Positions 1-64,000 of a stretch of DNA of 64,000 nt are shown one piece after another. A model generated the notes under the pieces. That model saw only the letters and a list, made by a program, of their open reading frames with translations, ran no database searches and had not been told where the DNA came from. The stretch comes from a virus. Its lineage: Duplodnaviria; Caudoviricetes. The translations under genes were made by a program, and so were the position numbers. The stretch spans positions 64,001-128,000 of IMG/VR virus record IMGVR_UViG_3300031998_000003. The stretch is one strand, 5' to 3'. The first letter of the stretch is position 1. The number at the start of each line of letters is the position of its first letter.

Positions 1-32
1 TATACGATGATGACAATGACCTGATCACAAGT

Positions 33-1313
33 ATGTTGATTGCAAAGTATCTGACGGACTCTCAAACATACACCATCGTGACGTTTGATGAGTTCCAGAA
101 GCAGCTGTTTGAGATTCTGTTCCCTGAAAGAACAATTGCAAAGATCAGAAAGATGGTTGAAGAGAATGACGTTGGTGACGATGTCAAAGGTTTGTTCCCG
201 GAAGATATGCCACGTGATATCTTCATTGTATCTTTCATGATCAAAGTTATGCACATCTTTATCGAACACTTCATCATTTCCACAGGCAATTCTCCGAAGG
301 ATTTGTATGAGCTGTTTGCCACTGCATTTACCAATATCATGAATCACATTAACCCGAACATCTACGTGTTGTTGTATGATTACGTGTACAACTCTGTCGT
401 TCAAAGCTGTTCATCGAACTCGAATATCTATGATATGCAGGCGATCGATGGCGTCACAATTCCGACAACAACGCAGTATGTTATGCGTAAGAGTCTGCTG
501 TGCGATGGTCTGATTAAACTGACATTTGCATCTGTTTGGGATAAAATAAACAAGCGTCCAACATATTCCTGTGTTGGTTTGATCAAAGCGATCATCACTC
601 AGGCATCATTCGTAACCAGAAAGGTTCAGCTTCGGTATTCGCTCGTTAATGTGGATGATGTGTCACAGCTCCTCTCCGATCAGATTTCAGCCAACTCCCC
701 GATCTCCATGATTCGTTCGTTCAATCCTGGTGAATATTGCTGTATGTTCATTGATCTAAATACGATCATTGCAAGAATCGCGATGGAAACGAATCTCGAA
801 CCACTGGATTTCTATCTGCAGAATCTTCCACAGATGAATGATCTCTCTAAGATTCTGATTGAGTTCGTGTTGTATAACAAGTTTCACTCGTCATTGTCTA
901 TCAATACATTGTCGATGAAACAGAAGTACATTCTGTTGTTGTATGTAAGAAGCGTTGTCATGCAACTTTATATGTTGGACGAGCAGTCTACAACGACAAA
1001 CGCGATCGTCAATATGCTTACAGCAAAGACAGTGAATCATGCAACCAAGACGCTGACTCAAAAGGATTTGAATTCCATCAAGAAATATGTGAAACTTAAC
1101 AACCTGAAACAGCATCTCCTCTCCGATAATAACGTGAATGCTTTTGTCGAATCGATTATGCATACGATTCTGTCATCATATACTATCGTCAATCATAACG
1201 ATCCCGATCTTCTCGATGTATCGTTACAGTATGATGCAAATGCAATGACAATCGATCTGTTGGATTTGTGTGTACGGTTGTTTGATTACATTGCCCAACC
1301 CCAAGCAGTATAA
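33..1313 (+). CDS. Conserved-looking helical phage protein, likely 5'-truncated (frame open to window start); adjacent to RNAP beta' gene
   Basis: 426-aa ORF, no stop upstream to position 1; 20 nt before the beta' gene; no recognisable motif. Confidence 0.6.
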   Translation: MLIAKYLTDSQTYTIVTFDEFQKQLFEILFPERTIAKIRKMVEENDVGDDVKGLFPEDMPRDIFIVSFMIKVMHIFIEHFIISTGNSPKDLYELFATAFTNIMNHINPNIYVLLYDYVYNSVVQSCSSNSNIYDMQAIDGVTIPTTTQYVMRKSLLCDGLIKLTFASVWDKINKRPTYSCVGLIKAIITQASFVTRKVQLRYSLVNVDDVSQLLSDQISANSPISMIRSFNPGEYCCMFIDLNTIIARIAMETNLEPLDFYLQNLPQMNDLSKILIEFVLYNKFHSSLSINTLSMKQKYILLLYVRSVVMQLYMLDEQSTTTNAIVNMLTAKTVNHATKTLTQKDLNSIKKYVKLNNLKQHLLSDNNVNAFVESIMHTILSSYTIVNHNDPDLLDVSLQYDANAMTIDLLDLCVRLFDYIAQPQAV

Positions 1314-1333
1314 AGAAAGGAGCGTGATGCTAT

Positions 1334-2716
1334 ATGCGAGCTGAACGAATCAATATGAATATCGAGTATCTCGCAGACTTGGCAACACATAATGGGTTTC
1401 GCATCGAGAATGAAGACCAGTATTCTCCTACAAATGTTGATGCATGGGTAAACTCTCAGAAGTTTACGGATGTTGAATACAGATGTGATTGTGGTGCGTT
1501 TACTGGTCAGGAATTTATCGGCCAAACATGCCCGAGATGCCATACAGAAATCATCCTGCATTCTCTGAATTTCGGCTATACTGGATGGATTCCACTGAAT
1601 GGTCATCGCGTTATCACGCCGGTATATTATGTCATGCTGAAGCGTGTTCTGGGTACACAAATGCTGCGGTATATCCTTGGTGATTACAAGGAAAAACAGA
1701 CAATCAAATACAACGAAAATGACAATGGTGAAATTGCTGAAGAAAAGAAACAAAAACGTGCAGGAAGAATCGCAGCCGATGACATCAGAGCAATCGAAGC
1801 TAAGATTCCGAAATCCAAGCGGATGTACAAAGGTCTCGGTCATGACGGATTCTATGAAAGATTCGAAGAAGTCATAAGAGCATGTGCGCCTAAAAATGAT
1901 GAAGAGGCCGAGACATTGATTCGTGAAAAGGATGCTGTGTTCACAACTCAGATTCCGGTATATTCTACTGCATTTCGTCCGGTGTCAAAAACTTCAGAAA
2001 CCAAGTTCTATCCAAAGATCAACAAGCCGATTGCAATGATGATATCAGTTGCTTGTAAGATGGAGAACATGCAACTCCAGCTGGAGTATATTCAGGCATT
2101 GAATTACATTCAGTCATGTTGGATGGACGCAGTTGAGCATTTGATCAAGAATGAAATCTCCAAAAAAGAAGGTTTCGTTCGTTCTGAAATTGTTGGCGGT
2201 GGATTCCTGTTTTCAGCTCGGTGTGTTATCACGTTCGATAACACACTGAATGTTGACGAAGTTGATCTTCCGTATTCGATGGTACTGACAGCATATCAGT
2301 TCAGAATCACGAGAATGCTTGCAACGCGTTATAATATGACGCTGGAACAGGCATATTTGTTCGTCAATACCAATGAACAGAATGAACTTGTGAAGTCTCT
2401 GCTGGATGAGATATTGTCAACACCACAATGGATCATCTATCTACGTGAGCCAACAAATAATATCGCATCGATCGTTCTGGCAAAAATTCGTCGTTACAAG
2501 ATGAACGATGATACTATGTCCGTTCCGCCTGAGCCTCTGCGTGGTTTGAATGCAGACTTCGATGGTGATGCTTTGGACATCTTGTTCCTGACTGATCAGC
2601 TGGTCCCGATGTTTATGTCGTTCCACTATTCATGTATGATTGATTACGTCAATGAGCGTATTCGTCTGGAAATGAAAGAATGGAATGATATTGCTATTGG
2701 AAGAATGACTGAATAA
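1334..2716 (+). CDS. Phage multisubunit RNA polymerase beta' subunit, N-terminal/catalytic part (phiKZ/AR9-type)
   Basis: Zn-binding CDCG...CPRC, SARCVI, REPT and catalytic NADFDGD in 460 aa; SD GAAAGGAG upstream. Confidence 0.93.
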   Translation: MRAERINMNIEYLADLATHNGFRIENEDQYSPTNVDAWVNSQKFTDVEYRCDCGAFTGQEFIGQTCPRCHTEIILHSLNFGYTGWIPLNGHRVITPVYYVMLKRVLGTQMLRYILGDYKEKQTIKYNENDNGEIAEEKKQKRAGRIAADDIRAIEAKIPKSKRMYKGLGHDGFYERFEEVIRACAPKNDEEAETLIREKDAVFTTQIPVYSTAFRPVSKTSETKFYPKINKPIAMMISVACKMENMQLQLEYIQALNYIQSCWMDAVEHLIKNEISKKEGFVRSEIVGGGFLFSARCVITFDNTLNVDEVDLPYSMVLTAYQFRITRMLATRYNMTLEQAYLFVNTNEQNELVKSLLDEILSTPQWIIYLREPTNNIASIVLAKIRRYKMNDDTMSVPPEPLRGLNADFDGDALDILFLTDQLVPMFMSFHYSCMIDYVNERIRLEMKEWNDIAIGRMTE

Positions 2717-2722
2717 GAAGTA

Positions 2723-2766
2723 GTGGGAGGGCAAACGCCCTCCCATATAACTTCATTTTTTTTTTA
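2723..2766. terminator. Intrinsic terminator between convergent genes
   Basis: GTGGGAGGGC-AAAC-GCCCTCCCAT hairpin followed by a T tract. Confidence 0.8.
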
Positions 2767-3399
2767 TTGTGCGATTGTGATGTCGTACGGCTTTCCAACA
2801 TTGCGTTGTTTATAATTCAATTCATCGCCGACTTTCAAGACACCCCAAATATCAGATGATATTTCAACATACTTAAGCTCGGTGTCATTCGAATTGACCA
2901 GTTGTCCGATTGCAGTATATATCCGAGAACGATATGATTCGCGTTCTGCACCAATTCCATCAGATCGATCTGACGTTTTTAATGTGAATTCTCCGAAGTA
3001 TGGTTCATGATCGTATCCTTGTGTTGGAACACGTCGAGTCACATGCCATTCGTTTCTGTCATAATCATACCGAGTCACATAGTATGTTTCCGTACGGCTC
3101 TTTCCATCTTGATCCACGACAGTTCTAGTTTTTCGTTTTCTATACGAATGAACATTATACGCATCTGATGGATAGTCACTCTCGTCAGTATGATGGATCA
3201 CTTGATATTCTTCAATATTCACAGTATATTCCCATTGAATATTCTTAACCTGCATGGTATAATCATGTGGTTTCAGCAGATAGGCAAAGAGAAATATTAC
3301 ACCCAGAATAGCACCAATGATGACGCCATAATGAATCCAATCATCATGGATTCGAATGCTTTTGTTCTGGGTAATTTTGAGCTCATGATAAACGTCCAT
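2764..3399 (-). CDS. Membrane-anchored hypothetical protein
   Basis: TM segment YGVIIGAILGVIFLFAYLL; start reassigned to MDVYHELK with SD-like site. Confidence 0.7.
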   Translation of the reverse strand: MDVYHELKITQNKSIRIHDDWIHYGVIIGAILGVIFLFAYLLKPHDYTMQVKNIQWEYTVNIEEYQVIHHTDESDYPSDAYNVHSYRKRKTRTVVDQDGKSRTETYYVTRYDYDRNEWHVTRRVPTQGYDHEPYFGEFTLKTSDRSDGIGAERESYRSRIYTAIGQLVNSNDTELKYVEISSDIWGVLKVGDELNYKQRNVGKPYDITIAQ

Positions 3400-3703
3400 C
3401 TGCACCACCCTTATATCTGTCAGCGTTAATTCTGTCGAGTATAACAATCTCTTCATTAGCAAGTTCATCCGGACGAATCACAAGTTCTTGACGAACATTC
3501 TTCCAGGAGTCATCTTTGGCGTAATATACAATACGTGCTTCGTGATGCACATCGGTATCTGTGTGAACGGGAAATACATCAACACAAATTCCACAGATGA
3601 TGTCTTCATTAAACACGGTCCTATTGTTTAATACGTACAGATCACCAACACGAAAGAAATCCGTGTCGATATCATGCAATGTTATTGTACGTAACCCATT
3701 CAT
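3383..3703 (-). CDS. Hypothetical protein, recurring beta-rich domain family
   Basis: SD GAAAGGAG before MNGLRT; DFFRVGDLYVL...IRPDELANEEIVI pattern. Confidence 0.7.
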   Translation of the reverse strand: MNGLRTITLHDIDTDFFRVGDLYVLNNRTVFNEDIICGICVDVFPVHTDTDVHHEARIVYYAKDDSWKNVRQELVIRPDELANEEIVILDRINADRYKGGADGRLS

Positions 3704-3730
3704 ATTTGAAACTCCTTTCGGTAAGAAAAG

Positions 3731-3754
3731 AATACCCCGCGTTTGCGGGGTATT
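3731..3754 (-). terminator. Intrinsic terminator hairpin
   Basis: AATACCCCGC-GTTT-GCGGGGTATT with adjacent A-rich tract (U tract on minus strand). Confidence 0.75.
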
Positions 3755-3764
3755 CCATATATGA

Positions 3765-4475
3765 TTAATCAATTTTTTTCAGCTCTTCATCGATAACAAA
3801 GGAAATGTCATCATATGCTTCTTGGAATTTTTCAGGAATGAATTCATCACATCCGCCATTCCAAAGATCCGAAATGAATTTGAGGACGAGGTTGTTTTCA
3901 TCAGTACGAATCACCTCGTATCTTTCATAATCATTCCTATATTTTCTGTCACCAAATTTGTCTCTGTTTTCTTTTCTATCAAGAATCTCATCCGGATATT
4001 TCTTTATGAACACAACTCTTGAAGATGCACATGAAGCACCAACGAGTATATCCATCGGGTCAGTTGCATCTTTATTGATTTTTGTTATCCATGCTTCGAT
4101 CTTAAAAGCAATGTCATACTTTTCACAGTCACGCTGATCAGCCGGATGCTCGAACTCGATCACGCTATCAAGATTATCAATGTCACCATAACGTCTGATT
4201 GTGATATTAACCCATGGCTCGTTTTTGATATACGTGTCGTCAAGGCCCTTTTCAATATCAGCAGCTGAGCCAAGATTGATTGAGATTCCGATATAATCAG
4301 TGTCATTAGCATCGGACGGCTCCGGGTACGGGGTTACACGAGCTCCGAGTTCATTTTGAGCAAACGTGGCACATTTGTCAAGTATTCTAGCAAATGTCAT
4401 CACGGTCTCGTTGACACATGCTGCTTGAGCAGCAGCCTCATCCATTTTGTCTTTGAAAATGTCGGTGTAAATCAT
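3765..4475 (-). CDS. Hypothetical protein
   Basis: ORF with SD GAAAGGAAG before MIYTDIFK. Confidence 0.7.
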   Translation of the reverse strand: MIYTDIFKDKMDEAAAQAACVNETVMTFARILDKCATFAQNELGARVTPYPEPSDANDTDYIGISINLGSAADIEKGLDDTYIKNEPWVNITIRRYGDIDNLDSVIEFEHPADQRDCEKYDIAFKIEAWITKINKDATDPMDILVGASCASSRVVFIKKYPDEILDRKENRDKFGDRKYRNDYERYEVIRTDENNLVLKFISDLWNGGCDEFIPEKFQEAYDDISFVIDEELKKID

Positions 4476-4503
4476 ACTAAACTTCCTTTCAGTTTGAAAT
4501 ATT

Positions 4504-4531
4504 AAATCACCCCGCGTTTGCGGGGTGATTT
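4504..4531 (-). terminator. Intrinsic terminator after recA-like gene
   Basis: AAATCACCCCGC-GTTT-GCGGGGTGATTT. Confidence 0.75.
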
Positions 4532-4540
4532 TTAACATGA

Positions 4541-5914
4541 TTAAGCCGCTTCTTTCAGGTCATCAACAATCTTCGTGGTGAGATCATCGATGATATCATC
4601 CATGTCAAACCGCTTTGCACCAGACTCATCAAGCGGCGCTTTTGCGATAAGCTTCTCCAGCTCTTCTCGAGCAGTTTGCATGAAAATTTTGTATGTTGCG
4701 ATGTTGTTCTTGAAGTCATCGTAGCATGTCTTCCAAGTGAACTTCTCAGAGATCGGTTCACCATTCTCATCGGTAACTCTCCACCCAGCCTTGTTGCCTT
4801 TCAGGCGGCCTTTCTGTTTGAGGTACTCGATGAGTGTACGGATGTTGTCAACACCTTCCTTGCGTTTGTCAATGATGATGTTGAAGCCGAGCCCTGTCTT
4901 GACATTACCAGACTCATTTGTCGAACACTTGGTCGGCTCAAAGAGAACTGTATTGCCCTCGAAACCATCAGAGTCTTCATGGTAACGAGAATCCTCGGAT
5001 ACCAGACCAGACAGATTGAGAACAGTTGATGCATTGAACTCGACAGAAGAACCGCCGGAAATTCTCTCATCGTTTGCACCATACTGGAACTGCTTCTTGA
5101 CACCAGCAAATGGATTCAGCGCCATGTTCGCAGTCTTGTGTGCGATCGCGATCAGAATGATGTTTGCCTCGTGAAGCATCGGAAGGATATCTGTCAGAAG
5201 ACCACGAATTGTCTTTGCAGTCTGAGCACCGTACATATTACCACGGAGCTCTTTCGAATCTTCAACCCATTTCTTGTCATTGACATTGTACTCGTTCTCA
5301 ATGACATTCTGAATGGAATCGAGAAAGACAACTGTTGGAGGCATCAGCTTGATCGGACGATTCTGATCATCTACTTCACCAGTGTCCTTCAACAGATACT
5401 GCTTGTTCTGCATCTTGTTTGCATAGATCTCTGCGATGTCATTCTGAAGTGTGTCATAACCGATTGCACCAGACCGCAATGCATATCTCGGATAATCTCC
5501 AGAGAACCAGTGTGAATCCAGCTTCGATAGAGTCTTGACACGTTGCAGAACCAGACGCTGTTCGGCATCATAGTGTACGATGTTTCCACCATACTTCTCC
5601 GCGATTGCGGAAATGATCTGAATACAGATTGTTGTTTTATATGACTGCGTACGGCCAGTGACAACGTTGAACGATCCTGCCTGCAAACCTTTGCAGACAC
5701 GCTTCTTGATGAACTTATCTCCATCAAACACATTGACTTCATATCCCAGCGCATAGTCGATGATGGGAATACCTGTGCTGTAGGAATAGTCAACCAGCGT
5801 GTTCTTGGAGAATACACGGGATGTTCCATGACCGGATACGAATGACATGAAGTCCAACTTACCCAGGTCTTCCTCCAATGGAGTCTGTGTTTTTGTCCGT
5901 TTAATCGTTGGCAT
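4541..5914 (-). CDS. uvsX: RecA/UvsX-like recombinase
   Basis: YSTGIPIIDYALG, Walker A GRTQSYKTT, YDAE, Walker B VVFLDSI, SGG..VEFNAS; start at MPTIKR with SD. Confidence 0.88.
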   Translation of the reverse strand: MPTIKRTKTQTPLEEDLGKLDFMSFVSGHGTSRVFSKNTLVDYSYSTGIPIIDYALGYEVNVFDGDKFIKKRVCKGLQAGSFNVVTGRTQSYKTTICIQIISAIAEKYGGNIVHYDAEQRLVLQRVKTLSKLDSHWFSGDYPRYALRSGAIGYDTLQNDIAEIYANKMQNKQYLLKDTGEVDDQNRPIKLMPPTVVFLDSIQNVIENEYNVNDKKWVEDSKELRGNMYGAQTAKTIRGLLTDILPMLHEANIILIAIAHKTANMALNPFAGVKKQFQYGANDERISGGSSVEFNASTVLNLSGLVSEDSRYHEDSDGFEGNTVLFEPTKCSTNESGNVKTGLGFNIIIDKRKEGVDNIRTLIEYLKQKGRLKGNKAGWRVTDENGEPISEKFTWKTCYDDFKNNIATYKIFMQTAREELEKLIAKAPLDESGAKRFDMDDIIDDLTTKIVDDLKEAA

Positions 5915-6013
5915 TTGGGTTCCACCTTTCATGATTTTTTGGTATGAATAGGTTTCTGATATTCTTCGATATATCGACCTACTTCGTCCAAATGATGTAT
6001 ATGTCAAATTAAA

Positions 6014-6550
6014 TTAATCTTCCAAATCAGAAGAATCTTTGACATAATCCGTCACAAGATCATGATATAACGGATCCGCTAATGCAGCTGGATGTGGTTC
6101 TGGTTTCGCAATATCCCGATGGAACTTATCTGCAGCAAATTGACGAAGTGCACGAACACGATGACATTCTGATATCTTGATCAAATGTTTCATTTCATTC
6201 AATCTGGAGATCCGATCGTCAATGTGTTTCGCATCAATGTCAAATCTTTCAATCCGCACTTTCAGTTCACTTTCATGAACGCGGATGCTATGAACAACTG
6301 GAGCTTTGTCAGTACACCTTGGATCATTGGCTATCTGGCACATCTTTTCAATCTGAGTGTTATGATAATCAGACCACGTCTTTAACTCATCTTTCAGCTT
6401 ATCAAGTTCATATTGTGCCTCGATGATGTCATCTTCAAGTTGAACCATATTCTGGCATTTTCGAAGATTATAGATGCGACGAATTTCATCAAGTGTTAAT
6501 TCTTCCAGAACAAGCCGACCCTTTTCATCAGTGGTTATCATAATGATCAC
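6014..6550 (-). CDS. Hypothetical coiled-coil protein
   Basis: Heptad-rich ORF in packed operon. Confidence 0.65.
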   Translation of the reverse strand: MIIMITTDEKGRLVLEELTLDEIRRIYNLRKCQNMVQLEDDIIEAQYELDKLKDELKTWSDYHNTQIEKMCQIANDPRCTDKAPVVHSIRVHESELKVRIERFDIDAKHIDDRISRLNEMKHLIKISECHRVRALRQFAADKFHRDIAKPEPHPAALADPLYHDLVTDYVKDSSDLED

Positions 6551-6561
6551 CCCATTCTCAA

Positions 6562-6963
6562 TTATTCGACAATCATCAGCCGATCGATATAAATGTCAAA
6601 GTCGCCATGATGATAATCACCATTCGCATAGTCTCTTGCATTAATTCGAAGCTGATCCGGTGATGTTGCTCTGAGATTATGTCCGCCAGCAGCTTCGATC
6701 CCATATGTTTCGAACACTGCAATCGTCTGGTTTTCTTCAAATCCGAGGAAGATTGCAACAACACCTTTATCCATGACGTCAAGCACCTTTACTTTCATCA
6801 TGGAACCTGTTCTGGTTGATGATATGTCATCCCACTTATCACAATCGATGGAATGGCGTACAGCGCTTTCAGTTTTCAACTGGAGTCTGTATGCTTCACC
6901 GGGGATGAAAGCATCTTTTACAAACCCAGTCACTTGTGTAATATACGGACGCATATATTTCAC
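6562..6963 (-). CDS. Hypothetical protein, recurring beta-rich domain family
   Basis: DAFIPGEAYRL...LRINARDYANG pattern. Confidence 0.65.
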   Translation of the reverse strand: MKYMRPYITQVTGFVKDAFIPGEAYRLQLKTESAVRHSIDCDKWDDISSTRTGSMMKVKVLDVMDKGVVAIFLGFEENQTIAVFETYGIEAAGGHNLRATSPDQLRINARDYANGDYHHGDFDIYIDRLMIVE

Positions 6964-6964
6964 C

Positions 6965-7753
6965 TCACTTTACACGAATGATTTCAATCTTTTCAGATGT
7001 AACATCCTTCACAGAGAATGTTACATTTGTTGCTTTCCGGTCTCCATCACGATGATCGATTACGACTACTTTCAGATTGGTATTGTGGTCGGTTTGCTCG
7101 AGCACAAACGCATTATAGAAATATCCCTTCTTAAACATCAGCGGCGGCTGTTTGAGAGCGCTGTCATCTTTGATATAGATTTGGATGAGTGCACCCGGTT
7201 CGAGGAATTGCGGATCAAATATCGGCCGTGAGATAATACCGTTGTATTTCGTGTGTTTCATAGTCTCATCGATCTTCTGAGACACAACCCATTTATCTCG
7301 CATTGCCTCTTGGATCGGACTGTAAAGCCGAGACATGAAATCCCAGAGATATCTGTATCCGGATGCTTTCAGTTCATTCTCATCCCAGTAATTCAATTTG
7401 GGATAGTCATTCTCTCGGATACAAATGCCTTTGTAACGATCTTGTACTTCACCGTTTCTGTGCAGCATGTTAATGTTTAACATGTTTGCATTTGCACCGC
7501 CTGCATACACATATTCGAGTTGACACACATAGAATCCATCATTTTGTATATCAATTGTGAATCCGTTCTGTGCGTAATCGATATTGAATGTTATATCTGT
7601 ATTGAAATCATCTTCGTTAAGATTGCCAGTTTGTACATTGAAGAACTTTCGCCAGAACATCCGAAGCTGGTCGAGTTCAGTAATCAATACGTTGAGCAGC
7701 TCATTCGTGCTCAACGCTTTCATACCATCACCGTATTCTTTTTTATCAGGCAT
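6965..7753 (-). CDS. Hypothetical protein with C-terminal recurring beta-rich domain
   Basis: SD AAGGAGG; PQFLEPGALIQI...FSVKDVTSEKIEI. Confidence 0.7.
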   Translation of the reverse strand: MPDKKEYGDGMKALSTNELLNVLITELDQLRMFWRKFFNVQTGNLNEDDFNTDITFNIDYAQNGFTIDIQNDGFYVCQLEYVYAGGANANMLNINMLHRNGEVQDRYKGICIRENDYPKLNYWDENELKASGYRYLWDFMSRLYSPIQEAMRDKWVVSQKIDETMKHTKYNGIISRPIFDPQFLEPGALIQIYIKDDSALKQPPLMFKKGYFYNAFVLEQTDHNTNLKVVVIDHRDGDRKATNVTFSVKDVTSEKIEIIRVK

Positions 7754-7920
7754 TTTGTTTATCCTCCTTAGAAAACTCTGATGATTTGACAGGTTTTACA
7801 GTATACTCATATTTCCCGGGTTGATCGGTTAATGGAGCAAGATCAATTTCAATCAACATTGGTTCTGGGAATTGAGCAATCAGTGCTTCAGCATCTGTCA
7901 TTCGGTGGCCACGAATAACG

Positions 7921-9240
7921 TCATTCACGACAACACCCCTCATCTTCAGTTTGGATTAAAGTCTCATTCATCAGAACTCGTTTGACAGTTATCAATCCAC
8001 TCTCAATTTCGTCTGCATGAACCGGGATTCTGAGTAAGTCATCACGTCCCTCAATTCCTCCGAGCATGAAATCGATTACTGTCGAACAAACATCTTCACA
8101 GATTGCATATACCCACCGAGGGACTTTAATGGGTGTCGTTGAAATCCTACTCCAGTCATATACAGGATCGATTTCCAACAGATAGATGTCACCGATCACA
8201 AAATAACTTGTGTCGAGTACAAACACCTCTTTTGTCATGAGACCCACTGGTGCTGTAATCGCGGTATCTTGAAACTGGGGCAAACTATGATACAGTTCGT
8301 AATTCAATGTATTGCGAAGAATATTCACAAACGGTTTGAACACTTTGTCCACATTCAAACCATCAGCAGCATATTCAAAACAGTACATGTCGGGATTTTT
8401 GTATAGAATATTGAATCCATGTTCATAACAAAATCCGGTATCAGATGAATTATATCGGATTATGAATTCATGTTGCCCATACATATCCGGTTGACATGTG
8501 AAACTACAAAGTGGAATAGTATTGATAATAGAATCACCATATACAATTTTTGCCACTACCTGGTTTGGAGTTACATCAATCGCATAACCCAACATGTTCT
8601 TGACCTGGGTCGGTGATAAATCAGGGGCATCAGCAATATATTTTGCTCTAAGCCTCGTCAATTCATTGACTGCATCCCGGTCGACTATCATGATTCGTAC
8701 AGCTTTGATCATGCAATCCTGGATATCATGAACTGATAATGTTTTTGACACGTCGTCCATATTCACACTCACTTCCTCTTCATCATATGACGGATTCGTA
8801 AATCTATTCACAGTGGTCGCAATATTATCTGTCAAGTCATTGAAACAGCCTTTTCCGAATATGTCGAACCACTCATCATAACCACCAGTATCATCCGAAA
8901 TTGTGACATCCACTTTTCCGTCATAAATTTCACAGAACGGATCATATTCAGTATATACCCCGTCTTTCATCTTTTTCAACGAGATTTGGATATAATCCGT
9001 TCCATCTTCATAGTCAAGTGAAATGAATATAGACGAATAGTTATTCGAATCTTTCATTCTACTATATCTCCACTCGACATAATCTTTGTATGTAACGGAA
9101 TCATTATTTATTCTTGATCTTGTGTAATAGCCTCTTGCAAAATCAGTCTTCTCAACCCACCATTTGTCGATTGTTCTGATGACATGCGCGAGTAAACTTA
9201 TCACGTCATCGGCTGACATTTTTCGTTCCATTATTATCAC
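7921..9240 (-). CDS. Hypothetical protein with C-terminal recurring beta-rich domain
   Basis: 439-aa ORF; SYFVIGDIYLL...VHADEIESGLITV. Confidence 0.7.
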   Translation of the reverse strand: MIIMERKMSADDVISLLAHVIRTIDKWWVEKTDFARGYYTRSRINNDSVTYKDYVEWRYSRMKDSNNYSSIFISLDYEDGTDYIQISLKKMKDGVYTEYDPFCEIYDGKVDVTISDDTGGYDEWFDIFGKGCFNDLTDNIATTVNRFTNPSYDEEEVSVNMDDVSKTLSVHDIQDCMIKAVRIMIVDRDAVNELTRLRAKYIADAPDLSPTQVKNMLGYAIDVTPNQVVAKIVYGDSIINTIPLCSFTCQPDMYGQHEFIIRYNSSDTGFCYEHGFNILYKNPDMYCFEYAADGLNVDKVFKPFVNILRNTLNYELYHSLPQFQDTAITAPVGLMTKEVFVLDTSYFVIGDIYLLEIDPVYDWSRISTTPIKVPRWVYAICEDVCSTVIDFMLGGIEGRDDLLRIPVHADEIESGLITVKRVLMNETLIQTEDEGCCRE

Positions 9241-9246
9241 CTTTCT

Positions 9247-9555
9247 TCATGCAAGATATCCATCTAAGATGGAAGCATTTCGTTCAGCTGCTTCGGTACC
9301 GATCAGGCTGTCATCAAGAAGTTTATGAATGTATTCTCGCTGCCAGTCTGTACCAGATGTTTGCCATATATTCAGTTCATTATGTGTCAGCAATACATCG
9401 TACACATGGCAATCGTAAAATATGCGAATGACATGTGGTGATACAGGGACGACGATGCATTGTTTTCCCCGGAAGATGAACGGTCGAATGAGTTTCTTAT
9501 GAGACACCAGTTCCATATGGAAAACCTCCTTCATTATATAATACAAATTCACCAC
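9247..9555 (-). CDS. Hypothetical protein
   Basis: ORF in packed operon; likely start at MELVSH. Confidence 0.55.
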   Translation of the reverse strand: MVNLYYIMKEVFHMELVSHKKLIRPFIFRGKQCIVVPVSPHVIRIFYDCHVYDVLLTHNELNIWQTSGTDWQREYIHKLLDDSLIGTEAAERNASILDGYLA

Positions 9556-9832
9556 AGTTGAATCTCACAATCACTTGTTCATCATTGAGTGTCATATATC
9601 CGTATGATGCGCCATATCCGATTTGAATACGATTGATGTCTTTTGTCGGGTAATCAATACCATCAATTCTGATATAATCGTGTGCAAATATGTCGGTCAT
9701 AAGTTCATCTTCTATTGATGTTGAATTATTTTCACACGTCCATACCACAAGTGCAGACACACCTGCGATTATCAGTATAGCCAACATCAAAGGAGTTATC
9801 TTTTTCAAAAACTTTTTCAAGGTTCTGTTCAA
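9497..9832 (-). CDS. Small membrane-anchored protein
   Basis: Basic N-terminus followed by hydrophobic LMLAILIIAGVSALVVW. Confidence 0.65.
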   Translation of the reverse strand: MNRTLKKFLKKITPLMLAILIIAGVSALVVWTCENNSTSIEDELMTDIFAHDYIRIDGIDYPTKDINRIQIGYGASYGYMTLNDEQVIVRFNCGEFVLYNEGGFPYGTGVS

Positions 9833-10281
9833 GTCTCTTCACCACCATTCATTTCTTGACTTTTCCTGATCAGTTCATCTTTCCACAGTTCTGTATTTAC
9901 TTGCACGATTCGTGCATATATTTTGAATAGGGTATTGACCCATTCTTCATCTAATGCAAAACGTGCGAAGTAATCCGTGTTGTACCTGAAGTCAATTGAA
10001 TCTGATGATATCTTAATGATGTAATTGTCTATACACCACTTCCGAAGATCTTCGATTTCAGCTTCTTTACAACCAATTGCACGAATTCTGGAAGTAATTA
10101 CGAAACCGGTATTATCATACATTTCGGCGAGAACCAAATATGGATACGTATGAATTGTCCATAAGGAATGGGCTTTTTCTATATGAAGCTTTGTTACTTC
10201 GCATAGCATATTTCGTAGATAATCACTGTGAAATTGGTCAATGATCTCACATACGATATCTTTCGTAATATACACTTTCAT
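9829..10281 (-). CDS. Hypothetical protein
   Basis: ORF with overlapping stop/start. Confidence 0.6.
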   Translation of the reverse strand: MKVYITKDIVCEIIDQFHSDYLRNMLCEVTKLHIEKAHSLWTIHTYPYLVLAEMYDNTGFVITSRIRAIGCKEAEIEDLRKWCIDNYIIKISSDSIDFRYNTDYFARFALDEEWVNTLFKIYARIVQVNTELWKDELIRKSQEMNGGEET

Positions 10282-10296
10282 GATTTGACACCTTCA

Positions 10297-11061
10297 TTAT
10301 CGAACTGCATAAAGAACGTGTTCAAGCATGAATGACGGAACATGACCATATACACTTCCGAAACAATCTTCTGTCGGACCATTCACTGTATATGTTGGAA
10401 TCCGCGTAATACAGATATGATCGTCTCGAGACGTTTCACCAAGCGTTCCATCATCTTGTAATCCAATTGATCGAGCCAGGACATCTGCTCTGATTGTGAA
10501 CCGCATCGGTTTCTTTTCTTTTGCGTCATAATAGATGAAAATCGCACGTGTATCATCCGTGTCGAATCCATCACAGATTATGGTTGTTCGAAATCTGTCT
10601 GAACCGTCACCGTATTCATTTGTAAACGTGGGTCCAATACCATTCCGTGTCAACCGATTATACAAAGCGGAACCTTGTGCCAGAATCAGTTCATATGGCA
10701 TACCCTGACGAAAATAATCACCGACACGGAATTTGTATTTAACTTTAACATTCTTATTCATGACTTTCGCATCTCCAAATACAATATGATTTTCGTCAAT
10801 ATACTTTTCGATTGCTTCTCTCATAGAATCATCGAAACGTTTATCGAGTTTATGCTGGGTGTCATCATGAAATGAGATCAATTCATCAATCGAAACTCTG
10901 AACCAGTAATCCCGATAGTATACCCATTTCACGGTGTTATCCGATGGACAAATGGTTGCAATATGACCTCGAACTTCAACTGTCCAAGGTTCGCACTGGA
11001 AATGATTTGTCACATGCATTCGGTGTTTTACTTCCGAAACAACTGTCCCACCATGCATCAT
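10297..11061 (-). CDS. Hypothetical protein with recurring beta-rich domain
   Basis: SD AGGAGG; DYFRQGMPYEL...FTIRADVL. Confidence 0.65.
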   Translation of the reverse strand: MMHGGTVVSEVKHRMHVTNHFQCEPWTVEVRGHIATICPSDNTVKWVYYRDYWFRVSIDELISFHDDTQHKLDKRFDDSMREAIEKYIDENHIVFGDAKVMNKNVKVKYKFRVGDYFRQGMPYELILAQGSALYNRLTRNGIGPTFTNEYGDGSDRFRTTIICDGFDTDDTRAIFIYYDAKEKKPMRFTIRADVLARSIGLQDDGTLGETSRDDHICITRIPTYTVNGPTEDCFGSVYGHVPSFMLEHVLYAVR

Positions 11062-11065
11062 ATTA

Positions 11066-11848
11066 TCAGTCCCTCCTGTATTTTAAATGATAATGTTCGA
11101 TGATCTTATTCAAATCATTCGCGAACAATTTCTGAATATCGGTCATCCATGGATGATTATCACAAATGATTCCTTTCTTTTGGTCGACTTTATTCTCAGA
11201 AGGATCAGCCACGCTCAAGTATCGGTTATAATCAAAGAACAATCTGATGATACGATCATCCACATCAATCAGTTTATCTGGATTCTTAAATATGACTGTG
11301 CAGCTGCCTGTTGAATCCATGAAAATGATATCAATGTTTGCTTCCGCAGAATAACACCTTTCCTCTGTATTGGTGTCAATATGAAGCTGATGCCATTTGA
11401 TTCGATCAACAAATGCTTTCTGAACAGAATTTTTCAGAGCTTTATATAACAAATCTTGTTTCGGAAAACGGACATAACATGACCGTTCACGATACGTCTC
11501 TTCCTTCATTAATACATAATCTGGATTATCGTAAACAGTTGAATGTACCGCATAACTCTGCATGTTTTTATCTATTTTCGAATCCAATACGACGATTGCA
11601 CGAACTTTCGGATTCCCCATGATCAAATTCAGGATGTTAATGATGTCATATTCTGTATCTTCTTCTTCGAATTGAATACCGACAATAATTTCATCCGTGA
11701 ACAGAAAATCAGAAATACCATACAGAAGTTCATATCGTAATACAACGTCACAATAGAATGTTGATTTACGATGTTGACTCTTTTCATCATAAACATTCTT
11801 CAAAAATGGCTGAATTCGAATGTTTTTCATTATTGAACATCCTTTCAA
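11066..11848 (-). CDS. Hypothetical protein
   Basis: 260-aa ORF. Confidence 0.65.
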   Translation of the reverse strand: MKGCSIMKNIRIQPFLKNVYDEKSQHRKSTFYCDVVLRYELLYGISDFLFTDEIIVGIQFEEEDTEYDIINILNLIMGNPKVRAIVVLDSKIDKNMQSYAVHSTVYDNPDYVLMKEETYRERSCYVRFPKQDLLYKALKNSVQKAFVDRIKWHQLHIDTNTEERCYSAEANIDIIFMDSTGSCTVIFKNPDKLIDVDDRIIRLFFDYNRYLSVADPSENKVDQKKGIICDNHPWMTDIQKLFANDLNKIIEHYHLKYRRD

Positions 11849-11856
11849 AAAATTGT

Positions 11857-11882
11857 ATATGGGGCGGTTTCCCGCCCCATAT
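11857..11882 (-). terminator. Intrinsic terminator after thyX
   Basis: ATATGGGGCGG-TTTC-CCGCCCCATAT. Confidence 0.75.
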
Positions 11883-11893
11883 TTTTTATCAGT

Positions 11894-12907
11894 TTATTTC
11901 AGTCTTCCTTCAGAATGCTTCACGAGGTCCGGATACACAAGTTCCAACAACTCTTTGAACTGCGGGTGAGGAGCTCCGGTCGTTCCATGCATTCTCAGAT
12001 TCAGCTTGTGCTGCCACTGAGATTCGAAACAAGCATTCCAGATATCAGCTTTGATGTCATGTGGGAGTCTTCCACGAGCAGCCTGTGCAGAAATACCATG
12101 CTTGACGAACCACATATACGATTCTTCGTCAGCTTTGGTGTCTTTCAACCATCTCTCATATGCTTCCGGATTATCACGGATCTCCTTCATCGGCTCAATG
12201 ATCGTGAGTTCTCCACCGAACTTCTTGACATCATACTTGCAGTAGCGAGTGCTCTCCATCGCATAAGACTCCTCTTCACGATGTCTGACAAGCTCATGGG
12301 TGATACCACGGTTTGTGGTGAACATGACAATGTGTGGGATGATGTCACTCAGATACATGTCGAAGTATCCGTGAGACTTGTAGTCCTGAATCAGCTCTTC
12401 TCTTGTGAAGAACATGAACGGGGACTTGACATCATCCGGATTATTTGTTTCAGAATCGTCATACTCCGGTTCATACTTCTGGTGGAGTTTGTTATAGAGA
12501 TCCCCATATACTTCCGGATACTTTCGAGCCAGGCACCAGACGAGATCCATGAACCCGTCAAAATAATCCTGGTCAAACATGAACTCACCACGAAGCCATT
12601 GTGTAAACCAGTCATAGTATGCGCGGAAGTTGCCGACAGCATATTCACCGGACATATGAATGAAATGCGGTTTGGTAGCCTGGAAGAATTCGAGGAAATC
12701 GATATCGGTAATCTTCAGATAGACATAACCGAATTCGATCATTGCAAGGTGACACCTTCTCACAAGAGCTGCAACAAACTTTGTTGCGGATTCCTCAGTG
12801 ATTTTGTCTTCAGACTTGTAGCAGGTTCTTCCAACTTTCTCGATGATTTGATACTGTGTCATGCCTGTGGTGTCAAGCAGATGTGCTTCTTGCTTAATGA
12901 TTTTCAT
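11894..12907 (-). CDS. thyX: FAD-dependent thymidylate synthase
   Basis: GRTCYKS, HELVRHR(x7)STRY signature, AARGRLP, LR...AHPQ-like C-terminus. Confidence 0.93.
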   Translation of the reverse strand: MKIIKQEAHLLDTTGMTQYQIIEKVGRTCYKSEDKITEESATKFVAALVRRCHLAMIEFGYVYLKITDIDFLEFFQATKPHFIHMSGEYAVGNFRAYYDWFTQWLRGEFMFDQDYFDGFMDLVWCLARKYPEVYGDLYNKLHQKYEPEYDDSETNNPDDVKSPFMFFTREELIQDYKSHGYFDMYLSDIIPHIVMFTTNRGITHELVRHREEESYAMESTRYCKYDVKKFGGELTIIEPMKEIRDNPEAYERWLKDTKADEESYMWFVKHGISAQAARGRLPHDIKADIWNACFESQWQHKLNLRMHGTTGAPHPQFKELLELVYPDLVKHSEGRLK

Positions 12908-13410
12908 TTTGATTTGTCCTCCTTATTATTCAATTCATTCAGTTTAGTTTCCTTCAGAGCAAGTAGTTCTTCTAACCATCGAACCCTCTGCCAATCCAGT
13001 TCGCTATTCTCAAAACTGAAACCTAGAACCATTTTATCATTTTCGATTGTTCTTTTCAGTTCATCAATGTCTTCAATGAGACGATTGGCATCTTGTAAAA
13101 TACCTTCTGTTGTGATCATTATCTGATCATGTTTACTGGAAGCGATGTACTTGATCCAGACTTCTTCGTTTTTGATATCCTTATCCATAATACGAAGTTG
13201 AATAATCGGTGCTCGTTCACCCAAGACATTGAAATCCCAGAATAAAGGTTCACCATTTTTCGAATATACGCATTGCTCAAGTATAGCAGCATAACTTTGC
13301 CTAAGGACAATCTCGCTGAGATCAATACCTTCTGTCTGTAAAACCTGACAGCGCAATCGGTTATCCAAGAACTTTATGAGATAAAAATCTCCTCGTTTTG
13401 ATTCAGTCAT
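12904..13410 (-). CDS. Hypothetical protein (beta-rich domain plus coiled coil)
   Basis: RGDFYLI...LRIMDKDIKNEEVWI. Confidence 0.6.
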   Translation of the reverse strand: MTESKRGDFYLIKFLDNRLRCQVLQTEGIDLSEIVLRQSYAAILEQCVYSKNGEPLFWDFNVLGERAPIIQLRIMDKDIKNEEVWIKYIASSKHDQIMITTEGILQDANRLIEDIDELKRTIENDKMVLGFSFENSELDWQRVRWLEELLALKETKLNELNNKEDKSK

Positions 13411-13691
13411 GATTCGCTATTCTCCATTGATTCTTCACAGGCTTCATCAAATTCTTCCTCTTCGGATTTGGATGTCAACTCTCCGACACATTCGACGGCG
13501 ACTTTATATGCATTCTCGAAGTTTGCATCTGTACCGATCGACTCGTCTTTATACCTAGAACTCATGTCTGCAAACCGAACGGTCCAACCATTCGGACCAG
13601 CATCAATACGCACGGACAATCCATACTTATCCACGAAATGTTCAGTCCGTTCAATTTCAGATACCGGCATCATGCCGAAAAATCTTTTCAT
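13407..13691 (-). CDS. Hypothetical protein
   Basis: SD AAGGAGG; packed operon. Confidence 0.65.
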   Translation of the reverse strand: MKRFFGMMPVSEIERTEHFVDKYGLSVRIDAGPNGWTVRFADMSSRYKDESIGTDANFENAYKVAVECVGELTSKSEEEEFDEACEESMENSES

Positions 13692-13706
13692 TATGATTTA
13701 TCCTCC

Positions 13707-14510
13707 TTAGTTTTTATATGGTTTTGTCAAACCCCTGCGTGTAAAGAGCCTGTGGAAATCATTGATACTGATCTTCATTTCACCAATACGGATATACTCA
13801 ATTTTTAGTTCCCTGAGATATTTGTTTGTATACGGAAACCAACAACAGGGATATGCCTCATTCAGTGCGATATCAGCGATCCAATAGAAATCATCTTCTG
13901 TGAGTGGATGATCTCCATCAGCTTCCCAGTCCTTGTAATTGTTTCGCATATCCATCCAACCAATCTCGAGAGCACCTTCCAGCAGTGTTGGAACATATCT
14001 CACTCGATCAATCAATTGCATCCAATGTGGAAACAATATGATCCTCCTGCACTTCGGACATGTCACGAATGGATATCGATGATATGGGAAATGATTGAGT
14101 AACCTGGCATTCAGTGTTTGATACATATCGATACTGTTCAATTTGTCGCGAAGATCAGTATAACTGATCGGCGAAGTCTGATGACAGTAGATACACTTCA
14201 TTGTGAACCGATGCCTTTCGAATGGCGTCATATATCTGACATAGGGAGGATACCTGACCGGATCACGACCAGGTATTACTTTCTTACGAAGATCCTCAAT
14301 GTCCAAATACACCATAATTTTGAAGTCATCTTCTTTTGAAAATTCTTTAAACGGATTTGTGAGGTATGGAATGACGAATGTCCTGTTTGGGCTAAGTCCG
14401 TACTCATCGTTCATTTTGACCTTTTCTATAGGAACGTCACTCTTCGGAATCGGAGTTGCCATTGTCATCCTCCTTTTCAAATAATGTGGCATGATGTTCA
14501 AGAATATCAC
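13707..14510 (-). CDS. Zn-ribbon-containing hypothetical protein
   Basis: CIYC...CPKC; likely start near MATPIP. Confidence 0.6.
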   Translation of the reverse strand: MIFLNIMPHYLKRRMTMATPIPKSDVPIEKVKMNDEYGLSPNRTFVIPYLTNPFKEFSKEDDFKIMVYLDIEDLRKKVIPGRDPVRYPPYVRYMTPFERHRFTMKCIYCHQTSPISYTDLRDKLNSIDMYQTLNARLLNHFPYHRYPFVTCPKCRRIILFPHWMQLIDRVRYVPTLLEGALEIGWMDMRNNYKDWEADGDHPLTEDDFYWIADIALNEAYPCCWFPYTNKYLRELKIEYIRIGEMKISINDFHRLFTRRGLTKPYKN

Positions 14511-14883
14511 CAGATCCTGTCACAAACTGTCGATCGTTTGATATCGGGTTATTCTTTTCAGCATGATCGACCGCGTTGAAATACGTGTTGAGTGTTTCGA
14601 CTTCCTCAAACGATTGCATCGGTTTTGTAAGACCGATATCGAGATTAAGCGGTTCAATCTCTTCAGCAAGAGTCTCGTGATATTCAAAGACCGCTTCGTC
14701 TTCTGTCATTTCAATCTTGTCAAAATTGAAGAAGTGTGGTGGAAGTGAATTAATAAAATCCGCTGCAGCTTGTTCAAGGGTAACACCCAGCGGAAGTTCA
14801 CTCCGTTTGATTACATGTGTAATTTTGTCCACTCTTATCACCTTCATCAAAGTCGAGTTTAACATATCCATTATCGATTTCAC
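14437..14883 (-). CDS. Hypothetical protein
   Basis: ORF in packed operon. Confidence 0.55.
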   Translation of the reverse strand: MKSIMDMLNSTLMKVIRVDKITHVIKRSELPLGVTLEQAAADFINSLPPHFFNFDKIEMTEDEAVFEYHETLAEEIEPLNLDIGLTKPMQSFEEVETLNTYFNAVDHAEKNNPISNDRQFVTGSGDILEHHATLFEKEDDNGNSDSEE

Positions 14884-15154
14884 TCTTCAACACACGGATA
14901 TACTTCCGTGTGTTCGATAGCTTGATGTCGAATGCCCATACAGACATGTCAGGACACGGTACCGTTGACATGAGTTCACACGGATACCACACACCTGTCG
15001 TCAATCCATAGTTCTGCATGATAGCAACATATTTGTCTTCATATGGATTGTGATCAGGTGTCGGAATCTCGTGATATGTATCTCTATCACATATCATGAA
15101 TCGCACATTGTGTGTATCATGTTTTGCAGATATCAAATCCATAAAATTTAACAT
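14798..15154 (-). CDS. Hypothetical protein, possible recurring beta-rich domain
   Basis: GVWYPCEL...IRVLKSEIDNGYVKL. Confidence 0.55.
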   Translation of the reverse strand: MLNFMDLISAKHDTHNVRFMICDRDTYHEIPTPDHNPYEDKYVAIMQNYGLTTGVWYPCELMSTVPCPDMSVWAFDIKLSNTRKYIRVLKSEIDNGYVKLDFDEGDKSGQNYTCNQTE

Positions 15155-15455
15155 CTCCTTTTGGTGATATACCGATTCTGGCTTCGGTTGTTACATCGGG
15201 ATGTTGAGCAATATCAACATGTGCCTGTGTAGGATGGTCAATTTCACCTAACCATTTTCCTTCTTTGATCAATCGATCATGACGCTTTTCGAAGTCAGCA
15301 ATGGCATCTGATATAAATTCCGGAGAATATATGCGCCCATTCCGGTTCTTATATCTGATAACTTTCTTGCGAATGAATCTTTTGTATTCGTAGCCATGGA
15401 TGAGTCCATGTCTTTTCGCAAGTCTATTAAGTTTCTTACGTTTCCGCCAATTCAT
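15117..15455 (-). CDS. Basic-leader protein carrying a prohead-protease-like fragment
   Basis: MNWRKRKKL leader; NRNGRIYS...LGEIDHP as in T4 gp21-type proteases. Confidence 0.65.
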   Translation of the reverse strand: MNWRKRKKLNRLAKRHGLIHGYEYKRFIRKKVIRYKNRNGRIYSPEFISDAIADFEKRHDRLIKEGKWLGEIDHPTQAHVDIAQHPDVTTEARIGISPKGDVKFYGFDICKT

Positions 15456-15882
15456 TCAAGCACCCCCTTCTCTCACAGAACTCTTTCAATTTTGGAAGCA
15501 GTGTCGAATTGATGTAGTCCTCGCGCAGATCATACCAATCATTGTATTTTGACTCAAAGTACTTTGCCTCCTCGAAATCATTCATGAAGTCAGTATTATC
15601 TTCTGCAAATCGATACATCAGATATCTCTGTTTTAACGTCATCTCTCTCAGATGCTCCATCAGAGCTCCAACAAGATGACGTTCAATGCGATCCTTGTTC
15701 TCCGGTTTTCCACAATCCGCAAGCGTCGCATTGATACATGCAATATCCAAGTTTTCTTCATCAACAACGACATGTGCAAGACCACCAGACGAACATCCAT
15801 CCAGTGTATAAATCGTCCATGTTAACATGAGACAAATTGGCATGTTGGGATGACACGGTACACGTTCAATATTTGCATTCAT
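15436..15882 (-). CDS. Hypothetical protein
   Basis: SD GGAGG; GGLAHVVVDEENL motif. Confidence 0.65.
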   Translation of the reverse strand: MNANIERVPCHPNMPICLMLTWTIYTLDGCSSGGLAHVVVDEENLDIACINATLADCGKPENKDRIERHLVGALMEHLREMTLKQRYLMYRFAEDNTDFMNDFEEAKYFESKYNDWYDLREDYINSTLLPKLKEFCERRGCLNELAET

Positions 15883-16089
15883 TTTTATTCATCCTCCATG
15901 TATTTCGATTCTATGATGAGAATCATCAATTTCGGTTTTATAACCTTCATCAAGATCTAAACATCTTTCATCCAGATGTGCACCATGAGGATGATATATT
16001 TCATCACACACGAATTCCAGATCATAGTCCCCATACCCTTTTTCAATAAGCCCTTGCATGAGCTCAACGATTTTCCGAACTCTCATTCT

Positions 16090-17082
16090 TCATTTTTCGT
16101 CCTTTCTGTTGTAGTGGTTATTGATGTTCGCCATCATCAGATACTCGTTGATCTTCAACTTAAGTACATCATACCATCTGTCAGTTGGAAGATGCTCACA
16201 GTCGACCGCGTTGTATATCATCGGATACGGTAAACGTACAAAAGTTCTTGGATCAAGTTGAAGAATATCCGTCTGATGACTCGTGTGTGGTATATCGATA
16301 CGAATCAGACCATTATCGAAACATGTCAACCACATACTTGCTGGGTTATATGCTCCACTACAAGTCCACGTTCGTCCCCAGTATACTTCGAACTCATCTT
16401 TGGCGAATGTACTGAAAAATGATTTGATTCCATTAGTCTGACCAATAACGGTCGGAAGATAACGTTTGTCAAGTTCTGCAGCCATAACATTGAGAATCTG
16501 AATCAGACCAATTGAAAACAAATACCGTCCATTCAGCATAGCTTCTTTCTTCATTCGTTCACCGGAATCATCCATCATTTCACCGATGAGATATGGTGGC
16601 CAGATATCCATCTCTTTCTCAATGTCTTTGACATAGTCAGTGATCATCTTATCTCTTTGCTCTTCTCTCGAGCAATTGTAATTATTCCGTCCAAGCTCGA
16701 ATTCAATTTCGTTTTTGATATCGAAATATGTGTGGAACGGTTGATCTTTGTCAAGCTCTTTGAGCATTTCAGACTTCTTGAATCCCATACACTGTTCAAC
16801 CCAATCCGGATCAGCACAGCTCAGATGATATATCCGTTCGTTGAGCATGAGCATTTCCATCGCTTTCGGATCAATGATACATAAACCCTGGTTGTATGAT
16901 AGATACACGAACAGAATCTGAATGTCAGGATTGTCCGGATCTGCAGGTTTCGGGTCGAGTCTCCGGAATCTAATCAGCGTGTATGGATCCCAGTAGTGGG
17001 CTGGATAATCATGAACATACGACGCATTATACCTCTTTTCACAGAGATACTTATACAACGCGCAAAAGTATAGACGATTCAT
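16090..17082 (-). CDS. Hypothetical protein
   Basis: 330-aa ORF, SD AAGGAGG. Confidence 0.7.
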   Translation of the reverse strand: MNRLYFCALYKYLCEKRYNASYVHDYPAHYWDPYTLIRFRRLDPKPADPDNPDIQILFVYLSYNQGLCIIDPKAMEMLMLNERIYHLSCADPDWVEQCMGFKKSEMLKELDKDQPFHTYFDIKNEIEFELGRNNYNCSREEQRDKMITDYVKDIEKEMDIWPPYLIGEMMDDSGERMKKEAMLNGRYLFSIGLIQILNVMAAELDKRYLPTVIGQTNGIKSFFSTFAKDEFEVYWGRTWTCSGAYNPASMWLTCFDNGLIRIDIPHTSHQTDILQLDPRTFVRLPYPMIYNAVDCEHLPTDRWYDVLKLKINEYLMMANINNHYNRKDEK

Positions 17083-17432
17083 TCGTCATCCTCCTTCTCA
17101 TTATCCCATGGACGGCATACTGTCAAATTCACAGCCCCATAGTAATTCATATGATCAGCTGTGTCGATGTCGATATCCTTGACCCATTCAAGGAATCTCG
17201 GATAAGTGTCGTCCTCATCGTTGTTGCTCACGTTCAGAAAATGTGCAGACCAAGTTTCTGAGAAAGCAAACCATAGTTTCTCGAGTGTCATCAAATCACA
17301 GTTGATCTTGATATGATCGGCTTCGAGAAAGTTGACAAGCTTTTTCATGTCAGCCGGAAATTCGAAGTTACACTCTTCAAACGGTGTTGGTGGAAATTCA
17401 AGACATTTCATTTCTGAATACCTCCTAACCAT
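17079..17432 (-). CDS. Hypothetical protein
   Basis: ORF in packed operon. Confidence 0.6.
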   Translation of the reverse strand: MVRRYSEMKCLEFPPTPFEECNFEFPADMKKLVNFLEADHIKINCDLMTLEKLWFAFSETWSAHFLNVSNNDEDDTYPRFLEWVKDIDIDTADHMNYYGAVNLTVCRPWDNEKEDDE

Positions 17433-17800
17433 TCCTGATATCTGTTATACACTTCCTGAAATACGTCGGTTGTACATTCACCATTGTGAAAGTCCGCTGT
17501 GAAACTCAGTGTGATATTCGATGCATCATCAGATGATGTCATTGCTGATGGATAACACCCCTGTGCAATCTGCATATGCTTGATAGCTTTTCCAGATTTG
17601 CTAGTTGTGATAAGCAACATGTCAACTCCAGTTCCAGCTTTATGTGCTTCGGAACGATGTTTGCCTTCGACAAACCATTCGTAGAACGTTTGCCCACCGT
17701 GCTTCATACCGAAATCAAGAATCCGTTTCCATTCCTTGAATTTGGAATATCTGAAGTATCCACGGCGTTTTTCAAGTTTCTTCTTTTGGCGTCTGTTCAT
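17408..17800 (-). CDS. Basic-leader family protein
   Basis: MNRRQKKKLEKRRGYFRY leader; SD GGAGG. Confidence 0.7.
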   Translation of the reverse strand: MNRRQKKKLEKRRGYFRYSKFKEWKRILDFGMKHGGQTFYEWFVEGKHRSEAHKAGTGVDMLLITTSKSGKAIKHMQIAQGCYPSAMTSSDDASNITLSFTADFHNGECTTDVFQEVYNRYQEWLGGIQK

Positions 17801-18098
17801 TTTTCAAATCCTCCGGTGTAGGAAATAACCCATTCCATTCAGGTTTGAGTTTTGTAATCCCCATGTAGTCAACAAATCCAAGTTGTTCTTTCCGTGTTCG
17901 ATCACACATTTCACTTACCGCTGATTCAATCTTTTTACCGATCAATACTCGCCAAGCTTCACTTCGTTTCTCTTTGCAATATGTCATATATAGGTCGAGA
18001 TGACATAGCCCATAAATTACACTTCTCCATTCATAATAATGGGATTTTCCATGCGCATGTGCGATTTTACGAAGCTTCTTACGTTTTCTCCAGTTCAT
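17772..18098 (-). CDS. Basic-leader family protein
   Basis: Start reassigned to MNWRKRKKLRKIAHAHG after SD GGAGGGG. Confidence 0.7.
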   Translation of the reverse strand: MNWRKRKKLRKIAHAHGKSHYYEWRSVIYGLCHLDLYMTYCKEKRSEAWRVLIGKKIESAVSEMCDRTRKEQLGFVDYMGITKLKPEWNGLFPTPEDLKNEQTPKEET

Positions 18099-18117
18099 TA
18101 TAACCCCTCCAAGAGTA

Positions 18118-18480
18118 TCAATCAAAATTGTGTTTGACGATAATATTTGTTGGTTTGTCAATTTTGATTGATTGAGATGTGGATTCGTCATTTGTAAATT
18201 GAACGATCATCTCGTTCTGTTGTTCAAGATCGTCAACGTTCTTCATAACTTTTGCATACCATTCTTCCTGAGTCATACAATACTCAGGAAGTCCGGCTTT
18301 GCAAAACATTTGATTCATTCTGGGAAGAACCTCTGACCAGTGAATCAAACAGTTCTTGAGTGCATACTCGAATGCGGCGTAATGAATACAAAACTTCAGA
18401 TTACGTTTGTATTCCCAGTAATGGGTGTATCCATAATGATGAGCGATTCTACGCTGTTTCTTACGTTTCCGCCAATGCAC
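18118..18480 (-). CDS. Basic-leader family protein
   Basis: MHWRKRKKQRRIAHHYG; SD GGAGG, GTG start. Confidence 0.7.
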   Translation of the reverse strand: MHWRKRKKQRRIAHHYGYTHYWEYKRNLKFCIHYAAFEYALKNCLIHWSEVLPRMNQMFCKAGLPEYCMTQEEWYAKVMKNVDDLEQQNEMIVQFTNDESTSQSIKIDKPTNIIVKHNFD

Positions 18481-19272
18481 TCAATCCACCTCCATTCCCA
18501 TCGCTTCACATGAATTACCGGCAAATCGTTTGCGTCGATCAATAAGATCATCAAGATGTTCCTCAATACGTTCACCATCAGTAGGACCCAGATCGATCGG
18601 ACCGAGATGAATCGGTTCGGACGGAGTCTCTTCAACACCTTTGATGGACATGTTACCATATCGACCGACAACTTTACGTAAATCAATCGTAGCACTTGAA
18701 GGATACTCAATCGCAGAACCACCCAGGATATGCTCATCAGCCATAATCTGCCTACGCATGCGATCTGTATCACCATGCTCAATTGTCAGCTTAGCTGACA
18801 CCATTTCAGGCATCTCACGAATAGCTGACAGTTTGGCTGATGTCATCGATTTATGACCGTCAAGCGGACCCTTTGGAAGCGGTACTGCAAGCTCATCTGG
18901 TTTGTATCCGTTCTTGAAAGAATCCTCATCGATGGAGAATGAATGGATTTTATCACCGACCATTCGCATGCTCATTGATGGAATCACGTCAGGTTTCACA
19001 ATATCAGCATATCTACCGAAACTGGAAACGACACAATTTTCCAATTCCGGCATTCCGTACCGTCTATATTTCCTGTTGAAAATCTTTGTCGGAGCTTTCG
19101 TGAATAAAACGGTTTTTGCATAATTAAACATATACTGCTTAAAAGCATACGGACCGTCGTTATTGACAACAGGTCCAAAGATATCGTACAGAATCTTCAC
19201 CCGCAATTTATAATCGCGATAATGAAAGAATCCTGCACGATTCTCAAGTTTCTTCTTTTGACGCTTGTTCAT
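18481..19272 (-). CDS. Basic-leader family protein
   Basis: MNKRQKKKLENRAGFFHY leader. Confidence 0.7.
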   Translation of the reverse strand: MNKRQKKKLENRAGFFHYRDYKLRVKILYDIFGPVVNNDGPYAFKQYMFNYAKTVLFTKAPTKIFNRKYRRYGMPELENCVVSSFGRYADIVKPDVIPSMSMRMVGDKIHSFSIDEDSFKNGYKPDELAVPLPKGPLDGHKSMTSAKLSAIREMPEMVSAKLTIEHGDTDRMRRQIMADEHILGGSAIEYPSSATIDLRKVVGRYGNMSIKGVEETPSEPIHLGPIDLGPTDGERIEEHLDDLIDRRKRFAGNSCEAMGMEVD

Positions 19273-19822
19273 TTGCCTTTCCTCCATTCAGTATATTTCT
19301 GATCTCATCTTTCAAATGTCCTGCAGCCCAGTTGTCATCAACAAACGAATCGATCAACGCATTAATTTTTTCGATCATCACATCGGTTTTCGGAATATTG
19401 ATACCGATTTTCTTAGCAGTCGCCTCGGTAATCACTTTTTCCAGATTTGGATCGTATTGCTTACAAATCCGCAACCATTCACCGGAAAGTTGATGATCCA
19501 TAAATATTGAACTGAATTTACTTGCTCCCGGATAATTGTTTCTTATATAATGCAACATGATATCGTTGACGATATCTTGGTTCGGTATTCCAAATACACA
19601 AGCGGTAACTTCTCCTTTATAAGCGTCAATCCAGCATGGGTGCTCATTCAAAGACTCAAAGTCAATCTTGTTCCATTCCTCTGTACTGTAATCTTTGAAG
19701 TTGATACGCTGTGTGCGGTTTTTGTCAACAAACAATTCAAATGTGTCATGCCACATCACAACCCGAAGTTTTACTCGAGTAGGGGAAACCCTTTCAAGGA
19801 ATGTTACAAATGATATTGCCAT
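19244..19822 (-). CDS. Hypothetical protein
   Basis: SD GAAAGGAG. Confidence 0.65.
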   Translation of the reverse strand: MAISFVTFLERVSPTRVKLRVVMWHDTFELFVDKNRTQRINFKDYSTEEWNKIDFESLNEHPCWIDAYKGEVTACVFGIPNQDIVNDIMLHYIRNNYPGASKFSSIFMDHQLSGEWLRICKQYDPNLEKVITEATAKKIGINIPKTDVMIEKINALIDSFVDDNWAAGHLKDEIRNILNGGKANEQASKEET

Positions 19823-19834
19823 GAGTTTCTCCTT

Positions 19835-20119
19835 TCAGAATTGATGGAATGTGACGGTTTCATTCGATGGATCCACATTAATGTTGTCTGTGCAAATTGT
19901 TGTTTTACACGGATACATTCCATTGTTAGTCATATAACTGTTGGATTTGAACTCATAGTTTCTGTCGGAAAAGTCAAATACACGAAACGGGAGCACAACG
20001 GCTCCCGTCCCATCCATGTTTGTTTCACGTTTTGCTTCACAACAAAACTTAATTTGATAATTGCCAGCACCCGTTGTCTCAAGTGATTCAAGAATTGCTT
20101 TCAATTGACTCACTGTCAT
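19835..20119 (-). CDS. Hypothetical protein
   Basis: MTVSQLKAILE-type phage N-terminus; SD AAGGAGG. Confidence 0.6.
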   Translation of the reverse strand: MTVSQLKAILESLETTGAGNYQIKFCCEAKRETNMDGTGAVVLPFRVFDFSDRNYEFKSNSYMTNNGMYPCKTTICTDNINVDPSNETVTFHQF

Positions 20120-20441
20120 GTTCTTCAGCCTCCTTTATCACCGCTGCTTTCCAGTGAAAATAGTCCTTCCATCCTGGACCAAATGCCACATCCATCAGCC
20201 GTTCAAACATCTTTGGATTATGTTCTGCTATTTCTCTGAGTGTGCTTTTCTCAGTAATAACAAACTCTTCTTTCCGCTTAACAGGTTTCGGTTTTTCAAC
20301 AGGTTCGATGATTATGCGAAACTTCTGACTCTTCGGAAATTTCTCCATGAATCGATACAGACGACCCTGAAGAGAATTGATAAATGACGGTTTGAAAATC
20401 GTCGTTTTGTCAATCGTTGCAATTTCAATACGTTTATCCAT
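20088..20441 (-). CDS. Hypothetical protein
   Basis: SD GGAGG. Confidence 0.6.
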   Translation of the reverse strand: MDKRIEIATIDKTTIFKPSFINSLQGRLYRFMEKFPKSQKFRIIIEPVEKPKPVKRKEEFVITEKSTLREIAEHNPKMFERLMDVAFGPGWKDYFHWKAAVIKEAEEHDSESIESNS

Positions 20442-20717
20442 TTAAACCTCCATTGGGACTTTTACAAAGATTTGTCCCGTGTTGAGATCTGTATATGGAA
20501 TCAGTGTCTCAATAAGTTGATCTGCTTCATCAAAGAATACAACACTAAGAGTCTTTTCGTCACAGTTCTTGATGAGACAATGATACCATGTTCGCGGTTT
20601 GATATTCCATGTTTCCGGAATATCTTTTACGAACGCAAGTGTGACATAATTGCGATAACAGAACTCTGCAAACCCAAGTGGTGCTTTAACCATCATTGTC
20701 TTCATCCTCCGATTCAA
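20442..20717 (-). CDS. Hypothetical protein, possible recurring beta-rich domain
   Basis: WYHCLI...LIPYTDLNTGQIFV. Confidence 0.55.
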   Translation of the reverse strand: MNRRMKTMMVKAPLGFAEFCYRNYVTLAFVKDIPETWNIKPRTWYHCLIKNCDEKTLSVVFFDEADQLIETLIPYTDLNTGQIFVKVPMEV

Positions 20718-21300
20718 ATGACTTAATTGTCACTGGACGATCAATAGTCGTTCTGAGGAAATCCCTACATGTTGTGAGCACAATATCCGTGAACAATTTT
20801 ATGTCCCCATCTGCGTCATGTTGGTTGATTGGATTCCCATCATAATCGTAAACATCCATTGCAAGTTTCCATTCACGATCCACAATATTGATTCTGACGA
20901 TAACATGCGTTTTGATTGGTTTAAATGATATGACGATGTTGAACCTGTCAGGGTCGTCAGCATTCTCTTGCAATGACAATGACGCGATTGTGCCATCATC
21001 GTTGAACCCAACATAGGTATCACCGTGTTCATCGGTGACATCATCTTTTACACTAGCAACCATACGGCAACCGTCGATCAGATTCCAGGTGTTACCCTCT
21101 GCACCAACCAGATCTCCAGTATGAACAATGAACAGCTCTCGCTTACCAGCGTCAGCCTCTTTGATGTTGTCAGCCAGGTCGAACATGATCTTATGATATA
21201 GCATGTTTGACAGTGAAAAACCTGTCGCAAAAGAATTGGTAGATTTCATTATTTCCTCCTTATTCCAATCCGCATAATACGAATTCTGTGATTCGAACAA
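20686..21300 (-). CDS. Hypothetical protein
   Basis: Likely start MKSTNS after SD AAGGAGG. Confidence 0.65.
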   Translation of the reverse strand: MFESQNSYYADWNKEEIMKSTNSFATGFSLSNMLYHKIMFDLADNIKEADAGKRELFIVHTGDLVGAEGNTWNLIDGCRMVASVKDDVTDEHGDTYVGFNDDGTIASLSLQENADDPDRFNIVISFKPIKTHVIVRINIVDREWKLAMDVYDYDGNPINQHDADGDIKLFTDIVLTTCRDFLRTTIDRPVTIKSFESEDEDNDG

Positions 21301-21671
21301 TCTTTTGATTTTTTGCCGTCAATCAACATATGGGGTTTGATACCAAAGATGCTTTTGTTCTCATCGGTGATACCAAGATGCTGTTGAACGGGAACAACCG
21401 AAGCATCGTTCGAACGTACAGATGTCACGAATCCTACACAGTTATGCATGTCAGGAATCATGTTGTCACTGGGTGTACGCATGACAGGAATACCTTTTCC
21501 ATGTGTCATGATTTCCTGAAACACCGCATCATTTTCAATATACTCAGTAAACATCCCGCTGTAAGTTTGTGATACTCGCAGCGGGATAGAATATGTTAAC
21601 TGAGCAATGTTTCCTTCACTCATTTGTTTTCCTTTCCGGAACAATACATTTCCGAATCCAAATTTTGTCAC
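21249..21671 (-). CDS. Hypothetical protein
   Basis: Likely start MSEGNI after SD GAAAGGA. Confidence 0.55.
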   Translation of the reverse strand: MTKFGFGNVLFRKGKQMSEGNIAQLTYSIPLRVSQTYSGMFTEYIENDAVFQEIMTHGKGIPVMRTPSDNMIPDMHNCVGFVTSVRSNDASVVPVQQHLGITDENKSIFGIKPHMLIDGKKSKDCSNHRIRIMRIGIRRK

Positions 21672-22317
21672 TCATCAGCTGTTCAATTGTGATCTTGTAA
21701 CCGGTCGAACCAAAGACATCACCGATAACCCAGATGCCGTCCGAAACGACTGAATCGATCATTGCATATGACTCAGTGCCCTTGATGTCTGGTAATGTAC
21801 CTTCGATCCACTCGATGAAAATCGGAGTTCCCTGTTTGAAATAATCCTCATCGACAACCAGTTTTGTCTGGAAAAGGATACCTTTGTATTGATCGGCATC
21901 TTTCGTGACACCTTTCACAATGTCTTTGAACCATTTCTCATTATCGAGATTTATGATTCGCAAACCTGATAGATTTCGGCATTTCTCCTCGAAGGCTCTT
22001 TCCATCGGTAACGTTACAGTTCCATCGATGTCAACAGATTTTTTGGTTAGATCGAGAAGTTCATCAGCTTCTTTTTTCATATCCATCATATATCGAGAGA
22101 ATGTCTCTTTATCGATTTTGGTGTTTGATGGAACATCCATGATGTCATATTGGAGTACGAGTCTGGTCGCACAACTCCAGCAAAGTGGTATTCCCATGAA
22201 GAGATGAATCTCATCGTCGGGCCACCAAGGTGAATGTGATTTCCGATGGCATCCACATACGAAACAATCATGTCGATTGATTGTCTTTGGATATGATAAT
22301 TCTTTCGGCATTGTCAA
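21616..22317 (-). CDS. Zn-finger plus recurring beta-rich domain protein
   Basis: CFVC...CWSC; DYFKQGTPIFI...ITIEQLMSDKIWI. Confidence 0.65.
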   Translation of the reverse strand: MTMPKELSYPKTINRHDCFVCGCHRKSHSPWWPDDEIHLFMGIPLCWSCATRLVLQYDIMDVPSNTKIDKETFSRYMMDMKKEADELLDLTKKSVDIDGTVTLPMERAFEEKCRNLSGLRIINLDNEKWFKDIVKGVTKDADQYKGILFQTKLVVDEDYFKQGTPIFIEWIEGTLPDIKGTESYAMIDSVVSDGIWVIGDVFGSTGYKITIEQLMSDKIWIRKCIVPERKTNE

Positions 22318-22805
22318 TCCTCCTCAATTGAATTATTCTTTGACGGTGTCCACCAGATATTGTACGCACGCAGAATCTCGATACCTATAGACAGCTTGCG
22401 ATATTCCCAATTGACTTGTGACGATCTGATATTGCTTCCAACAAGTTCATGAATTTTCTCATATAGTTCGTCACAGATTTTCTGGATTTGCTCAGGACTT
22501 CTTCCACGATAGAAATCATGAAGTTTCTCATCTTCAGCAGTGAATTTCTTCATCCGAAAATAGAAGTCCATATCAATCGGCTCTGTTGCTGATCCGTCAT
22601 AAAGTTTAATATGCTCGAGAAGTGTGTCACGATCAATGTCATCATTCGTAACGAATGAGACTTCTGTCCTAACAGGATTATCGAGCATTCCTGTCGATGA
22701 TTGGTTGATACACCAGAGTTCAATTTTCATTGTAGATCTCCTCCCATAATGATTTAAGATTCTGATACAGTTCCTCGGAAGGTTTGATAGGTTCCTGAGG
22801 AACAC
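22314..22805 (-). CDS. Hypothetical protein
   Basis: Likely start MKIELW after SD GGAGG. Confidence 0.6.
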   Translation of the reverse strand: MFLRNLSNLPRNCIRILNHYGRRSTMKIELWCINQSSTGMLDNPVRTEVSFVTNDDIDRDTLLEHIKLYDGSATEPIDMDFYFRMKKFTAEDEKLHDFYRGRSPEQIQKICDELYEKIHELVGSNIRSSQVNWEYRKLSIGIEILRAYNIWWTPSKNNSIEED

Positions 22806-23361
22806 TCAGTCGATATCCATGAAACGGATAATATGTTATTGTATCTCCGTCACGTTCGCATTTGGCCTGTGAACTGTCAATGTATTCCAATCGTTCATTG
22901 ACGCGTTCAATAGCGCGTTTGAATTCGTTGAGATATTGCGGATGGGTCATCTTGATATATACATCGTCAAAGCTTTTACAACCATAAAGCGTTTTGAATA
23001 TATCCAGGATCCATGTATCGACCTCTCGTGCTGCAGCATTTGAAGCTTCAATCAATTGACTTTCAAGTTCGTGAGCAATCCCATAAACATGCTCGGATGC
23101 TTCGAAAGCTTCCTTTGCAGCCTTGAAATCTTCTGCAGTAAATTTCGGAAGTTTTGAACGTACAAATGTAAAGTCGCCAATCTTGATGTCTGGTAATGTG
23201 GCATCGTCTTTCGGTTCGGCTGTTGACAAAGCTTTTTCCAGTTCTTCCATTTTAAGCAAGACAGCCTTGAAACCATTGCCTTTATACGGTCTTGAATGAA
23301 ACTCCATATCCGAAACAAAAAGTTTCAGATGTTGCCATGCGGATTCGTAATTAATTGGCAT
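22720..23361 (-). CDS. Hypothetical protein, first gene after putative early promoter
   Basis: Start reassigned to MPINYE after SD AAGGAGG. Confidence 0.65.
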   Translation of the reverse strand: MPINYESAWQHLKLFVSDMEFHSRPYKGNGFKAVLLKMEELEKALSTAEPKDDATLPDIKIGDFTFVRSKLPKFTAEDFKAAKEAFEASEHVYGIAHELESQLIEASNAAAREVDTWILDIFKTLYGCKSFDDVYIKMTHPQYLNEFKRAIERVNERLEYIDSSQAKCERDGDTITYYPFHGYRLSVPQEPIKPSEELYQNLKSLWEEIYNEN

Positions 23362-23408
23362 TTGATATTCCTCCTTGTTTTCACACAACACTGTGTGTTT
23401 TATCATGA

Positions 23409-23418
23409 TAATAATATA
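23409..23418 (-). promoter_or_regulatory. Putative early (virion RNAP) promoter TATATTATTA
   Basis: Same motif recurs just downstream of terminators at several operon heads. Confidence 0.6.
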
Positions 23419-23436
23419 TTCGTAAAGAAAAAAAGA

Positions 23437-23458
23437 ATCGCGGGGTAATCCCCGCGAT
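23437..23458 (-). terminator. Intrinsic terminator
   Basis: ATCGCGGGG-TAAT-CCCCGCGAT with A7 tract (U tract on minus strand). Confidence 0.8.
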
Positions 23459-23464
23459 CCCATA

Positions 23465-23893
23465 TTATAGATGCCAGCTGTCACCGGGCATGCCGAGATA
23501 CTCTTTCTCGATGTGATGAGCGATCTCGAGAGCTTCGTCGTCAGTGACATTACCAAATACCTTCCGAATATGATTCCAGCGGTCTTCAAAATATTTCTGA
23601 CAGATCTCATCGGTGGACTCCGGCATGAATGATGCATTAACCGTAACCTTGATACAGTAGTCAATACGTGAATGCATCACATCAATGAGAAACTTCATTT
23701 CAACATCAGTCACAAGAATATCCTGTTTATGAAGATCTATGCGGGCATCCTCACTGGTAGTACCCCATATTTCATGAGGCGTCTTGGGTCCTAAAACGAA
23801 TATCTCATGTGCCTTCATTGGAATATCCTGTTGACGATAAATCATGATGCTCCATTCGCGGGAGAAGGCTCGTCTGTACTCTTTAACGAACAT
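23465..23893 (-). CDS. Hypothetical protein
   Basis: ORF in packed operon. Confidence 0.55.
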   Translation of the reverse strand: MFVKEYRRAFSREWSIMIYRQQDIPMKAHEIFVLGPKTPHEIWGTTSEDARIDLHKQDILVTDVEMKFLIDVMHSRIDYCIKVTVNASFMPESTDEICQKYFEDRWNHIRKVFGNVTDDEALEIAHHIEKEYLGMPGDSWHL

Positions 23894-24126
23894 TCAGGAA
23901 TCTCCTTTCCGTCACGGCTAACGATAACGCCATCACCAGTGATCTTGAACGCAGTATCATTGTCGAGACCCATATGGGCCATATATTTGCACAATCCGTT
24001 CCAGTGTTCGGAATCATTGTGCAGAACATACAAAGCGCTACCACCCAGACCTAGTGCAAGCTGTACAAGAATCTTGAGTTTCGCGACTTCAGCTTCAAGC
24101 TGTTCAATCCGTTCTTTCTGGGTCAT
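23842..24126 (-). CDS. Hypothetical protein, paralog of neighbour's C-terminus
   Basis: ERIEQLEAE...FKITGDG vs ERLIALEQE...FKLTPEG. Confidence 0.65.
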   Translation of the reverse strand: MTQKERIEQLEAEVAKLKILVQLALGLGGSALYVLHNDSEHWNGLCKYMAHMGLDNDTAFKITGDGVIVSRDGKEIPECSLKSTDEPSPANGAS

Positions 24127-24625
24127 GATCGTTACCCTCCTTTGGTAAAATATCCAGGCCTTCAGGTGTCAGCTTAAAAGGAAAATCATCGACACCATGA
24201 TTACGTGCCCATTCCCAAATACTCTGATACCATTTCTTCAAGACTTTGTCAGATGGCACCATGCCACCGCCATGATATTGCGATAGTACCGGTAATGACT
24301 GATTAGTCAGTGCCAGTGTTAAGCTCACAACTTCCTTCAGTTGTTCAAGTTCTTCCCGAAGGACAACGTTCTCCTGTTCCAGAGCAATTAACCGTTCAGC
24401 GAATTCCGTCAATTGAATTCCCGGTTGACTAATCGGGACTTTGATACAACGGGCTTCATTTGTTGTGATGTTTTCTTTCCAATAGTTTGGATCATTTGGA
24501 TCATCACAGATTTTTTTAATTGTCACTGGTGTTGATGATGAGTCTGGAAACGGGGTATCCCGTTTGGTGGTATTGTTGAAATCGCAACCACCACCACTCA
24601 GACGGAATCCATCAATCTCAATCAT
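24104..24625 (-). CDS. Hypothetical protein
   Basis: SD AGGAGG; coiled coil. Confidence 0.65.
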   Translation of the reverse strand: MIEIDGFRLSGGGCDFNNTTKRDTPFPDSSSTPVTIKKICDDPNDPNYWKENITTNEARCIKVPISQPGIQLTEFAERLIALEQENVVLREELEQLKEVVSLTLALTNQSLPVLSQYHGGGMVPSDKVLKKWYQSIWEWARNHGVDDFPFKLTPEGLDILPKEGNDHDPERTD

Positions 24626-24687
24626 ACGATATCCCTCCTAAAAATGTTTGTATGGAATGGTGGGCCGAAGCCCACCATTCATATTTT

Positions 24688-25419
24688 TCAATCTTTTGAC
24701 TTCCGATTCATCAACGACTCAAAGTCAATTGTGAGGGAACGGGTGTCCATCATCATCTTGATCGCTTTCATTTTGATATTTAAGTAATCATGGAACGGAC
24801 GATGTTCAACAAGATACGTGATAGATGGAGAGACCGACATGTTTGATTTTTTGTAATACCGGGTTCTTCCATCATCCTCGTCTTCATATGCGGGAGGATC
24901 CCATATCGGCAAAGCTCTGTCAACGAGAATTCTTCTGACTTGCATTAGAATTTGTCCAAGACGGTTGTCACCGGTAAGCACAATTGTCTCGCTGTCTTTG
25001 ACCGGGACTTTAGTCGGAATAGCACCCCAGTACTTGTCACCCCAGGTATTTCCCTCAACCAGTCGCATTCCAGATGTCTCGATCAGCTGCCGTGTCAGAA
25101 GACTGTTCTGAGAGAACTTCTGATACACAACATACCACATGACGTCGAATTTGATTTCTTCCCAGTCTGAACGAAGCTTGACCTTACGACCCGCAGCCTT
25201 TGCTTCTTTCGGTCCCATCTTAGCAAACTTTGCACGGATCTTTGGATCGGTAGTTTTGTAGGACTGGAACATCGCTTCAGCAGAGGTGAATTCATTTCCT
25301 TCATAATCCCGAATTTTGCATTTGTGAAAATTCGAAAGGAAAGCGTATTCATCTCTGAAGCGATTTACACATCCCCGTGAGTTGCTTAACAGCTCCTCAA
25401 TCTGTTTGGTGTCATTCAT
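24688..25419 (-). CDS. NADAR (YbiA-like) family protein
   Basis: FLSNF, SAEAMFQSYK, LRSDWEEIK, KFSQN, LVEGNTWGDKYWG, GDNRLGQILMQVR. Confidence 0.92.
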   Translation of the reverse strand: MNDTKQIEELLSNSRGCVNRFRDEYAFLSNFHKCKIRDYEGNEFTSAEAMFQSYKTTDPKIRAKFAKMGPKEAKAAGRKVKLRSDWEEIKFDVMWYVVYQKFSQNSLLTRQLIETSGMRLVEGNTWGDKYWGAIPTKVPVKDSETIVLTGDNRLGQILMQVRRILVDRALPIWDPPAYEDEDDGRTRYYKKSNMSVSPSITYLVEHRPFHDYLNIKMKAIKMMMDTRSLTIDFESLMNRKSKD

Positions 25420-25431
25420 GACAATTCCTCC

Positions 25432-25659
25432 TTAAGATTTATTAGCAATCAAACGTGTGAGTTCGACTCCTGCCCATGATACAATGCTAACAATCAACAC
25501 GATTGTTCCGATGATTAGAATCCATTTTAGGATCTTATCACGTTTCACGTTCTGTATACGTTCTGCTTCAACTTCATGTTCAAGCTTTTCACGTATTTCA
25601 CGTTTCTTTTCGTCTTCAGGATCTTTTTCCCATGGAGGGATGTAACGATCTTCATTCAT
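25432..25659 (-). CDS. Small membrane protein
   Basis: MNEDRY start; C-terminal TM WILIIGTIVLIVSIVSWA. Confidence 0.6.
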   Translation of the reverse strand: MNEDRYIPPWEKDPEDEKKREIREKLEHEVEAERIQNVKRDKILKWILIIGTIVLIVSIVSWAGVELTRLIANKS

Positions 25660-26716
25660 CTTTTTTGACCTCCTTGTTGATCTGCGCTTCATATTCAGCC
25701 AGCTGATCATGTGCGTCCATACCATATTTGTCTTTGATGTATGAATCTAATAGAGAAACCGGAGCGACCGCTTCCATTTGTGCATCCATGACATCATCCA
25801 CTGTTAACTGCAGATCATCTTCATCAACAGTTTCAGTCAACTTGAATTTTAGGTTCGGGTCTGATCTGTTTGTATTGATTATACCACGATATGTTTCCAT
25901 ATCCTTTGGAGCAGCTTCGATAATGAATCGTCGAGGATGATCACATTCTTGTGCTGTGATTTCTCGCAATTCTTCTGGGTTATGAATCTCAACCGTCTCA
26001 TATTCAAGAGCGAGTGGATTCGGTTTCGTGAAGACTTTGAAGTTGTCGTCACAGAAGAAGAATACACGAGGTTCATCCTCACCATATTTCCACCGCAACC
26101 ATGGTCCTGTGTAATATACACCATTTCCGAAATCAGTGTATCCGTGATAATGACCGAACACACATAACTTTGAGATGCTACCAAGCTGCTCCACAGAATG
26201 TATGATCTCATAATTAGCTGCTTTGCATGGACTCTTCGTCTTGGAAGCCATCGGTCCATGACCAACAATCAGATCATACTTCTTATTGAGAAGCTCATCA
26301 TAGTTGTTCGTATATTCCTGTGGAAGGAACAATGCTTTGATACCACTTCCGATGATTGTTCCTTCACAGGCTTTATTGATCAACCAGACTTTTGCATTCG
26401 GAAGTTTATCGAGTGCTTGTGTGAAGATCTCATATTGGGATTGGTCATGGGAATCCGTACCGTGAATGAAATATACCGGTACATGCTCCATACCATTCTT
26501 TCCACAGAAATTACACACAAGATTCACCATGAAGAACATTGCGAATTTAGCATCTTCCACAGAAAGTCTACCATCAAACAAATCACCACAGACAAAAATC
26601 GCATGACACGGTTCTTTACACTCTTTGATGGTTTCAAGAAACATGTATAAAGAATCCATGAATTGTGATTTGGGTAATTTCACACCTATATGAATATCCG
26701 CCATAAATGCATACAT
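25652..26716 (-). CDS. SbcD/Mre11-like DNA repair nuclease
   Basis: ADIHIG, CGDLFD, HGTDSHD, GHG, FGHYH metallophosphoesterase motifs; 354 aa. Confidence 0.85.
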   Translation of the reverse strand: MYAFMADIHIGVKLPKSQFMDSLYMFLETIKECKEPCHAIFVCGDLFDGRLSVEDAKFAMFFMVNLVCNFCGKNGMEHVPVYFIHGTDSHDQSQYEIFTQALDKLPNAKVWLINKACEGTIIGSGIKALFLPQEYTNNYDELLNKKYDLIVGHGPMASKTKSPCKAANYEIIHSVEQLGSISKLCVFGHYHGYTDFGNGVYYTGPWLRWKYGEDEPRVFFFCDDNFKVFTKPNPLALEYETVEIHNPEELREITAQECDHPRRFIIEAAPKDMETYRGIINTNRSDPNLKFKLTETVDEDDLQLTVDDVMDAQMEAVAPVSLLDSYIKDKYGMDAHDQLAEYEAQINKEVKKDE

Positions 26717-27078
26717 TAATCAGCCACCGCCCTAGTTATGATAGATTGATCCATTCTTGATCCAAAGATATATCTGTCTGCCAGCATGAATGGTAACAGC
26801 AACATGTTATAGTTGACATTGATAATCCAGTCAACTCTTTTCAAAACATATTGTTCACCATCGATCTTTTCAAACACATACGTCCCGATCATATTCGGAA
26901 AACCCTGACAGTCGATCATGTACACATCGTATATATGTCCTGCATTCAACTTATGTACGATTTCACCATTCTCTTTGATAGTTCCGTCAGTTCCGTTTTC
27001 ACTCAGAATGAATTCAATCGAACGGTTCATTTGCATATAATTTGCAAAATTTATTTGTGACATGGTTATCACCCCCAA
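26716..27078 (-). CDS. Hypothetical protein
   Basis: ORF in packed operon. Confidence 0.55.
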   Translation of the reverse strand: MGVITMSQINFANYMQMNRSIEFILSENGTDGTIKENGEIVHKLNAGHIYDVYMIDCQGFPNMIGTYVFEKIDGEQYVLKRVDWIINVNYNMLLLPFMLADRYIFGSRMDQSIITRAVAD

Positions 27079-27464
27079 TAATATTTAGCACTTGCGGATA
27101 GATCTCCTTTGTATGAATCCGCGAGTTTTTGTTTCGGAGGCTTATGTTGTTCCTTCATTAGGTCTTCATATAATCGTTGAATTTTATATTGCACACATAC
27201 CTCATGTTCAACTTTACAACCAGCAGATTTTTGCCATCCTGTTGCGAATACGCATACCGTTGCATCACGCATCATTGCAATGCTATCACCTAACATTGCA
27301 ATTCGTCCACGACCGACGATTTCTTCAGACTTCGTGAAAGAATCAATGACATCAATATCCTGACCAGTATACCAGTCTCTAACTTTCTGGATAATCTCAT
27401 TTCTTCTTTGCAGAATCTGCTCGTCAGTCAATCCAGCCATTGGCTGAGAGATGAATACTTTCAT
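27069..27464 (-). CDS. DUF4406 / nucleoside deoxyribosyltransferase-like protein
   Basis: KVFISQPMAG...GWQKSAGCKVEH. Confidence 0.75.
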   Translation of the reverse strand: MKVFISQPMAGLTDEQILQRRNEIIQKVRDWYTGQDIDVIDSFTKSEEIVGRGRIAMLGDSIAMMRDATVCVFATGWQKSAGCKVEHEVCVQYKIQRLYEDLMKEQHKPPKQKLADSYKGDLSASAKYYWG

Positions 27465-27817
27465 ATTATACCTCCATACACTTCATTATATTGCAAGAAC
27501 CATAAGGCTCTCTTTTGTGTTTCGTTCGCTTTTCCGGTGTACCCATTTTCCCATACGGATATACATCCGGTTTTATCACATAGCCACTCATTCGGATCCA
27601 TACCCGAATAATCTTTCGTATATTCTTCGAAGATCTGATCCATCGATTTACCATAGATTGAAGCGAGTTTCGTCATATGGGATGGAACTGCGTATTCAAC
27701 TGTTCCGTCTGGACGGATGATCACTTCGAGATAGTGAATGAATGTCTTTTTATGGACTCTGACATCGAACGGAGAATGAAGAACTTTTTGCTGTTCCTCA
27801 TAAGATGGTAATTCCAT
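27461..27817 (-). CDS. Hypothetical protein
   Basis: YLEVIIRPDGTVEYAVPSH; SD GAGGTG. Confidence 0.65.
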   Translation of the reverse strand: MELPSYEEQQKVLHSPFDVRVHKKTFIHYLEVIIRPDGTVEYAVPSHMTKLASIYGKSMDQIFEEYTKDYSGMDPNEWLCDKTGCISVWENGYTGKANETQKRALWFLQYNEVYGGII

Positions 27818-27865
27818 AATATCACCTCAAAACATTGTATAGCGGGGTTTCCCCCGCTATACTAT

Positions 27866-28153
27866 TTATTTCGACTCTTCATACATTTTCTTGGTAGCAA
27901 GACCGCCACGAATATGTTTCACAGACCAGTTATAGTCAAGCTGTTTCAGCAGCTTTTTGTACTTACGTTTTCCACCACCTTTTACAAATGGAAAATATTC
28001 GTGGATGAAAACATGTAAGGTTGATTTTGATAGTCCATATACATGTGCCGCTTGACGAATCGTACATTTCGTCCGAATGATAAACTCACATGCATTGATG
28101 AAACTATCCATGTATTTGTTGATGACGCTGTATCGAGGGCCCATTTGTATCAC
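27866..28153 (-). CDS. spoIIID: SpoIIID-like sporulation transcription regulator
   Basis: TIRQAAHVYGLSKSTLH HTH and C-terminal KHIRGGLATKKMY match SpoIIID (GVSKSTVH...RHLRGGEATKLKY). Confidence 0.85.
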   Translation of the reverse strand: MIQMGPRYSVINKYMDSFINACEFIIRTKCTIRQAAHVYGLSKSTLHVFIHEYFPFVKGGGKRKYKKLLKQLDYNWSVKHIRGGLATKKMYEESK

Positions 28154-28156
28154 TCC

Positions 28157-28843
28157 TTAGTCTGGATATGGATCTACATAACACTCTTGTTCGAATTTAT
28201 CCGGACACACCTTGACGGTTTTTGCATATGCTGGCTGTGCTTTGATTACCATATTGAGATCGATTGGGGTCTTACGTCCACCAACCGCAGCAACATCAAT
28301 CTGATTTGTATAAGGGCACCAATATGTTTTATATCCATGAATGTGTCCGTGAATATTCAAACGGTTATTGTTTTCTTGTGGCATGTGAGAGAATAAAATA
28401 TTATCGTATATGAATTTCGGAGTGATGTACTTGAATCCGATTGATGTGTAATAGTCATCCGGGTACAGATCATTGTTTCCGCGAACCAATACCTTTTTAC
28501 CTTTCAATTGACTGATTACATCCGCAAGTTCTTTCTTACGTTCAACCTCTCCGTCTGTCAAATCACCAAGATTGATAACCAGATCATCGTCGGTTACAAT
28601 GTCATTATATCGGTTGATGATTTGTTTGAAATCGGAACGTTGTGTCTTCTGTTTTGTTTTCTTGTCATACATCCAAAGATGCCAGTCCGTGCACAAGTAA
28701 ACCTTGTGACCTTTGTTCAGTGTTGAACGAATCAACGCTACAATCGGTGAAGATTCTTTTGTCTTCGACTCTTTAATCTCCTTACCGATCTCCTCTTCAT
28801 GACGTCTGGAATACTCCATCATCACCCTATCAAATTTGTCCAT
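28157..28843 (-). CDS. Calcineurin-like metallophosphoesterase
   Basis: TDWH, NLGDL, RGNND, FSHMP, IHGHIH. Confidence 0.85.
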   Translation of the reverse strand: MDKFDRVMMEYSRRHEEEIGKEIKESKTKESSPIVALIRSTLNKGHKVYLCTDWHLWMYDKKTKQKTQRSDFKQIINRYNDIVTDDDLVINLGDLTDGEVERKKELADVISQLKGKKVLVRGNNDLYPDDYYTSIGFKYITPKFIYDNILFSHMPQENNNRLNIHGHIHGYKTYWCPYTNQIDVAAVGGRKTPIDLNMVIKAQPAYAKTVKVCPDKFEQECYVDPYPD

Positions 28844-28868
28844 ACATGTTCTCCTTTCCGGGATTAGT

Positions 28869-28880
28869 TATGAAATCGTT
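28869..28880 (-). promoter_or_regulatory. Putative late promoter AAC-N7-TA
   Basis: AACGATTTCATA on minus strand; near-identical leader to the 38955 gene. Confidence 0.5.
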
Positions 28881-28898
28881 TTTCCACTAATCTCGGAA

Positions 28899-28908
28899 TA
28901 ATGATATA
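28899..28908 (-). promoter_or_regulatory. Putative early promoter TATATCATTA
   Basis: Recurring motif just downstream of terminator 28924-28947. Confidence 0.55.
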
Positions 28909-28949
28909 TCGGTGTAAGAAAAAACATGGGGGCATATGCCCCCATGTAA

Positions 28950-29696
28950 TTATTTCCGTTCTTTCAATTCTAAGATACAGTCACGCCGACGCTGAAGTGT
29001 CCGGCGTACTTTTCTCAGCTCCGTAGGATCTTTGATTTGTTGCATGTGGCGATCAGCCGCAGCATCAAATAACCTGATATCAACTCCGCGAAGAGAAACC
29101 GTATTCATGATCGCAATCCGTTTATTCAACGGAACTCCGATCGCCTCCAGCCAACGTTCAAAATTGTTCGGAAGATCAGGTATAAACACATTACCCGCTG
29201 CGAGCCATGCCATCAGGAACATGTGATTCGGTATATCATCAATCTTTGTACTGGAATTATCCTCATTATCAGCAACAGGATGAATAGGATGAGATGACGC
29301 AATCTCAATCCACCCACCACTTGGTGCAATATAACCTTTTTCTTCGAGAGATGTCCCGGTCAGAAAATATCCGAGTATTTGTGTATGACCTTTGTCACAG
29401 AGTATTGTTGTTTGTGGATTGAAATCCGGATCAGTGTTTGCAAGATATACACGACCACCAGCTGCATCACAAGCTTTCCACATTTCGTACACATACGATG
29501 TATCTTTCTCAACTTCTTCGAGACAATATGCATACAGCTGATCTCTCTCAGACGGATTGAAAAGATAACCGTCAATTGTTGCAAAATCTCCTGTAAACGT
29601 GTCATTGATTTTGACAGGAATTTTGATAACAATCGGAGTTCTTTCAGTTAGCATTATTATCACCTCCAATTCGCGTTGGACCAACCGAGAATTCAT
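28950..29696 (-). CDS. Hypothetical protein
   Basis: Likely start MLTERT after SD GGAGGTG. Confidence 0.6.
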   Translation of the reverse strand: MNSRLVQRELEVIIMLTERTPIVIKIPVKINDTFTGDFATIDGYLFNPSERDQLYAYCLEEVEKDTSYVYEMWKACDAAGGRVYLANTDPDFNPQTTILCDKGHTQILGYFLTGTSLEEKGYIAPSGGWIEIASSHPIHPVADNEDNSSTKIDDIPNHMFLMAWLAAGNVFIPDLPNNFERWLEAIGVPLNKRIAIMNTVSLRGVDIRLFDAAADRHMQQIKDPTELRKVRRTLQRRRDCILELKERK

Positions 29697-30369
29697 TTAC
29701 AATTTCAACGATCTTGTCAATCCAATCATGGAACATCTTGACATTGCGTTCATCATTGAACAGCTCGGAAATCAATGCTTTGAAATCATCAATCGTATAT
29801 TGTCCTGCAAGTTTACAAGTGTTTTCTCCAGGATACCGGGATTGTATGAAGTTCTCGATATAATCGGTTGCTGTCTCGAAATCAAATAGAATTTCTTTGC
29901 AAGTGTCCATCTTATCCATACCAAGGCGAATGTTTACCCAGAACTGGATAATTTCATCGCCAAGCTTCGGCGAATCCATCACATCAAAATTGTAGAACAT
30001 TCCCAGCCGTAACCGATAAAGCTCCTCACCATTTGACGTGATTTCAGCTTCCCAAATCATATCCTCGTTGAAATCAGTTGATTCTTTGAGATTAATTGTG
30101 ATCGGTTCCGGATGAATCGGAATACCATCACAAATGTTTGTCGTCTCGTCGTAGTACTCGAACATCTTGCGACCGACAAGAATATGAGTTGCTTCATCAC
30201 ATTTAGCCACAGTCTCCTGAATTTTGTCAGCGACATTGTTCATTTGCGTCAGGATACTCTTAAAGTTTCCATACCATAATTCATTCATAAAAATACTCCT
30301 TTCAATGGGTGGGGCGTTGGCCCCACCCCTCAACTTAAAATGGCTTGAACAGATTATCCGGAACTTCAT
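29644..30369 (-). CDS. Hypothetical protein
   Basis: Likely start MNELWY after SD GAAAGGAG. Confidence 0.6.
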   Translation of the reverse strand: MKFRIICSSHFKLRGGANAPPIERSIFMNELWYGNFKSILTQMNNVADKIQETVAKCDEATHILVGRKMFEYYDETTNICDGIPIHPEPITINLKESTDFNEDMIWEAEITSNGEELYRLRLGMFYNFDVMDSPKLGDEIIQFWVNIRLGMDKMDTCKEILFDFETATDYIENFIQSRYPGENTCKLAGQYTIDDFKALISELFNDERNVKMFHDWIDKIVEIVNEFSVGPTRIGGDNNAN

Positions 30370-32233
30370 CCGGTGTGTAGATAGGAATGTTCAGCTTCTT
30401 TGCTCTGGATACTTTATCGGACTGGAAATTCTTGTCCTTTACGATCAATGCTTTCAAATCGTTTGTGAAACCACCGACCTCATAACCGTTGTCAACAAGC
30501 TGTTTTTCAAGCTCCTTATCACGGAACCCTGTGAAGCATACACGTCCAGCATAATTGCCCCATGGTGTTGTTGGTTTCAGCTTCTCCGGAATCCAAGACA
30601 TCAATGATTGAATCTCTTCTTTATTCCGAAGATATCCGTCAAAGATCTTTTGAATTTTGATCTTACCGACCGATGGAATGTAACCCGTATTCAGAATCAT
30701 CTCGGGGAAACTTCCATCGATCATTGCACGAATAATCGGTTCATCACCCAGAACACGAATAACTGCAGACCAGGTTTTTTCATCCGTATCATTGAATGGC
30801 ATTGCTCCAAGGAATCTTGCAAGGGTTGCTTCAGACAAAGCTTTATCAACCGACTTCACCATGTTGTCATATGATGTATACCCAAATCCTTCTGTTTGAG
30901 CAATGCAATCATCCCATTTTCGCAGATCATACAGATCTTCGATTTTAGTAACGAATTCATTGTCATACAACTTCGTCAGAACTCCTTCACCAAGTCCAAC
31001 CATTCTCATCTTTTCAGCATGGCGAATAATGGCACCCAGCTTCAATCCTTTACATTCAGGATTCTTACATCTGACAATGACGCCTGAATTGTAATCCAGA
31101 GCTGCACCACATATCGGACAATTTGTCGGCAGCGGTATTGGATAATCACCATCGTGATACGATTCCAGAAAATATGGTACGATGTTATACATGATTCGTA
31201 TCGTATCACCATGCCGAAGTTCCATAGATCTGACGCGATCGAGTGTCGACAACGTTGCATGATCAACCGATATTTTATCATCACAGAACTTCACGGTGTC
31301 GAATATTGCTACAGGTGTGATTCGACCCTGTTTACCAAACTGATAGTCGATCGACCGAAGCTTCGTTTCTTTGACATCGTTTAGAATCTTGATTGCAACT
31401 TCAAGTTCTGGATCGACAAATGTCGTAGATGGCTCTGTTGATGATTCGGAATTTATCGACGCAACAACACCATCAATCGAAAATGTCTGATCAAAGATTT
31501 TTGTCGTTGCAGATTCAGCCAATCGATCTTTGATGAATGCTCCGATTGAACTGAAATCGTCTGCAAACACATGCTCACAGATTTCATTCAATAATTTCGG
31601 GATATATTGTTTACCGCTAACGTATCCTCTTAACGGCACCAACGTGATGAATTGTGCCATTTCAATATTTCTGGATGTGATTGTTGCAGATACAACATCA
31701 CGTGGACGTTTATATGTGAGATTCAATGCATAATGCAGAAACTGTTCATGAGACAAAATTGCCTCGAACTTCATTGCAGTTGTTCCAGGTTGTGCAAATG
31801 ATTTGACTACTTCAAGATGGTGTTGGAATAATTCTGTCACGTCAACAGATTCACCATTATCATAGTCACCTCTGGTGAAGAATCGACCGGTTGTGAAATC
31901 AAGTGCAACTGAACATCCATCGAATTTCGGTTGCAATATGATTTTACATTGATCAAGTGCTGGATGTGACTTCATGTTTGTGTCAAGCCATTTCTTATAA
32001 GTCTTTTGACCCGGACGCCAAGGCTCTGTCACACCATATGCTTTCGGAAGTGTGCCAACTATATCATTTACATCCGATGATTGTTTCTGTCGATTGAACG
32101 GACGTGCGGATTCTCCACCGTTCTCTTTCAAATATTCTTCGAGTAATGTATCATACTCTTCATCAGAAATCAATGGATGACCCTGATCATAAGCTTTGAT
32201 GTACTCGTCAAGTTGTTCTTTTGAAATCGCCAT
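30335..32233 (-). CDS. ligA: NAD-dependent DNA ligase
   Basis: ISDEEYD, QPKFDG adenylation motif, TRGD, IDGVV, GKQGRITP, Zn finger CPIC...CKNPEC, HhH, BRCT (VCFTG). Confidence 0.95.
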   Translation of the reverse strand: MAISKEQLDEYIKAYDQGHPLISDEEYDTLLEEYLKENGGESARPFNRQKQSSDVNDIVGTLPKAYGVTEPWRPGQKTYKKWLDTNMKSHPALDQCKIILQPKFDGCSVALDFTTGRFFTRGDYDNGESVDVTELFQHHLEVVKSFAQPGTTAMKFEAILSHEQFLHYALNLTYKRPRDVVSATITSRNIEMAQFITLVPLRGYVSGKQYIPKLLNEICEHVFADDFSSIGAFIKDRLAESATTKIFDQTFSIDGVVASINSESSTEPSTTFVDPELEVAIKILNDVKETKLRSIDYQFGKQGRITPVAIFDTVKFCDDKISVDHATLSTLDRVRSMELRHGDTIRIMYNIVPYFLESYHDGDYPIPLPTNCPICGAALDYNSGVIVRCKNPECKGLKLGAIIRHAEKMRMVGLGEGVLTKLYDNEFVTKIEDLYDLRKWDDCIAQTEGFGYTSYDNMVKSVDKALSEATLARFLGAMPFNDTDEKTWSAVIRVLGDEPIIRAMIDGSFPEMILNTGYIPSVGKIKIQKIFDGYLRNKEEIQSLMSWIPEKLKPTTPWGNYAGRVCFTGFRDKELEKQLVDNGYEVGGFTNDLKALIVKDKNFQSDKVSRAKKLNIPIYTPDEVPDNLFKPF

Positions 32234-32285
32234 ATGTTCCTCCAATAAAATAGATTAGGGTGGGGCATTCGCCCCACCCATATCA

Positions 32286-32579
32286 TTAGATCAATTTAGA
32301 ACCGAACAGTTCATTCGGACCAATTGGATGATCGGGTTCATGCATCAGATTCGTATTCTGCATGGCCCACGGAGACATGTTGCCTTCCATTCGCGAAGGA
32401 CGTCCTTCGTTGTCGAATTCAACGGGAAACGGTTTTCCAGTGCCAACAGGTAACAGACCTCTCTCCATATCACTAAGGATTGCAGCGAAATCACTTGTTG
32501 ACACATACACATGCGCCGGTGTCAATTCGCGAGTGTGGAATTGCGTTTCGTTTTTCGAATAGATTATTTCCATACGCAT
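32286..32579 (-). CDS. Hypothetical protein
   Basis: SD AAGGAGG; preceded by TATATCATTA motif at 32595-32604. Confidence 0.6.
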   Translation of the reverse strand: MRMEIIYSKNETQFHTRELTPAHVYVSTSDFAAILSDMERGLLPVGTGKPFPVEFDNEGRPSRMEGNMSPWAMQNTNLMHEPDHPIGPNELFGSKLI

Positions 32580-32629
32580 TCCCTCCTTTCACCTTAATGA
32601 TATATGTCTTTGATTATAGATATTTATTA

Positions 32630-34378
32630 TCATCTGAAGAAGCTTCGTTTCGCACTACCGGGGTTAACAGATGCATATTTACCGACTCTATCAGTATAAT
32701 TCTGAGCACGTGCTGCAAGTTTAGGATCGTTCTTGATATCAGCTTGGTCAGCAGTTTCCGTCTCACTATATACTTTGTTACAAACATGAATGATCTCCTG
32801 GATGTCAGATGTGAAGCACTTGCAGAACTTCGAACAAGAATCAACACAAGCTTTCATACCTTTATAAGCAATATCATTCTTTGTAGCAAGTTTGTTGTAT
32901 TGGCTTGCTGCTTGATTGCGCTGATCAGTAACGTTATTCAAGTTTGCCTGCATTTCAGCCATCATCTTCTTCCAGCTATCAGCAAGAGCAAACAACGTGT
33001 TGACGTAGTTACTACTTTTTGCAGCACCAGTCTTGTCTTCAGAGTATCCTGTCAAATTCGTAAACAGAATTTGCTTTTGCATTTCGTCTGCCGGTACTGG
33101 AATCTTGGTTCTCATCAAATCAAGTCTATCAAGAATGATAATACCTGATGGGATGTCTCGACTACATGTCTGAACCTGTGGATCATTCTTGTATACTTGA
33201 TATTTTTGTGCTTGTTCACCGGATACATGTGTTACTTGGATCGGTTTCAATCCAGACATAGCCATGTTTCCTGGATCATTTTTGTTTACAAGTGTTCTCT
33301 TCTTGAGATCAGTGACACACTTATTATGCAATGACTCAATCAGAACCTGCCATTTGTATACTTCCGGTGTGACAGTATAACTACCTGTGTTCAGGTATGT
33401 TGGATTGAAGTACAGATGAATACCTTGTTGGAAGATTGCAGCCCATCCATTTTCCTTTACGAAGTTGGATGCTACGTTCATACGGTTTCTGAACTTATTG
33501 AACAACTTACGGAACTTGTTCACCGTGTTGAAAATGAAAGTGATTGCCTTTCCGAGCAGATTGCCGAGAAGTCTGAACGGGTTGATGGATGTTGCAATAT
33601 TCCATGTACGTTCAGCAGTACCGAACTCTTCTTGGAAAATAGTAGACTCAAGAATCATTGAAATGGTTCCGTTCATTTCAGTTCTGTCGGAGGACTCGAG
33701 AATCATGTTGGTTGTAATCTCGATCAACTCGAATGTTTCCTGAAGATTCTTGATATCGGATTCGAGTTCCTTTGTAGCATCCTCAAAGCTCATATCATCG
33801 TCGTCCGTTGTCACACGAATATGACACTTATCAACCGCGGTTTGCATCGCAGTCTCTTCATCCATACCCATCTCAAGAAGTTCCTCATATTCCTTTTTAA
33901 CCTCAGGATCTTTCGGAACATATTTCTCACCGGTCAGTTCAGACTTTGCAAAGAGTAGTTGCTCCATATGGAAACGTTCTTCATTACCGATATCAGCATA
34001 CAGACGACGAAGAACATCTGTATTGGTTTCTTTGGCGGCATCCAGATATTCACCCAGTGCATCTGCTTCAGAAGCCATTAGCTTCATTAAAGTTTCAACA
34101 TCCTTTGGATCATAATCATTTTGGACATCACCGGTATCCGAACCAAATTGACCGAGTTCCACATCATTTGGATCCATGTCTTCGGTTTCTTTAAACTTCT
34201 TCAGATCATCGTCGGACATGCGTCCTTCCAGGTATCCAGGAAGTTCATCGTTTTCGCTTGTAGGCTCCTTATCTTTGTCAAGATCGAGATCACCAACCTT
34301 GATTTCGAGATCCTTCGATGTCAACATGTCTTCTTCTTGATAGAATCCTGGACGACGGAAACGATTAAAATCACTCAT
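32630..34378 (-). CDS. Probable virion protein with ferritin-like domain
   Basis: Acidic N-terminus; EADALGEY...DIGNEERFH ferritin-like di-iron pattern; xQE/xLES motifs; start MSDFNR after AAGGAGG. Confidence 0.65.
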   Translation of the reverse strand: MSDFNRFRRPGFYQEEDMLTSKDLEIKVGDLDLDKDKEPTSENDELPGYLEGRMSDDDLKKFKETEDMDPNDVELGQFGSDTGDVQNDYDPKDVETLMKLMASEADALGEYLDAAKETNTDVLRRLYADIGNEERFHMEQLLFAKSELTGEKYVPKDPEVKKEYEELLEMGMDEETAMQTAVDKCHIRVTTDDDDMSFEDATKELESDIKNLQETFELIEITTNMILESSDRTEMNGTISMILESTIFQEEFGTAERTWNIATSINPFRLLGNLLGKAITFIFNTVNKFRKLFNKFRNRMNVASNFVKENGWAAIFQQGIHLYFNPTYLNTGSYTVTPEVYKWQVLIESLHNKCVTDLKKRTLVNKNDPGNMAMSGLKPIQVTHVSGEQAQKYQVYKNDPQVQTCSRDIPSGIIILDRLDLMRTKIPVPADEMQKQILFTNLTGYSEDKTGAAKSSNYVNTLFALADSWKKMMAEMQANLNNVTDQRNQAASQYNKLATKNDIAYKGMKACVDSCSKFCKCFTSDIQEIIHVCNKVYSETETADQADIKNDPKLAARAQNYTDRVGKYASVNPGSAKRSFFR

Positions 34379-34391
34379 ACGTATTCCTCCT

Positions 34392-35609
34392 TTATTTACG
34401 TTGGGACTTCTCGAATTGCTCAATTCGTTGAAGTTTCCGTTTGGCTTTTGCAAGCTGATCTTTTGACAACTTGCCAGAATCAATCTGTTGTTTCAGTTGC
34501 TCCTTAGAAAGTTGACGTTGTTTCGTTGCATTTGCATCGAGTTGCTTTTGACGTTTTTCATATTGCTGTTGTGCATATTCACCACGCTTCTGATGCGCGA
34601 ATACCATTTCATCTTCATCTCTAGGAACTAATTCAAGTTGTCCTCTGGCAGTACGAGCTTTATTTATCCGAGCAGCATCGCGTTGATTATTTTTTGCATC
34701 GCGTCTTAAATGACGAAGCTGTGTATCACCTTTTGCATATCTGTTATACAATTCACTATAAGCATCTGCGTCATATTCAGCGGGATCTAAATCATGGTCT
34801 GTCTCAATTTTGTCCCAAAAATCATCTGGCATATTATCAAGATATGATTTTGCTTCGTTACGCCGGCGCAGACCTTCCGAACCAGATTTCCAAAGCTCCT
34901 TACCACTTTCAAAATCATATACTTTATCTGGTGCTTGTGCAGCATGTCCTTCTTCATGCTTATATGTTGCATTTGCGTAAGCTGGCTTCTGTTGAATGCT
35001 TCTTGGTTGCATATTGATACTGTCCGTATCCACTTGTCCATATCGCTTCAGTTTACCATTAACCCTCATTTGATATGCTGCATCAACATGTTGGTTAGCT
35101 GCATGTGGATTGATTGTAAATGGCACACGTTTCTTTTGTCCGGGGTTATTCTTATCATTGATATCCGTGAGAATTGTTTCTGTTTTGGGGTCATATCCGT
35201 TTTCACGAAGGAATTTGTTCATACGGTTCCGTTCTTTGTTTGAGCCGATCTTTCCAGCGGATATGCGCTTGCCAGGACGATTCGGATCTTCGATAGTGTT
35301 AGTTTTAGGATCATACTTGTGTTTTTTCAAATATTCGTCATATGGACCATAAGCTGCTTCCTGAATAATGTCATCGTCATATGAGTCAAGCAGAATACCA
35401 AACTCGTTGATAGCTTCGTCATGTGCGTCAGGGTCATCGAATAACGCATTATGATATTCGGATACGTAGAACAAAGAGTCTCCAAGCTGAACAAACCAGT
35501 CACATTCTTCGAAGACTTCATCTTCTACGATGGTAGACTCTGCCTCAACGACAGAGTCCACCGGATAATCATAATGAGATTTACAAAATCTCTTTGGTAT
35601 ATCAGACAT
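34392..35609 (-). CDS. Probable virion protein with zincin metallopeptidase-like motif
   Basis: Acidic leader ending IIQEAA; HEEGH plus downstream EYDADAY. Confidence 0.6.
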   Translation of the reverse strand: MSDIPKRFCKSHYDYPVDSVVEAESTIVEDEVFEECDWFVQLGDSLFYVSEYHNALFDDPDAHDEAINEFGILLDSYDDDIIQEAAYGPYDEYLKKHKYDPKTNTIEDPNRPGKRISAGKIGSNKERNRMNKFLRENGYDPKTETILTDINDKNNPGQKKRVPFTINPHAANQHVDAAYQMRVNGKLKRYGQVDTDSINMQPRSIQQKPAYANATYKHEEGHAAQAPDKVYDFESGKELWKSGSEGLRRRNEAKSYLDNMPDDFWDKIETDHDLDPAEYDADAYSELYNRYAKGDTQLRHLRRDAKNNQRDAARINKARTARGQLELVPRDEDEMVFAHQKRGEYAQQQYEKRQKQLDANATKQRQLSKEQLKQQIDSGKLSKDQLAKAKRKLQRIEQFEKSQRK

Positions 35610-38600
35610 AATGTCCCTCCTTGTGATGGTATCCCGAGAATCTTGCTGGAATCACAAAACTCTCTTGTTTAACATTCTCAGCTTCTCCGTCGTAAATCAT
35701 TTTACCAGACATAATTGTCTGCATGAATTCTTTGATGGGAGTACCGTAATCGATTTTTGTATCGGTGTAATCCCATACACCAAAGTTACCGGATTTCCCT
35801 TCATAATCAGCCATGCATTCTGCAACGTAATCAAAGATGTCATTGAGTTTGTCAAATGTCTTTTGACGTTCATAACCCCATTCATCAGTGACACGTTTGA
35901 ATGCTTGTTCGATGTATATGTACTTTCCATTGAGTGAAACAACACAAATAGTATGGGTTCCGAGCATCTCGTTCTTTTTATCGGTGAATGACATGAAGTA
36001 TTTTTTGTATGCTACACCGAAGGCTTCGAGGTATCCTGCTTCATATTCGACCATGTCGTAGCAGTTACCACCGCCAGCTTCATCGACTTCCTGACCAGTA
36101 TGGAATACCCAGTACTTTTCATAATCTGATTCAGAAACGTCTCCGCTTTGCAATCTACCATTTCTGATCAGACCATACTTGAACTTCTTCAGATCGATAC
36201 AAAGATCAGCAATGACATTTTCGGGAGAGTAATCGAACTTCGTTCCTTTTGCAAGGACCTTCGGTTTGACAACCCAGTGCCATTTGTATGTGAAGTAATT
36301 GCGGTCACCCTTTTCGCCTTTGGATGTTGGGACCACTGGCTTTCGTTTCACATTGGATACCTGATCGACACGAATAACACCGTACAGCTTCATGCGAACT
36401 GGTTCCATGATCCAAACTTCGCGCGTGACATTTGCATCATACACGAGCTTATCCTTAACCAGTTCTTTGTTGGTCTTATGCTTATACTGTTTCCACGGTT
36501 TCTCTGGAATGTATACATAAAGCTTGTCGAACTGATCTGGATTTTGTCTCGGAAGATTGACGGTGATTCCGTTCAGACAACCTTCGATAGATGTTGAGAA
36601 GCAGATGCGTGGAGTCGTGTTATCCTCAAATCCAGTTTCTTCCGGATTGTATGGATCCAGATAGTCAGGAACACGGGGTTTCCATACCTGACCGTCAGCA
36701 TGTTTCTCCGGTGTTACATGAAATACCATCTTATCTGAATATGGATTAACACCATTCTTGAGATCCTGAAAGGCACCTTCTTGGGTGATCAGCGGTTTTT
36801 CTAACATCCTATCAGTTATAAGTAAGCCGCCTAGACCACCGCCCATTTCAGTTATTTCGATATTTTTGTTTATCAAGTATCCGAATCCATGCTCGTCATC
36901 ATATTTGAATTCACACTCAACAAGGAAAAATGGTATTCCGGAATCAGTATAATCGAATATGATTAATGTTGGCTTAATGACATCCATGGCATCAGACATT
37001 TTTAAGCCTTCAATTTCCGAAATATTATCACCATCACATTCTTTGTCGTATGATATCATCAAAAGCTTTGCTTCTTCGAAACAAGCTTTATTGAAAATAT
37101 CCTTGGATTTTGTGATGATATCAGGAATCATCTGACTGAGATCCTCGTATACAGTATCATGGTCAAAACTATCATTCAATGTTTCGACTGGTACAGTGAC
37201 AGAATGTCCAAAATAGTTTAACGAAACCTGACCAATCGTCACAAATTGAGCATTCTCTTGTATTGTACCTTCTTGGAATGGAACGCAACCATATGTTTTA
37301 CCGCATGATTCACATGTATAGATTGGCTCGCCTTTCATTGCGATTGATATATTACCACCACAATCACATTTCTTCATGACAGCCATACCATCGTCATTGA
37401 ATCCAAGGACATCGTCTTTATATTTTGCGAAGTGACCCGATTCAAAAACATTCGTGGATTCTTGTGTCAGTTTAGAACGATCGTACTTCATCCAGTATTC
37501 TTCATGAGGCGGATCATACCATACACCTTTCTTATAGATCTCGAAACCATAATCGAGATACAGATGTACTGCCGGTTCATTATCACAACGAACTGTGAGA
37601 TCTTCACCACCAAATCGGCGTACAGCATCATCAATCAGAATCCATCCATATCCTTGACGACGATAGCTTGGGGTGACTTCAATATTGAAAATGAATCCTT
37701 TATTCTTTTTGGTAGTATGCACAAATGCATGACCGATGGCTTCACCAGTTTCACGGTTAACAAGGAATTCACCATTGGTCGCTTTGTGCATGTCTTCCCA
37801 GTATTGACTCAATTCAGGATCTTCTTTCAGATACTTCAAACCTTCTTCAGATGGCACAAGCACACGTCTGAATCTGGGATCAGAATCATCTCCAGGAGCC
37901 AACATTCCATGGTCACGCATGTACGGAATGTCCAAGGAATTCTTCCATGGTATCACATTCGCAGGATTGTTGACATCGTTGAAAAGTTCCGTGTTAAACG
38001 GTCTTGTGTCCAGACGTACCATATATGAGTTCTTGAAGTTTATATCTCTGAAGTAGTTATGTGATGAATCTGATTCATCGATTTCTTTCAATAGATCAGC
38101 TTGTGCATCCATTATGTATGCATAATCATTGATGTTTACAACCAGAAATTCATGACCGCCTGTTGAATCTTTCCAGTTGACGTGTACATACCATCTTGAA
38201 TCAACATTGCCACGAACCTTTTTGATGACATCTCTCTGAGACACGAAAGATTCCTTAATCGGATTCATAACAATATCTTCACCGTGGTGATGTCCGTTAC
38301 CGGGTAATGCTGGATCACGGGGTGAATAGATCGGGCGTGGTAATGCATTGATTCCACGATACCGTGCTTCAGCACACCATGTACACAGTTCACAGTTCTG
38401 ATTTCCTGTCGGTGGTTTGGAATCCTTTTCAACTTGAGCTGAGATTTCCTTCACGATCTTCTGGGCAAATAGAAATGGTTCCGCTTTCATATCCCGTTTA
38501 CCGATCGCTTCTGCATGTGCAACACCAATTCTTTTGACACGAGATAACAACTCGTCATCTTCCTCAGTTGTCATGGAAACACCTGACGACATTTGACTGG

Positions 38601-38955
38601 AAGTTGCTGCAAGCTTTTGAGCAAGCTCCTCATTTGCTTCATCATAATATGGAGCCATTGTACGAGGTGGTGAATTACCAATACTCGTACCGTCACTCAT
38701 CGGTGGTACTTGTTCGGTTACACCAGCAACTTTGTTAGCTGCGTGTAGTTTTGATGTATCCATACCCTCTTCCTCTGCACGATGACGAATTTTGCGTGCA
38801 AGCGCTTTTTTCTCTTCTGGTGTAATATCACCATTATTGATGAGATTGTTTGCAGATTTGATCTCATGAGGATTACGGAGAGGGTATTTATCTTTACCGG
38901 GAACACCCATTTCACTGTCAGGTATTTCCCGCCGTTCTTTTGCGGATATTGACAT
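35602..38955 (-). CDS. Polyvalent multi-enzyme protein (DUF6582, papain-fold, GNAT, Zn finger, DUF6985-like, ART-like, transglutaminase-like)
   Basis: KERREIPDSEMG..KYPL; QNCELC...GGHEF...MDAQ; IEVTPSYRRQGYG...NEPAVHLY; DDEHGFG; FHVT..PRVP..PRICFSTSI; GNCYD...HT...YIE. Confidence 0.75.
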   Translation of the reverse strand: MSISAKERREIPDSEMGVPGKDKYPLRNPHEIKSANNLINNGDITPEEKKALARKIRHRAEEEGMDTSKLHAANKVAGVTEQVPPMSDGTSIGNSPPRTMAPYYDEANEELAQKLAATSSQMSSGVSMTTEEDDELLSRVKRIGVAHAEAIGKRDMKAEPFLFAQKIVKEISAQVEKDSKPPTGNQNCELCTWCAEARYRGINALPRPIYSPRDPALPGNGHHHGEDIVMNPIKESFVSQRDVIKKVRGNVDSRWYVHVNWKDSTGGHEFLVVNINDYAYIMDAQADLLKEIDESDSSHNYFRDINFKNSYMVRLDTRPFNTELFNDVNNPANVIPWKNSLDIPYMRDHGMLAPGDDSDPRFRRVLVPSEEGLKYLKEDPELSQYWEDMHKATNGEFLVNRETGEAIGHAFVHTTKKNKGFIFNIEVTPSYRRQGYGWILIDDAVRRFGGEDLTVRCDNEPAVHLYLDYGFEIYKKGVWYDPPHEEYWMKYDRSKLTQESTNVFESGHFAKYKDDVLGFNDDGMAVMKKCDCGGNISIAMKGEPIYTCESCGKTYGCVPFQEGTIQENAQFVTIGQVSLNYFGHSVTVPVETLNDSFDHDTVYEDLSQMIPDIITKSKDIFNKACFEEAKLLMISYDKECDGDNISEIEGLKMSDAMDVIKPTLIIFDYTDSGIPFFLVECEFKYDDEHGFGYLINKNIEITEMGGGLGGLLITDRMLEKPLITQEGAFQDLKNGVNPYSDKMVFHVTPEKHADGQVWKPRVPDYLDPYNPEETGFEDNTTPRICFSTSIEGCLNGITVNLPRQNPDQFDKLYVYIPEKPWKQYKHKTNKELVKDKLVYDANVTREVWIMEPVRMKLYGVIRVDQVSNVKRKPVVPTSKGEKGDRNYFTYKWHWVVKPKVLAKGTKFDYSPENVIADLCIDLKKFKYGLIRNGRLQSGDVSESDYEKYWVFHTGQEVDEAGGGNCYDMVEYEAGYLEAFGVAYKKYFMSFTDKKNEMLGTHTICVVSLNGKYIYIEQAFKRVTDEWGYERQKTFDKLNDIFDYVAECMADYEGKSGNFGVWDYTDTKIDYGTPIKEFMQTIMSGKMIYDGEAENVKQESFVIPARFSGYHHKEGHYV

Positions 38956-38982
38956 AACTACGCTCCTTTCCGGAATTAAAGT

Positions 38983-38994
38983 TACAGAAACGTT
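38983..38994 (-). promoter_or_regulatory. Putative late promoter AAC-N7-TA
   Basis: AACGTTTCTGTA on minus strand, downstream of terminator 39016-39039. Confidence 0.5.
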
Positions 38995-39073
38995 TTCGAT
39001 TAACATACAAAGATCAGGCGGGGGCAAACGCCCCCGCCTCATCTTCCGTGTTAATTAGATCATCAAGATAGCA

Positions 39074-39346
39074 TTAGTCGAAGAAACGACCCGGCTTCGG
39101 AGAGGTTGCCGGCTCCGGCTGCTTGTAGCCGAGTGCGAGATCAGATTCCTCGATCTCCATATCGAACTGGCCACTCTGCAGACCGTTGTTTCCACCGGAA
39201 ACGATTGCATCAGGATTGAACTGGGTGAACTTCTCATTGAACAGATCAGAATAGCGAGAAGAAGATGCCATGTAGCTCTCCTGGGTGACTTCGCCTTGAG
39301 TCTCATCGAAGGTGGACTCAGGCACGTAATCAAACAGTTTTGCCAT
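39074..39346 (-). CDS. Small acidic probable virion protein
   Basis: VTQES motif; biased codon usage; SD AAGGAG. Confidence 0.6.
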   Translation of the reverse strand: MAKLFDYVPESTFDETQGEVTQESYMASSSRYSDLFNEKFTQFNPDAIVSGGNNGLQSGQFDMEIEESDLALGYKQPEPATSPKPGRFFD

Positions 39347-39364
39347 GATTATGATTCTCCTTTA

Positions 39365-40738
39365 CTAGAATTTTGAGCTCTTACCGTGAAGATCAGCCAA
39401 CAGCGTTTGGATATACAGTTGGTTCACAGTAATGATGAGCCGATATGTGTGAGCGTAATCAACGTTTTTGAATATCAATGTTCTGGTTTCCCAATCCATA
39501 TAATATCCTTCGTCGATTATCGTTCGGTTTTCACGGAGATGAACATTGATGAACAATTCAGGATTCATCTTGTTCTGCAGGTGGTAATCAAGAACCTCAT
39601 TCAATGTCTGTCCAAGACACGAATCGATATTGACCTCACGTTCGTCCCAATCGAGTTTGACAATTGGTTTTGCCCAGATCTTCCAGCCATACAATAGCGG
39701 AAAATCTTTCTCGTTGAAACAATCGGAGAATATCGGTATGGCGATTCCAGTCGACGGAGTCGTGACGTCCCTGAACGGTCCCGGATTCGGAACCGATAGA
39801 TCGAACATTCCGATGGTGTTGAACTCAACACTGATCGTGAATGTAATTGGGCAATCCGTCTCTGTCTGTCCCACCTTATTTACAGCGTCATAGCGCAGAT
39901 CATGAAACCTGCACAGAAGTGACGTCATGTAGTTTGCATAGAATCCATCACGATGTTTTCCAGATGAGAATCTGTACGAGATCGGATAGACACTATTCAT
40001 ATTGAGATAGTCAACAAACCTGGACACATCACCAGATTCTGTTTTGACAGGAATCTTAGCATACCTTGCAGTCTCATTCAAGAAACCGTCAGGAATGGCT
40101 AACTCCAATGCTGTGTCGATGTCGAATGGACGATTTTCATCCGTGGGAATCTTGTTGATCAGATAGGACGCCCAACGAATCTGTTCCGTAATAGAACGGA
40201 AAGCCAACACGAAATCGAAATACATGATAACGCGATTGATCTTTCCTCTCCATTCGATCCCATTCCGTTTGTCGAAGAATAACTTCTCCATCTCGGAGCG
40301 ATTCTGAAACCGGTTTGAAGTGGTCGACCAAAGCGTTGTCGCATATGATCCCGCGGCCAGGCGATTATCCAGACCGGACAGAGATACTCTAGGATTTACA
40401 ACACAGATTGGATACGGTTGTGTGCGGATTTGTTTTGGTGTATGTCGGAGTTGACGATGCGCAATCCTGGTGGAAGGTAGCGCAGTCTGGAACGTTTCCG
40501 ACGGGAATTGATCCAGGATGAACTGTAACATGACAGCTGTTACATTTCCAACGGTGTGAGCCATATCGGTTCCTGACTGACAAGCTAAGGATAATGTGTA
40601 TCCATGCTCTAAACCTCTACGGGAAAGTCCGTTGAATACGTAATTAATTCCTGGAGTTGTGATATTGCGATCGGTGATTCCCTCATTGAAGTTATTCTCA
40701 CCTACTCTGTTAGGGTGTTCATCATTATAATGTGTCAT
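39365..40738 (-). CDS. Probable virion structural protein
   Basis: Beta-rich ORF within structural cluster; start MTHYND after GAGGTG. Confidence 0.55.
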   Translation of the reverse strand: MTHYNDEHPNRVGENNFNEGITDRNITTPGINYVFNGLSRRGLEHGYTLSLACQSGTDMAHTVGNVTAVMLQFILDQFPSETFQTALPSTRIAHRQLRHTPKQIRTQPYPICVVNPRVSLSGLDNRLAAGSYATTLWSTTSNRFQNRSEMEKLFFDKRNGIEWRGKINRVIMYFDFVLAFRSITEQIRWASYLINKIPTDENRPFDIDTALELAIPDGFLNETARYAKIPVKTESGDVSRFVDYLNMNSVYPISYRFSSGKHRDGFYANYMTSLLCRFHDLRYDAVNKVGQTETDCPITFTISVEFNTIGMFDLSVPNPGPFRDVTTPSTGIAIPIFSDCFNEKDFPLLYGWKIWAKPIVKLDWDEREVNIDSCLGQTLNEVLDYHLQNKMNPELFINVHLRENRTIIDEGYYMDWETRTLIFKNVDYAHTYRLIITVNQLYIQTLLADLHGKSSKF

Positions 40739-41154
40739 CGCTGACACCTCACAATCAGAACTGCAAGAACAGTTGAGAATTTCTCGATATTGTAATATCG
40801 AATGAATGGAAAGTTGAATCGAGTAATCGTGGGACATCTATTCAGAATCATTAATGGGCGCCACATGTTTGTGGTGCCATATCTTTCATATGCACAGAGT
40901 TTTGGGTTCCGTGCATATTTCAGATCAAACTCTTCCAGAGTATACATGTCCGGATACGATTCGATGAGACGAAAATATTCAAGTGGAAGATATGACACAA
41001 CAGCTTCCCACGTGTGGGAATTGAGCACATCATCGACAAGCTTCTCTTCGTCAAGACTCAATTGAACCTTCGTTGAGATGTTCCCAAGTGTGAACAGATC
41101 TGACCTGATATACTTCAGCAGTGAGGGAACCAACGTCTTCTCATCAGAGGTCAT
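40735..41154 (-). CDS. Baseplate wedge-like (T4 gp53/LysM-like) protein
   Basis: NPKLCAYERYGTTNMWRPLMILN resembles the PDxxAxxxYGxxxxWxxIxxxN motif. Confidence 0.6.
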   Translation of the reverse strand: MTSDEKTLVPSLLKYIRSDLFTLGNISTKVQLSLDEEKLVDDVLNSHTWEAVVSYLPLEYFRLIESYPDMYTLEEFDLKYARNPKLCAYERYGTTNMWRPLMILNRCPTITRFNFPFIRYYNIEKFSTVLAVLIVRCQR

Positions 41155-41178
41155 TTGTCACACTCCTCTCAGAGAATG

Positions 41179-41460
41179 TCATCGAACAGAAACGTGCATG
41201 TGAAATACATCGTTGTCTTGACATTCAAGAATGCCTTCCAACTGTCCGTCACCAACAATCTTGTGTTCCTCATTGTCAATATGGATCGGAACATCAAATG
41301 CTTCGGTCATGACAATAGAACCAGACTGGAAGTCGGTAGATGCAAACACAGGAGAGATCACGGATACCGTATCACCCTCATGTAGCTCGCCTTCTGTTTT
41401 GATGATACATGTTGACGATTGTGGGATTGTGACACTCATTTTTCTACTAGATAGCATCAT
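41179..41460 (-). CDS. Small hypothetical protein
   Basis: ORF in structural cluster. Confidence 0.55.
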   Translation of the reverse strand: MMLSSRKMSVTIPQSSTCIIKTEGELHEGDTVSVISPVFASTDFQSGSIVMTEAFDVPIHIDNEEHKIVGDGQLEGILECQDNDVFHMHVSVR

Positions 41461-41481
41461 GAATGATCACCCCAGCAAATA

Positions 41482-42615
41482 TCAGTCGTCGAGATCAGCC
41501 GTTTCAGTTTCCTGAGTAGTATCAGTGGTCTGCTGAGTCTCTTCCTCTTCGGTTGCCTGCTCAGCATAAACAAAGACATCATCATGTGGATCCAGCTCAT
41601 AGGACTCAACACAGTACTCGGTAACACCCTTGGTATTTCCGGTAGCGATGTTTCCGAGAGCTGCAGCAGCATCAGAGAACACCTTCACGATTGTGGTAGC
41701 AGAAGCATTAACAGAAGCGCACCAGCCCTTCGCCTTATCGTTGATAGCTGCAAGCTTCTTCATGTCGCCGGCTTCCTTACAGAGTTTGCTGAGGTAAGCC
41801 TCAACATTCTTGCCGTTGGTAGAACCACCAGCAACAGCGCCGGAGATCTGGTTGACAACGTAGAGATATGTGATAATATCAGCAAGTTCGCTGACAGAAG
41901 CAGAAGAGGAAGCACCAGTGTCGCCACCGAAGTCGGTCTTTGCGAACATGGTTCCCTTCATGATCTTCTTGTAGAGACCTGTGATATCAGTTGCCGGTTC
42001 ACCGGTAACACCGTTGATGGAGAGCTGCTTCTTGACTGTCGGATCATTTGCAGCATCAGTCAGCTTGATACCGTAGACGATTGCAAGGCGTGCGATTGAG
42101 TTACCGTATGCCAGCATCAGATCGTGAGCCTTTCTTGCGGACGGGAATACACCCTTGACGAAAGAGATGGACTTGCCGACCTTGCCACCACCATATTGCT
42201 TAACCAAAGCCTGAGCCAGCGGTTTTGCAAAAGTGCCCGCAAAATCAGCACCAGCAGAAGATGCGGAAAGACCATTCTTTTTGCCGAGACCGATGATAAT
42301 AGCCATATCGCGATCAGTCGCGGTCTTGACCTTCTTTGCATTTGAAACAACGACACCGTAGAAGCCAGCGAGCTGCTTCGTCACAGAATCTGTTGCGAGT
42401 TCAGCAGCACCGGATGCAGCCTTCGTCGGAAGACCTTCTTCGGTAGCCGCTTCCTGAACGACGCGATCAGATGCTTCTTCAGCTTCAGCCAGTTTCAGAG
42501 CATACTCAAAGTAGGTACTAGCCACATTGACCTGCTCCGTTGCTTCAGTCGCGAAGACATCATGAATATTGACATCACCATAGTTGACGTCAGTTACGAG
42601 ATCATTGAAAAGCAT
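41482..42615 (-). CDS. Probable abundant internal head protein
   Basis: Acidic N- and C-terminal propeptide-like segments (VVQEAA, TTQET) around an Ala/Lys/Gly-rich core; strongly biased codons. Confidence 0.6.
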   Translation of the reverse strand: MLFNDLVTDVNYGDVNIHDVFATEATEQVNVASTYFEYALKLAEAEEASDRVVQEAATEEGLPTKAASGAAELATDSVTKQLAGFYGVVVSNAKKVKTATDRDMAIIIGLGKKNGLSASSAGADFAGTFAKPLAQALVKQYGGGKVGKSISFVKGVFPSARKAHDLMLAYGNSIARLAIVYGIKLTDAANDPTVKKQLSINGVTGEPATDITGLYKKIMKGTMFAKTDFGGDTGASSSASVSELADIITYLYVVNQISGAVAGGSTNGKNVEAYLSKLCKEAGDMKKLAAINDKAKGWCASVNASATTIVKVFSDAAAALGNIATGNTKGVTEYCVESYELDPHDDVFVYAEQATEEEETQQTTDTTQETETADLDD

Positions 42616-42712
42616 CGTAGTATTTCCTTTCTTGTTGTATTATTCACACGGAGATCATGATAAGAGCCCCCTAATACCACAAGCTCGTGTAAATTACAAT
42701 TTGGTTGGTGAC

Positions 42713-43072
42713 TTAAACAACGGGAGTATCAGCTTCCCGAAGTTTCGTCTTGTACGCGGTGATAAGTTGATTTGCTTGGTTCTTGTATTTGTTGATCAGT
42801 CGAGTCTTAATTCCGCGGTGTGACATACCAGCACGCACAAGCGCCTCGTAGTCTGGATCGCGCTCCTGTTGAGCAAGTGTCAATGCCACGATAGCAACGA
42901 CAATGTTATTGATGGTATCTTCCGTAAACTCAACGGTGTTCTTCACATCAAGTCCATTTGCTTTTGCAAGCTCCTGAAGCTTTTGATTTTGCTTCAGTTT
43001 TGTCATGACATCCCCAACACGAGAAAAAATAAGATCGTTTGTGCTGGAGCTCAGCTCCGACATAACCAACAC
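42713..43072 (-). CDS. Hypothetical protein (probable virion/assembly)
   Basis: SD AAGGAGG. Confidence 0.6.
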   Translation of the reverse strand: MLVMSELSSSTNDLIFSRVGDVMTKLKQNQKLQELAKANGLDVKNTVEFTEDTINNIVVAIVALTLAQQERDPDYEALVRAGMSHRGIKTRLINKYKNQANQLITAYKTKLREADTPVV

Positions 43073-43134
43073 CTCCTTTATGGGATATTATCATAACGTG
43101 TTTATATGGGTCCCAGAACGGGACCCATATACTA

Positions 43135-43428
43135 TTAGAAAGGATACTCGGAATCTTCCAATTCCGGAAAATGATTTAAATCAGGATCTGGTTTGATAAT
43201 CTCGTGTGCATTCATGATCAGATTCTGATACTGGCGATTTTTGAATTGAGTCGCATAATATTCTAGCTGCTGAAGAATCTTCTCTGTATCAGGATCATTC
43301 ACGAAGATATGCTTCCGATACATCTTTACGAGATTCATCAATCCGTCACCGTATTCTTTCAGATCTTCTTCATATATGGTAACATGTTGACGATACTCAA
43401 TTTCTCTTTTATTCGATAATATTTCCAT
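43135..43428 (-). CDS. Hypothetical protein
   Basis: SD GAAAGGAG; last gene of minus-strand block. Confidence 0.6.
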   Translation of the reverse strand: MEILSNKREIEYRQHVTIYEEDLKEYGDGLMNLVKMYRKHIFVNDPDTEKILQQLEYYATQFKNRQYQNLIMNAHEIIKPDPDLNHFPELEDSEYPF

Positions 43429-43517
43429 CTTATACTTCTCCTTTCAATGAACCATTTCTAAACAGTCGCTAGCTGTTGTTATTCATAATAATCATATATC
43501 GATTCAGGAGGTATATT

Positions 43518-44036
43518 ATGTTTATCAAAGAAGATCGTGATGATATCATTCAGAAGATCAATGCGAAACTGCCCAATGCATATCTGGTACCGATGTACGT
43601 GCGTAACTACAATGATACCTATCAGCTGGAAGAAATGGATGACATCACGAATTTCAATCCTGTTGGATTCCATGTTGGATTTGGTGTCAAGATCTCTATG
43701 TTCGAGAAAAAGAAGTTCCCCGCAAAACTGTTCGAGACCTTTGAATGTGTAACTGCATTCACCCAGCACTCTGATGAGGTCAATACAGATGTGAAGTATT
43801 ATGTATTTGAGACAGGGGATCCTGGACTCATTACACACAAGGTCAACGATCCAGTGGAAAGTGAGATCTTTTCTCAGATGTCATACTATTTTATTATGCT
43901 GAAAGATCATCTGATGAAACGGTATGAAGAACTCCGCCAAGCTAGACTCAGAGAACTGTTTGAAGGATACAAGATTCGTGATGATTCTGACACAGATGAT
44001 TCACTCTCTGATGATGACGATGAGTATTTTTCTTAA
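43518..44036 (+). CDS. Hypothetical protein with acidic tail
   Basis: Start MFIKED after AGGAGG. Confidence 0.65.
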   Translation: MFIKEDRDDIIQKINAKLPNAYLVPMYVRNYNDTYQLEEMDDITNFNPVGFHVGFGVKISMFEKKKFPAKLFETFECVTAFTQHSDEVNTDVKYYVFETGDPGLITHKVNDPVESEIFSQMSYYFIMLKDHLMKRYEELRQARLRELFEGYKIRDDSDTDDSLSDDDDEYFS

Positions 44037-44110
44037 TCATAATGATATATTATTGGGTTGACGTAGTCAAACCCACGAGTATAGTATTATAGATATACTG
44101 ATTAGGGAAA

Positions 44111-45049
44111 ATGAAAGAGGGTGATGAGTTGGATATTTTGGAATTCAAACGAAGATTACTTGATACAGGATTATTTAAGAAAGCTACAAATGGATGGTAT
44201 CGAACAAAGACATGTCCGTATTGTGGCGATACAAAAGAACACATGTATTTGTGTATCAATCCAGGTAGTCCGAATCCAATTGGATACCATTGTTTCAAAT
44301 GTCATAGCAAAGGACTATTGAAACAGGACTTTCTTGAGTATTACGGAATCAACATGAAAATCCCATATATAAAAGGACGCAATCGATTACAGCATGCTTC
44401 ACCGAATGAACTGATCGGTGAATTGATTGATCCAGATAAACATATGGGTGTCATTTTGATGTGTCAGGAATACTTCGAAAAGAGACTGGGTGTTATCCCG
44501 AGCATCCAAGATTTGAAAGCATTCCAATTAATCGGTGATCCTGAGTCATTCGTTCGATCATATATCGGAGGTGATGCTTGGGGATTAAAAGACCGGTTAT
44601 GGTTTATGATGAGCAATGGTGGAATGGCTGGACGAAGTATTGACGACAATGTATCTCTTCGTTGGAGAAAACGCACGCGTGAAGATATGAAGGGTGGCAT
44701 GTATAGTATCAAAGTTCCCATTGCTACAGACAAACCTATTGTTGTTTGTGTCTGTGAAGGCATATTGGATGCAATTGGTCTATATTATCACTGCGATATT
44801 CCGAACGCAGCATACATTGCATGCATGGGTTCCGACTATGTCAACGGTATCAAATATGCTATCGATATGGGAGTCTTCGGTGATTCTGTATCCGTCCATA
44901 TCTATAAAGATTCGGATGTGAATTTTGTGAAGATTCCAAAGAAGTATTCTCAATTGTTCAAGTCGGTTTCTGTTTATCGGAATTCAATGGCCAAGGATTT
45001 CGGTGTCAAAAAGGAACTGATTGAACTGGAGAAAACTCAAACAATTTAA
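44111..45049 (+). CDS. DNA primase (DnaG/T4 gp61-like)
   Basis: Zn ribbon CPYCGD...HCFKC; GRS; TOPRIM VCEGILDA and YKDSD. Confidence 0.88.
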   Translation: MKEGDELDILEFKRRLLDTGLFKKATNGWYRTKTCPYCGDTKEHMYLCINPGSPNPIGYHCFKCHSKGLLKQDFLEYYGINMKIPYIKGRNRLQHASPNELIGELIDPDKHMGVILMCQEYFEKRLGVIPSIQDLKAFQLIGDPESFVRSYIGGDAWGLKDRLWFMMSNGGMAGRSIDDNVSLRWRKRTREDMKGGMYSIKVPIATDKPIVVCVCEGILDAIGLYYHCDIPNAAYIACMGSDYVNGIKYAIDMGVFGDSVSVHIYKDSDVNFVKIPKKYSQLFKSVSVYRNSMAKDFGVKKELIELEKTQTI

Positions 45050-45054
45050 GGAGG

Positions 45055-45849
45055 ATGTATATGATTAATGATGAATGGGAAGCACTGCTGAGAGATCAGC
45101 GTGGACCGATATGCAATCATATGTTGGGATGCTATATTGGTAAAAAGATTCGTGAGCAGCGCGGAACGCTTGAGAAACATATCAAACAGCGTGACGACGT
45201 CGCATCACAGTTTGGTGATGAATACACTGATCGTCTGAATGATAAGATTAGAAGAACGATTTCCGAGATCGCGATGTTGAAAGCATTGGAATCTAGAGTT
45301 CGTGTGTTGGATGAATTCGTCACACATGAAATCATCGAAGGATTTCAATTGACCTTTATCGGTAATGGTGGAGGTATACTCAATGAGCCATGTCATGGAC
45401 TGCTGGCCAATGAATATTCATCCGCATTCTGGAGACCGTCAACCAAGGTTGAAAAGTATGTCCCGCGGTTTAAAGAGGAAGCGAAAAAGCCGGACGAACG
45501 CGGTGTGTACATTACAATCGCAAGAAACGACTGGAGTTATGCACGTGACTACACCGGGAGACTTGAAGTTGAATTCTGTTTCTCGGATGCGTCACGTTTC
45601 ACTTTGTTTGACGCTACGCTGAGTAAAAAGGGTTTTGAGTTCTCAGAGCGTGAAAATCCCACAGACTCGATTATGCCAATCAAGCGTGATGAGTATGAGA
45701 TCGCGTTGTTCCTCTATATGCGGAAAACTATCCATGAGAAACTCACGAAGTTCTTTGAGAACATCGCGGATGACTGGTGGACGGTTTCTGATGATGAGTT
45801 CTATCACTGCAAAGACGACGTCATGATTGAATACAATATCAAACTTTGA
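45055..45849 (+). CDS. Hypothetical protein
   Basis: 264-aa ORF in operon. Confidence 0.65.
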   Translation: MYMINDEWEALLRDQRGPICNHMLGCYIGKKIREQRGTLEKHIKQRDDVASQFGDEYTDRLNDKIRRTISEIAMLKALESRVRVLDEFVTHEIIEGFQLTFIGNGGGILNEPCHGLLANEYSSAFWRPSTKVEKYVPRFKEEAKKPDERGVYITIARNDWSYARDYTGRLEVEFCFSDASRFTLFDATLSKKGFEFSERENPTDSIMPIKRDEYEIALFLYMRKTIHEKLTKFFENIADDWWTVSDDEFYHCKDDVMIEYNIKL

Positions 45850-45862
45850 GGAGAGATTGTAT

Positions 45863-47116
45863 ATGTTGAGACCTGATAAAGAACACTACTACCTTGATCT
45901 GGCATTGGATGTCGCAAAACGTTCCACATGCCTTCGCCGGAAATATGGTGCGGTTATCGTAAAAGATGACCGCATCGTTTCTACCGGATATAATGGTGCA
46001 CCTCGTGGACGAGAGAACTGCTGCGATCGTGGTGTATGCCTGCGTGAAGAGCTAAAGGTTCCGTCTGGACAGAGATATGAATTGTGCCGTTCGGTTCATG
46101 CGGAAGCCAACGCAATCATCCATGCAAACTATACTGATATGATCGGTGGAACATTGTATCTTGCTGGATGTGACGCAATGTCCAATGTACCACTGCCGAT
46201 TTCAGAACCTTGCTCTATGTGCAAGCGAATGATCATCAACGCTCAAATCGAGCGTGTTGTATCATGGAACAATAACAAAGGTATCATATCTGAGATCATG
46301 GTAAAAGATTGGACCACTCCCGGCAATGATGACTCCATCATTCTCCCAGAACAGTTCAAGGAGATCAAACCTACACTGGATGTATATGCGGAAACATCCA
46401 ATACACAGAAGCTGCCCGATGTGATGAATGTGATGGAATCAAAAGATTTCGATCAGATTCGAAAAGAAGTAAATGATGAACGAGCTCTGGCACGGCTCAT
46501 TATAACAGAATATTCGATTGAAGGGTTTTCAGCAAATCTTGATGGATCGAGAGATCAGGAAACGCGAGCAGACATCTGCAAACTCTTTGACCGTCCCAGT
46601 AAGGATCTGAAGATCCAGGTGCAGCATTTTGAAGAAGCTCGTCATCTTGTCAATGCTATTATCAAAATGCATTTCATGTGCTATAAAGATAACTTCACAG
46701 ATGTTGATTTCGGAAAGTTCAGTCCGACAGTGAAAGAGGATATTCTCAGTATCATCGCAGAGAACCTTGCACGTTGTTCGGTTAAGGATATGAATGAGGT
46801 TCTATTCCATGAATTTGCTGAAAGTGTATCGAATAAAACTGCTCCGAAAAGTGACACCGATTTCCATCATGTCCTCAAATATGAGATGTTTGTCCACGAT
46901 ACCGAACGCTTCGGAGAACAAAAGTTACTGCTGTCAATTTCAGTGAAAAACGGCAATGATCATGTGACACTTATTATCGACGATGAGTTCGAGAAACGGT
47001 TACAACCGATCATTCGATTGTATTATGACCTGATCTTTCATGTCAATAATAAGTATGACAAACTCTTCAAGACAGATCGAACAATGTTCAGTTCAATTGT
47101 ATCATTACTGGGATAA
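45863..47116 (+). CDS. dCMP deaminase (ComEB-like) fused to unknown C-terminal domain
   Basis: RSTCLRRKYGAVIV, TGYNG, VHAEANAI, PCSMCKRMI. Confidence 0.9.
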   Translation: MLRPDKEHYYLDLALDVAKRSTCLRRKYGAVIVKDDRIVSTGYNGAPRGRENCCDRGVCLREELKVPSGQRYELCRSVHAEANAIIHANYTDMIGGTLYLAGCDAMSNVPLPISEPCSMCKRMIINAQIERVVSWNNNKGIISEIMVKDWTTPGNDDSIILPEQFKEIKPTLDVYAETSNTQKLPDVMNVMESKDFDQIRKEVNDERALARLIITEYSIEGFSANLDGSRDQETRADICKLFDRPSKDLKIQVQHFEEARHLVNAIIKMHFMCYKDNFTDVDFGKFSPTVKEDILSIIAENLARCSVKDMNEVLFHEFAESVSNKTAPKSDTDFHHVLKYEMFVHDTERFGEQKLLLSISVKNGNDHVTLIIDDEFEKRLQPIIRLYYDLIFHVNNKYDKLFKTDRTMFSSIVSLLG

Positions 47117-47119
47117 TGC

Positions 47120-47160
47120 GTGTGGGGCTTCGGCCCCACACTCTTACTTTATTTTTTATT
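47120..47160 (+). terminator. Intrinsic terminator
   Basis: GTGTGGGGC-TTCG-GCCCCACAC plus T-rich tail. Confidence 0.85.
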
Positions 47161-47166
47161 CAAATA

Positions 47167-47176
47167 TATATTATTA
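47167..47176 (+). promoter_or_regulatory. Putative early promoter TATATTATTA
   Basis: Recurring motif directly after a terminator. Confidence 0.6.
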
Positions 47177-47264
47177 ATATGGCATAGTGGAATATACAAA
47201 CACTATTGTTGAATGCCGAATGGTTCCTGCAGCCGATAAGTGCAGGAGAAACGGAGGAATCATT

Positions 47265-49079
47265 ATGACTATCGAAGAAATCAAAGCAAAACAGAGTGAG
47301 CTTATGATCAAACATGCAAAGCTCGGATGCGAAATTCTTGGAAAGGAGGTATGTGCTGAAATTTCTCAATGGAGAGATGCTGGTATTGAACTTTCACAGA
47401 ATATTTCTGACAGATCTCAGCAGCAGCTGATGTCGGTTATCAATGCTGATACGATTCTGAAGAACCTTTCAAGTATGGATGCATCCATTTTGGAAGGCGC
47501 TGTAGATCTTGATAAGGTTAGACAGAATGCAGATCAGCTGAAGAACAATATTGAGTCTGATCTCAACAATTGGGAACTCATTCTTCATGCACTTTTTGCG
47601 CTTTCATGTATCGATGAAAATGAGCCTGTTCAGAAGCCAGATCCTCAGCCAAAGCCGGCCAATGAATCGATCAATACCGATAAAAACGATTCACCGAAGG
47701 GTGATTTCATTGATCCAGAACTTGCCAAAGTTATATTGGATTCAATTGACAATATCGTTGATAATATGTCAAAAGGTAACGAGATGCCTGCTGGTTGGGA
47801 ATGGCTTGATGTTTATCATATTAACCCAAAGCTGCAGCGCAACAGATACATTGTCAACAATGAAACTGAAGAGGTTGTCGACACGGTGACCGGCTATCAA
47901 GTTGAGTCAAAGGTGTTCAAAGATGGCGAGAAGCTTCTCTTCAAAACAATCGACAGAAATGTTGTTTATGTCCGTAAAAGCCTGATATTTACGGCTAAAG
48001 AAACCGAAACAAAACCGAGCAAACCAGCTTGTTCACTTGTATCATCCAAGATGCTCGACTGGAATTCTCGCATAGATAAAACCCGATATCGTATCTATGC
48101 GGATGGACGTATCGAGGATACCAAAACAGATACATTTCTGAAACCGATTGATGGATGTTCCGTAGCACTTGAAACCGTCAACCGAGGTAAAGGCATGTGG
48201 TTAATCCACGAACTGGTATGGGCTGCTTTCCATCCAGAGGATCTTCCCAACATTCGGAAAACCGGGAATGTATACCGTATAAATGGCCGAGTTGATGATA
48301 ACAGACTGTCTAATCTGATCTTCAAAGTGAATGTGGTGTCTTCAACAATGACACACAACAAAATGAATACTCCAGCCGAAACAAAGACTGATGGTGATGA
48401 TACTTTGAAAGAAGTACCGAAAGCCACAAAACAGTCTATCGAAGAAAAGAAACCGAAAATTGAATATAGATGCATTGACTGGATTCCTGGGATCGACGGC
48501 TCGAGATATTCGATCACGAGAGATGGTACAGTCGTTGACAATCGGTATAGAGCCAAGCCAGTTGTGCCGAAAATGCTCAACGGCAAACGTGTTGTCAAGC
48601 TGCTCGGAAAACGAAACAAGACCGCGACTTACACAATTGCTGACTTGTTAAATCGTGCATTCCCGGATCAGCCACAGGCGGTTCGTTCGTCTGGTAAATT
48701 CCGGATCGAGGATGTCACTAGACCCCTTGACCGCAAAACAGTTGCGTCAAAAGAAACATCTGAACGGATGATTCCTGTTGATTGGATTGACGGTATTCCT
48801 TCGACAAAATATTTGGTTTCGGAACAGGGATATGTCTTCAATACCATCAGCGGAAAAAGAATCATCCCGAATGCATCCGGAACAATCAACATGTCGGATT
48901 CAATCAACAGAGGATCACGCAAATTACGGATCCATATGAAAATGGAATCACTGATCTGGAAGGCATTCCATGTGGAAGATCGTCGGCTTGAGAAAGTTTA
49001 CATCGATCATATTGATGGTGATGTAGCAAACTGTGCGATCGAAAATCTGCGCAAGAAAATTGTTGATAGAAAGAGCTGA
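47265..49079 (+). CDS. Protein with four NUMOD4-like repeats and two HNH-like modules
   Basis: Repeats such as IDWIPGIDGSRYSITRDG and VDWIDGIPSTKYLVSEQG; IHELVWAAF...INGRVDDNRLSNL; IDHIDGDVANCAIENL. Confidence 0.75.
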   Translation: MTIEEIKAKQSELMIKHAKLGCEILGKEVCAEISQWRDAGIELSQNISDRSQQQLMSVINADTILKNLSSMDASILEGAVDLDKVRQNADQLKNNIESDLNNWELILHALFALSCIDENEPVQKPDPQPKPANESINTDKNDSPKGDFIDPELAKVILDSIDNIVDNMSKGNEMPAGWEWLDVYHINPKLQRNRYIVNNETEEVVDTVTGYQVESKVFKDGEKLLFKTIDRNVVYVRKSLIFTAKETETKPSKPACSLVSSKMLDWNSRIDKTRYRIYADGRIEDTKTDTFLKPIDGCSVALETVNRGKGMWLIHELVWAAFHPEDLPNIRKTGNVYRINGRVDDNRLSNLIFKVNVVSSTMTHNKMNTPAETKTDGDDTLKEVPKATKQSIEEKKPKIEYRCIDWIPGIDGSRYSITRDGTVVDNRYRAKPVVPKMLNGKRVVKLLGKRNKTATYTIADLLNRAFPDQPQAVRSSGKFRIEDVTRPLDRKTVASKETSERMIPVDWIDGIPSTKYLVSEQGYVFNTISGKRIIPNASGTINMSDSINRGSRKLRIHMKMESLIWKAFHVEDRRLEKVYIDHIDGDVANCAIENLRKKIVDRKS

Positions 49080-49089
49080 CGTTTCATCT

Positions 49090-49121
49090 GAGAACCCCGC
49101 GTAAACGGGGTTCTCTTTCTT
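49090..49121 (+). terminator. Intrinsic terminator
   Basis: GAGAACCCCG-CGTAAA-CGGGGTTCTC-TTTCTT. Confidence 0.75.
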
Positions 49122-49141
49122 TAAATTTAAGGAGGATAAAT

Positions 49142-50056
49142 ATGATCGCACTTGAGTTGATTAAAAAGCTGATGACAGAATCTGGTATCAAATATCAGAT
49201 CCAATCACATCATGAATTATCCAAATTCGGGAGAATCCATCATGTGATTGTCACCAATAACCCAGATGCCGATGCAATGAAACTCGATGATTTTGTCGAA
49301 AGATCCGTCGATGAATATCACGAATACATCGCTGATGTCAAAGCTGCTGTAACCGCGGCTGTCCGAAGTGGTGGTTGGGTATCAAACCAGATCATTCTTT
49401 TCTCGGATACTGCATTATTGCAGCTTCGTGAACTGTCTGGCCTGGCGAAAACGCTGGACGACGATTATTTCATCATCTCGTTCGCTGAACAGACATCTGA
49501 AACGACCGGTTTGAGACAGTTCGTGCAGCCTGTGATATCCGTCATTGACATTTCGGAAGAAGAGCCGATCAACTTGATTGCCTTCGAAAATCTGAAATTC
49601 ATTGTCAAAAATGTCGGATACAATTGTTACTATTCTGCATACGATATCCTGGATATGATGTCAATCGGCAACCAGGTAACGCTGACCAAAGAATCAAATT
49701 ATTACTCACTATCCGACATAAAACAGGAATGTATGTCTAGCATTTATGAATATCAATGTCTGGAGTTCTGGTCGAATATCCGGATTGATCCGAAACTGGA
49801 TATGCATGATATCGACCAGATTCTGATTGAGGCTAATCAGAAATTGTCTGAGCAGGAAATATTCACATGCAAGTCCTGTGGAAAACATTATACTATTTCA
49901 GAAGACGAACGGAAATGGTATGCCGATAGGAAGTTCAATCTCCCGAAGAAGTGTTCTTCATGTCGGTATGATGAACGCAGAAAACGTCGGGATGCCGAAC
50001 GTGCTGCGGAGATGAAAGAGATGTATCAGGAACTTGGGTTCGGCGTTCTTGATTGA
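49142..50056 (+). CDS. Hypothetical protein with C-terminal zinc ribbon (zf-trcl-like)
   Basis: CKSCGKHYTISEDERKWYADRKFNLPKKCSSCR. Confidence 0.75.
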   Translation: MIALELIKKLMTESGIKYQIQSHHELSKFGRIHHVIVTNNPDADAMKLDDFVERSVDEYHEYIADVKAAVTAAVRSGGWVSNQIILFSDTALLQLRELSGLAKTLDDDYFIISFAEQTSETTGLRQFVQPVISVIDISEEEPINLIAFENLKFIVKNVGYNCYYSAYDILDMMSIGNQVTLTKESNYYSLSDIKQECMSSIYEYQCLEFWSNIRIDPKLDMHDIDQILIEANQKLSEQEIFTCKSCGKHYTISEDERKWYADRKFNLPKKCSSCRYDERRKRRDAERAAEMKEMYQELGFGVLD

Positions 50057-50108
50057 CTCCACTGATTATAATTTGTCCATATGTACAACATGTATGTATG
50101 GGCAATAT

Positions 50109-50190
50109 GCTGGTATGATGGAATTGGCAGACGTGACGGACTCAAAATCTGTTGTCTTCGGACGTGTGGGTTCAAGTCCCACTACCAGCA
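50109..50190 (+). tRNA. tRNA-Leu(CAA)
   Basis: GCTGGTA/TACCAGC acceptor, loop CTCAAAA, variable arm, GGTTCAAGTCC. Confidence 0.95.
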
Positions 50191-50297
50191 CTCATCACAG
50201 GAGATGAGAGGTTCCAGCACCTCTTCGCGGTCCCTCAATGAAACTGCGTAGTTTAAGGGTAAAACCCCTGTGTTGATTCAAGGCGATGCATCGCCTC

Positions 50298-50382
50298 AGA
50301 TATGTGTAGTTGAGACGGTTACAATACCGACAAGGGCGCCCCTTGAGTCGGAGGTCGCAGGTTCGAATCCTGTCACATATCT
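50298..50382 (+). ncRNA. tRNA-like RNA with extended anticodon-less arm
   Basis: AGATATGTG/CACATATCT stem, D-like arm, CCGAC-AAGGG-CGC-CCCTT-GA-GTCGG, T arm GCAGG-TTCGAAT-CCTGT. Confidence 0.75.
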
Positions 50383-50494
50383 TCAAGATTGAGTTTCGTA
50401 TATGCTGGATGGCAGAAGCAGCCGGTTGAACGTTCCCGGTGAGCCACATGAGGGCTTCGTAGGTTCGAATCCTACAACGAAACTCTGATCTTGA
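50383..50494 (+). ncRNA. tRNA-like RNA with 10-nt central loop and long variable arm
   Basis: GAGTTTCGT/ACGAAACTC plus TCAAGAT/ATCTTGA; TGCT..AGCA D arm; GCCGG..CCGGT; GTAGG-TTCGAAT-CCTAC. Confidence 0.75.
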
Positions 50495-50569
50495 AATACG
50501 CGTAGCTGGGTTGGTTACAGCGCCCGGGCGCACCTGGGAGTACGTGGGTTCGAATCTCACCGCGTATTT
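50494..50569 (+). ncRNA. tRNA-like RNA with tetraloop in place of anticodon loop
   Basis: AAATACGCG/CGCGTATTT; GCTG..CAGC D arm; CCCGGG-CGCA-CCTGGG; GTGGG-TTCGAAT-CTCAC. Confidence 0.78.
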
Positions 50570-50591
50570 TTTATTTGAAAGGAGGATCGAT

Positions 50592-50903
50592 ATGATCCGT
50601 GTACATGCATTGAAACATGGTGATTACAATAATCAGCTTCCCGCAACGGGATGGATCTATTTACATGGAGAACTTCAGGAAGAAGCCGGTTTCGATTTGT
50701 GTCATATCGATCAAGTTCCTGAAGAAGAAGGTATCTACGATTGTGAAGTAATCCTACCGAATCATGATACCAGACAATGTAAGCTATACTACTGGAAATC
50801 AAGGCGTAGGAAGATCGATCGTGGATTGATTGTATTGGCCAATCATCCAGGTGACAATAAGTTTGCTGAGATAAAATTCAGAATTCGTTCTGACGGATTG
50901 TAA
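50592..50903 (+). CDS. Hypothetical protein
   Basis: Start MIRVHA after AAGGAGG. Confidence 0.65.
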   Translation: MIRVHALKHGDYNNQLPATGWIYLHGELQEEAGFDLCHIDQVPEEEGIYDCEVILPNHDTRQCKLYYWKSRRRKIDRGLIVLANHPGDNKFAEIKFRIRSDGL

Positions 50904-50916
50904 AGGAGATGATGAT

Positions 50917-51333
50917 ATGTCAAGTGTATATGGTGGACCTGCAGATGCAAAGCTTGAAAACGAGCTTTCTGAACCGGAAGGCGACCTGGATTGTGGTACG
51001 TCGAAAACATCTGATGACTATCGAAAATTCCGCCAGATTCAGTTCCATATGTATTGGGATGCTAGAAGCAGAACCATTCAAGAACCTGACAATATCGACA
51101 TGAAGATCTTGTATGATCTGAAACCTGAGGATCTTCTGGTTGTATATTTTGACACAAAAGATCATGGCGTCCCTGGGTTAAAACCAGATGTTATCCGCGA
51201 AGTTATGCACCAACTCAGTGAGAAGTACAAATGTAAGGTTGTTGCATTACCGTATGCAACGATGATTGCTCGGGAAGACAAAGAGACATTCACGAAGCGA
51301 CTTCAAGAGCTTATTAAATATCTCGAAGAATAA
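50917..51333 (+). CDS. Hypothetical protein
   Basis: SD AAGGAG; 138 aa. Confidence 0.65.
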   Translation: MSSVYGGPADAKLENELSEPEGDLDCGTSKTSDDYRKFRQIQFHMYWDARSRTIQEPDNIDMKILYDLKPEDLLVVYFDTKDHGVPGLKPDVIREVMHQLSEKYKCKVVALPYATMIAREDKETFTKRLQELIKYLEE

Positions 51334-51490
51334 CAGTAAATTGAGAGCGGTTGGCTTCGGCGTGAACTGTGGATTTATTGTCATAATGGAACTAATTCGA
51401 GCGGGGAGTATCGACTGCCATGCTTTGATCCCTTGGAAATAGATGGATTGTCCGATATTAGATCCTTTGAAGTTATGGTGTAAATTCGTA

Positions 51491-51623
51491 TTATTAATGT
51501 ATGCAAGTGGTCATAAGCAACCCATGTAGGGTATGAGCTTCCACACAATGTTCCGGCCGGGACTTATGTAAAACTCGCAATTGCGAGCGGGGGCTACGCG
51601 GGTTCGAATCCCGCCATTAATAA
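51491..51623 (+). ncRNA. tRNA-like RNA with ~75-nt central insertion
   Basis: TTATTAATG/CATTAATAA; D arm TGC-AAGTGGTCATAA-GCA; GCGGG-TTCGAAT-CCCGC. Confidence 0.7.
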
Positions 51624-51691
51624 TAAGCTCGACAAAGTGAAATCAATCATGAAGGGTCCGACGCCTTCATGCATCGGATATATTGATATAT

Positions 51692-51765
51692 CGGGATGTG
51701 GTGAAGTTTGGTATCACGCCACTTTTGGGAAGTGGAAGCCCAGGGTTCGAATCCCTGCATTCCGA
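51692..51765 (+). tRNA. tRNA-Pro(TGG)
   Basis: CGGGATG/CATTCCG; CCACT-TTTGGGA-AGTGG; CAGGG-TTCGAAT-CCCTG. Confidence 0.93.
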
Positions 51766-51769
51766 GTAA

Positions 51770-51818
51770 AAGGCACGTACAGCAATTCTAACGAATGAAT
51801 ATGATCGTTTGTGCCTTG
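51770..51818 (+). ncRNA. Small stem-loop RNA with TACAGCAA motif (skipping-rope-like candidate)
   Basis: AAGGCAC-GTACAGCAA...GTGCCTTG; family resemblance is from memory only. Confidence 0.4.
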
Positions 51819-51820
51819 TA

Positions 51821-51898
51821 GGTGAAGTAGCTCAGGTGGTAGAGCGTCGGGAGTGTAACTCCTGCAGGGATGTCAGGTTCGAGACCTAACCTTCACCA
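51821..51898 (+). tRNA. Atypical tRNA (possible GTA/Tyr anticodon) or tRNA-like RNA
   Basis: GGTGAAG/CTTCACC-A, canonical D arm, shifted anticodon stem, 6-bp T stem with mismatch. Confidence 0.55.
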
Positions 51899-51904
51899 TC
51901 ATTC

Positions 51905-52315
51905 CACATCAAAAGAGTAATTTCAAAAGCCGCATCCTGGAAGGGTCCAGGATGGGTAAGCTTTACCAAGGAAACCGTTGCAGTGCACAAGGATAAGAGT
52001 AATGTAGATATGCTGCAGTTCCTAGTATCGGACGGGTACGAAACCTTGGTTGCGTCATGGGCGCTAGTAAGACGCGCTCTGCCGAAATGAGCCTAAACGT
52101 AAAGCCATAGTCGAAAGGATTCATGTTTACTGCATATCTTGGACATGAATCGCAAAGTAGCTGGTAGGAAAAGGATGATACGGCATATTCCCCTAGTAGT
52201 GGCGAGCGAAAAGGGATCCACAAAAGAGCATGGGGAGCCATAGCTCCGAACACGTGCTTGCGAGTGGTTAAAAACGCCCTGGAACGGGTATGGACGGTTA
52301 TGAAATTTTGATGTG
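51905..52315 (+). ncRNA. Large (~410 nt) structured ncRNA
   Basis: CACATCAAAA/TTTTGATGTG closing stem, nested helices, long-range loop complementarities, loop-E hairpin. Confidence 0.75.
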
Positions 52316-52402
52316 AGATATGACAATGACTGTGAATTGTTCCAGACTATTTGGTTAGCGCGGGATCAGAAACGGGTTCACCAGAATAGTTCATGAGTCT
52401 AG

Positions 52403-52506
52403 ATTGTTGTGTGAGCGGGAACGCACTGGCCACCTAGCGAGCCAGGTATACCGGAGGATTCCGGCGAACATAATTGAAGTGAGACGCATAAATTACACAC
52501 AACAAT
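52403..52506 (+). ncRNA. Structured RNA, ~105 nt
   Basis: ATTGTTGTGTG/CACACAACAAT 11-bp closing stem; CTGGC/GCCAG and CCGGA/TCCGG hairpins. Confidence 0.6.
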
Positions 52507-52507
52507 T

Positions 52508-52596
52508 GGAGTCGAGACGTGATGACCGCAAGGTCAGGTGGTGTGGCGAAAGTGCGCATTCTCGTCGCACAGTGGGTTCGATTCCCACACGGCTCT
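52508..52596 (+). ncRNA. tRNA-like RNA with T arm and non-tRNA D/anticodon arms
   Basis: GGAGTCG/CGGCTCT; TGACC-GCAA-GGTCA; GTGTGGCGA/TCGTCGCAC; GTGGG-TTCGATT-CCCAC. Confidence 0.65.
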
Positions 52597-52822
52597 TCAG
52601 TATGCTATACAGCATACAGAACCAGAGTCAGGAAGTTCTTTCCTTAACACTAGATCTGTCGACGTGCGTGAATGATGAGAAATACATCAATATATCGGCG
52701 GGATGGACTGACCACAACGTTGGGCTGGATTGAATGAAATGGCGTAGGTCGGACTCGGACATGGGATCCCTATACTGTGTCCGAGAGATCGGTTATAATC
52801 CGGGAAACCGGTTTACATATAT

Positions 52823-52898
52823 GACTCGGTAGCCAAGCGGGAAGGCAGGGGTGTGCAAAACCCTGATACGTCTTGTTCGAATCAGACCCGAGTCTCCA
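52823..52898 (+). tRNA. tRNA-Cys(GCA)
   Basis: GACTCGG/CCGAGTC-T-CCA; loop GTGCAAA; bulged T stem. Confidence 0.85.
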
Positions 52899-52899
52899 T

Positions 52900-53069
52900 T
52901 AATCAGTATGATCATAGAGGATAAGGAATGATTCCGTCCAGGTCATATGAAATCGCTGATGTAGTATGATGTTCGCGGTGCCAATTCGGGTGCACACGGT
53001 TGGTTTCTGCCGGATCTGTCGGTCAGGATCACGAGGTTAACTACGGCAGTCTATGAACTATACTGATTA
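52900..53069 (+). ncRNA. Structured RNA, ~170 nt, filling the Cys-Asn spacer
   Basis: TAATCAGTAT/ATACTGATTA and TCATAGA/TCTATGA closing helices; TGTAGT/ACTACG inner helix. Confidence 0.6.
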
Positions 53070-53072
53070 TCC

Positions 53073-53148
53073 GATCCATTAGCTCAGTCGGCAGAGCAAA
53101 TGACTGTTAATCATTGGGTCGTAGGTTCAAGTCCTACAGCGGGAGCCA
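53073..53148 (+). tRNA. tRNA-Asn(GTT) with non-pairing acceptor stem
   Basis: Canonical D, anticodon (CTGTTAA) and T arms and GCCA end, but GATCCAT vs AGCGGGA. Confidence 0.75.
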
Positions 53149-53160
53149 ATAAATATTATG

Positions 53161-53200
53161 AATAAGGGGCGCTTCGGCGCCCCTTATTCTTTTTTTTTTA
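53161..53200 (+). terminator. Intrinsic terminator ending RNA island
   Basis: AATAAGGGGCGC-TTCG-GCGCCCCTTATT followed by T run. Confidence 0.9.
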
Positions 53201-53220
53201 TTATTCAAATCCTTTATCTA

Positions 53221-53230
53221 TATATTATTA
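53221..53230 (+). promoter_or_regulatory. Putative early promoter TATATTATTA
   Basis: Recurring motif directly after a terminator. Confidence 0.6.
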
Positions 53231-53301
53231 ATACGGACAAGTGAAAAAGATACTTGTCTAGAATATGTGAAAGTCCGTAAGGACATAAAGGAAGGGATAT
53301 T

Positions 53302-54432
53302 ATGATTTTTACTAAGAATTTGGCGCCTGAAATCATTGCGGCAATACAGCCGTATATTAATGCACTACGAAGTCCGGCTACTGATCTTGTGAGTTTCAAA
53401 ACTTCGGATGAGTTACTCGATTTCTGCAAACTCGTGCTACCGAAAGGTTGTTTCGAGAAGGTTACCCTTAACGGTGATGAACTTGCTGATTTCAGAGAAG
53501 ATCTGAAAGAAACCAGTGATATCAAAAACGCTGATGATGCCCTGGTTGAAAAGGAAGTGTTCCAAGTGCCGAATGATATATTTGTGGCAAATACAATTCC
53601 GCTAAAACAGCTGGATCTCGAACTTCAGGATACTGACGACGGGTTCAGTGACTGCTTCAAAATGTGTATAAATAACATGGTAACAGTCCTGCATGTGACT
53701 GACGGTGCTCCTATGGATGAAGCGTTTACTATTGAAGCAATTATCCCGATCGATCAAATTCAGGGATATATAGCACACTATCCTGGGAACGTAACCGATT
53801 TGGACTTTGTAATCGGTGCAATCAGATATGTTGAGAAGTGCAGTATTGTAAAAAATGAAGCAACTGCATTGGTTATTATGAGAAATGACTATATGTACGT
53901 CGGTGACCCGTATTTCTCGGATATAAGCGTGACAGACCTTAGAACAGGTGAGCACGTATCTATTTCAGAGTATCTTGCTGATATTGATGGTAGGATTAAC
54001 AATGGATCTCTTATTGAGTTCATGCTTAGATTACAAGATTCAATATCACGCTCTATTACAGCGTTTTACAGCGTCAATGCGGCATTGCTAAATCCAGTTA
54101 TTGTTGATGTCTATAACAATAAAACGTCACGTATACCGGATAGATCCATTACTGCAAAGAAGTCATCAAAAAGGGGTAAGATCCGGTACATTAAACGGCA
54201 TTTCATGACTGTTGATGATGTTGACAAAGCTTTCGAAAAGCGTGGCTTCGTTCGCAAAGCAATGATCTGGTACGTTACCGGACATTGGCGAGAGTACAGC
54301 AAAACTGGCAAACGAGTATTCATCCAGGGATACTGGAAGGGTGCTTTGCGAAATATGAAAGACACTGTCTTCCAGGATCTTGAGCCTCGCGAACGCGAAC
54401 TTGTTACAAAGGAGGAACCTGAAAATGTTTGA
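53302..54432 (+). CDS. Conserved phage protein with C-terminal VxGHWR...GK..FI..YWKG motif
   Basis: WYVTGHWREYSKTGKRVFIQGYWKG. Confidence 0.75.
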   Translation: MIFTKNLAPEIIAAIQPYINALRSPATDLVSFKTSDELLDFCKLVLPKGCFEKVTLNGDELADFREDLKETSDIKNADDALVEKEVFQVPNDIFVANTIPLKQLDLELQDTDDGFSDCFKMCINNMVTVLHVTDGAPMDEAFTIEAIIPIDQIQGYIAHYPGNVTDLDFVIGAIRYVEKCSIVKNEATALVIMRNDYMYVGDPYFSDISVTDLRTGEHVSISEYLADIDGRINNGSLIEFMLRLQDSISRSITAFYSVNAALLNPVIVDVYNNKTSRIPDRSITAKKSSKRGKIRYIKRHFMTVDDVDKAFEKRGFVRKAMIWYVTGHWREYSKTGKRVFIQGYWKGALRNMKDTVFQDLEPRERELVTKEEPENV

Positions 54433-54952
54433 CATAAAAATTCATGTAAGACCGCATCGAGGTGAATACCCTGCTAACATGATCCTTGACATCTATGAGA
54501 ATTCAAAGGTCCATTGGTTTGATAAAGAGGTATTCGATCTCAGTATCATGGCACCTATTGAAGAAATCGAAAAGGTGATAACAAATGTTGGGATTACCAA
54601 TTCAAAATACCTCAGAAATGCCAATCGTGATTCGGCAATCTTCATAGAGCTGTACCATCATAACTCGATACATGACGCTGCTAAAGCGGTGGGATTAACC
54701 GCTGGACGTGTTCGAGAAATTGCTGTGATGATGTTTAAAAGGTTACAACATTATGAAAGAGCTTATCGTCTATTTCCCGGGTACTTCCCGGATGAAGATT
54801 CTGCACGAAAATTCGGTAGAAAATTCGATAGACTCAGCTCGATCGAATACTGGAAAAACTATGAAGCTGAACATGGTTATTTGTCCCACTTAGGACGTCA
54901 AATACTCAGTCAGTATTCTGAAGAGGATGGTGATGATGATGACCGTGATTGA
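54425..54952 (+). CDS. Sigma-70 region-4-like HTH protein
   Basis: RDSAIF...SIHDAAKAVGLTAGRVREI...FKRL. Confidence 0.65.
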   Translation: MFDIKIHVRPHRGEYPANMILDIYENSKVHWFDKEVFDLSIMAPIEEIEKVITNVGITNSKYLRNANRDSAIFIELYHHNSIHDAAKAVGLTAGRVREIAVMMFKRLQHYERAYRLFPGYFPDEDSARKFGRKFDRLSSIEYWKNYEAEHGYLSHLGRQILSQYSEEDGDDDDRD

Positions 54953-55316
54953 ATTTAGAAAAGTATTCCTAGACTGGTATCAGTTGCAGTTCGCATTTAC
55001 CGCCAGTGAAGGAATGCTTATTGAGTCCGACGGTAATAGTGATTTCCTGTCAGGACAACTTGACATCTATGACGTACATCTTGCTGGGACTATGAAAGAT
55101 AATTCATACACAATCTGTGATCAGTCCACTAATGAGTCGATTACAGCTATGCTCGATAAGTCTACATATGACTGGCGTTGTAATAAGGATTCGCTCATTG
55201 GTATTCCAATGTTTGATTCTAAGTTACTGCAATCGATTTATGAAGACATATTTCTTGTACATTTTGCCAAAGTATATAGAGGTCATAAGGAGGAAACTAA
55301 CAATGGCATCAACTGA
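54927..55316 (+). CDS. Hypothetical protein
   Basis: ORF in packed operon. Confidence 0.6.
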   Translation: MVMMMTVIEFRKVFLDWYQLQFAFTASEGMLIESDGNSDFLSGQLDIYDVHLAGTMKDNSYTICDQSTNESITAMLDKSTYDWRCNKDSLIGIPMFDSKLLQSIYEDIFLVHFAKVYRGHKEETNNGIN

Positions 55317-55474
55317 CATCTTATTGAATGATGACGTACGGAAAGCACTCGTTGACGGAGTGTGTCCATACGTCCTGACAGGAGGTTTCAGAGCAGAACG
55401 CGAAGCCTCTGAAAGAACATGGGATATGCTCATGGAACGAGTGAAATCCAAAGAAAAACAGGAGGAAACTAAAA

Positions 55475-56491
55475 ATGGTTGAGAAAATCCTGTTCACCGC
55501 AGTCCGTCAGCCCGGTATTATCGAACACAATATTGTTGGATGGTTGTTCAATCCAACAATAATTCCGCTCGAAAAGGCATTCGAGTACGTGCGAAAGTAC
55601 AACGACATCGCTGAAGATGTAAATCTGTTTATCTACCGCACGGATGCGGAGATCATCGAAACGAATTCCGATGAGGACAACTTCGATCGAGAAATCAAAA
55701 TGAGTAACATTTATATCGGTCCTGGCGAAAGCAAATATATCCTGATCACACAGTCATGCTTGACACTGATGTATCCGGTAGATCTGGACGGTGATACAAT
55801 TCACGTTTCTAACGTGGAAGAGATTGTCACCGGTGATCCGGATCATTGGCCGTATTGGCGGTCATATACAGGTCGGGGAGCATACAATATTCGCAGCAAA
55901 TGGCTCCAACCGATGAAACATCATGCGTTTGATCGTGATCAGCTGACAAAGCTGTTCAATGATCATATCGCATCAAACGAAAAAGCGTTCGAAACGCTTG
56001 AGGATGCGATCGCAGGAACTGACGATCACGAAGTGGGGGATTTCAGATGCTGGAAGGATTCTGATGAGGAATTTTATATCCTGCATGTGCCATCCGGAAC
56101 CATCGTCGGTTGGTACAAGTTCTACCATTACGGCAGAGACAATTTTACCAACCGTGACATGACGATTGATGATCTCAAGGACTTCTTTGTACTGCTCCGG
56201 AATCAGCTCCTTGATGAGCCGGATGAACCTGATACACCGGATCCACCGAGAGTAAAAGTGACTGAGATGATTGATCAATTATGGGGTCATGTTGAAGACT
56301 GGGATGAAACCCCCAGTTATCCGGACGCACCGAAAAAGAAACCGTATAACATGGATGTTCCGGCAATCATGGAACGACTGCAGCGGAATAGTGTATACGG
56401 TATGCTTGCCGAAACTATCGGCGGTATTGACCTTGCGTCCATGTACCCGCATCATCCGGAGGAATCTCCGATCGAAGACGACGATGATTAA
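55475..56491 (+). CDS. Hypothetical protein with PolB-like motif peptides at C-terminus
   Basis: SD AGGAGG; NSVYG and DLASMYP near the end. Confidence 0.7.
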   Translation: MVEKILFTAVRQPGIIEHNIVGWLFNPTIIPLEKAFEYVRKYNDIAEDVNLFIYRTDAEIIETNSDEDNFDREIKMSNIYIGPGESKYILITQSCLTLMYPVDLDGDTIHVSNVEEIVTGDPDHWPYWRSYTGRGAYNIRSKWLQPMKHHAFDRDQLTKLFNDHIASNEKAFETLEDAIAGTDDHEVGDFRCWKDSDEEFYILHVPSGTIVGWYKFYHYGRDNFTNRDMTIDDLKDFFVLLRNQLLDEPDEPDTPDPPRVKVTEMIDQLWGHVEDWDETPSYPDAPKKKPYNMDVPAIMERLQRNSVYGMLAETIGGIDLASMYPHHPEESPIEDDDD

Positions 56492-56504
56492 AGGAGGAAG
56501 AAAA

Positions 56505-57128
56505 ATGAAAGACGAAATGAATGATATCATTCAGAAAAACATGATTTCAATGATCTCGGATATCGATATCAATCACGTTGATTACGATATCCGAATGTCG
56601 ATGATTGACTCCATGGTTAAGCTGATCGTTGACACCGTTGGTGATAATAGTCCGTCGAAAGAAGTTGTCAAATTTCTCGATCCGACCAAAGAATTTGACA
56701 TTATGAATATCGAAGCTGATATCAAAACCAGCAAGAGCAAACCTGAAAATGTAATCCTGAAGGAAGTATTGTGTTTGATGGAGCAGCTCGATCCCGCGCA
56801 ACGAACTGTCGTAATGCACTACCTCAAAACAATGTTTGTATATGATGCTAGTTTGCTGAAGGATCGCAATAGCTTTACTAAGCAATACAAGCCTATTGTA
56901 AGGGGTCTTAAAAAGTTTAAATGGGACTCCCCGTTTGTATGCCGTAAATGTAGACGGCTCTTTGACCTCGAAAAAGAGGTCGACATCATGTTTGACCTTG
57001 ACCGTCCAAGAAGATTCCCGGATTGTGATGAGACGTTGGTATATTCATTTATGTTTTCATTCACACCCATCAATCAATGGACGTGTGTCGAATGCTTTGA
57101 TCCTCATGAAGGTGAAGATGATGAATGA
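56505..57128 (+). CDS. Hypothetical Zn-ribbon protein
   Basis: Start MKDEMN after AAGGAGG; CRKC...CVEC. Confidence 0.65.
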   Translation: MKDEMNDIIQKNMISMISDIDINHVDYDIRMSMIDSMVKLIVDTVGDNSPSKEVVKFLDPTKEFDIMNIEADIKTSKSKPENVILKEVLCLMEQLDPAQRTVVMHYLKTMFVYDASLLKDRNSFTKQYKPIVRGLKKFKWDSPFVCRKCRRLFDLEKEVDIMFDLDRPRRFPDCDETLVYSFMFSFTPINQWTCVECFDPHEGEDDE

Positions 57129-57735
57129 TAGATCTGTCCTTTACGTAATATCACTACTATCGATATCATTAGTTATCGCAATATTCATATGTGGCTGTGA
57201 ATCAGCCCGGTGGAGACATCATGAGGAAAAGATAGCCACAACTACCACCACTACCGAGGAACCACTTGCAACGACAACTGAGGAAACGACAACAACAACA
57301 ACAACTACAACCACTACCACAAAGAAAACCACGACTACAACCACAACGACGACAACTGAGGAAACGACAACGACCACCACAACCGATATGAAGGACTCGT
57401 TGACATATCTCGGGTCCTTCATTGGAACCTACTTCAAGGGGGAAACGAATCCCTGTAATGGAGGTTCCGGACGAATTCTGATTCCATGTGATATCAAAGA
57501 TGATACTTACAAGGGATCAGTTGCCTCACAGTTCGTATTCAATCAATATGGTTACGAACGAAACGGAAAGACGATGATATACATTGAATTTCCCACCATC
57601 CCGGAAATGAATGGTTGGTACAGTGTTGATGATTATAACGCTGATCCATCCATAATTGATTTCTATTTCCCAGACTATTCTAAATGTCCGTGGGAAAATG
57701 ATGGTGTCATTGCGTGTAACGCATGGATTGGTTAA
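57121..57735 (+). CDS. Exported/membrane protein with Thr-rich linker and possible 3D-like domain
   Basis: Hydrophobic signal, poly-Thr linker, TY...SG...VA...YSVDD...IDFYF pattern. Confidence 0.65.
   Translation: MNDRSVLYVISLLSISLVIAIFICGCESARWRHHEEKIATTTTTTEEPLATTTEETTTTTTTTTTTTKKTTTTTTTTTTEETTTTTTTDMKDSLTYLGSFIGTYFKGETNPCNGGSGRILIPCDIKDDTYKGSVASQFVFNQYGYERNGKTMIYIEFPTIPEMNGWYSVDDYNADPSIIDFYFPDYSKCPWENDGVIACNAWIG
57238..57384 (+). repeat. (ACN)n low-complexity repeat encoding poly-Thr
   Basis: Runs of ACA/ACC/ACG/ACT; ACAACTGAGGAAACGACAAC occurs twice. Confidence 0.9.
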
Positions 57736-57925
57736 GGAGGTAAAACATGAAGACATCAACTGATGATGAAATTCGCGAAGAGGCTAAAGAACTTCGAAAC
57801 TCCAGACCGGAGTGCATGCCAACAAATGCTGAAATCGGCATGAACCTGATCAATCATCTGATTTCGCAAGGCGCACTGTCTACAAAACATCCGTTACCCC
57901 CGAAAAGCAAAAGGAGGCGAAAAAA

Positions 57926-58480
57926 TTGATTGATTACGACAGGTATCGCGAGTTCGTTCGTACGAACTGTACAGCTTCCGATGTTGTTAGAAAACGGGCA
58001 CGTGTCGGTGACATCATCGAACAGTTCGTACCGAAACTCGTTGAGAAGACAATCGAGTTCTACAATGCGACAGACGCTTACATGGAAGAAGACTGGAGTG
58101 ATCCGGATTGTCTGATGTTCACCATCGTTGCCGTAGACCACTTCGAACAAAACGGATACAGTATCGATGTTCAGTCGGTTGATGGTGTTCTGTATGATGA
58201 GACCGAAACTGATCAGCTGATCAAACTATCATTCATTGAGATTGAAGATGCTGGGCCGCGAGACAACTGGCATGATCACGACCTGTTGGAATGTGAAGAA
58301 ATCTATCTCGAGATCATGATTGAGGAAGATCGAATTTATGTGAATTCTTCCAACATCGGAGATGTGGATCCAAAAAAGTATCCGGCTATCACGAAAGATC
58401 TTAACCGTATTACACAATATTTTCAGATGATCACATCATTTGTGAATAGTAGTGTAATTATTATTACCGGAAAGGATTGA
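57926..58480 (+). CDS. Hypothetical acidic protein
   Basis: SD AGGAGG, TTG start. Confidence 0.65.
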   Translation: MIDYDRYREFVRTNCTASDVVRKRARVGDIIEQFVPKLVEKTIEFYNATDAYMEEDWSDPDCLMFTIVAVDHFEQNGYSIDVQSVDGVLYDETETDQLIKLSFIEIEDAGPRDNWHDHDLLECEEIYLEIMIEEDRIYVNSSNIGDVDPKKYPAITKDLNRITQYFQMITSFVNSSVIIITGKD

Positions 58481-58676
58481 TTTCATGAGATTGATATCAT
58501 TTACACATACCCATTGTCTGAAATCGAAAGAAGGGTATGGTCATCAATATGCAATAGTATTTGACGCTGTAGCATATGCATATCGGCATCGGAGATTGCT
58601 GAACGTATAAAGGCGTACATACAGCGAAAGCTATAATTACAGCACCCGGGAACAATACAATATTCCCGGGTGACAC

Positions 58677-58761
58677 GCTACTGTGGCGAAATTGGCATAC
58701 GCGTCAGATTTAGGTTCTGGTGTCGAAAGACATAGGGGTTCGACTCCCCTCAGTAGCACCA
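58677..58761 (+). tRNA. tRNA-Leu(TAG)
   Basis: GCTACTG/CAGTAGC-A-CCA; loop TTTAGGT; variable arm. Confidence 0.95.
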
Positions 58762-58909
58762 ATGGTCGAGTGCGGTTTTGACATTGCAAGGTGATGTCAT
58801 GTAATTCCTGCAGGTCGGCCACTCAATTGCGGTGGTGATGTATGGCATTCCATCATTATCGTGATTGATTTCCTGGTGGTTTGGTTACGCTCCTTCCACC
58901 AGGAGTTTC

Positions 58910-58983
58910 GGGCTCTTAGCTCAGTCGGTTAGAGCAGTAGACTCATAATCTATTGGTCCAGGGTTCGAGTCCCTGAGGGCCCA
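58910..58983 (+). tRNA. tRNA with CAT anticodon (Ile2-type more likely than Met)
   Basis: GGGCTCT/AGGGCCC-A; GTAGA-CTCATAA-TCTAT. Confidence 0.9.
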
Positions 58984-59044
58984 TTTAACATGAATATATT
59001 GTGAGGGGCTTAACGCCCCTCACAATATAATTTTTATGTATCTA

Positions 59045-59054
59045 CATATTATTA
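59045..59054 (+). promoter_or_regulatory. Putative early promoter CATATTATTA
   Basis: Motif variant after terminator 58996-59035. Confidence 0.5.
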
Positions 59055-59135
59055 TTACGAAGAAACCGGGTAGCAACGGTAAATATTGCTACACGCTGCC
59101 CACTGCATAAGTGTTGGGAGAATAGGAGTTTAATT

Positions 59136-59912
59136 ATGAAATTCACTGAAATTGTGGAAAAAGTTCTGCATGGCAGATCTGAATCGGTCAAATGGGATTA
59201 TCAACGTAAACACGTCACCTCTTCATGGGAAATCATTCCCAACGTCGATGAGGTGATTGGTGTTCGCCTGGTTATCACCAATGTAGGCGGTATGGATGGC
59301 GCTCGTGTTGGAGCGCTGATAAAACCGTTCTCTGATCTCCTTATGGAGATTCCAGATGATAAAGACACCATGGCTCGTCGTATCACTAATGGAAGAACAA
59401 CAGCGGCATTCTATAGTCCTGATCAAGATTGTATAGGTATGCTTCTTGATCCTATCAAGATTGTCACATCTTATATTAAAGCTCCGGATGGAGTTGACTT
59501 CACACGGTATTTCACCTGTGTGACAGAAAATGACAGCATCGTGATGTTGCCTTGGTATGTTGACAACGTCGACATCGATGAAGTCAAACGCGAAACCAAA
59601 GCGGCACTTAAACGCAACGGATATAAAGACATTCCTGATGATGCCAATATTTATGATGAGAAATTCATAAATGCATTCACCTCAACGATAGATGGATGTC
59701 TTGCATCTGGTATTATCGGTCATGAGGTGGATTCAAATATCACTCACAGCATCGAATTCAAAAATGAAAATACCGCGGTTGCAAAATGCAACGAGCATCC
59801 GTCTTCAGCAATCGATAACGCCGTCAAGCATGCAATGCTGTCTAACAGTTTGCTGCTTATCGATAACAATTGGGTTACATGGGCTGACGTTGATGAAGAG
59901 GTAAAAAGGTAA
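59136..59912 (+). CDS. Hypothetical protein
   Basis: SD AGGAG; 258 aa. Confidence 0.7.
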   Translation: MKFTEIVEKVLHGRSESVKWDYQRKHVTSSWEIIPNVDEVIGVRLVITNVGGMDGARVGALIKPFSDLLMEIPDDKDTMARRITNGRTTAAFYSPDQDCIGMLLDPIKIVTSYIKAPDGVDFTRYFTCVTENDSIVMLPWYVDNVDIDEVKRETKAALKRNGYKDIPDDANIYDEKFINAFTSTIDGCLASGIIGHEVDSNITHSIEFKNENTAVAKCNEHPSSAIDNAVKHAMLSNSLLLIDNNWVTWADVDEEVKR

Positions 59913-59924
59913 AGGGGGAAAATT

Positions 59925-60830
59925 ATGGTAGGAAAACAGACTGATCGCGAACATCTGAATGAACGTATAGCAGATCTTGAAAAGGTCATCGACATTTTGA
60001 TCGCGCTACGCGATCATCCCGAAATCGGGGAAAAGCAAATTTGTGATGAGAAAGGGATGTCTTTCACTCGCTATCGCAAATTGGCCTACGATACGGACTG
60101 GTTCGGTCCAACAAGATCGGTACATTCCGAAGAAACAACCGCAGAGAAGATGCGTAAGTTCAAGCCAACTCTGTCATGGTATCACAAGTTGTGGTGTGAA
60201 GTTATGGGTGTCGACTACCGTGATGTCACGGTATGTCCGACTGACATTGCTGAAACAATTGAATGGTTACTCGCTAACAAGCTCAATGAGCGCGAGGCAA
60301 AAGTGATTCGTCTCCGTTATGAAGACGGAATGATACTCATGGACATCGGCCATGAAATGGGAGTAACTGGAGACAGAATTGCACAGATTGAAGCCACAGC
60401 ATTTCGCAAGCTTAGATGTGCTAATGCTTGGATGCGTTTCGGTAGAAACCATTGGATCCCGATCCTGACGATTCAGAAAAATATTGAAGCCGACGCTGAG
60501 ATCTCCATAAAATATCGGGTTATGGCAGCATTGGATGACAGGATGCCTTCTCTGAGAAAGTATATCAGAGATGGTATTAAACTGGAAGAACAACAAAGAA
60601 CACAGATCGATCCGGACCTGTCGATTGACGATATGGATTTGTCGGTCAGAACATACAATTCCCTGAAACGCGGAGGAGTTCAAACTCTCGACGACCTCAG
60701 GCACATGACTGCGAGTGACCTTATGAAGATCCGCTGTCTTGGTGCCGGTGGTGTTTGTGAAATAAAAAACAAACTCGATGAATATGGTTTCAGCTTGCTT
60801 CCTGATAATGAAGATGACGATGACGAATAA
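59925..60830 (+). CDS. Sigma-70 region 4 / RNAP alpha-CTD fusion protein
   Basis: LNEREAKVIRLRY...IGHEMGVTGDRIAQIEATAFRKLR and IDDMDLSVRTYNSLKRGGV...LMKIRCLGAGGVCEI. Confidence 0.88.
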   Translation: MVGKQTDREHLNERIADLEKVIDILIALRDHPEIGEKQICDEKGMSFTRYRKLAYDTDWFGPTRSVHSEETTAEKMRKFKPTLSWYHKLWCEVMGVDYRDVTVCPTDIAETIEWLLANKLNEREAKVIRLRYEDGMILMDIGHEMGVTGDRIAQIEATAFRKLRCANAWMRFGRNHWIPILTIQKNIEADAEISIKYRVMAALDDRMPSLRKYIRDGIKLEEQQRTQIDPDLSIDDMDLSVRTYNSLKRGGVQTLDDLRHMTASDLMKIRCLGAGGVCEIKNKLDEYGFSLLPDNEDDDDE

Positions 60831-60870
60831 TTATTATTACAATCACACAATATGATATATTGTGTGATAT

Positions 60871-60963
60871 GGAGGTGTACTCAAGTCTGGCTGAAGAGTC
60901 TGGTCTTGAAAACCAGGAGGGCGTGAAAGCGTCGCAGGGGTTCGAATCCCTTCACCTCCGCCA
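60871..60963 (+). tRNA. tRNA-Ser(TGA)
   Basis: GGAGGTG/CACCTCC-G-CCA; CTGGT-CTTGAAA-ACCAG; long variable arm. Confidence 0.95.
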
Positions 60964-60969
60964 ATCTTT

Positions 60970-61097
60970 GTGGTGGTCTGTCTTGACGATATGTCGGTCC
61001 GTTTGCTCGAGCACGGGGTCTGATATATTCGTGACAAATTGAGGTAATAAACGATCGCTCGAGTGATCGCTAACATGGCAGTAGTCCTGACCATCAC
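60970..61097 (+). ncRNA. Structured RNA, ~128 nt
   Basis: GTGGTGGTC/GACCATCAC closing stem; two hairpins capped by C-TCGA-G. Confidence 0.6.
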
Positions 61098-61163
61098 CAA
61101 TCAGCTTATTGACAGCGTCAGTGTTGCCGGCTTTACATCTGGCGCTGATTAGATAAGGTGCTA

Positions 61164-61319
61164 GCATTCAGCATTGATGAGCGGGTTCCTATTGAGAGTT
61201 AAGTGTCTCCCGAATGGGATAAAGGCGCTTGGAGCTGGTTGGACTCAATTGTCCAATAAAAAGAAACTCCCCAAGATTCTAGAGTCGTAAGGATACCAGA
61301 CTGCCCCGCTAAAGAATGT
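61164..61319 (+). ncRNA. Structured RNA, ~155 nt
   Basis: CATTC/GAATG, AGCGGG/CCCGCT, CTTGG/CCAAG, TTGGAC/GTCCAA helices. Confidence 0.5.
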
Positions 61320-61335
61320 AAAAACGGTTCAATTT

Positions 61336-61406
61336 GCACGTGTAGTTCAATGGTAGAATACCAGCCTTCCAAGCTGGGTACGTGGGTTCGATTCCCATCA
61401 CGTGCT
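61336..61406 (+). tRNA. tRNA-Gly(TCC)
   Basis: GCACGTG/CACGTGC-T; CCAGC-CTTCCAA-GCTGG. Confidence 0.95.
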
Positions 61407-61408
61407 TA

Positions 61409-61486
61409 TGATAAACTTCCTTAATTGACCCAGTTCAGTTTGGACGGGGATTGCAGTTCTAATTACCGTCTGCAAGAAGTTTATCA
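61409..61486 (+). ncRNA. Structured RNA, ~78 nt
   Basis: TGATAAACTTC/GAAGTTTATCA 11-bp stem; TTGCAG/CTGCAA; GACGG/CCGTC. Confidence 0.55.
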
Positions 61487-61495
61487 GTTTCTTCA

Positions 61496-61643
61496 GGATA
61501 GGTGCGGCATAGTGTTGGTAACAGCACAGGCCAGTTTCTCGAGTTCTCTCTGCGTCTAATAAGACGCACGCTGCAGACTGGGTGTATGGGCTTTGAGAGC
61601 GTCGAAAGACGAAATGGACCCACATGCTCGAGAGCACCTATCC
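61496..61643 (+). ncRNA. Structured RNA, ~148 nt
   Basis: GGATAGGTGC/GCACCTATCC; GTGTTG-GTAA-CAGCAC; TCTCGAG/CTCGAGA; TGCGTCT/AGACGCA; CGTC-GAAA-GACG. Confidence 0.65.
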
Positions 61644-61649
61644 AGATAC

Positions 61650-61723
61650 TGGGGTATCGCCAAGGGGCAAGGCATCAGACTTTGACTCTGACATCGTAGG
61701 TTCGAATCCTGCTACCCCAACCA
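61650..61723 (+). tRNA. tRNA-Gln(TTG)
   Basis: TGGGGTA/TACCCCA-A-CCA; TCAGA-CTTTGAC-TCTGA. Confidence 0.95.
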
Positions 61724-61765
61724 TCGTGGATATCCACGACTTCACCTTCTTATTGTAGTGGATTT

Positions 61766-61806
61766 GGGGCGCCTTTCGGCGCCCCTCTTCCCTCATTTTT
61801 TTTTTT
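61766..61806. terminator. Terminator between convergent units
   Basis: GGGGCGCC-TTTC-GGCGCCCC plus T run. Confidence 0.8.
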
Positions 61807-61808
61807 GA

Positions 61809-64000
61809 TTAGATCTCATCCCAGGTGTTCGTATTCGGATTAAATACTTTCAATTTAGAACGTCCATCTGCAGGTTGTTCAACAACAAGCGTTCTGTAAG
61901 AAACATTGTCACCAAGTTCATTTAGGATTGAACTTTGATCAACCGGGATATTTGTTCCTCTGATGACTTGCATTCTGACAGGTTTCATTGTAGAATTTGT
62001 TGATGCGTTTTTGAATGAGAACGAATGGACTTGTGGGAATACGAGTTCCCATGCACCAATAGGTCCTTTATCGACTGATGGAATTGACATCGATGAATCA
62101 TTGTAGAAATACATGAAGTCTGGTTGTTGGTAAATCGGATTCTGATCTTCACCAGCACGCGCATATACTGGAGAATTTGTCAGAATATTCCAATTCAACA
62201 TACCAGCTGATTCATTATACAATGGAGTCATGTCAGTCACACGATGATTGTTTGCATCAAGTATCTCAATATCGTTCCATTTGAATGGTGTCCTGACAAC
62301 CTGTAGCTCACGAGTTTCTTCGTCGAGATAGTATGTCTCATGTACTGTTGCTAACGGATTGAAAGCCCACACCATAGGACCGATCAGTGGGGCATTCCAC
62401 ATGATCATTGTTCCAGAATTTGTGTGAACAAACTTCTTATTCACAAGATCATTATCTGGGAGATATGACAATGTGTCTGTCGTAAATAGATTGTTGAACG
62501 AACGTCTGATGATTCCGTATTTGAATGACTTGTTAGACGCAACATGCTCATTATCCCATTTCCAGAATATCGTCACATCGAAATAGTCTTTACCAGCCGC
62601 TTTCAATGCATCAATGACTCCCTGTTGCGATTTCGTTTCAGCAATCAGTGTGCCGAATTCACGACAATAGAGCTTATTGATATCGACTACTGTTCGTCCA
62701 CCCAGATTATTTGCCGGAAGCATTGCTGGTGTTGCAGTTGTATCAATAATGTTGATACATGATCCTGTCTGAAGAACCTTCAGTTTTGTTTCAGGACGTT
62801 CTGCTGCATACTGTTGGACTTGCAATTCTCTGACGGATGGTATCAGCGTGTTAACGAACGCATCTCTGACTGAAATACCGGATTCCGATGTCACATCAGA
62901 TTCATTTATCTCTGAGATTTGTTGCAGCGGTCGCCAGCCCAGATTATGAATTACATCATATTCATAGAACCAGATACCAGTCTTTTCTTTAACGAATGCA
63001 TACAAACCTTCAATGATTTTACCACGTCTCGGAAGCAATTCCTGATAGTCGTTGATGAATAATTTCACCTTCAAACCAGTTCCAACAGTCGTATCATTTG
63101 GAGATGTTCCATAAGTCTTGGTGTATCCGTTTTGAGCCGGATCCATATCAAAGTTTGCAATTGACATAAGCTGATCAGGTGGTGCGAGACCGACATCCGT
63201 TACGCCGCCATTATCGTTCACAGAAATGACGTGATATTCGAATGCACATCCACCAACTATGATTTGTCCTGATGATCCAACCTCGTAATGTTCTCCCATA
63301 CTCACAATACCATCCGAAGGAATGATCACATTTTCTGGATCAACCATTGCGTTCAGATTCTCGTAAGTTCTGAAATCATTGTACACGCTCATATCGACTG
63401 CCTTCAGATTTTCAACGGAGTCGAAAATGAATCTGTTTGATTGAACATATTTCGGTGTCAAACCTGGTTCCGTATAAATCGGGGTGTCAGTATTGTCACG
63501 ATGGATCGGACGAACCCATCTGTCACGAACACCGTTGTACAGGCGATACAAATCATTTTCTGTGAATGGTGCTTCTGTGCGAACGTATTTCTTATCAACA
63601 ACGGATACCGGTGCAATACCGTGGATGTTGGAAAGCTGAACGACAGATGTCGGGATGTCGCAAATACGTGCAATTGTACGAGCCGGTTTGGGTTGTTTCA
63701 ATTTCGCATTATTACGATATTCCAGATCATCGTTTGAAAGAACATACACACGACCGATTTCTTCGGTCGGAATGTCTGCAGCTGAACGAGGTGGTGTCAC
63801 TTCTTCGATGTAATCGAATTCGATACGAACTTTCAAACCGACACCTTTTGCATCTGTATAATGCGTGTATGGACTTGGATCAGGATTGTAACCACCATGA
63901 TCTTCCATTCCAGCATCAGGATCGGCACTGTTGCGCGCTTCGACAAGAAGCCATTCCGGATATCTGTAGGTTACCCACGCCGTACTGAGTGATTCACCCA
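61809..64000 (-). CDS. Large probable virion (tail/baseplate) protein, 5'-truncated by window edge
   Basis: At least 699 aa, frame open to 64000; beta-rich with GTGLKV-type motifs. Confidence 0.6.
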   Translation of the reverse strand, partial: GESLSTAWVTYRYPEWLLVEARNSADPDAGMEDHGGYNPDPSPYTHYTDAKGVGLKVRIEFDYIEEVTPPRSAADIPTEEIGRVYVLSNDDLEYRNNAKLKQPKPARTIARICDIPTSVVQLSNIHGIAPVSVVDKKYVRTEAPFTENDLYRLYNGVRDRWVRPIHRDNTDTPIYTEPGLTPKYVQSNRFIFDSVENLKAVDMSVYNDFRTYENLNAMVDPENVIIPSDGIVSMGEHYEVGSSGQIIVGGCAFEYHVISVNDNGGVTDVGLAPPDQLMSIANFDMDPAQNGYTKTYGTSPNDTTVGTGLKVKLFINDYQELLPRRGKIIEGLYAFVKEKTGIWFYEYDVIHNLGWRPLQQISEINESDVTSESGISVRDAFVNTLIPSVRELQVQQYAAERPETKLKVLQTGSCINIIDTTATPAMLPANNLGGRTVVDINKLYCREFGTLIAETKSQQGVIDALKAAGKDYFDVTIFWKWDNEHVASNKSFKYGIIRRSFNNLFTTDTLSYLPDNDLVNKKFVHTNSGTMIMWNAPLIGPMVWAFNPLATVHETYYLDEETRELQVVRTPFKWNDIEILDANNHRVTDMTPLYNESAGMLNWNILTNSPVYARAGEDQNPIYQQPDFMYFYNDSSMSIPSVDKGPIGAWELVFPQVHSFSFKNASTNSTMKPVRMQVIRGTNIPVDQSSILNELGDNVSYRTLVVEQPADGRSKLKVFNPNTNTWDEI

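Follow-up and report, generated by a model that had tools for sequence, protein, structure and literature searches.

Five small genes on the minus strand of an uncultured rumen jumbo phage with a 249-kb genome (248,669 bp) begin with a common basic-aromatic peptide of 22-25 residues, a resemblance far beyond chance. All five lie in the window, the 64,000-nucleotide stretch of this genome that was analysed (Table 1). An earlier, sequence-only reading had proposed that five open reading frames share a basic N-terminal leader, and we find these frames present on the minus strand, with the starts and translations that it quoted. Four of the genes are consecutive, from P0005 down to P0004, and the fifth, P0001, lies four genes further on. 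The last 9 codons of P0002 overlap the leader DNA of P0004 in a different frame. The true starts do not lie elsewhere: a GGAGG-like Shine-Dalgarno sequence is found 7-10 nt upstream of each of the five, the same start residue is called in orthologues on other contigs, and a relative's orthologue of P0003 has ATG where this gene has GTG. Searches with about 20 neighbouring genes against Pfam and PHROGs gave no match, and the same searches with the five leader proteins returned nothing except the protease match of P0001 described below.

Table 1. Leader genes and transcription signals in the window
Feature	Position	Strand	Product	Leader	Remarks
P0001	15117..15455	-	112 aa	type 1, codons 1-25 (15455-15381)	
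P0004	17408..17800	-	130 aa	type 2, codons 1-22 (17800-17735)	
P0002	17772..18098	-	108 aa	type 1, codons 1-25 (18098-18024)	body without known family
P0003	18118..18480	-	120 aa	type 1, codons 1-25 (18480-18406)	GTG start; body without known family
P0005	18481..19272	-	263 aa	type 2, codons 1-22 (19272-19207)	
AR9-type early promoter core (TATATTAT-N6-G)	23404..23418	-			directly after the terminator; nearest upstream promoter-like site of the block holding all five genes
Intrinsic terminator	23434..23461	-			12-bp stem with 8 G-C pairs and a T run; end of the preceding transcription unit

The 10-mer of the early promoter core has 13 exact copies in the genome, all 13 with the G at the same spacing, and the equivalent loci of two relatives hold early-promoter cores inside them. 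From this one promoter motif, 4-8 kb upstream, we infer that the leader-gene block is transcribed early, and the block may also contain internal late promoters. A late-promoter-like site (AACA-N6-TG) before P0002 was considered and rejected; such motifs occur at about the chance rate in the region, and the site is missing from a more distant relative.

The leader peptide

The leader occurs in two subtypes, as had been proposed, with the Gly at position 17 in type 1 (P0001-P0003) and at position 14 in type 2 (P0004 and P0005). Its net charge is +5 to +10, and the bodies that follow are near neutral or acidic. Position-wise conservation identifies Arg4, Lys7, Lys8 and Arg/Lys11-12 as invariant, and the invariant Gly is followed by a conserved His-Tyr-x-Asp/Glu-aromatic-Lys/Arg turn. 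The Gly, the His-Tyr pair and Leu9 are further strict positions, as is Trp3 in type 1. Arg4 and Arg12 are invariant in type 2, but positions 5-8 and 11 are dominated by Lys.

In the AlphaFold model of P0004, the N-terminal region has a helix at residues 3-11, a loop at 12-17 and a helix at 18-43 (pLDDT 83-91); the model of P0001 has a helix at 3-15, a loop and a helix at 22-32 (pLDDT about 75). The leader is predicted to fold as a helix, a Gly-containing loop and a second helix, with the invariant basic residues on one face of the first helix. Judging from these models, it would not be a free tail; the helix-loop-helix is predicted to be continuous with the first long helix of the body. The leader contains no hydrophobic or amphipathic membrane segment. 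No known nucleic-acid-binding family was matched in Pfam, PHROGs or a protein-language look-up, and the leader alone gave no match in the look-up. A complex prediction of P0004 with residues 1-60 of P0005 reached 0.00, with the mark at 0.32, which speaks neither for nor against an interaction.

Selection acts on the peptide. We compared leader codons between paralogues by Nei-Gojobori counts, with unrelated codons as the control. pS is 0.55-1.2 in all paralogue pairs except P0001 and P0003 (0.22), as high as in the control codons, whereas pN is 0.15-0.46 in the leader and 0.57-0.84 in the control. Apart from the ribosome-binding site, the leader genes differ in the 40 nt before their starts. 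Synonymous sites are saturated in nearly all pairs and the amino acids are kept, so selection is on the peptide and not on the DNA. The leader is a protein module, neither a DNA signal nor a chance match.

A leader profile of 31 positions and a regular expression, run in parallel over the whole genome, each returned the five genes only (profile E 4e-18 to 5e-14). Because the profile matches no other protein of the genome, the capsid, the portal and the RNA-polymerase subunits do not carry the leader. Beyond this genome, the leader HMM found 38 clusters among 1.84 billion proteins at E<=1e-3, all of them small proteins with diverse bodies, and the match was at residue 1 in 37 of the 38. None of the 38 clusters is from a cultured phage, and neither megablast of the region nor tblastn of two leader segments found a cultured relative. 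Related jumbo phages have 2-6 copies each. In the two relatives whose records were searched whole, the copies are clustered: all 6 copies of a complete 277,583-bp genome lie within 8.6 kb and all 4 copies of the other within 4.2 kb. Relatives also contain a leader-only ORF of 25 codons and truncated copies, and genes upstream of leaders end within the leader DNA in another frame, which creates recurrent C-terminal tails.

The bodies and their exchange

The sequence-only reading described the five proteins as otherwise unrelated. BLASTP similarity among them is indeed limited to the first 25-30 residues (E 1e-10 to 4e-3), with weak extensions between P0002 and P0004 (58 aa, E 1e-4) and between P0003 and P0005 (76 aa, E 5e-4); in families F2 and F3 the shared part reaches about 45 residues. 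Profile-profile comparison (hhalign) of seven body families with the leader removed gave nothing significant, the best alignments having 47% and 21% probability over 19-26 residues. The proteins are therefore not paralogous along their whole length. Because the body alignments are shallow, some bodies may have a very old common ancestry.

Leader and bodies recombine independently of each other, as natural mosaics show. In P0083, residues 1-63 of P0002 (84% identity) precede a C-terminus like that of P0005; in P0059, an N-terminus resembling that of P0002 is followed by a P0003 body; and P0066 combines a P0004-like body with the tail of P0005. P0047 and P0048 have the P0005 body without a leader, and P0111-P0115 have just the first 8 leader residues before the P0001 body. 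The bodies are between about 25 and about 290 residues long, and there are copies that consist of the leader alone. The P0005 body is itself a mosaic, with insertions and deletions between orthologues, and the leader stays near-invariant in orthologues despite the gain and loss of whole segments in the bodies. The proposal of a portable leader on variable cargo is thus upheld as to portability, by the natural chimeras and by a body family that also occurs leaderless. It needs amending in two respects: the leader is modelled as something other than a free tail, and at least one "cargo" is a truncated prohead-protease homologue and not a free-standing effector. The proposed address tag, whether for the ribosome, a phage replication compartment or a receptor, stays a hypothesis.

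That homologue is P0001. By sequence comparison, its body corresponds to the N-terminal half of a prohead protease like T4 gp21; the His motif (GEIDHP) is kept and the Ser motif is absent. It matches phrog_207 (E 7e-9 over 46 of 519 profile positions) and PF03420 (Peptidase S77) at 19.8 bits, under the 27-bit cut-off. Across 21 orthologues the His motif hardly varies, and it aligns with that of P0127, the full-length protease of a relative. P0001 ends about 37 residues past this motif, without the catalytic Ser motif, and all full orthologues have the same end. The idea of a split protease was dropped because the ORF downstream of P0001, a candidate for the missing C-terminal half, has no protease match. 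P0001 is presumably an inactive, shortened copy of a gp21-like protease that is kept in many related phages. With P0127 as query, no homologue representing the true prohead protease was found in this genome; a single tblastn match contains stop codons and was discarded. The derivation of the P0001 body from a prohead protease directs attention to the capsid and away from nucleic acid.

The other bodies gave fewer leads. A short motif in P0005 and P0037 weakly aligns with the Ser motif of the relative's true protease (E 1e-3). By profile comparison the P0005-protease match is not significant (10% probability), and neither P0005 nor 16 of its relatives matched PHROGs. Profiles of the P0001 and P0005 families matched no solved structure, and T4 gp21 was not recovered. 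The model of P0004 has a long helix packed against a beta-sheet. It had no usable match in Foldseek against the PDB, in the ESM Atlas (TM at most 0.36) or in a wide VIA-align search, in which the best hit was a cystatin-like helix on a sheet (Z 3.3).

Possible roles of the leader

The phage antiterminators lambda N, P22 N and HK022 Nun have an arginine-rich-motif peptide at the N-terminus, which is a self-contained binding arm. Like these peptides, the leader is basic, some 20 residues long and predicted to be helical, includes an aromatic residue, and is located at the extreme N-terminus of small, probably early phage proteins. Its composition leans toward Lys, though Arg4 and Arg12 are invariant in type 2. 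In contrast to these peptides, it continues into a conserved Gly turn and an aromatic cluster, and it is found on up to six different proteins per genome, whereas an antiterminator arm belongs to one regulator. The Rhs and CdiA toxins are examples of polymorphic proteins whose N-terminal part stays constant and whose C-terminal modules are exchangeable. The leader locus is similar in that the N-terminus is constant, the C-termini vary, and cassettes occur as orphans, truncated or recombined into chimeras. However, its constant part is 22-25 residues and not hundreds, the proteins are cytoplasmic phage proteins, and no toxin or immunity features were found.

The closest precedent is the capsid-targeting sequence (CTS) that T4-like phages have on their internal proteins (Mullaney and Black 1996, as reviewed in PMC3012670, PMC5694885). 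Both are short, conserved N-terminal peptides common to otherwise unrelated small proteins, a set that for the T4-like phages is described in review as highly diverse; both can be transferred between proteins, and both have a link to the prohead protease. Unlike the CTS, to which it has no sequence likeness, the leader is strongly basic, is predicted to be helical and continuous with the body, is followed by no conserved cleavage site, and belongs to genes behind an early-type promoter. The known cleavage rules are (L/I)-x-E in T4 and (S/A/G)-x-E in phiKZ-like phages (PMC5694885). P0001 also has a counterpart in SPN3US gp117, a truncated "cryptic" prohead-protease paralogue that is reported to align at the Ser and Asp but not at the His (PMC5694885). 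The P0001 body is likewise a shortened protease copy, but with the His motif and without the Ser motif, and it has a basic leader, and its gene belongs to an accessory locus that follows an early-type promoter.

We tentatively favour the view that the leader is a portable N-terminal handle on diversifying early accessory proteins, and we infer that it binds a polyanion, most likely nucleic acid. The leader belongs to a family of small accessory proteins in one clade of uncultured AR9-like rumen jumbo phages, and their genes are grouped in a single fast-changing locus that is probably transcribed early. These genes diversify by exchange of C-terminal bodies behind a constant N-terminus, and the handle would bring the varied bodies to one polyanionic target, most likely RNA or the DNA of phage or host. 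Against nucleic acid, the leader is rich in Lys, whereas the arms that classically bind RNA with specificity are rich in Arg, and clusters of basic and aromatic residues can also bind acidic proteins and acidic lipids. A stronger version, in which the leader is a new, self-sufficient sorting signal and the 22-25-residue tag by itself suffices to send any protein either into the capsid, for injection, or to a specific phage or host nucleic acid, seems to us doubtful.

Capsid targeting as such is improbable. On this view the leader would bring a varied set of small proteins into the core of the prohead, to be packaged alongside the DNA and delivered by injection to the next host, for instance as counter-defence proteins. 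The T-even internal proteins have the same architecture, being diverse but sharing a conserved N-terminal targeting sequence (PMC3012670), and SPN3US gp53 and gp54 likewise have identical N-terminal 15 residues (PMC5694885). The gp21-like half protease in P0001 and its orthologues fits this explanation, as do the truncated "cryptic" protease paralogues of giant phages (PMC5694885), the contacts that lysines of T4 internal proteins make with packaged DNA (PMC3012670), which suit a Lys-rich leader, and the alignment of the P0005/P0037 motif with the protease Ser motif, although the P0005 match is not significant by profile comparison. However, no conserved protease cleavage motif follows the leader: Gly-x-Glu is found in P0001 only (as Gly-Tyr-Glu), the other type-1 leaders have Tyr-x-Glu, and type 2 mostly has Asp at this position, with Lys or another residue in a minority that includes P0004. 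Moreover, the leader is modelled as one helical unit with the body and not as a detachable propeptide, the block sits behind an early-type promoter, and the capsid, portal and RNA-polymerase subunits lack the leader.

A portable handle with a different ligand, either a shared phage or host protein partner or the acidic inner face of the membrane (as a basic-aromatic peripheral anchor), is also rather unlikely. Conservation of the Gly, His-Tyr, Leu9 and type-1 Trp3 is stricter than charge alone needs, and the co-existence of both subtypes in every genome suggests two partner variants; the leader has no membrane segment, however, no partner candidate was identified, and the neighbouring genes match no family. 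We give a similarly low probability to ordinary fast-evolving paralogues, produced by tandem duplication, in which an N-terminal helical hairpin without any addressing role is the part under tightest constraint and the remainder has diverged beyond recognition. In favour of this, the genes stand in tandem with one orientation, the similarity reaches slightly past the leader in P0002-P0004, P0003-P0005 and F2-F3, and in the model the leader runs on into the first body helix. Yet only the P0001 body is homologous to the prohead protease, chimeras exchange bodies behind the same leader, one body is also leaderless, body lengths vary widely and some copies have the leader alone, and the leader is near-invariant where orthologue bodies gain or lose whole segments. 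Lastly, a nucleic-acid-level element, with the 5' coding stretch kept as a recombination linker, translation enhancer or small-RNA target and the peptide as a by-product, is already disfavoured and very improbable. Upstream genes that end inside leader DNA, leader-only and truncated copies that resemble recombination scars, and the low pS of P0001 and P0003 are what such an element might leave, but synonymous saturation with retained amino acids in nearly all pairs, unrelated upstream sequences and residue-specific constraints over 22-25 codons argue against it.

The leader has no Pfam or PHROGs entry and no counterpart that we found in cultured phages, yet throughout a clade of rumen jumbo phages few features of the fast-changing accessory locus are conserved as strictly. 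If it were a self-sufficient sorting signal, these phages would field a rapidly reshuffled set of effectors through one tag, which would be the first of its kind apart from the T4 CTS and could be used for loading cargo. If it is a sorting or binding signal of either kind, it would show how these phages guide small proteins of changing identity to a common target, would mark which unknown genes act together, and would provide a short, transferable experimental tag. Even as the stable core of a paralogue family, the leader would still be a useful marker for annotation.

Leader genes and the bodies behind them

A sequence-only reading had described five otherwise unrelated proteins that begin with a common basic leader of about 25 residues. 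All five open reading frames translate as quoted there, and a GGAGG-like site lies 7-10 nt upstream of the proposed start codon in five of five. A longer upstream ATG is possible for P0002 and P0005, although the original starts are better supported by Shine-Dalgarno spacing and by the starts called in many orthologues. P0003 starts with GTG, and its orthologue in another contig has ATG at that position. The proposed division into two subtypes also holds: type 1 (P0001-P0003) has Trp3 and an invariant Gly17, and type 2 (P0004 and P0005) has Gly14. In BLASTP comparisons among the five proteins, similarity is limited to residues 1 to about 28 (E 1e-10 to 4e-3). The window covers bases 64,001-128,000 of a single virus contig of 248,669 bp (42% G+C, judged 92% complete), and searches of this entire genome with a regular expression and with a 31-position profile (E 4e-18 to 5e-14) each return just these five sites.

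Leader genes, associated features and related open reading frames (window coordinates, except those on the related phage contigs L005 and L013)
Feature	Coordinates	Strand	Remark
Leader gene P0001	15117-15455	-	
Leader gene P0002	17772-18098	-	
Leader gene P0003	18118-18480	-	
Leader gene P0004	17408-17800	-	
Leader gene P0005	18481-19272	-	
Ends of upstream genes in leader DNA	17772-17800, 19244-19272, 15436-15455	-	20-29 nt into the next gene, another frame
Block of about 24 genes	13000-23400		
Early promoter core TATATTAT-N6-G	23418-23404	-	
Strong terminator	23461-23434	-	directly precedes promoter core
1146-residue protein	35602-39042	-	acetyltransferase-like segment, residues about 417-509
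Stand-alone leader ORF	L013:2692-2769	+	25 codons, leader alone; 277,583-bp relative
Shortened P0002 orthologue	L005:10827-11003	+	GTG start, 58 residues; 260-kb relative

Profile-profile comparison of seven leader-stripped body families gave no significant match. The highest probabilities were 47%, for a stretch of 26 residues, and 21%, for the 19 residues after the leader in families F2 and F3, which have about 45 N-terminal residues in common. Several related proteins are natural chimeras. P0083 matches residues 1-63 of P0002 at 84% identity and is P0005-like from there on, P0059 has the P0003 body behind a P0002-like N-terminus, and P0066 has a P0004-like body with a P0005 tail at its end. 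P0111-P0115 have the P0001 body preceded by only the first eight leader residues, and P0047 and P0048 have a different N-terminus followed by P0005 body segments. These chimeras indicate recombination among the leader, the adjoining segment, and the bodies. Together with the P0005 body segments that lack a leader, they argue against ordinary paralogy for the set as a whole.

A leader profile, the search suggested by the sequence-only reading, had 38 matches at E<=1e-3 among 1.84 billion representative proteins, and in 37 of these the match starts at residue 1. The one exception is weak and internal to a 985-residue protein; the other 37 are small proteins (51-313 residues) with many different continuations. 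Searches of cultured phages by tblastn with two leader segments found no leader. Related contigs of 150-280 kb have 2-6 copies, and in both related records that were searched whole, every copy is within a single locus. The five copies in this genome span 4.2 kb, the six in a complete relative of 277,583 bp span 8.6 kb, and the four in a 151-kb fragment span 4.2 kb. The locus in relatives also holds shortened copies of leader genes. In the 260-kb relative, the P0005 orthologue is reduced to 147 residues and the P0002 orthologue is also shortened, indicating that the locus decays and turns over rapidly. The stand-alone leader ORF of the complete relative resembles a scar left by recombination at the leader.

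Selection on the peptide and its predicted structure

The leader could, in principle, be conserved as an element of DNA or RNA. Comparison of the 5' ends of the genes, another check that had been proposed, disfavors this explanation. When leader codons of the paralogues are compared pairwise, the synonymous proportion of differences is 0.55-1.2, as high as in non-homologous control codons, for all pairs except P0001 and P0003 (0.22). The non-synonymous proportion is 0.15-0.46 compared to 0.57-0.84 in the control. The 40 nt upstream of the genes are unrelated apart from the ribosome-binding site. High synonymous and low non-synonymous differences, combined with unrelated upstream DNA, indicate that selection acts on the peptide. 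Some upstream genes end inside the leader DNA of the next gene (see table), and unrelated proteins thereby acquire similar short acidic tails, e.g., at the end of P0002. The same C-terminal tails recur in metagenomic relatives.

Residue conservation was assessed across cluster representatives. In type 1, the invariant or near-invariant positions are Trp3 to Leu9, Ala13, His16, Gly17, His20, Tyr21, Tyr22, Glu23, an aromatic residue at 24, and Lys or Arg at 25. In type 2, they are Met1, Arg4, Lys7, Lys8, Leu9, Arg12, Gly14, Phe16, His17, Tyr18, Asp20, an aromatic residue at 21, and Lys or Arg at 22. Net charge is +5 to +10 in the leaders and close to zero or negative in the bodies. P0004 is predicted to form a helix (residues 3-11), a loop (12-17), and a long helix (18-43), with pLDDT 83-91 in this region and 72 overall. 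The prediction for P0001 is similar in outline (helix 3-15, loop, helix 22-32; pLDDT about 75 there), with a poorly modeled body. With 100 degrees per residue, a helical wheel places residues 4, 7, 8, 11 and 12 in a single arc of ~140 degrees, with Leu9 opposite. We infer that the first helix would present a fixed basic stripe and a packing face.

A probably early, variable locus and a protease-derived body

The leader genes are within a long run of minus-strand genes. The promoter core upstream agrees in core sequence and spacing with the consensus for early (virion RNA polymerase) promoters of AR9 (PMC5312081). The TATATTAT 10-mer occurs in 13 exact copies in the genome, and 13 of 13 have G at that spacing. 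No further such site and no strong terminator were found on the minus strand between this core and the leader genes, and the equivalent loci of two relatives have early-promoter cores inside. Based on these features, the leader genes are probably early genes. A relationship to AR9 is consistent with the AR9-type motif and with the split RNA-polymerase genes of syntenic relatives.

In the block that contains the leader genes, the only Pfam or PHROG assignment is the partial protease match of P0001. In relatives, the block is flanked by a metallophosphatase/NADAR region on one side and thyX on the other. Its gene content differs strongly among related phages, indicating a hyperplastic accessory region. 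Elsewhere in the window, the 1146-residue protein has a second segment common only to Klebsiella jumbo phages.

Sequence comparison shows that the P0001 body is a homologue of T4 gp21-like prohead proteases and corresponds to their N-terminal half. It matches phrog_207 (E 7e-9; two orthologues have 1e-6 and 2e-5), tblastn matched the gp21 genes of 719 T4-like phages weakly but uniformly, and BLASTP matched P0127, the full-length protease of a related phage (E 6e-4). P0001 has the His motif and stops short of the Ser motif. The same is true of 18 of the 20 orthologues aligned, namely those retaining their C-terminal segment, and this length is conserved in more than 20 relatives. P0001 is the only prohead-protease family match in the 92%-complete genome, in which no homologue of P0127 was found, and the other leader proteins have no significant match to these proteases. 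In the P0005 family (including P0037 and P0022), a short motif aligns weakly with the Ser motif of the relative's true protease (E 1e-3; hhalign probability only 10%), and some P0005 orthologues have a His-motif-like insert and a second copy of the Ser-motif-like stretch. Such features may be left over from a protease-derived ancestor.

Possible roles of the leader

None of the analyses run gave a functional assignment for the leader. Its architecture has a known precedent. The closest documented one is the capsid-targeting sequence of T4, whose internal proteins are described as highly diverse and alike only in this conserved element (PMC3012670), and giant-phage analogues of capsid targeting have been discussed for gp53 and gp54 of SPN3US (PMC5694885). 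A rival reading, a capsid-targeting signal like that of T4, is kept alive by the protease-derived body of P0001 and by the 'cryptic' shortened protease paralogues reported in giant phages. However, a cleavage motif after the leader is not conserved, the leader is predicted to run unbroken into the body helix, and an early-type promoter lies upstream. It is also possible that the leader addresses a membrane or a protein partner. Given the leader's high positive charge, a polyanion would be the most economical target, and we rank nucleic acid first.

The leader is a genuine protein module, both conserved and portable, that belongs to no catalogued family, and its function is putative. Its strict N-terminal position, residue-specific conservation, portability, one-sided basic stripe and aromatic turn, and location in an accessory locus that is probably expressed early point to a putative shared handle, which would provide binding or targeting to different bodies.

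Follow-up and report, generated by a model that had tools for sequence, protein, structure and literature searches.

What occupies the space between the tRNA genes of a phage when no protein is encoded there? The window analyzed here, a stretch of 64,000 nucleotides within a 249-kb IMG/VR phage record seen in cattle and goat gut metagenomes, raises this question at four ORF-free islands (50.06-50.59, 51.33-53.30, 58.61-59.13, and 60.83-61.81 kb). Among the listed sequencing runs that contain the sequence, none was of RNA. In our estimation, with a probability of roughly 70% for the whole, these islands are best explained as tRNA operons belonging to an uncultured jumbo phage of the ruminant gut, carrying RNA genes that are selected for their fold and processed to discrete stable RNAs. 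Standard annotation leaves about 3 kb of these conserved RNA genes unlabelled.

Content of the Four Islands

The absence of any credible ORF, as claimed in a preliminary description of this DNA, was upheld: the longest frames of the islands (41-121 aa) had no credible Pfam or PHROG match, the sole match being phrog_11762 (E 0.004). In addition, no reading frame was kept when those of the islands were compared across relatives, and on both grounds the coding alternative was dismissed. The islands contain 10 canonical tRNAs, five non-decoding tRNA-shaped RNAs, and about a dozen further folded domains that are not tRNAs, and all of these lie on the + strand (Table 1). ARAGORN and Rfam together recovered the 10 canonical tRNAs, as well as the five tRNA-like elements (tl1, tl2, tl3, B2, and the 3' module of a large RNA); tl1, which ARAGORN did not call, and tl3 both scored above the RF00005 gathering threshold of 29. 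When tested for decoding capacity (a 7-nt anticodon loop on a 5-bp stem), all five failed, tl1-tl3 by their loops and arms as listed in Table 1, B2 and the 3' module by other hairpins that replace the anticodon arm. Terminator hairpins close islands 2-4, coming after tRNA-Asn, tRNA-Met, and tRNA-Gln, and conserved leader hairpins stand upstream of the first tRNA in islands 1, 3, and 4.

Table 1. Features of the four islands, with positions counted from the first nucleotide of the window.
Feature	Position	Strand	Characteristics
5' leader hairpin, island 1	50073..50105	+	immediately 5' of tRNA-Leu(CAA), with a TATAAT-like box before it
tRNA-Leu(CAA)	50109..50191	+	ARAGORN and Rfam, 49 bits
Unit A	50192..50276	+	four-way junction; circularly permuted tRNA shape
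Short GC hairpin	50281..50296	+	between unit A and tl1; MFE; kept in most relatives
tl1	50300..50381	+	tRNA-shaped; anticodon arm a 10-13-bp hairpin with 3-nt loop; Rfam tRNA 47.6 bits
tl2	50393..50485	+	type-II tRNA-like; ~10-nt anticodon loop; odd 4-nt anticodon by ARAGORN
tl3	50495..50569	+	tRNA-like; 4-6-nt anticodon loop; Rfam 41.9 bits
B2	51488..51628	+	acceptor-like stem plus D-like and T arms; anticodon arm replaced by ~75 nt of hairpins
tRNA-Pro(TGG)	51691..51766	+	ARAGORN, Rfam
Unit C	51767..51820	+	hairpin closed by AAGGCAC/GTGCCTT; z -3.0
tRNA-Tyr(GTA)	51821..51898	+	ARAGORN; Rfam 33.7 bits; 97% identical in L016
Large multi-helix RNA core	51965..52507	+	~543 nt; about 23 predicted helices
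tRNA-like 3' module	52508..52597	+	7-bp acceptor, one long hairpin, T arm; weak tRNA-Sec match, 22 bits
Unit E	52598..52822	+	225-nt multi-hairpin module; closer relatives only
tRNA-Cys(GCA)	52823..52898	+	ARAGORN; Rfam 46.7 bits in E-value run, not listed in gathering run
Unit F	52899..53073	+	175-nt domain; 11-bp terminal closing helix (P=0.003); z -2.1
tRNA-Asn(GTT)	53074..53148	+	ARAGORN, Rfam
Intrinsic terminator, end of island 2	53160..53199	+	13-bp stem, then T10
5' leader hairpin, island 3	58643..58672	+	z -6.1 for 58611-58676
tRNA-Leu(TAG)	58677..58761	+	ARAGORN, Rfam
Unit G	58762..58909	+	Leu-Met spacer; three tandem hairpins, many G-U pairs
tRNA-Met(CAT)	58910..58983	+	ARAGORN, Rfam
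Terminator-like hairpin, end of island 3	58995..59029	+	15-bp stem
5' leader hairpin, island 4	60842..60868	+	z -4.0
tRNA-Ser(TGA)	60871..60963	+	ARAGORN, Rfam
Unit H1	60972..61101	+	conserved stem-closed domain; first 130 nt (first third) of Ser-Gly spacer
Rest of Ser-Gly spacer	61102..61335	+	poorly conserved; only a 62% match, to L018
tRNA-Gly(TCC)	61336..61406	+	ARAGORN, Rfam
Unit I1	61409..61486	+	11-bp closing helix, P=0.003
Unit I2	61496..61643	+	multi-branch domain; 10-bp closing helix, P=0.003
tRNA-Gln(TTG)	61650..61723	+	ARAGORN, Rfam
Hairpin, GC-rich stem and T11 run, end of island 4	61724..61810	+	z -5.75

Folding, Conservation, and Strand Specificity

The folding proposed for the spacers withstood comparison with dinucleotide shuffles on the + strand, with z-scores of -2 to -6 (Leu-Met, -5.97; Gly-Gln, -5.19; the remainder, -2 to -4); the exception is 51334-51690, which taken whole gave z -0.5. 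Relative to the syntenic contig L102, identity is 90.8% in the non-tRNA units (n=1648) and 54.1% at the four-fold degenerate sites of seven neighbouring genes (n=758), and the same comparison with L021 gave 92.7% versus 64.2%, with the proviso that four-fold identity spans 0.41-0.91 between neighbouring genes, local recombination making divergence uneven and thereby weakening the rate comparison for any single unit.

Substitutions preserve base pairs on the + strand only, and the same pairs break when read on the - strand, since the pairing of the units relies on G-U pairs. Compensatory, kept, and broken pairs on the + strand numbered 10, 11, and 3 in the closing stem and two hairpins of unit A, 3, 14, and 1 in unit G, and 2, 3, and 0 in units I1 and I2 together (broken on the - strand: 13, 11, and 3), as well as 8, 13, and 1 in unit E and 2, 4, and 0 in tl3, the share of kept pairs being inflated by alifold structures that were fitted to the alignments themselves. 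For every unit, the alifold energy was lower on the + strand. Compensatory changes were found in the large RNA, in units A, E, G, H1, and I, and in the leader hairpins, and cmscan placed no unit in any Rfam family other than tRNA, both in line with the novel structured RNAs described before.

On account of the covariation, the G-U strand asymmetry, and a change far slower than that of synonymous sites, the comparison of sequences supports the view that the spacers encode genuine structured RNAs of the + strand that are subject to purifying selection. At this level of evidence, the RNA genes beside the 10 decoding tRNAs are demonstrably held by selection for their fold; they comprise five tRNA shapes lacking a usable anticodon loop, another tRNA shape that is circularly permuted, several stem-closed domains of 50-225 nt, and the ~543-nt multi-helix RNA joined to its tRNA-like 3' module. 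Pieces that are lineage-specific or change at the pace of synonymous sites are tl2, 51629-51690, 51334-51487 (~78%), and 61102-61335.

Units Between the tRNAs

The earlier description of nearly all spacers as single units, stem-closed from end to end, applies to two of the eight whole inter-tRNA spacers (Pro-Tyr and Cys-Asn); the remaining closed units are sub-divisions of spacers, with boundaries picked after the fact. The examples quoted for it are nonetheless sound: 52900-53069 has an 11-bp closing helix (P=0.003 vs shuffles), and 61409-61486 and 61496-61643 have closing helices of 11 and 10 bp. As for the 15 or more distinct ncRNAs once counted, about 12 units have comparative support, and 15 was not reached.

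In island 1, the leader hairpin folds on the + strand (z -3.6; +0.2 on the - strand), and in seven relatives 14 one-sided changes keep its pairs and one breaks them. Unit A consists of a T-like arm, a closed acceptor-like hairpin, and a D-like arm, with its ends paired; once the middle hairpin was opened and the ends were joined by an artificial loop, ARAGORN called it a tRNA at the default threshold. Its identity across relatives reaches 88-98% (MAFFT alignment) or 93-99% (BLAST), with three almost invariant loops, and the flanking tRNA-Leu is only 72-89% identical in those relatives. tl1 is 79-100% identical in six relatives, the extended arm being most conserved, and tl3 about 80% in L011, L012, and L022; no homolog of tl2 was found in the relatives, which makes it unique to this genome.

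Within island 2, the T arm of B2 matches the tmRNA 3' end in Rfam, its acceptor stem is maintained across six genomes by five different sequences, its CTCGC/GCGAG hairpin and T stem covary, and its end helix has 11 bp (P<0.001). Unit C ends in an 8-bp helix (P=0.03), and all 16 of its substitutions relative to L016 fall outside the seven stem pairs. The Tyr-Cys spacer is made up of a ~630-nt multi-domain RNA and then the 225-nt unit E, which is 92-93% identical in L019, L021, L022, and L102 and was not found in L009, L015, or L016. Unit F (87-97% identity in three relatives) constantly lies 3' of tRNA-Cys, and the next tRNA downstream varies between relatives.

In the leader of island 3, CCCGGG/CCCGGG is replaced by CTCGGG/CCCGAG in L021, a compensatory change. 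Unit G folds far better on the + strand (z -5.97 vs -2.66), and its central hairpin is still recognisable in L009 despite a different sequence. In island 4, the conserved closed part of the Ser-Gly spacer (z -2.55 as a whole) is limited to unit H1, which is 83-89% identical in L009, L021, and L102 and has compensatory changes in two inner hairpins (alignment A11, read by eye). Unit I1 differs from L102 by one compensatory pair and one wobble-conserving change. In each case, a tRNA or tRNA-like element follows the non-tRNA unit 0-11 nt on the 3' side, and RNase P could therefore define the 3' end of the unit.

Could the folded spacers act only in cis and be degraded after processing, with no role as free RNAs? 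They might insulate the tRNAs for folding, set the order of RNase E, III, and P cleavage, or protect the precursor from exonucleases, and in favor of such roles every unit has tRNAs of its own strand on either side, the 5' leader hairpins resemble stabilisers, flanking tRNAs persist when units are lost, and stems change more slowly than loops (unit E, 31 substitutions in 128 paired and 34 in 98 unpaired columns; unit F, 20 in 118 and 17 in 58). We nevertheless regard this explanation as unlikely. Insulation requires a fold and not a sequence, yet loops are strongly conserved too, as in unit A; a 543-nt RNA with ~23 helices, and tRNA shapes whose elbows are intact, far exceed the needs of a spacer, and spacers of 1-50 nt suffice in T4 and bacterial tRNA operons.

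The Large RNA and Its tRNA-Like End

For the core of the large RNA, an alignment of eight sequences (A4) predicted 134 pairs with 96.3% of cells paired, and double changes occurred in 39 of them, compared with 13.4 +/- 2.6 in shuffles and 2-8 in slid controls; folded alone, the RNA has a modest z of -2.05. Helices 24-26, those of the 3' module, covary as well, and in all relatives this module comes directly after the closing helix with no linker. The large RNA was found only within this phage clade.

Mimicry of 23S rRNA domain I was also considered. Similarity is confined to the H13 hairpin (30 nt; E 0.048 in one scan and 0.23 in another), with at most ~60 nt by BLAST, and the H13-like hairpin has 16 inserted nt in L012 and L022, carries mutations in L021, and is absent from L015. 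The idea was rejected because the similarity neither covers several helices nor is kept in relatives.

A cmscan search of 51899-52822 with all 4227 Rfam models and permissive filters assigned the large RNA to no family at E<=10, ROOL and GOLLD included, and these two were likewise unlisted for the 12-kb region and two relatives. It is in consequence very unlikely, in our view, that the large RNA is a highly divergent ROOL or GOLLD member and not a separate class, even if it has in common with them the rumen habitat, a phage carrier, a location in a tRNA island, and the size class, and the L015 copy, which lacks the 5' ~100 nt and keeps the 3' core, recalls the variable 5' and conserved 3' parts of GOLLD. 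Very tentatively, and as a rather doubtful extension, the ~630-nt RNA (51965-52597) might represent a new class of ornate phage RNA beside ROOL and GOLLD that self-assembles into a higher-order particle with a covalent tRNA-like handle, and the surrounding cassettes (anticodon-less tRNA shapes, permuted tRNA, and stem-closed domains) might form an exchangeable toolkit of jumbo phages of rumen Bacteroidales against tRNA-directed host functions.

Modularity and Proposed Mechanism

The units are cassettes of a modular kind that some relatives have and others lack, at times beside HNH endonuclease genes, and they do not make up a fixed array. Since they are gained and lost between close relatives, no unit is indispensable. 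In metagenome variants, the tl2-tl3 cassette has been exchanged or deleted (joints 50384->50567 and 50386->50565), HNH-NUMOD4 genes lie inside island 2 of L015 and L102, and L102 has a truncated 5' half of tRNA-Gln. A MITE-like mobile element was rejected as an origin, in that terminal helices are present but the 249-kb genome has no second copy of any unit.

Such mosaic content, together with the unique tl2 and a divergence of 51334-51487 about as fast as that of synonymous sites, would suit functionless debris (decayed tRNA genes, recombination scars, or remnants of homing-endonuclease or other mobile insertions), but debris is expected to drift at the synonymous rate (units, ~91%; four-fold sites, 54%) and to lose pairing, whereas compensatory changes are frequent, pairing is strand-specific, and without repeated units there is no MITE-like family, so that this most improbable explanation, judged from the alignments, already fails for units with covariation.

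Under the preferred reading, tRNA operons with fold-selected RNA genes, a -10-like box together with a 5' hairpin would mark the beginning of islands 1, 3, and 4, and a terminator the end of islands 2-4; read-through from island 1 into island 2 may occur. Host RNase P would then make the 5' cut at each tRNA and tRNA-like element, the remaining ends would be trimmed by RNase Z, RNase E, or exonucleases, and terminal helices 0-8 nt from the neighbouring tRNA would block exonucleases, allowing each domain to survive as a discrete stable RNA. Least certain in this scheme, the non-decoding tRNA shapes would most likely occupy tRNA-binding host factors, namely processing or modification enzymes or tRNA-directed defence, and the large RNA would most likely be a self-folding particle of the ROOL/GOLLD kind. 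The locus offers an unusually dense set of tRNA-cluster RNAs whose folds are clearly supported by comparison, along with a natural presence/absence variant series, and the new large RNA with its tRNA-like end suggests a concrete, testable route for excision from tRNA precursors.

Comparison with Known Systems

To call the islands undescribed was an overstatement, as T4 rnaC and rnaD abut tRNA-Arg and both ROOL and GOLLD were already known near tRNA islands. Stable RNAs of phage tRNA clusters, T4 species 1 and 2, have been known for about fifty years, and rnaC (species 1, 139 nt) and rnaD (species 2, 119 nt) survive as discrete stable RNAs. In T4, 1 nt separates rnaD from tRNA-Arg, rnaC comes after another 6 nt, and the homing endonuclease gene segB is located inside the cluster; non-tRNA RNAs thus abut same-strand tRNAs within a few nt, as is true of all units here. 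The rnaC fold, a terminal stem and a canonical T arm around a large insert, has the same build as B2, and this acceptor-like stem plus T arm with a non-tRNA insert is also met in the 3' module of the large RNA. No sequence homology to rnaC or rnaD appeared in Rfam or BLAST. T4 has two units, whereas about a dozen are spread here over four operons, and the ~630-nt RNA, the permuted tRNA shape, and the anticodon-less tRNA shapes are absent from the T4 pair.

Among eukaryotic systems, mascRNA on MALAT1 and mitochondrial tRNA punctuation provide tRNA-shaped 3' elements. Like mascRNA, the 3' module directly follows a long RNA, and a cut by RNase P is predicted to make the 3' end of that RNA.

ROOL and GOLLD have recently been shown to form RNA-only cages. 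They are large phage RNAs near tRNA islands (PMC5737381); ROOL averages 581 nt and was first found in cow rumen, and in GOLLD tRNAs can be linked, with a variable 5' part and a conserved 3' part (PMC5737381; bioRxiv 10.1101/2024.12.08.627333). As large, many-helix RNAs of phages and prophages, often in or beside tRNA islands, they resemble the large RNA here, which sits between tRNA-Tyr and tRNA-Cys in a phage recorded from bovine gut metagenomes, a setting akin to that of ROOL; in contrast, it matches neither covariance model and ends in a covalently joined tRNA-like module.

Unit A shares with YrlA-type Y RNAs (PMC4201824) the order of its arms and the pairing of its ends where the anticodon stem would be, but has no Rfam YrlA match and a T loop of 8 nt, not 7. 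The Ro-binding motif GNCGAAN0-1G is not in the closing stem of the window's copy, and genes for Ro/TROVE, RtcB, or a CCA-adding enzyme, which would have pointed to a partner, were not found in the 249-kb phage genome. The general idea has its precedent in T4 rnaC/rnaD and in ROOL/GOLLD, and the islands extend a class known since T4.

Conserved RNA Folds between the tRNAs

The four islands, ORF-free stretches that bear the tRNAs, contain conserved, strand-specific RNA folds between those tRNAs, lying within terminator-bounded units. The preliminary description, which considered the islands arrays of structured RNAs, had proposed a search for covariation in homologs, and covariation was found. 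In an alignment of eight sequences of the large RNA (68-92% identity), 134 pairs in 26 helices were paired in 96.3% of cells, and both-sided changes were observed in 39 of the 134, compared to 13.4 +/- 2.6 in column shuffles (0/500 as high) and 2-8 pairs in slid controls with partners shifted by 1-3 columns. Within one helix (columns 312-345), four pairs each displayed two or three pair types. Furthermore, the acceptor-like stem of the tRNA-like element B2 had five different sequences among six genomes with pairing maintained, the inner hairpin and T stem of B2 also covaried, and compensatory or wobble-preserving changes were found in unit A, the leader hairpins, and units E, G, H1, and I. Broken pairs on the + strand and on the opposite strand numbered 3 vs 13 for unit A, 1 vs 11 for G, and 0 vs 3 for I, and the Alifold energy was lower on the + strand in every unit. 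These folds therefore operate in tRNA-strand RNA rather than in DNA.

Folding energy supported most of what had been expected. On the + strand, the spacers were more stable than their dinucleotide shuffles (z -2.1 to -6.1), with the exception of 51334-51690, which taken whole was not (z -0.5). The z-scores of the Leu-Met spacer were -5.97 on + and -2.66 on -, and those of the 5' leader of island 1 were -3.6 and +0.2. The earlier picture of spacers almost all closed by their own ends has to be narrowed: the terminal stems are present, each rare in shuffles, but end-to-end closure is confined to two whole spacers. Of the remainder, some are tandem hairpins and some are multi-domain RNAs, in which the unit limits were chosen post hoc.

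Elements of the islands and neighboring genes (window numbering)
Feature	Position	Description	End helix
Island 1	50.06-50.59 kb		
Island 2	51.33-53.30 kb		
Island 3	58.61-59.13 kb		
Island 4	60.83-61.81 kb		
Pre-leader boxes	50062-50072, 58631-58642, 60831-60841	TATAAT/TATTAT, then T-rich bases	
Unit A	50192-50276	85-nt four-way junction; loops almost invariant	
tl1	50300-381	tRNA-like; acceptor, D, T arms kept; 10-13-bp 'anticodon' hairpin with 3-nt loop	
tl2	50393-485	tRNA-like; ~10-nt loop; found in this genome only	
tl3	50495-569	tRNA-like; 4-6-nt loop	
B2	51488-51628	tRNA frame with cargo (141 nt)	11 bp, 51486-51630
Unit C	51767-51820	stem-closed domain	8 bp, 51767-51820
Large RNA, core	51965-52507	~543 nt	
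Large RNA, 3' module	52508-52597	90-nt tRNA-like end; tRNA frame with cargo	
Unit E	52598-52822	stem-closed domain	
Unit F	52899-53073	stem-closed domain	11 bp, 52899-53073
Unit G	58762-58909	three G-U-rich hairpins	
Unit H1	60972-61101	stem-closed domain	
Unit I1	61409-61486	stem-closed domain	11 bp, 61407-61490
Unit I2	61496-61643	stem-closed domain	10 bp, 61491-61649
HNH-domain protein	47187-49079	630 aa; two genes upstream of island 1	
Small ORF	58485-58610 (+)	41 codons; right before island 3	
Sigma4-alphaCTD protein	59925-60830 (+)	301 aa; between islands 3 and 4	

Kinds of RNA Element

ARAGORN and Rfam agreed on ten canonical tRNAs (Leu-CAA, Pro, Tyr, Cys, Asn, Leu-TAG, Met, Ser, Gly, and Gln), and all 12 ARAGORN calls of the whole genome fell within 50.1-61.8 kb of the window. 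The same tools revealed abnormal anticodon regions in tl1, tl2, and tl3, together with a T arm at 51597-614 and, at 52514-595, a weak match resembling tRNA-Sec; beyond these, no family in the Rfam search of the islands had a meaningful score, even at E<=5. Judging from their predicted arms, tl1, tl2, and tl3 are tRNA shapes unable to decode, and the extended 'anticodon' arm is the most conserved part of tl1. Unit A, once its middle hairpin was opened and the ends were joined by an artificial loop, was called a tRNA by ARAGORN at the default threshold.

Inside the large RNA lies a 23S-like hairpin (52187-52216, up to 52155-52216) that shares 90% identity with H13 of E. coli and 90-94% with H13 of many Bacteroidales. 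The reading as a 23S mimic is reduced to one variable hairpin, which carries a 16-nt insertion in two relatives (L012 and L022), is mutated in a third (L021), and is absent in a fourth (L015). Because of this variability, we regard it as a peripheral module and not as evidence of an rRNA mimic; it has the look of a loop-E module, captured or convergent, at the RNA periphery. A candidate long-range pairing would also connect two loops within the large RNA (52006-52012 with 52133-52139, GATATGC/GCATATC). It is absent from the RNAalifold prediction, and at about those positions L009 has AACAAG/CTTGTT, which would be compensatory, the alignment being uncertain there.

As had been noticed initially, the islands hold no credible ORFs: the frames are short, have no credible Pfam or PHROG match, and none persists in relatives. 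A frame of 109 codons overlapping the RNA core (52404-52733, +) was rejected, its match to phrog_11762 (function unknown) being weak (E 0.004) and the frame being lost in relatives; phrog_11762 might itself consist of spurious ORFs called across similar RNAs of other phages. The units were also dismissed as MITEs, since the whole genome contains no second copy of any of them.

Outside the islands, the 41-codon ORF has a plausible ribosome-binding site, shows partial conservation in L102 (81% across 84 nt), and may be a real small gene. The 301-aa protein, which lacks sigma region 2, combines sigma-70 region 4 (PF04545, 1.2e-12) with the RNA polymerase alpha C-terminal domain (PF03118, 7.6e-17); a word-based search found no relative in viral contigs.

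Related Phages, Constraint, and Modularity

The IMG/VR virus record is 248,669 bp long and about 92% complete; the window is its bases 64001-128000. Bovine gut metagenomes contain DNA nearly identical to it, and goat and further gut metagenomes contain related DNA. Among the 24 sequencing runs listed for this DNA, none was an RNA run. Eleven related stretches were gathered via an anchor protein (L009, L011-L015), conserved RNA words (L016/L018, L019, L021, L022), or a MAG contig (L102), with protein genes 70-95% identical to those of the window. L102, a fully syntenic 16.9-kb contig, was binned in a Bacteroidales MAG, a weak host hint. When the islands were compared by BLAST with 50,697 phage records, the matches were to tRNAs only. 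Scanning 185,579 species genomes for the large RNA yielded none with the first pattern and 69 matches thereafter, all but one by chance; a pattern match in viral contig L023 was likewise judged chance. Among 400 sampled Bacteroidales genomes, the large RNA occurred on the phage-like contig only, the remaining matches being the bacteria's own 23S H13 hairpins.

Compared to L102, the non-tRNA RNA units were 90.8% identical (n=1648), similar to tRNAs and to codon positions 1-2, versus 54.1% at four-fold degenerate sites (n=758, seven neighboring genes); the corresponding values for L021 were 92.7% and 64.2%, rates to be compared with caution as four-fold identity varies from 0.41 to 0.91 between genes. 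This patchy divergence indicates that recombination contributes. Some pieces (51334-51487, tl3, and, at the sequence level, B2) were conserved no better than synonymous sites.

The islands are modular. Only some of the relatives have tl2/tl3, 51334-51690, unit E, and unit I, the rest lacking them or carrying replacements; 51334-51690, for example, is missing from L102, and tl2/tl3 from some strains. Four DNA metagenome runs displayed strain variants and cassette polymorphism. Unit F constantly follows tRNA-Cys, with Asn, Lys, Ser, or Leu as the next tRNA. Two relatives carry an inserted tRNA-His that separates tRNA-Leu(CAA) from unit A (L014 9380-9453, L015 1105-1178); unit A thus keeps its place right after whichever tRNA precedes. 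Homing-endonuclease genes (HNH_3 + NUMOD4) lie within island 2 of L015 (2605-3693) and L102 (6114-7349), and an HNH-domain protein is also encoded upstream of island 1; such genes may drive cassette turnover. The large RNA of L015, whose island 2 holds one of them, lacks its first ~100 nt. Additionally, a truncated 5'-half copy of tRNA-Gln (L102 14544-14576), after unit I and before the intact tRNA-Gln, is a recombination scar within the array.

Transcription and Proposed Processing

Islands 1, 3, and 4 start with a TATAAT-like box, followed by a conserved hairpin that lies 2-4 nt upstream of the first tRNA, and strong terminator hairpins close islands 2, 3, and 4; transcription of island 1 may continue across two small genes into island 2. 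A sigma-70 promoter scan performed no better than on shuffles, and a promoter-like match at 51467-51494 overlaps the covarying B2 acceptor stem and is probably due to chance. The Bacteroidetes -7 promoter element is TAnnTTTG. The boxes preceding the leader hairpins (TAATTTG, TAATTAC, TATTACA; in relatives TAATATTTC and TAATGTTTC) seem to resemble it by eye, in keeping with the Bacteroidales bin of L102.

Taking established tRNA processing and T4 as a guide, the tRNAs and spacer RNAs would be co-transcribed, RNase P would cut the 5' end of each tRNA or tRNA-like element, and trimming would halt at the terminal helices, leaving discrete stable RNAs. Speculatively, the tRNA mimics might occupy host factors that bind tRNA, and the large RNA might be a self-folding or assembling particle.

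Comparison with Known RNAs

Habitat, carrier, and position are common to the large RNA and to ROOL and GOLLD (PMC5737381; bioRxiv 10.1101/2024.12.08.627333). However, their covariance models give no match to it, and membership in either family is thus not supported. The arm order of unit A equals that of the Y RNA YrlA (PMC4201824), but unit A has neither a Ro-binding motif nor an Rfam match, and genes for Ro, RtcB, and CCA-adding enzyme were sought in the phage and not found. The window stands out for how densely its units are packed and for the large RNA. T4 offers the same layout at smaller scale, with eight tRNAs, segB, and rnaD and rnaC abutting tRNA-Arg, and the build of rnaC, folded from the T4 record, matches that of B2.

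What the first reader, a model, noticed from the sequence alone, without database searches (positions are those of the whole stretch)
50298..50569. Three abutting tRNA mimics with intact elbows but no usable anticodon
Seen: each has a D arm with GG, a perfect T arm (TTCGAAT) and a 9-bp or longer acceptor-like stem without CCA. The anticodon arm is, respectively, an extended 10-bp hairpin with a 3-nt loop, a 10-nt loop, and a CGCA tetraloop. Stems remain paired, unlike random decay. Inference: selected elbow mimics. They could be decoys for tRNA-targeting defence nucleases (PrrC/RloC, PARIS AriB, VapC-type), ligands for T-box, RelA or ribosome sites, or RNase P/Z processing signals like mascRNA. 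A further D-arm-like remnant lies at ~50243-50290.
Basis: partly seen in the sequence, partly recalled or inferred. Interest (0 to 1): 0.85.

Follow-up and report, generated by a model that had tools for sequence, protein, structure and literature searches.

The report
Non-decoding tRNA-shaped RNAs in a jumbo phage
A 249-kb phage from ruminant gut carries three adjacent genes for RNAs that fold like tRNAs but cannot read codons; the first is strongly conserved in related phages, so it is a working RNA of unknown job and not a broken tRNA.

Summary
Three abutting tRNA-shaped units lie at 50298-50382 (E1), 50391-50485 (E2) and 50494-50569 (E3). Each has a T arm with TTCGAAT, a D loop with GG and a 9-bp or longer acceptor helix. 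None encodes CCA. Their anticodon regions are a 10-bp bulged hairpin, a 10-nt loop and a 6-bp stem with a tetraloop.

E1 is not decay. It occurs in 20 related metagenomic loci, 14 of them found without using its sequence. Compensatory changes occur in three stems, and the tertiary 15:48 pair switches between G:C and A:U. Its closed anticodon hairpin is its best-conserved part.

E2 and E3 are an optional, fast-changing cassette. It is absent, replaced or chimeric in relatives, yet no relative has a normal anticodon loop there.

The "D-arm remnant" upstream belongs to a conserved, circularly permuted cloverleaf RNA.

Most likely these are stable, non-decoding RNAs built on a tRNA body, inside an operon that mixes ORFs, tRNAs and other RNAs. 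The body probably gives folding, stability and recognition by processing enzymes. The replaced anticodon arm probably carries the function, which is unknown.

Decoys for anticodon nucleases are unlikely. Decoys for enzymes that read the acceptor and T arm remain possible.

The scan's earlier notes report similar arrays in other phages. The closest published relative is T4 species 1 RNA.

The parts
50109..50191 (+). Canonical tRNA-Leu(CAA). It heads the non-coding stretch and gives context.
   Evidence: ARAGORN and Rfam, 49 bits. It is conserved in all relatives.
50192..50276 (+). Circularly permuted cloverleaf RNA ('perm'). Its order is: 3' strand of the anticodon-type stem, T-like arm, acceptor-like stem closed by an 11-nt loop, D-like arm, 5' strand of the closing stem.
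   Evidence: Eleven distinct sequences give 97.8% paired cells, 4 pairs with compensatory changes, and 0 of 500 shuffles reaching the covariation score. Folding z-score is -3.2.
50279..50295 (+). Small GC-rich hairpin between perm and E1. It is absent in L004 and L029-L032.
50298..50382 (+). E1: conserved tRNA-shaped RNA with a 9-bp acceptor helix, a canonical D arm, variable loop and T arm, and a closed anticodon arm.
   Evidence: Rfam tRNA 47.6 bits. Covariation in three stems. The 15:48 pair covaries. Present in 20 relatives.
50327..50351 (+). E1 'cargo' hairpin that replaces the anticodon stem-loop: 10 bp, a GA bulge and a CGC loop.
   Evidence: Unchanged in 11 of the 14 independently found relatives. 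It has one substitution in L033/L035. In L020 a TC insertion pairs the bulge and the loop differs.
50385..50492 (+). E2: class-II-like tRNA-shaped unit with a long variable arm and a 10-nt loop holding the palindrome GAACGTTC (50428-50435). An acceptor helix of about 16 bp encloses it. The cloverleaf core is 50391-50485.
   Evidence: ARAGORN and RNAfold. It is variable among relatives.
50494..50569 (+). E3: tRNA-shaped unit whose anticodon arm (50523-50538) is a 6-bp stem with a CGCA tetraloop.
   Evidence: Rfam tRNA 41.9 bits and ARAGORN. Relatives have a 4-bp stem plus GGAG loop, and a compensatory acceptor pair.
50565..50594 (+). T-rich run, ribosome-binding site (AAAGGAGG) and ATG of the 103-aa gene. 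This stretch always follows the last tRNA-shaped unit directly.

Best explanation
E1, and less certainly E2 and E3, are genes for stable RNAs that fold into the tRNA L-shape but do not decode.

They are transcribed as part of a long operon. It runs from about 49.1 to 53.2 kb and mixes protein genes, real tRNAs and other structured RNAs.

The tRNA body (acceptor/T helix plus the D/T elbow) is kept because it makes the RNA fold, makes it nuclease-resistant, and lets the host's tRNA-handling enzymes (RNase P, RNase Z) recognise it. That recognition also separates the neighbouring RNAs and the downstream mRNA.

The anticodon arm has been replaced by a module that cannot read codons. In E1 it is a rigid hairpin, in E2 a palindromic loop, in E3 a capped stem. 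This module carries whatever specific function each RNA has.

Shown here: the fold, its conservation, the absence of a decoding loop, and the modular gain and loss of units. Inferred: transcription as one unit, processing by host enzymes, and the scaffold-plus-cargo logic. The molecular partner is unknown.
For: E1 is present in relatives found independently of it.
- It is present in 14 relatives found without using its sequence: 13 through the neighbouring protein (58-92% identical) and 1 through the upstream RNA.
- E1 is 77-100% identical to the window copy where flanking coding DNA is 56-96% identical. That matches the true tRNA-Leu beside it.

E1 shows selection on its fold.
- Double compensatory changes occur in the acceptor, D and T stems, and 98% of cells are paired.
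- The 15:48 tertiary pair is G:C in 3 and A:U in 7 of the 10 distinct unbiased sequences, with no exception.

The anticodon hairpin is the best-conserved part of E1.
- One lineage has about 16 changes in the body and none in the hairpin. This shows in contigs found by whole-stretch k-mers (table 3) and in L013/L014/L018.
- In L020 the bulge is closed by an insertion, which keeps a continuous helix.

E2 and E3 are also non-decoding in relatives.
- E3's relatives are non-decoding too, and one acceptor pair changes G-C to A-U.
- E2 and its very different counterpart both have a 5-bp stem and a 9-10-nt loop with an 8-nt palindrome, GAACGTTC versus GACCGGTC.
- No canonical tRNA in any fetched locus looks like a recent parent.

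The context fits one operon.
- Terminator-like sites occur only at 49090-49115 and 53160-53189, apart from a weak hit on E3's own T arm. All genes are on the + strand.
- The last unit always abuts the next gene's ribosome-binding site.
- Metatranscriptome contigs of a relative cover 50108-50900, with gaps, but not 49800-50095. This is weak evidence.
Against: - No ends, abundance or processing sites were measured. The RNA-library contigs have depth of about 4, which DNA carry-over could explain.
- The extra pairs at -1:73 and -2:74 are unusual for RNase P/Z substrates and could block canonical cleavage.
- E2 and E3 are missing in about half of the relatives. In L008/L009 they are fused into a chimera that has lost acceptor pairing, as expected for dispensable DNA.
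- E3's covariation rests on a single event; 126 of 500 shuffles do as well.
- If processing were the only role, the anticodon arm should be the least constrained part of E1. It is the most constrained, so punctuation alone cannot explain E1.
Confidence: 0.5

Rival explanations
1. Counter-defence decoys. The RNAs soak up host enzymes that recognise the acceptor/T half or the variable arm of tRNAs. Because they cannot enter translation they are harmless to the phage.
For: Such defences exist.
[quoted passage not shown] Features here that fit:
- The top half and elbow are what is conserved.
- E2 has a long variable arm.
- The E2/E3 cassette turns over fast, as arms-race genes do.
- The phage has no detectable RtcB, RNA ligase, CCA-adding enzyme or peptidyl-tRNA hydrolase of its own.
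Against: - No CCA is encoded, and the 3' end is base-paired. Enzymes that need a free CCA tail would see these RNAs only after processing.
- The most constrained part of E1 is the anticodon hairpin, not the top half.
- The host and its defences are unknown.
- Decoys for anticodon-loop nucleases are implausible without a loop.
Confidence: 0.17
2. Decaying tRNA pseudogenes. Their stems persist only because they are young or because T-arm repeats drive recombination. This applies mainly to E2 and E3.
For: - E2/E3 are absent in L004, L007, L014, L017, L018, L020, L029-L033 and L035.
- They are chimeric in L008/L009.
- One contig shows E3 truncated to an acceptor-plus-T minihelix.
- E3's 8:14 positions are non-canonical.
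- E2 fails the Rfam tRNA model.
Against: - E1 is excluded by its conservation and covariation.
- For E2/E3, acceptor helices are longer than in any real tRNA of the phage.
- The loops are closed into stable caps rather than randomly mutated.
- The non-decoding state is shared by lineages about 17% apart.
- No relative has an intact tRNA at that place.
Confidence: 0.15
3. Y-RNA-like ribonucleoprotein components. Together with the permuted cloverleaf upstream, the units bind a host Ro60/Rsr-type protein, as bacterial YrlA does.
For: - YrlA RNAs contain a tRNA-like domain with T and D arms and a closed acceptor stem, and they occur in phages (PMC4201824).
- The permuted element has exactly that topology.
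Against: - No TROVE/Ro60 gene is in the phage.
- Rfam YrlA gives only 14.8 bits (gathering score 69), on an E2/E3 junction and not on the permuted element. The authors warn that tandem tRNAs can score as false positives.
- E1-E3 are not permuted.
Confidence: 0.06
4. Working adaptors with unusual decoding (frameshift or four-base/two-base reading) or tRNAs with a short intron that is spliced out.
For: ARAGORN reports 4-base and 2-base 'anticodons' for E2 and E3.
Against: - E1's 15 nt form a closed helix, with A where U33 should be.
- E3's loop shrinks to a 4-nt cap in relatives.
- E2's loop is a palindrome, not a U33-NNN-R37 loop.
- ARAGORN's intron mode gives only a spurious 236-nt 'intron'.
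- No splicing machinery is known in bacteria for such inserts (established knowledge).
Confidence: 0.03

Closest known systems
Phage T4 species 1 RNA (rnaC), the small stable RNA at the end of the T4 tRNA cluster
   Same: It sits directly after tRNA genes. It has a perfect T arm (GGGTTCGAATCCC) and an acceptor-like stem but no canonical anticodon arm. It scores only 17.5 bits on a tRNA-clan model. It is annotated as a small stable RNA with no function given.
   Different: - It has no sequence similarity to E1-E3.
- It is 139 nt long with a long 5' domain.
- E1 and E3 keep a full D arm and variable loop and score 42-48 bits on Rfam tRNA.
- T4 rnaD shows no tRNA features in my fold.
YrlA, bacterial Y-RNA-like RNA (Rfam RF02553; PMC4201824)
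   Same: It is a non-decoding RNA with tRNA-like D and T arms and tertiary pairs, including a covarying 15:48 pair. It is found in phages and is a substrate of tRNA enzymes.
   Different: - YrlA is permuted, like the neighbouring element and unlike E1-E3.
- It is encoded next to Ro60, which this phage lacks.
- The covariance model does not match.
tRNA-like RNAs used as processing signals: mascRNA/MALAT1 and the tRNA-like genes of murid herpesvirus 4 (from my own knowledge, not tested here)
   Same: These are tRNA-shaped, non-decoding units cut by RNase P/Z. They release or define neighbouring RNAs in a longer transcript.
   Different: They are eukaryotic or animal-virus systems with no sequence relation. 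Processing of E1-E3 has not been shown.
Engineered 'tRNA scaffold' for expressing RNAs in bacteria (from my own knowledge)
   Same: A foreign hairpin is placed in the anticodon stem of a tRNA body, which gives folding, processing and protection. E1 has this architecture.
   Different: It is a laboratory design. Here the design is natural, conserved, and of unknown purpose.
Variant phage tRNAs that evade tRNA-targeting defences (PMC10264068; PARIS, PMC11464382)
   Same: They are phage-encoded, lie in tRNA clusters, and are altered in the anticodon region.
   Different: Those are functional decoders with a 7-nt loop and a few substitutions. E1-E3 cannot decode.

Membership tests
tRNA (Rfam RF00005) | Cloverleaf that reaches the family's gathering score | tested here: met
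   E1 scores 47.6 bits and E3 41.9 bits against a gathering score of 29. E2 has no match at E up to 10.
tRNA (Rfam RF00005) | 7-nt anticodon loop with U33 and a readable triplet | tested here: not met
   The loop regions are 15, 10 and 6 nt. ARAGORN gives no amino acid for E2 or E3 and does not call E1.
tRNA (Rfam RF00005) | Tertiary-fold nucleotides: U8, A14, G18G19, R15:Y48, T54-Psi55-C56, A58 | tested here: met
   All are present in E1, and 15:48 covaries G:C with A:U. E3 has G at position 14, and relatives have G at position 8, so it meets this only in part.
tRNA (Rfam RF00005) | Single-stranded discriminator and a 3' CCA that is encoded or added | not testable with these tools
   No CCA is encoded, and positions 73 and 74 pair with -1 and -2. 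Whether CCA is added needs RNA end mapping.
YrlA / Y RNA (Rfam RF02553) | Match to the covariance model | tested here: not met
   The best hit is 14.8 bits against a gathering score of 69, on the E2/E3 junction.
YrlA / Y RNA (Rfam RF02553) | Encoded beside a Ro60 (TROVE) gene | tested here: not met
   PF05731 has no match in the 248.7-kb genome, while control genomes do match.
tmRNA | tRNA-like domain plus a tag reading frame | tested here: not met
   ARAGORN found no tmRNA in the genome. Rfam tmRNA gives only a 17.7-bit fragment, elsewhere at 51597-51614.
T4 species 1 RNA (rnaC) | Sequence or model similarity to rnaC | tested here: not met
   There is no shared sequence. rnaC shares only the generic T arm and acceptor stem. 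The likeness is one of kind, not of family.
Protein-coding gene on the minus strand (ORF 50195-50560) | Open frame conserved in relatives, with a start site and a known domain | tested here: not met
   The frame is open in the window, L010 and L016 but broken in L013, L008 and L033. There is no Shine-Dalgarno sequence and no Pfam match.

The most novel reading that the evidence does not exclude
E1-E3 and the similar units nearby are a modular phage toolkit. A tRNA chassis is invisible to the ribosome, and its anticodon arm is swapped for different 'cargo' modules. The toolkit is used to bind or jam host factors that recognise tRNA shape. Those factors include immune nucleases and toxins that act on the acceptor/T half, so this would be an RNA-based counter-defence not yet described.
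Probability: 0.15. Interest if true: 0.85.

Novelty: new variant of a known kind. Interest (0 to 1): 0.6.

Why it matters
Phage tRNA clusters are usually read as codon supplements or as replacements for cleaved host tRNAs. Here one member of such a cluster is clearly under selection to keep the tRNA shape while being unable to decode, and its non-decoding hairpin is its most conserved part. That points to a function of tRNA shape outside translation.

The function of the comparable T4 RNA is not given in its record and, to my knowledge, has never been found.

My paper searches found no description of such arrays. Earlier notes of this scan report similar arrays in several unrelated phages, so this may be a widespread and overlooked class of phage RNA.

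E1 is a good entry point. It is short and has a clear alignment. It also gives three testable features: the closed hairpin, the 9-bp acceptor helix, and an invariant G-1:C73 pair.

Tried and rejected
Searches that found little:
- Single-protein scans of IMG/VR with the two flanking proteins found no relatives.
- The RNA polymerase beta subunit found only a 7.9-kb fragment.
- The E1 hairpin 25-mer has no exact match in IMG/VR.
- The genome search could not reach the ENA/Logan contigs.
- One locus came back without DNA.

Analyses that gave nothing usable:
- ARAGORN intron mode gave a spurious 236-nt intron joining unrelated halves.
- Promoter-like hits are no more frequent than in shuffled sequence.
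- No canonical tRNA in 88 distinct calls looks like a parent of E1-E3; the best is about 0.7 identity, at a level set by generic tRNA similarity.
- Literature searches for phage tRNA mimics, decoys or pseudo-tRNAs returned no paper describing such arrays.

The 103-aa downstream protein:
- It has no Pfam or PHROG family.
- Its AlphaFold model has pLDDT 62 and is all-beta.
- Foldseek against the PDB gave nothing below E = 0.5. No link to RNA binding can be claimed.

Sequencing runs:
- Most runs that hold the stretch are labelled bovine, sheep or goat gut.
- The one clear RNA library covers the region only at depth of about 4, through contigs of a relative. The uncovered 49800-50095 part is not evidence of a transcript start.

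Phage-encoded tRNA enzymes:
- RtcB, RNA ligase (PF09414), peptidyl-tRNA hydrolase, CCA-adding enzyme and TROVE were all sought in the genome and not found. The record is 92% complete, so absence is not proven.

An idea considered and dropped:
- I considered that G-1:C73 makes E1 a histidine acceptor. The real tRNA-His of relatives has T at -1, so the phage's own tRNA-His does not use an encoded G-1. The idea stays untested.

Full report
WHAT THE WINDOW IS

The window is bases 64001-128000 of a 248,669-bp IMG/VR virus record.
- The record is 42% G+C and estimated 92% complete.
- It encodes a split RNA polymerase beta subunit, a UvsX-like recombinase, an NAD-dependent DNA ligase and a dCMP deaminase, so it is a jumbo phage.
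- No cultured phage in the INPHARED collection resembles the region, apart from generic tRNA-Leu matches.
- Sequencing runs that hold the stretch are mostly bovine, sheep and goat gut metagenomes.

CHECKING THE OBSERVATION

E1 (50298-50382):
- It matches Rfam tRNA over the whole model at 47.6 bits, with 15 nt where 7 are expected.
- Those 15 nt extend the 5-bp anticodon stem into a 10-bp helix with a GA bulge and a 3-nt loop.

E2 (core 50391-50485):
- ARAGORN calls it a tRNA of unknown identity with a four-base 'anticodon' and a long variable arm.
- RNAfold returns a cloverleaf with a 10-nt loop. Its acceptor helix continues outward to about 16 bp.

E3 (50494-50569):
- It matches Rfam tRNA at 41.9 bits with a 6-nt loop region.
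- That region closes to a 6-bp stem with a CGCA tetraloop.

Shared features:
- All three have G+C-rich T stems with TTCGAAT.
- None is followed by CCA.
- Their acceptor helices run 2-3 pairs past 1:72. The phage's nine canonical tRNAs with a perfect 7-bp acceptor stem have 0-1 such pairs, and three of them encode CCA.

A minus-strand ORF (50195-50560) covers the cluster but looks spurious:
- It is interrupted in close relatives.
- It has no ribosome-binding site.
- It has no Pfam match.

RELATIVES

The upstream gene (49142-50056, a treble-clef zinc-finger protein) has 43 homologues at 58-100% identity in public assemblies. I fetched their contigs. I added loci found with the E1 hairpin and with the upstream RNA.

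In all, 20 loci other than the window's own genome carry E1. Fourteen of them were found without using E1's sequence. Two relatives (L006, L011) and one IMG/VR genome (L019) lack E1 at this place.

E1 IS A SELECTED, tRNA-SHAPED, NON-DECODING RNA

Conservation:
- E1 is 77-100% identical to the window copy.
- The adjacent coding DNA is 56-96% identical where both flanks are present.
- E1 therefore evolves like the true tRNA-Leu beside it.

Secondary structure, on eight distinct sequences:
- 98.2% of cells are paired.
- One pair in each of the acceptor, D and T stems changes on both sides.
- Only 5 of 500 shuffles reach the covariation score.
- Sliding the partner strand drops pairing to 41-55%.

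Tertiary structure, among the ten distinct unbiased sequences:
- Position 15 in the D loop and position 48 in the variable loop are G and C in three sequences and A and U in seven, with no exception.
- This is the Levitt pair of the tRNA L-shape, so the three-dimensional fold itself is under selection.

The anticodon hairpin is the best-kept part:
- Contigs of a divergent lineage were found by k-mers of the whole 1.1-kb stretch. They carry about 16 changes in the E1 body and none between 50326 and 50355 (table 3).
- L033/L035 have one substitution that opens one pair.
- In L020 a TC insertion pairs with the GA bulge. This gives an uninterrupted 12-bp helix with a different 3-nt loop.

No E1 copy has a 7-nt loop. 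This excludes decay and argues that the closed helix is the functional module.

E2 AND E3 ARE AN OPTIONAL, FAST-CHANGING CASSETTE

Twelve loci go straight from E1 to the next gene's ribosome-binding site.

Four loci (L010, L012, L013, L016) have a different E2 and a related E3 (about 83% identical).
- The E3 anticodon arm is a 4-bp stem with a GGAG loop.
- One acceptor pair has changed from G-C to A-U.

The two E2 versions share almost no sequence outside the T arm.
- Both have a 5-bp stem closed by a 9-10-nt loop that holds an 8-nt palindrome.
- The palindromes are GAACGTTC and GACCGGTC. They differ by two symmetric changes that keep self-complementarity.
- This could mean loop-loop dimerisation or a dimeric protein site. 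I could not test either.

Other variants:
- L015 has yet another tRNA-shaped unit, with a 13-bp acceptor helix.
- L008/L009 carry a fusion of that unit's 5' part with E3's 3' end, apparently by recombination in the T arm, and acceptor pairing is lost.
- One low-depth contig shows E3 cut down to an acceptor-plus-T minihelix (table 5c).

So these two units are dispensable and recombine. In every version seen, though, they are non-decoding, and their helices are longer than a tRNA's. I rate selection as more likely than decay for them, but far less securely than for E1.

SURROUNDINGS

Directly after tRNA-Leu (or tRNA-His in some relatives) lies an 85-nt element (50192-50276).
- It is a circularly permuted cloverleaf.
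- On 11 distinct sequences, four pairs show compensatory changes and no shuffle reaches the covariation score.
- It occurs without E1 in L019, so the two are separable.
- Variants of this element and of E1 are combined differently in different phages. That indicates exchange of modules by recombination.

Further downstream lie other tRNA-shaped units and a 411-nt RNA, noted by other first-stage readers. They are conserved in the same relatives.

Terminator-like hairpins flank the whole 49.1-53.2 kb block, and the only one inside it is a weak hit on E3's own T arm. ORFs, tRNAs and these RNAs are therefore probably co-transcribed and must be separated by processing.

HOW IT MOST LIKELY WORKS

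I propose that the tRNA body is a chassis.
- It folds reliably and resists nucleases.
- It is recognised by host RNase P and RNase Z, so the units are excised. Their neighbours are released too: tRNA-Leu, the permuted RNA and the downstream mRNA.
- The replaced anticodon arm carries the specific function.

Shown: the fold, the selection on it, the lack of a decoding loop, modularity and the operon-like context. Inferred: expression, processing and the role of the cargo.

Two facts complicate the simple 'punctuation' idea.
- E1's hairpin is more constrained than its body.
- Positions -1:73 and -2:74 are paired, which is atypical for RNase P/Z substrates.

RIVALS

Decoys for anticodon nucleases (PrrC, RloC, PARIS AriB, VapC) are unlikely, because those enzymes read the loop that is missing.

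Decoys for enzymes that read the acceptor/T half or the variable arm are possible.
[quoted passage not shown] - Nothing here tests this idea, and the paired, CCA-less 3' ends speak against it unless the RNAs are processed first.

A Y-RNA-like role is weakened by the absence of a Ro60 gene and of a YrlA model match.

Unusual decoding is very unlikely.

COMPARISON WITH WHAT IS KNOWN

The closest published thing is T4 species 1 RNA. I fetched it and tested it.
- It lies at the end of the T4 tRNA cluster.
- It has a perfect T arm and an acceptor-like stem but no canonical anticodon arm.
- It is annotated only as a small stable RNA.
- E1-E3 share the kind, not the family.

My paper searches found no description of conserved arrays of anticodon-less tRNA-shaped genes in phages.

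Earlier notes of this scan describe similar arrays in several other phage genomes and more units in this genome. They are unchecked AI notes. I used them as leads only.

VERDICT

This is a real feature. E1 is a conserved non-decoding tRNA mimic. E2 and E3 are accessory units of the same design. The function is unknown. I class it as a new variant of a known kind, of moderate to high interest.

Noticed in passing
window 50192-50276: A circularly permuted cloverleaf RNA lies directly after tRNA-Leu. It is conserved in 21 of the fetched related loci, with four compensatory pairs. It occurs without E1 in one 277-kb phage (L019).
   Followed up: yes
window 50428-50435; L010 about 11290-11300: The E2 loop holds the 8-nt palindrome GAACGTTC. 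The unrelated-looking E2 of other phages holds GACCGGTC in the same kind of loop. Two symmetric changes keep self-complementarity, so this may be a kissing-loop dimer or a dimeric-protein site.
   Followed up: partly
window 50068-50100: A 15-bp hairpin with an ACA loop lies just upstream of tRNA-Leu and is conserved in relatives. It could be a promoter element of the phage's own polymerase, an RNase III site, or the end of the upstream gene's transcript.
   Followed up: no
window 51485-51630, 51905-52315, 52316-52822: Other non-coding units of the same island are 75-99% identical in many relatives, including L006, which lacks E1. They are a tRNA-shaped unit with a long insert, a 411-nt RNA, and the spacers around them. 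The whole island is conserved RNA, not junk.
   Followed up: partly
window 58677-58761, 60871-60963, 61650-61723 versus the other tRNAs: Three canonical tRNAs of the phage (Leu-TAG, Ser, Gln) encode CCA. The others, and all the mimics, do not.
   Followed up: no
window 47187-49079; L007 11088-11612; L033 728-2749 and 5148-6476: HNH endonuclease genes or domains come and go around the tRNA region in different relatives. This fits homing-endonuclease-driven shuffling of this region.
   Followed up: no
L018 (contig CAMJFV010000012.1): A 16.9-kb contig carrying tRNA-Leu, the permuted RNA, E1 and the 103-aa gene is binned in an uncultured Bacteroidales genome. This is probably a mis-binned phage contig. 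The strong Shine-Dalgarno sites of the phage would be unusual for a Bacteroidales host.
   Followed up: no
window 50298-50382 (E1 ends): G at -1 pairs with C at 73 in every E1 copy. By established knowledge this is the main identity mark for bacterial histidyl-tRNA synthetase. The real tRNA-His of related phages has T at -1.
   Followed up: partly
window 53160-53189: A very strong terminator on the + strand (13-bp stem, then ten T) closes the ORF/tRNA/RNA block right after tRNA-Asn. On the minus strand the same hairpin scores as a weaker terminator-like site.
   Followed up: no

Follow-up and report, generated by a model that had tools for sequence, protein, structure and literature searches.

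The sequence analysed here, referred to as the window, is a 64,000-nucleotide stretch (bases 64001–128000) of a 248,669-bp IMG/VR virus record estimated to be 92% complete, and the DNA runs holding this stretch derive from bovine and goat gut metagenomes. Coordinates below are those of the window, while 'nt' counts from the first base of the element under study. All tRNAs of the region lie on the + strand. A tRNA-Pro (51691–51766), found by Rfam and ARAGORN scans, is followed by a weakly predicted tRNA-Tyr (51821–51898; anticodon GTA according to ARAGORN, 33.7 bits with Rfam), which ends 6 nt before a 411-nt RNA unit on the + strand (51905–52315), hereafter the element. Its recognition as a unit rests on its folding z-score, on eight homologues and on contigs from RNA libraries. 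Downstream of it come a tRNA-Cys at 52823 and a tRNA-Asn at 53074, and a strong intrinsic terminator on the + strand (53160–53199; a 13-bp stem followed by T10) closes the tRNA/ncRNA array. A gene at 53302–54432 encodes a neighbouring protein with relatives in a large protein collection. Credible ORFs are absent around the element, and Rfam 15, scanned over the window, reported tRNAs only.

The array contains other structured sequence. Directly 3′ of the element are two more closed units (52316–52512), one of them framed by AGATTGTTGTGTGA and TTACACACAACAATT (~52401–52512), which are kept with the array in relatives and spanned by the same RNA-library contigs as the element. At 51491–51623 there is a tRNA-like scaffold with an acceptor stem, a D arm and a perfect T arm, in which an insert of ~75 nt replaces the anticodon region. 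In L017, a distant relative, the array is of the same kind and holds a scaffold built in the same way (L017:3826–3985), the two being recognisably homologous to each other; a homologue of the element was not found in L017. The L017 array also includes a 136-nt tRNA-like gene (L017:4007–4142; Rfam tRNA, 46.5 bits) whose anticodon-stem region is followed by an insertion of ~60 nt, perhaps an intron or cargo. Elsewhere in the window, a 1146-aa protein encoded on the − strand (35602–39042) combines a papain-fold glutamine deamidase domain with a GNAT acetyltransferase and DUF6985. In another contig, the homologue of the neighbouring protein (L039:697–1815) matches the query only when TAG is read as Gln, which hints at a recoded stop codon in some relatives.

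Homologues of the element were sought in the contigs of relatives of the neighbouring protein and by an exact-word scan of JGI metagenomes. Eight further copies, six of them distinct, were recovered from rumen and gut contigs at 85–93% identity (L011, L012, L015, L018, L034 with identical sequence in L035 and L036, L041, L042 and L043). Every copy with upstream sequence has a tRNA ending 7–8 nt 5′ of the element; in the window the distance is 6 nt. The linker between tRNA and element, TCATTC(T), is conserved across copies. The tRNA itself (window 51815–51910 compared with L015, L034 and L041–L043) is of two unrelated types, one with a long variable arm, called as Tyr-GTA or as an odd Thr-AGT, and the other Arg-TCT. 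What is conserved upstream is the junction between tRNA and element, not the tRNA. Other searches gave no further copies: neither the two neighbouring proteins nor an exact 27-mer led to close relatives in IMG/VR, the element had no match among 50,697 phage records, and cultured phages searched at E ≤ 10 returned mislabelled rRNA records only.

Relative to L015 and L018, the element is 87–90% identical and the array 86%, compared with 68–83% for the coding flanks, and the neighbouring protein is 57–58% identical in these two contigs. By these figures the conservation of the element exceeds that of the coding DNA on either side. Across the family, nt 300–332 form an invariant 33-mer. Indels of 1, 3 and 16 nt separate the copies and exclude a coding reading. 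A protein-coding gene was also rejected on inspection of the locus, where only short overlapping ORFs on the opposite strand are found, and on the paired substitutions of the homologues described below.

Contigs assembled from four RNA-seq libraries, belonging to four studies, cover 51913–52511 at 92–96% identity to the window. Three of these contigs, from three studies, start at 51913–51918 and stay clear of the flanking tRNAs, one joins the upstream tRNA to the element, and none extends beyond ~52511, where the second downstream unit ends and a tRNA-like element follows; as assembled contigs they cannot give ends, strand or level, DNA carry-over is possible, and the uncovered parts do not count as evidence. 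The contigs run on through 52315, the predicted 3′ end of the element. This pattern fits transcription of the units between the tRNAs, and the element is probably transcribed.

The 411 nt fold at −131 kcal/mol (z = −3.2), better than all 100 of 100 shuffles, and a 10-bp helix joining the two ends is found in the MFE and centroid structures alike. We combined the hairpins proposed in an earlier note on this DNA, every quoted string of which is present where the note had placed it, with RNAalifold helices, and tested the resulting model on a nine-sequence alignment, A3. Under the model 95.6% of cells are paired, compared with 31–46% when partners are slid, and five pairs show two-sided changes, compared with 0–2 in the slid controls. 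The covariation score of the model was reached by none of 500 shuffles. Compensatory pairs occur at 10:402 in helix P1, at 74:128 in CCGUU/GACGG, at 149:392 in CGUC/GACG, at 158:172 in P7, and in P11; overall, at least nine base pairs over seven helices show compensatory changes.

The architecture that emerges is a closed, multi-domain one, with all parts on the + strand. The P1 strands at 51905–51914 and 52306–52315 form the 10-bp closing helix, CACATCAAAA/TTTTGATGTG, which had been proposed earlier and with which the homologues agree, including one A:U to U:A swap (10:402, in L018). Inside it stands P4 (51933–51954), a 9-bp hairpin with 100% of cells paired and two one-sided changes, followed by a 5′ domain (51965–52050) closed by ACCAAGG/CCTTGGT, whose inner CCGUU/GACGG helix has a compensatory U:A to C:G change. 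The pairings CATCCTGGA/TCCAGGATG and ACCAAGG/CCTTGGT, both foreseen by the note, are kept in the homologues with one-sided changes only. CGUC (52053–52056, nt 149–152) pairs with GACG (52293–52296, nt 389–392), with a compensatory C:G to U:A change in L018, and this helix encloses the 3′ two-thirds of the element. It takes the place of the AGCCG/CGGTT helix suggested previously, which the homologues contradict with two mismatches in L018, precisely where CGUC/GACG is compensated; a second suggested helix, TTTCA/TGAAA, is broken in L043.

Several hairpins are arranged within the 3′ two-thirds. P7, the anticipated GGGCGC/GCGCUC hairpin (52059–52079), changes from C:G to U:A in four to five of the nine sequences. 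P8 (52118–52151) is a 34-nt hairpin with three compensatory stem pairs and an invariant loop; copies folded separately show its double changes as GAUUC.../...GAAUC in some and CUCUC.../...GAGAG in others. These three double changes bear out the GATTCATGT/ACATGAATC hairpin predicted by the note. A short helix around P8, resembling helix H11 of 23S rRNA, also covaries, with CCAA/UUGG in some copies and CCAG/CUGG in others (one compensatory pair). The P10/P11 hairpin (52227–52258) consists of AGCAUG/CGUGCU around GGAGC/GCUCC, the latter already recognised in the note; P11 undergoes a G:C to A:U change and the loop varies in length. P12, GCCC-UGGAAC-GGGU (52276–52289), has a one-sided G:U to G:C change.

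The note had also named three long-range complements as pseudoknots, GAUAUGC/GCAUAUC, UUCCUA/UAGGAA and UGCCG/CGGCA. All three complementarities are present and invariant in nine of nine sequences, so that covariation neither supports nor refutes their pairing; the homologues are too similar to one another for testing tertiary pairings, and by our own estimate about one 8-nt complement is expected by chance per 411 nt. UGCCG/CGGCA turns out to be nested in the structure, and is not a pseudoknot. The first two partners in the 5′ domain are the loop GAUAUGC (52007–52013) and UUCCUA (52019–52024). GAUAUGC is complementary to the invariant P8 loop GCAUAUC (52132–52138), and both lie in loops that stay constant while the adjoining stems vary, a pattern that fits a loop–loop contact and would fit two binding sites as well. 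Self-assembly of the RNA, which the note had raised, is possible; nothing in our analysis favours its other suggestion, a ribozyme.

We compared the element with known RNA families. With relaxed filters, cmscan run on just the element yielded, at E ≤ 10, a sub-threshold bacterial LSU hairpin as its sole match. Neither ROOL (RF03087) nor GOLLD (RF01998) has a covariance-model match to the element at E ≤ 10, and RNase P RNA, tmRNA and group I and group II introns are also without a match at that threshold, in agreement with the note's failure to place the RNA among GOLLD, ROOL, RNase P or tmRNA. The note had likened a CGAAAG...AAGTAG junction to group II intron domain I; group II introns are among the families without a match, and the junction corresponds instead to the GAA/AGUA motif of a copy of rRNA helix H11. 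The setting is not that of an intron either, which should lie between exons to be rejoined, the element being intergenic, 6 nt 3′ of a complete tRNA. A bacterial LSU rRNA gene (RF02541) was rejected as well: only model positions 236–263 match, at 13.6–17.9 bits compared with a gathering score of 50.

That sub-threshold match belongs to a larger resemblance. The stretch from 52103 to 52217 on the + strand (nt ~199–313) is a copy of H11, H12 and H13 of 23S rRNA (E. coli nt ~183–263; RF02541 184–263). Within it, nt 237–312 align over 77 nt with positions 188–262 of E. coli 23S at 73% identity (pairwise BLAST E = 2e-8). The H13-like hairpin (52189–52216), with its stem, AGUA/GAA motif and GGCGA tip, is the part that matches Rfam LSU positions 236–263 (17.9 and 13.6 bits). 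When 50-nt windows of the element were compared with the whole E. coli rrn operon, nt 251–300 and 276–325 gave z = 7.3 and z = 11.0, while the remaining windows ranged from −1.6 to +0.7. A profile HMM of the element family matched 15 real 23S rRNAs solely through positions ~250–313.

Structure extends the match beyond the reach of sequence. We took the phage module (nt 196–316) with its own helices as the basis of a covariance model, R1, which aligns full-length with 14 real 23S rRNAs at E values of 1e-5 to 1e-2. In the alignment H11 is matched by the outer helix of the module, the two strands of the H11 internal motif by GAAA and AGUA, the H11/H12 junction by AGGAAAAG and H13 by the last hairpin, and the 37 positions of P8 correspond to 2–9 nt in the real rRNAs. 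Of the 29 columns with a conservation of 90% or more across the 14 rRNAs, the phage consensus in this alignment agrees at 27, a count that fitting biases upward; of the 38 variable columns it agrees at 19. The collinear sequence and pairing of H11, the junction, the H12 region and H13 are accordingly all found, in the order seen in 23S rRNA: the H11 closing helix, GAA opposite AGUA, the AGGAAAAG junction, and H13 with AGUA/GAA and the GGCGA tip. We read both AGUA/GAA motifs as bulged-G, loop-E-type motifs. Taken together, these comparisons identify ~115 of the 411 nt as an H11–H13 copy with an expanded H11 tip.

The copy departs from the ribosomal original in several respects. It makes up only ~115 of the 411 nt, the 34-nt hairpin P8 stands in place of the H11 tip, and in the predicted fold UGCCG/CGGCA ties the H12 region to a strand further upstream, whereas rRNA forms a local hairpin there. 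The H13 tip is variable within the phage family, being GGCGA in four copies, UAGCAA in two and interrupted by a 16-nt insert in three. Since this tip varies in the family and is near-invariant in real rRNA, exact mimicry of the whole hairpin does not appear to be required. H11 has been described as contacting H37 between domains during assembly (PMC9935924) and, in the literature, as binding a K+ ion; the H11–H37 contact is notable here, since the H11 tip is exactly what P8 replaces in the phage RNA, and the P8 loop can pair with a different domain of the element. Our search of the literature on proteins contacting H11–H13 and on phage rRNA mimics found nothing usable. As a separate observation, the 22-nt spacing of the phage module from AGGAAAAG to UAGUAG is matched, among GTDB species genomes, at ten loci (L024–L033), mostly 23S rRNA genes of Patescibacteria (CPR), the H12 region being shorter in other bacteria; we do not read this as evidence on host or origin.

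Might the likeness to rRNA extend further? Several motifs, judged by eye, are collinear with domain I of the Rfam consensus, and one can construe the element as a scaled-down version of the entire 23S domain I, with P1 as H2, P7 as H6, the module as H11–H15 and P12 as H19 or H24, that would serve to decoy uL4 and uL24, two proteins of early assembly. With a second covariance model, R2, P10 falls on the H15 hairpin of Listeria 23S rRNA and the score is 35.5 bits, compared with 26.6 for R1, but this alignment has no backing from sequence statistics. In Smith–Waterman comparisons with 13–15 rRNAs, nothing outside nt ~250–313 scored above shuffles: the 5′ 236 nt, nt 313–370 and nt 360–401 did no better than shuffles, and the best rRNA matches of the segments outside the module fell at inconsistent places. 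Nor is the likeness of P12 to rRNA H19 or H24 significant; nhmmer gave no second profile match, the Rfam LSU model stops at H13, and no other rRNA-like segments were found in the 249-kb genome. We rejected the domain I miniature, which we consider very improbable, on these grounds: the statistics back nt ~250–313, which R1 extends to H11 (nt ~199). Because the other segments score like shuffles, the rRNA claim is limited to H11–H13. The note's proposal of a new large ncRNA class survives insofar as the element is large, structured and conserved and belongs to no Rfam 15 family, and has to be amended where nt ~199–313 are homologous to 23S H11–H13.

Part of the element is clearly rRNA-derived, and odd spacers are common in phage tRNA arrays. 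It could on these grounds be an inert spacer or a decaying fragment of captured host 23S rRNA that at most aids tRNA processing, a reading we find hardly credible. Among phages that share only 57% identity in the neighbouring protein, the element is no less conserved than coding DNA, its helices are maintained by compensatory substitutions, invariant loops lie beside variable stems, and its sequence occurs in RNA libraries. The best explanation of these observations is that the element is an ncRNA gene of a clade of jumbo phages of the cattle and goat gut.

The H13 hairpin also occurs outside this family. The 17-mer TAGTAGYGGCGAGCGAA is found at seven IMG/VR loci, two of which are genuine pieces of rRNA at the ends of contigs. 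The remaining five (L004, L005, L007, L009 and L010) are without a real LSU rRNA gene, and their contigs, of 49–265 kb, have almost no proteins in common; no neighbouring protein common to the five was found. Their hairpins carry the exact H13 core, UAGUAGYGGCGAGCGAA (L004:8066–8240, L005:7925–8010, L007:3876–3918, L009:985–1040 and L010:3332–3375). The core lies in intergenic RNA on the strand of the nearby tRNAs, and in four of the five loci it is flanked by complementary stems of 5–12 bp that are specific to the locus. By a rough estimate of our own, the count of seven matches is not in itself above chance, and it is because of the hairpin flanks and the tRNA context that the occurrence is judged non-random. 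The distribution suggests that the 23S H13 hairpin has been reused or recruited repeatedly by different phages.

The settings of these hairpins differ from one locus to another. The L004 hairpin lies within a tRNA-like scaffold, and that of L007 stands alone between two tRNAs. In L009, a 265-kb phage contig, a non-coding stretch of ~650 nt (L009:560–1240) follows an acyl-carrier-protein-like ORF and contains, besides the H13 hairpin, a second, interrupted UAGUAG...GGCGAG and a segment, GAAAUGUAAAGUAG, with a likeness to H11; a T-arm-like element closes the stretch ahead of a tRNA-Asn. Our models match the hairpin only, and the stretch may be another large rRNA-like RNA.

What might a phage gain from such an RNA? 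The element could be a processed, stable phage RNA that displays the rRNA look-alike as a decoy or sponge, a reading we put forward tentatively and short of an even chance. Starting from the structure, the conservation, the rRNA homology and the presence in RNA libraries, all of which are observed, we infer a processing route and a decoy function as follows. The element is probably transcribed from the + strand within the array that ends at the strong terminator, and probably excised during processing of the tRNA 6 nt upstream. The 10-bp end-to-end helix makes it a closed, multi-branched unit. Its module retains the closing helix of H11, the two AGUA/GAA motifs, the AGGAAAAG junction and the H13 hairpin, with P8 replacing the natural H11 tip and offering an invariant loop that can pair with the 5′-domain loop. 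The other ~300 nt would serve as a scaffold holding the look-alike in its ribosomal shape. The free RNA would bind a factor that recognises this part of 23S rRNA, be it a ribosomal protein, an assembly or processing factor, or a host nuclease or toxin directed at rRNA, and the bound factor would be titrated or diverted during infection.

Other known RNAs invite comparison. The operon leaders of the ribosomal proteins L1, L10, L20, S8 and S15 mimic the protein-binding sites of rRNA. They resemble the element in being RNA outside the ribosome that copies an rRNA site, but they are short cis-regulatory sequences upstream of their own gene, whereas the element is free-standing, in a tRNA array, with no adjacent ORF. 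The tRNA cluster of phage T4 encodes stable non-tRNA RNAs (species 1 and 2, RNA C and D) that are freed by tRNA processing. These too are encoded among phage tRNA genes; they are far smaller than the element, and the search of 50,697 phage records showed no relation in sequence. A more general proposition is that the tRNA arrays of phages carry free-standing mimics of defined segments of host 23S rRNA, here H11–H13 on a 300-nt scaffold, which would capture or divert a host factor reading the mimicked surface, for example an assembly protein or an rRNA-directed defence nuclease; this is possible, though we lean against it.

The main rival to the decoy reading is a large ornate RNA that works in its own right, for example as a multimer of the ROOL or GOLLD kind or a ribozyme, and in which H11–H13 would be a recycled, self-folding junction and imitate nothing. 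About three quarters of the element have no likeness to rRNA and yet are equally conserved, which this view explains readily, as it does the variable H13 tip. The invariant loops GAUAUGC and GCAUAUC could pair within or between molecules, and the rumen origin and the tRNA neighbourhood are held in common with ROOL. Indeed, the element is like ROOL and GOLLD in being a large, many-helix ncRNA, tRNA-associated and phage-borne, with a rumen source in the case of ROOL. It differs from them in being shorter, at 411 nt, and in having no match to any ROOL, GOLLD or ribozyme model at E ≤ 10; to our knowledge neither of the two has an rRNA copy, which the element does. The 27 of 29 conserved rRNA bases that are kept, a model-fitted figure that is biased upward, exceed the needs of a generic junction, and the lone H13 copies of other phages have no scaffold to build. 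On balance we regard the ornate RNA as rather unlikely.

A third possibility is that the partner is a ring protein of the Ro60/Rsr type, as for Y RNAs, with the terminal stem as the binding stem and the rRNA module mimicking a misfolded rRNA substrate. Y RNAs of the YrlA type are frequent in phages and are bound by Ro60/Rsr, and their effector module imitates a translation RNA. The element resembles them in having ends that pair, here into a long interrupted stem, and a module that imitates an RNA of translation. The distant relative L017 encodes a TROVE-domain (Ro60-like) protein (L017:1–1627; 26.4 bits with a cut-off of 23) just upstream of its array, but L017 is without the element. Conversely, the genome analysed here, 92% complete, has no TROVE gene at E ≤ 1 in searches with PF05731 and with the L017 TROVE protein, which leaves room for a host Rsr; a 630-aa protein upstream, tried as a Ro60 candidate, is unrelated to the L017 TROVE protein. 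Further differences from Y RNAs are that the element has no Rfam Y-RNA or YrlA match and that its module imitates rRNA, not tRNA. We consider a Ro60-type partner quite improbable.

Both of the kinds to which the element is related, large tRNA-associated phage RNAs and rRNA mimicry by non-ribosomal RNAs, are already known. Even without a decoy role, the element represents a 0.4-kb structured RNA family, apparently undescribed and probably expressed in the rumen, with separable modules: a scaffold, a possible loop–loop contact and an rRNA copy. Phage tRNA arrays are in part counter-measures to host nucleases that cut tRNA. If the decoy reading is true, a copy of a universally conserved 23S rRNA surface in the same arrays would extend this logic of tRNA counter-defence to the ribosome, and rRNA decoys would parallel the phage tRNAs that substitute for cleaved host tRNAs. 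It would also point to a host factor or defence that reads H11–H13.
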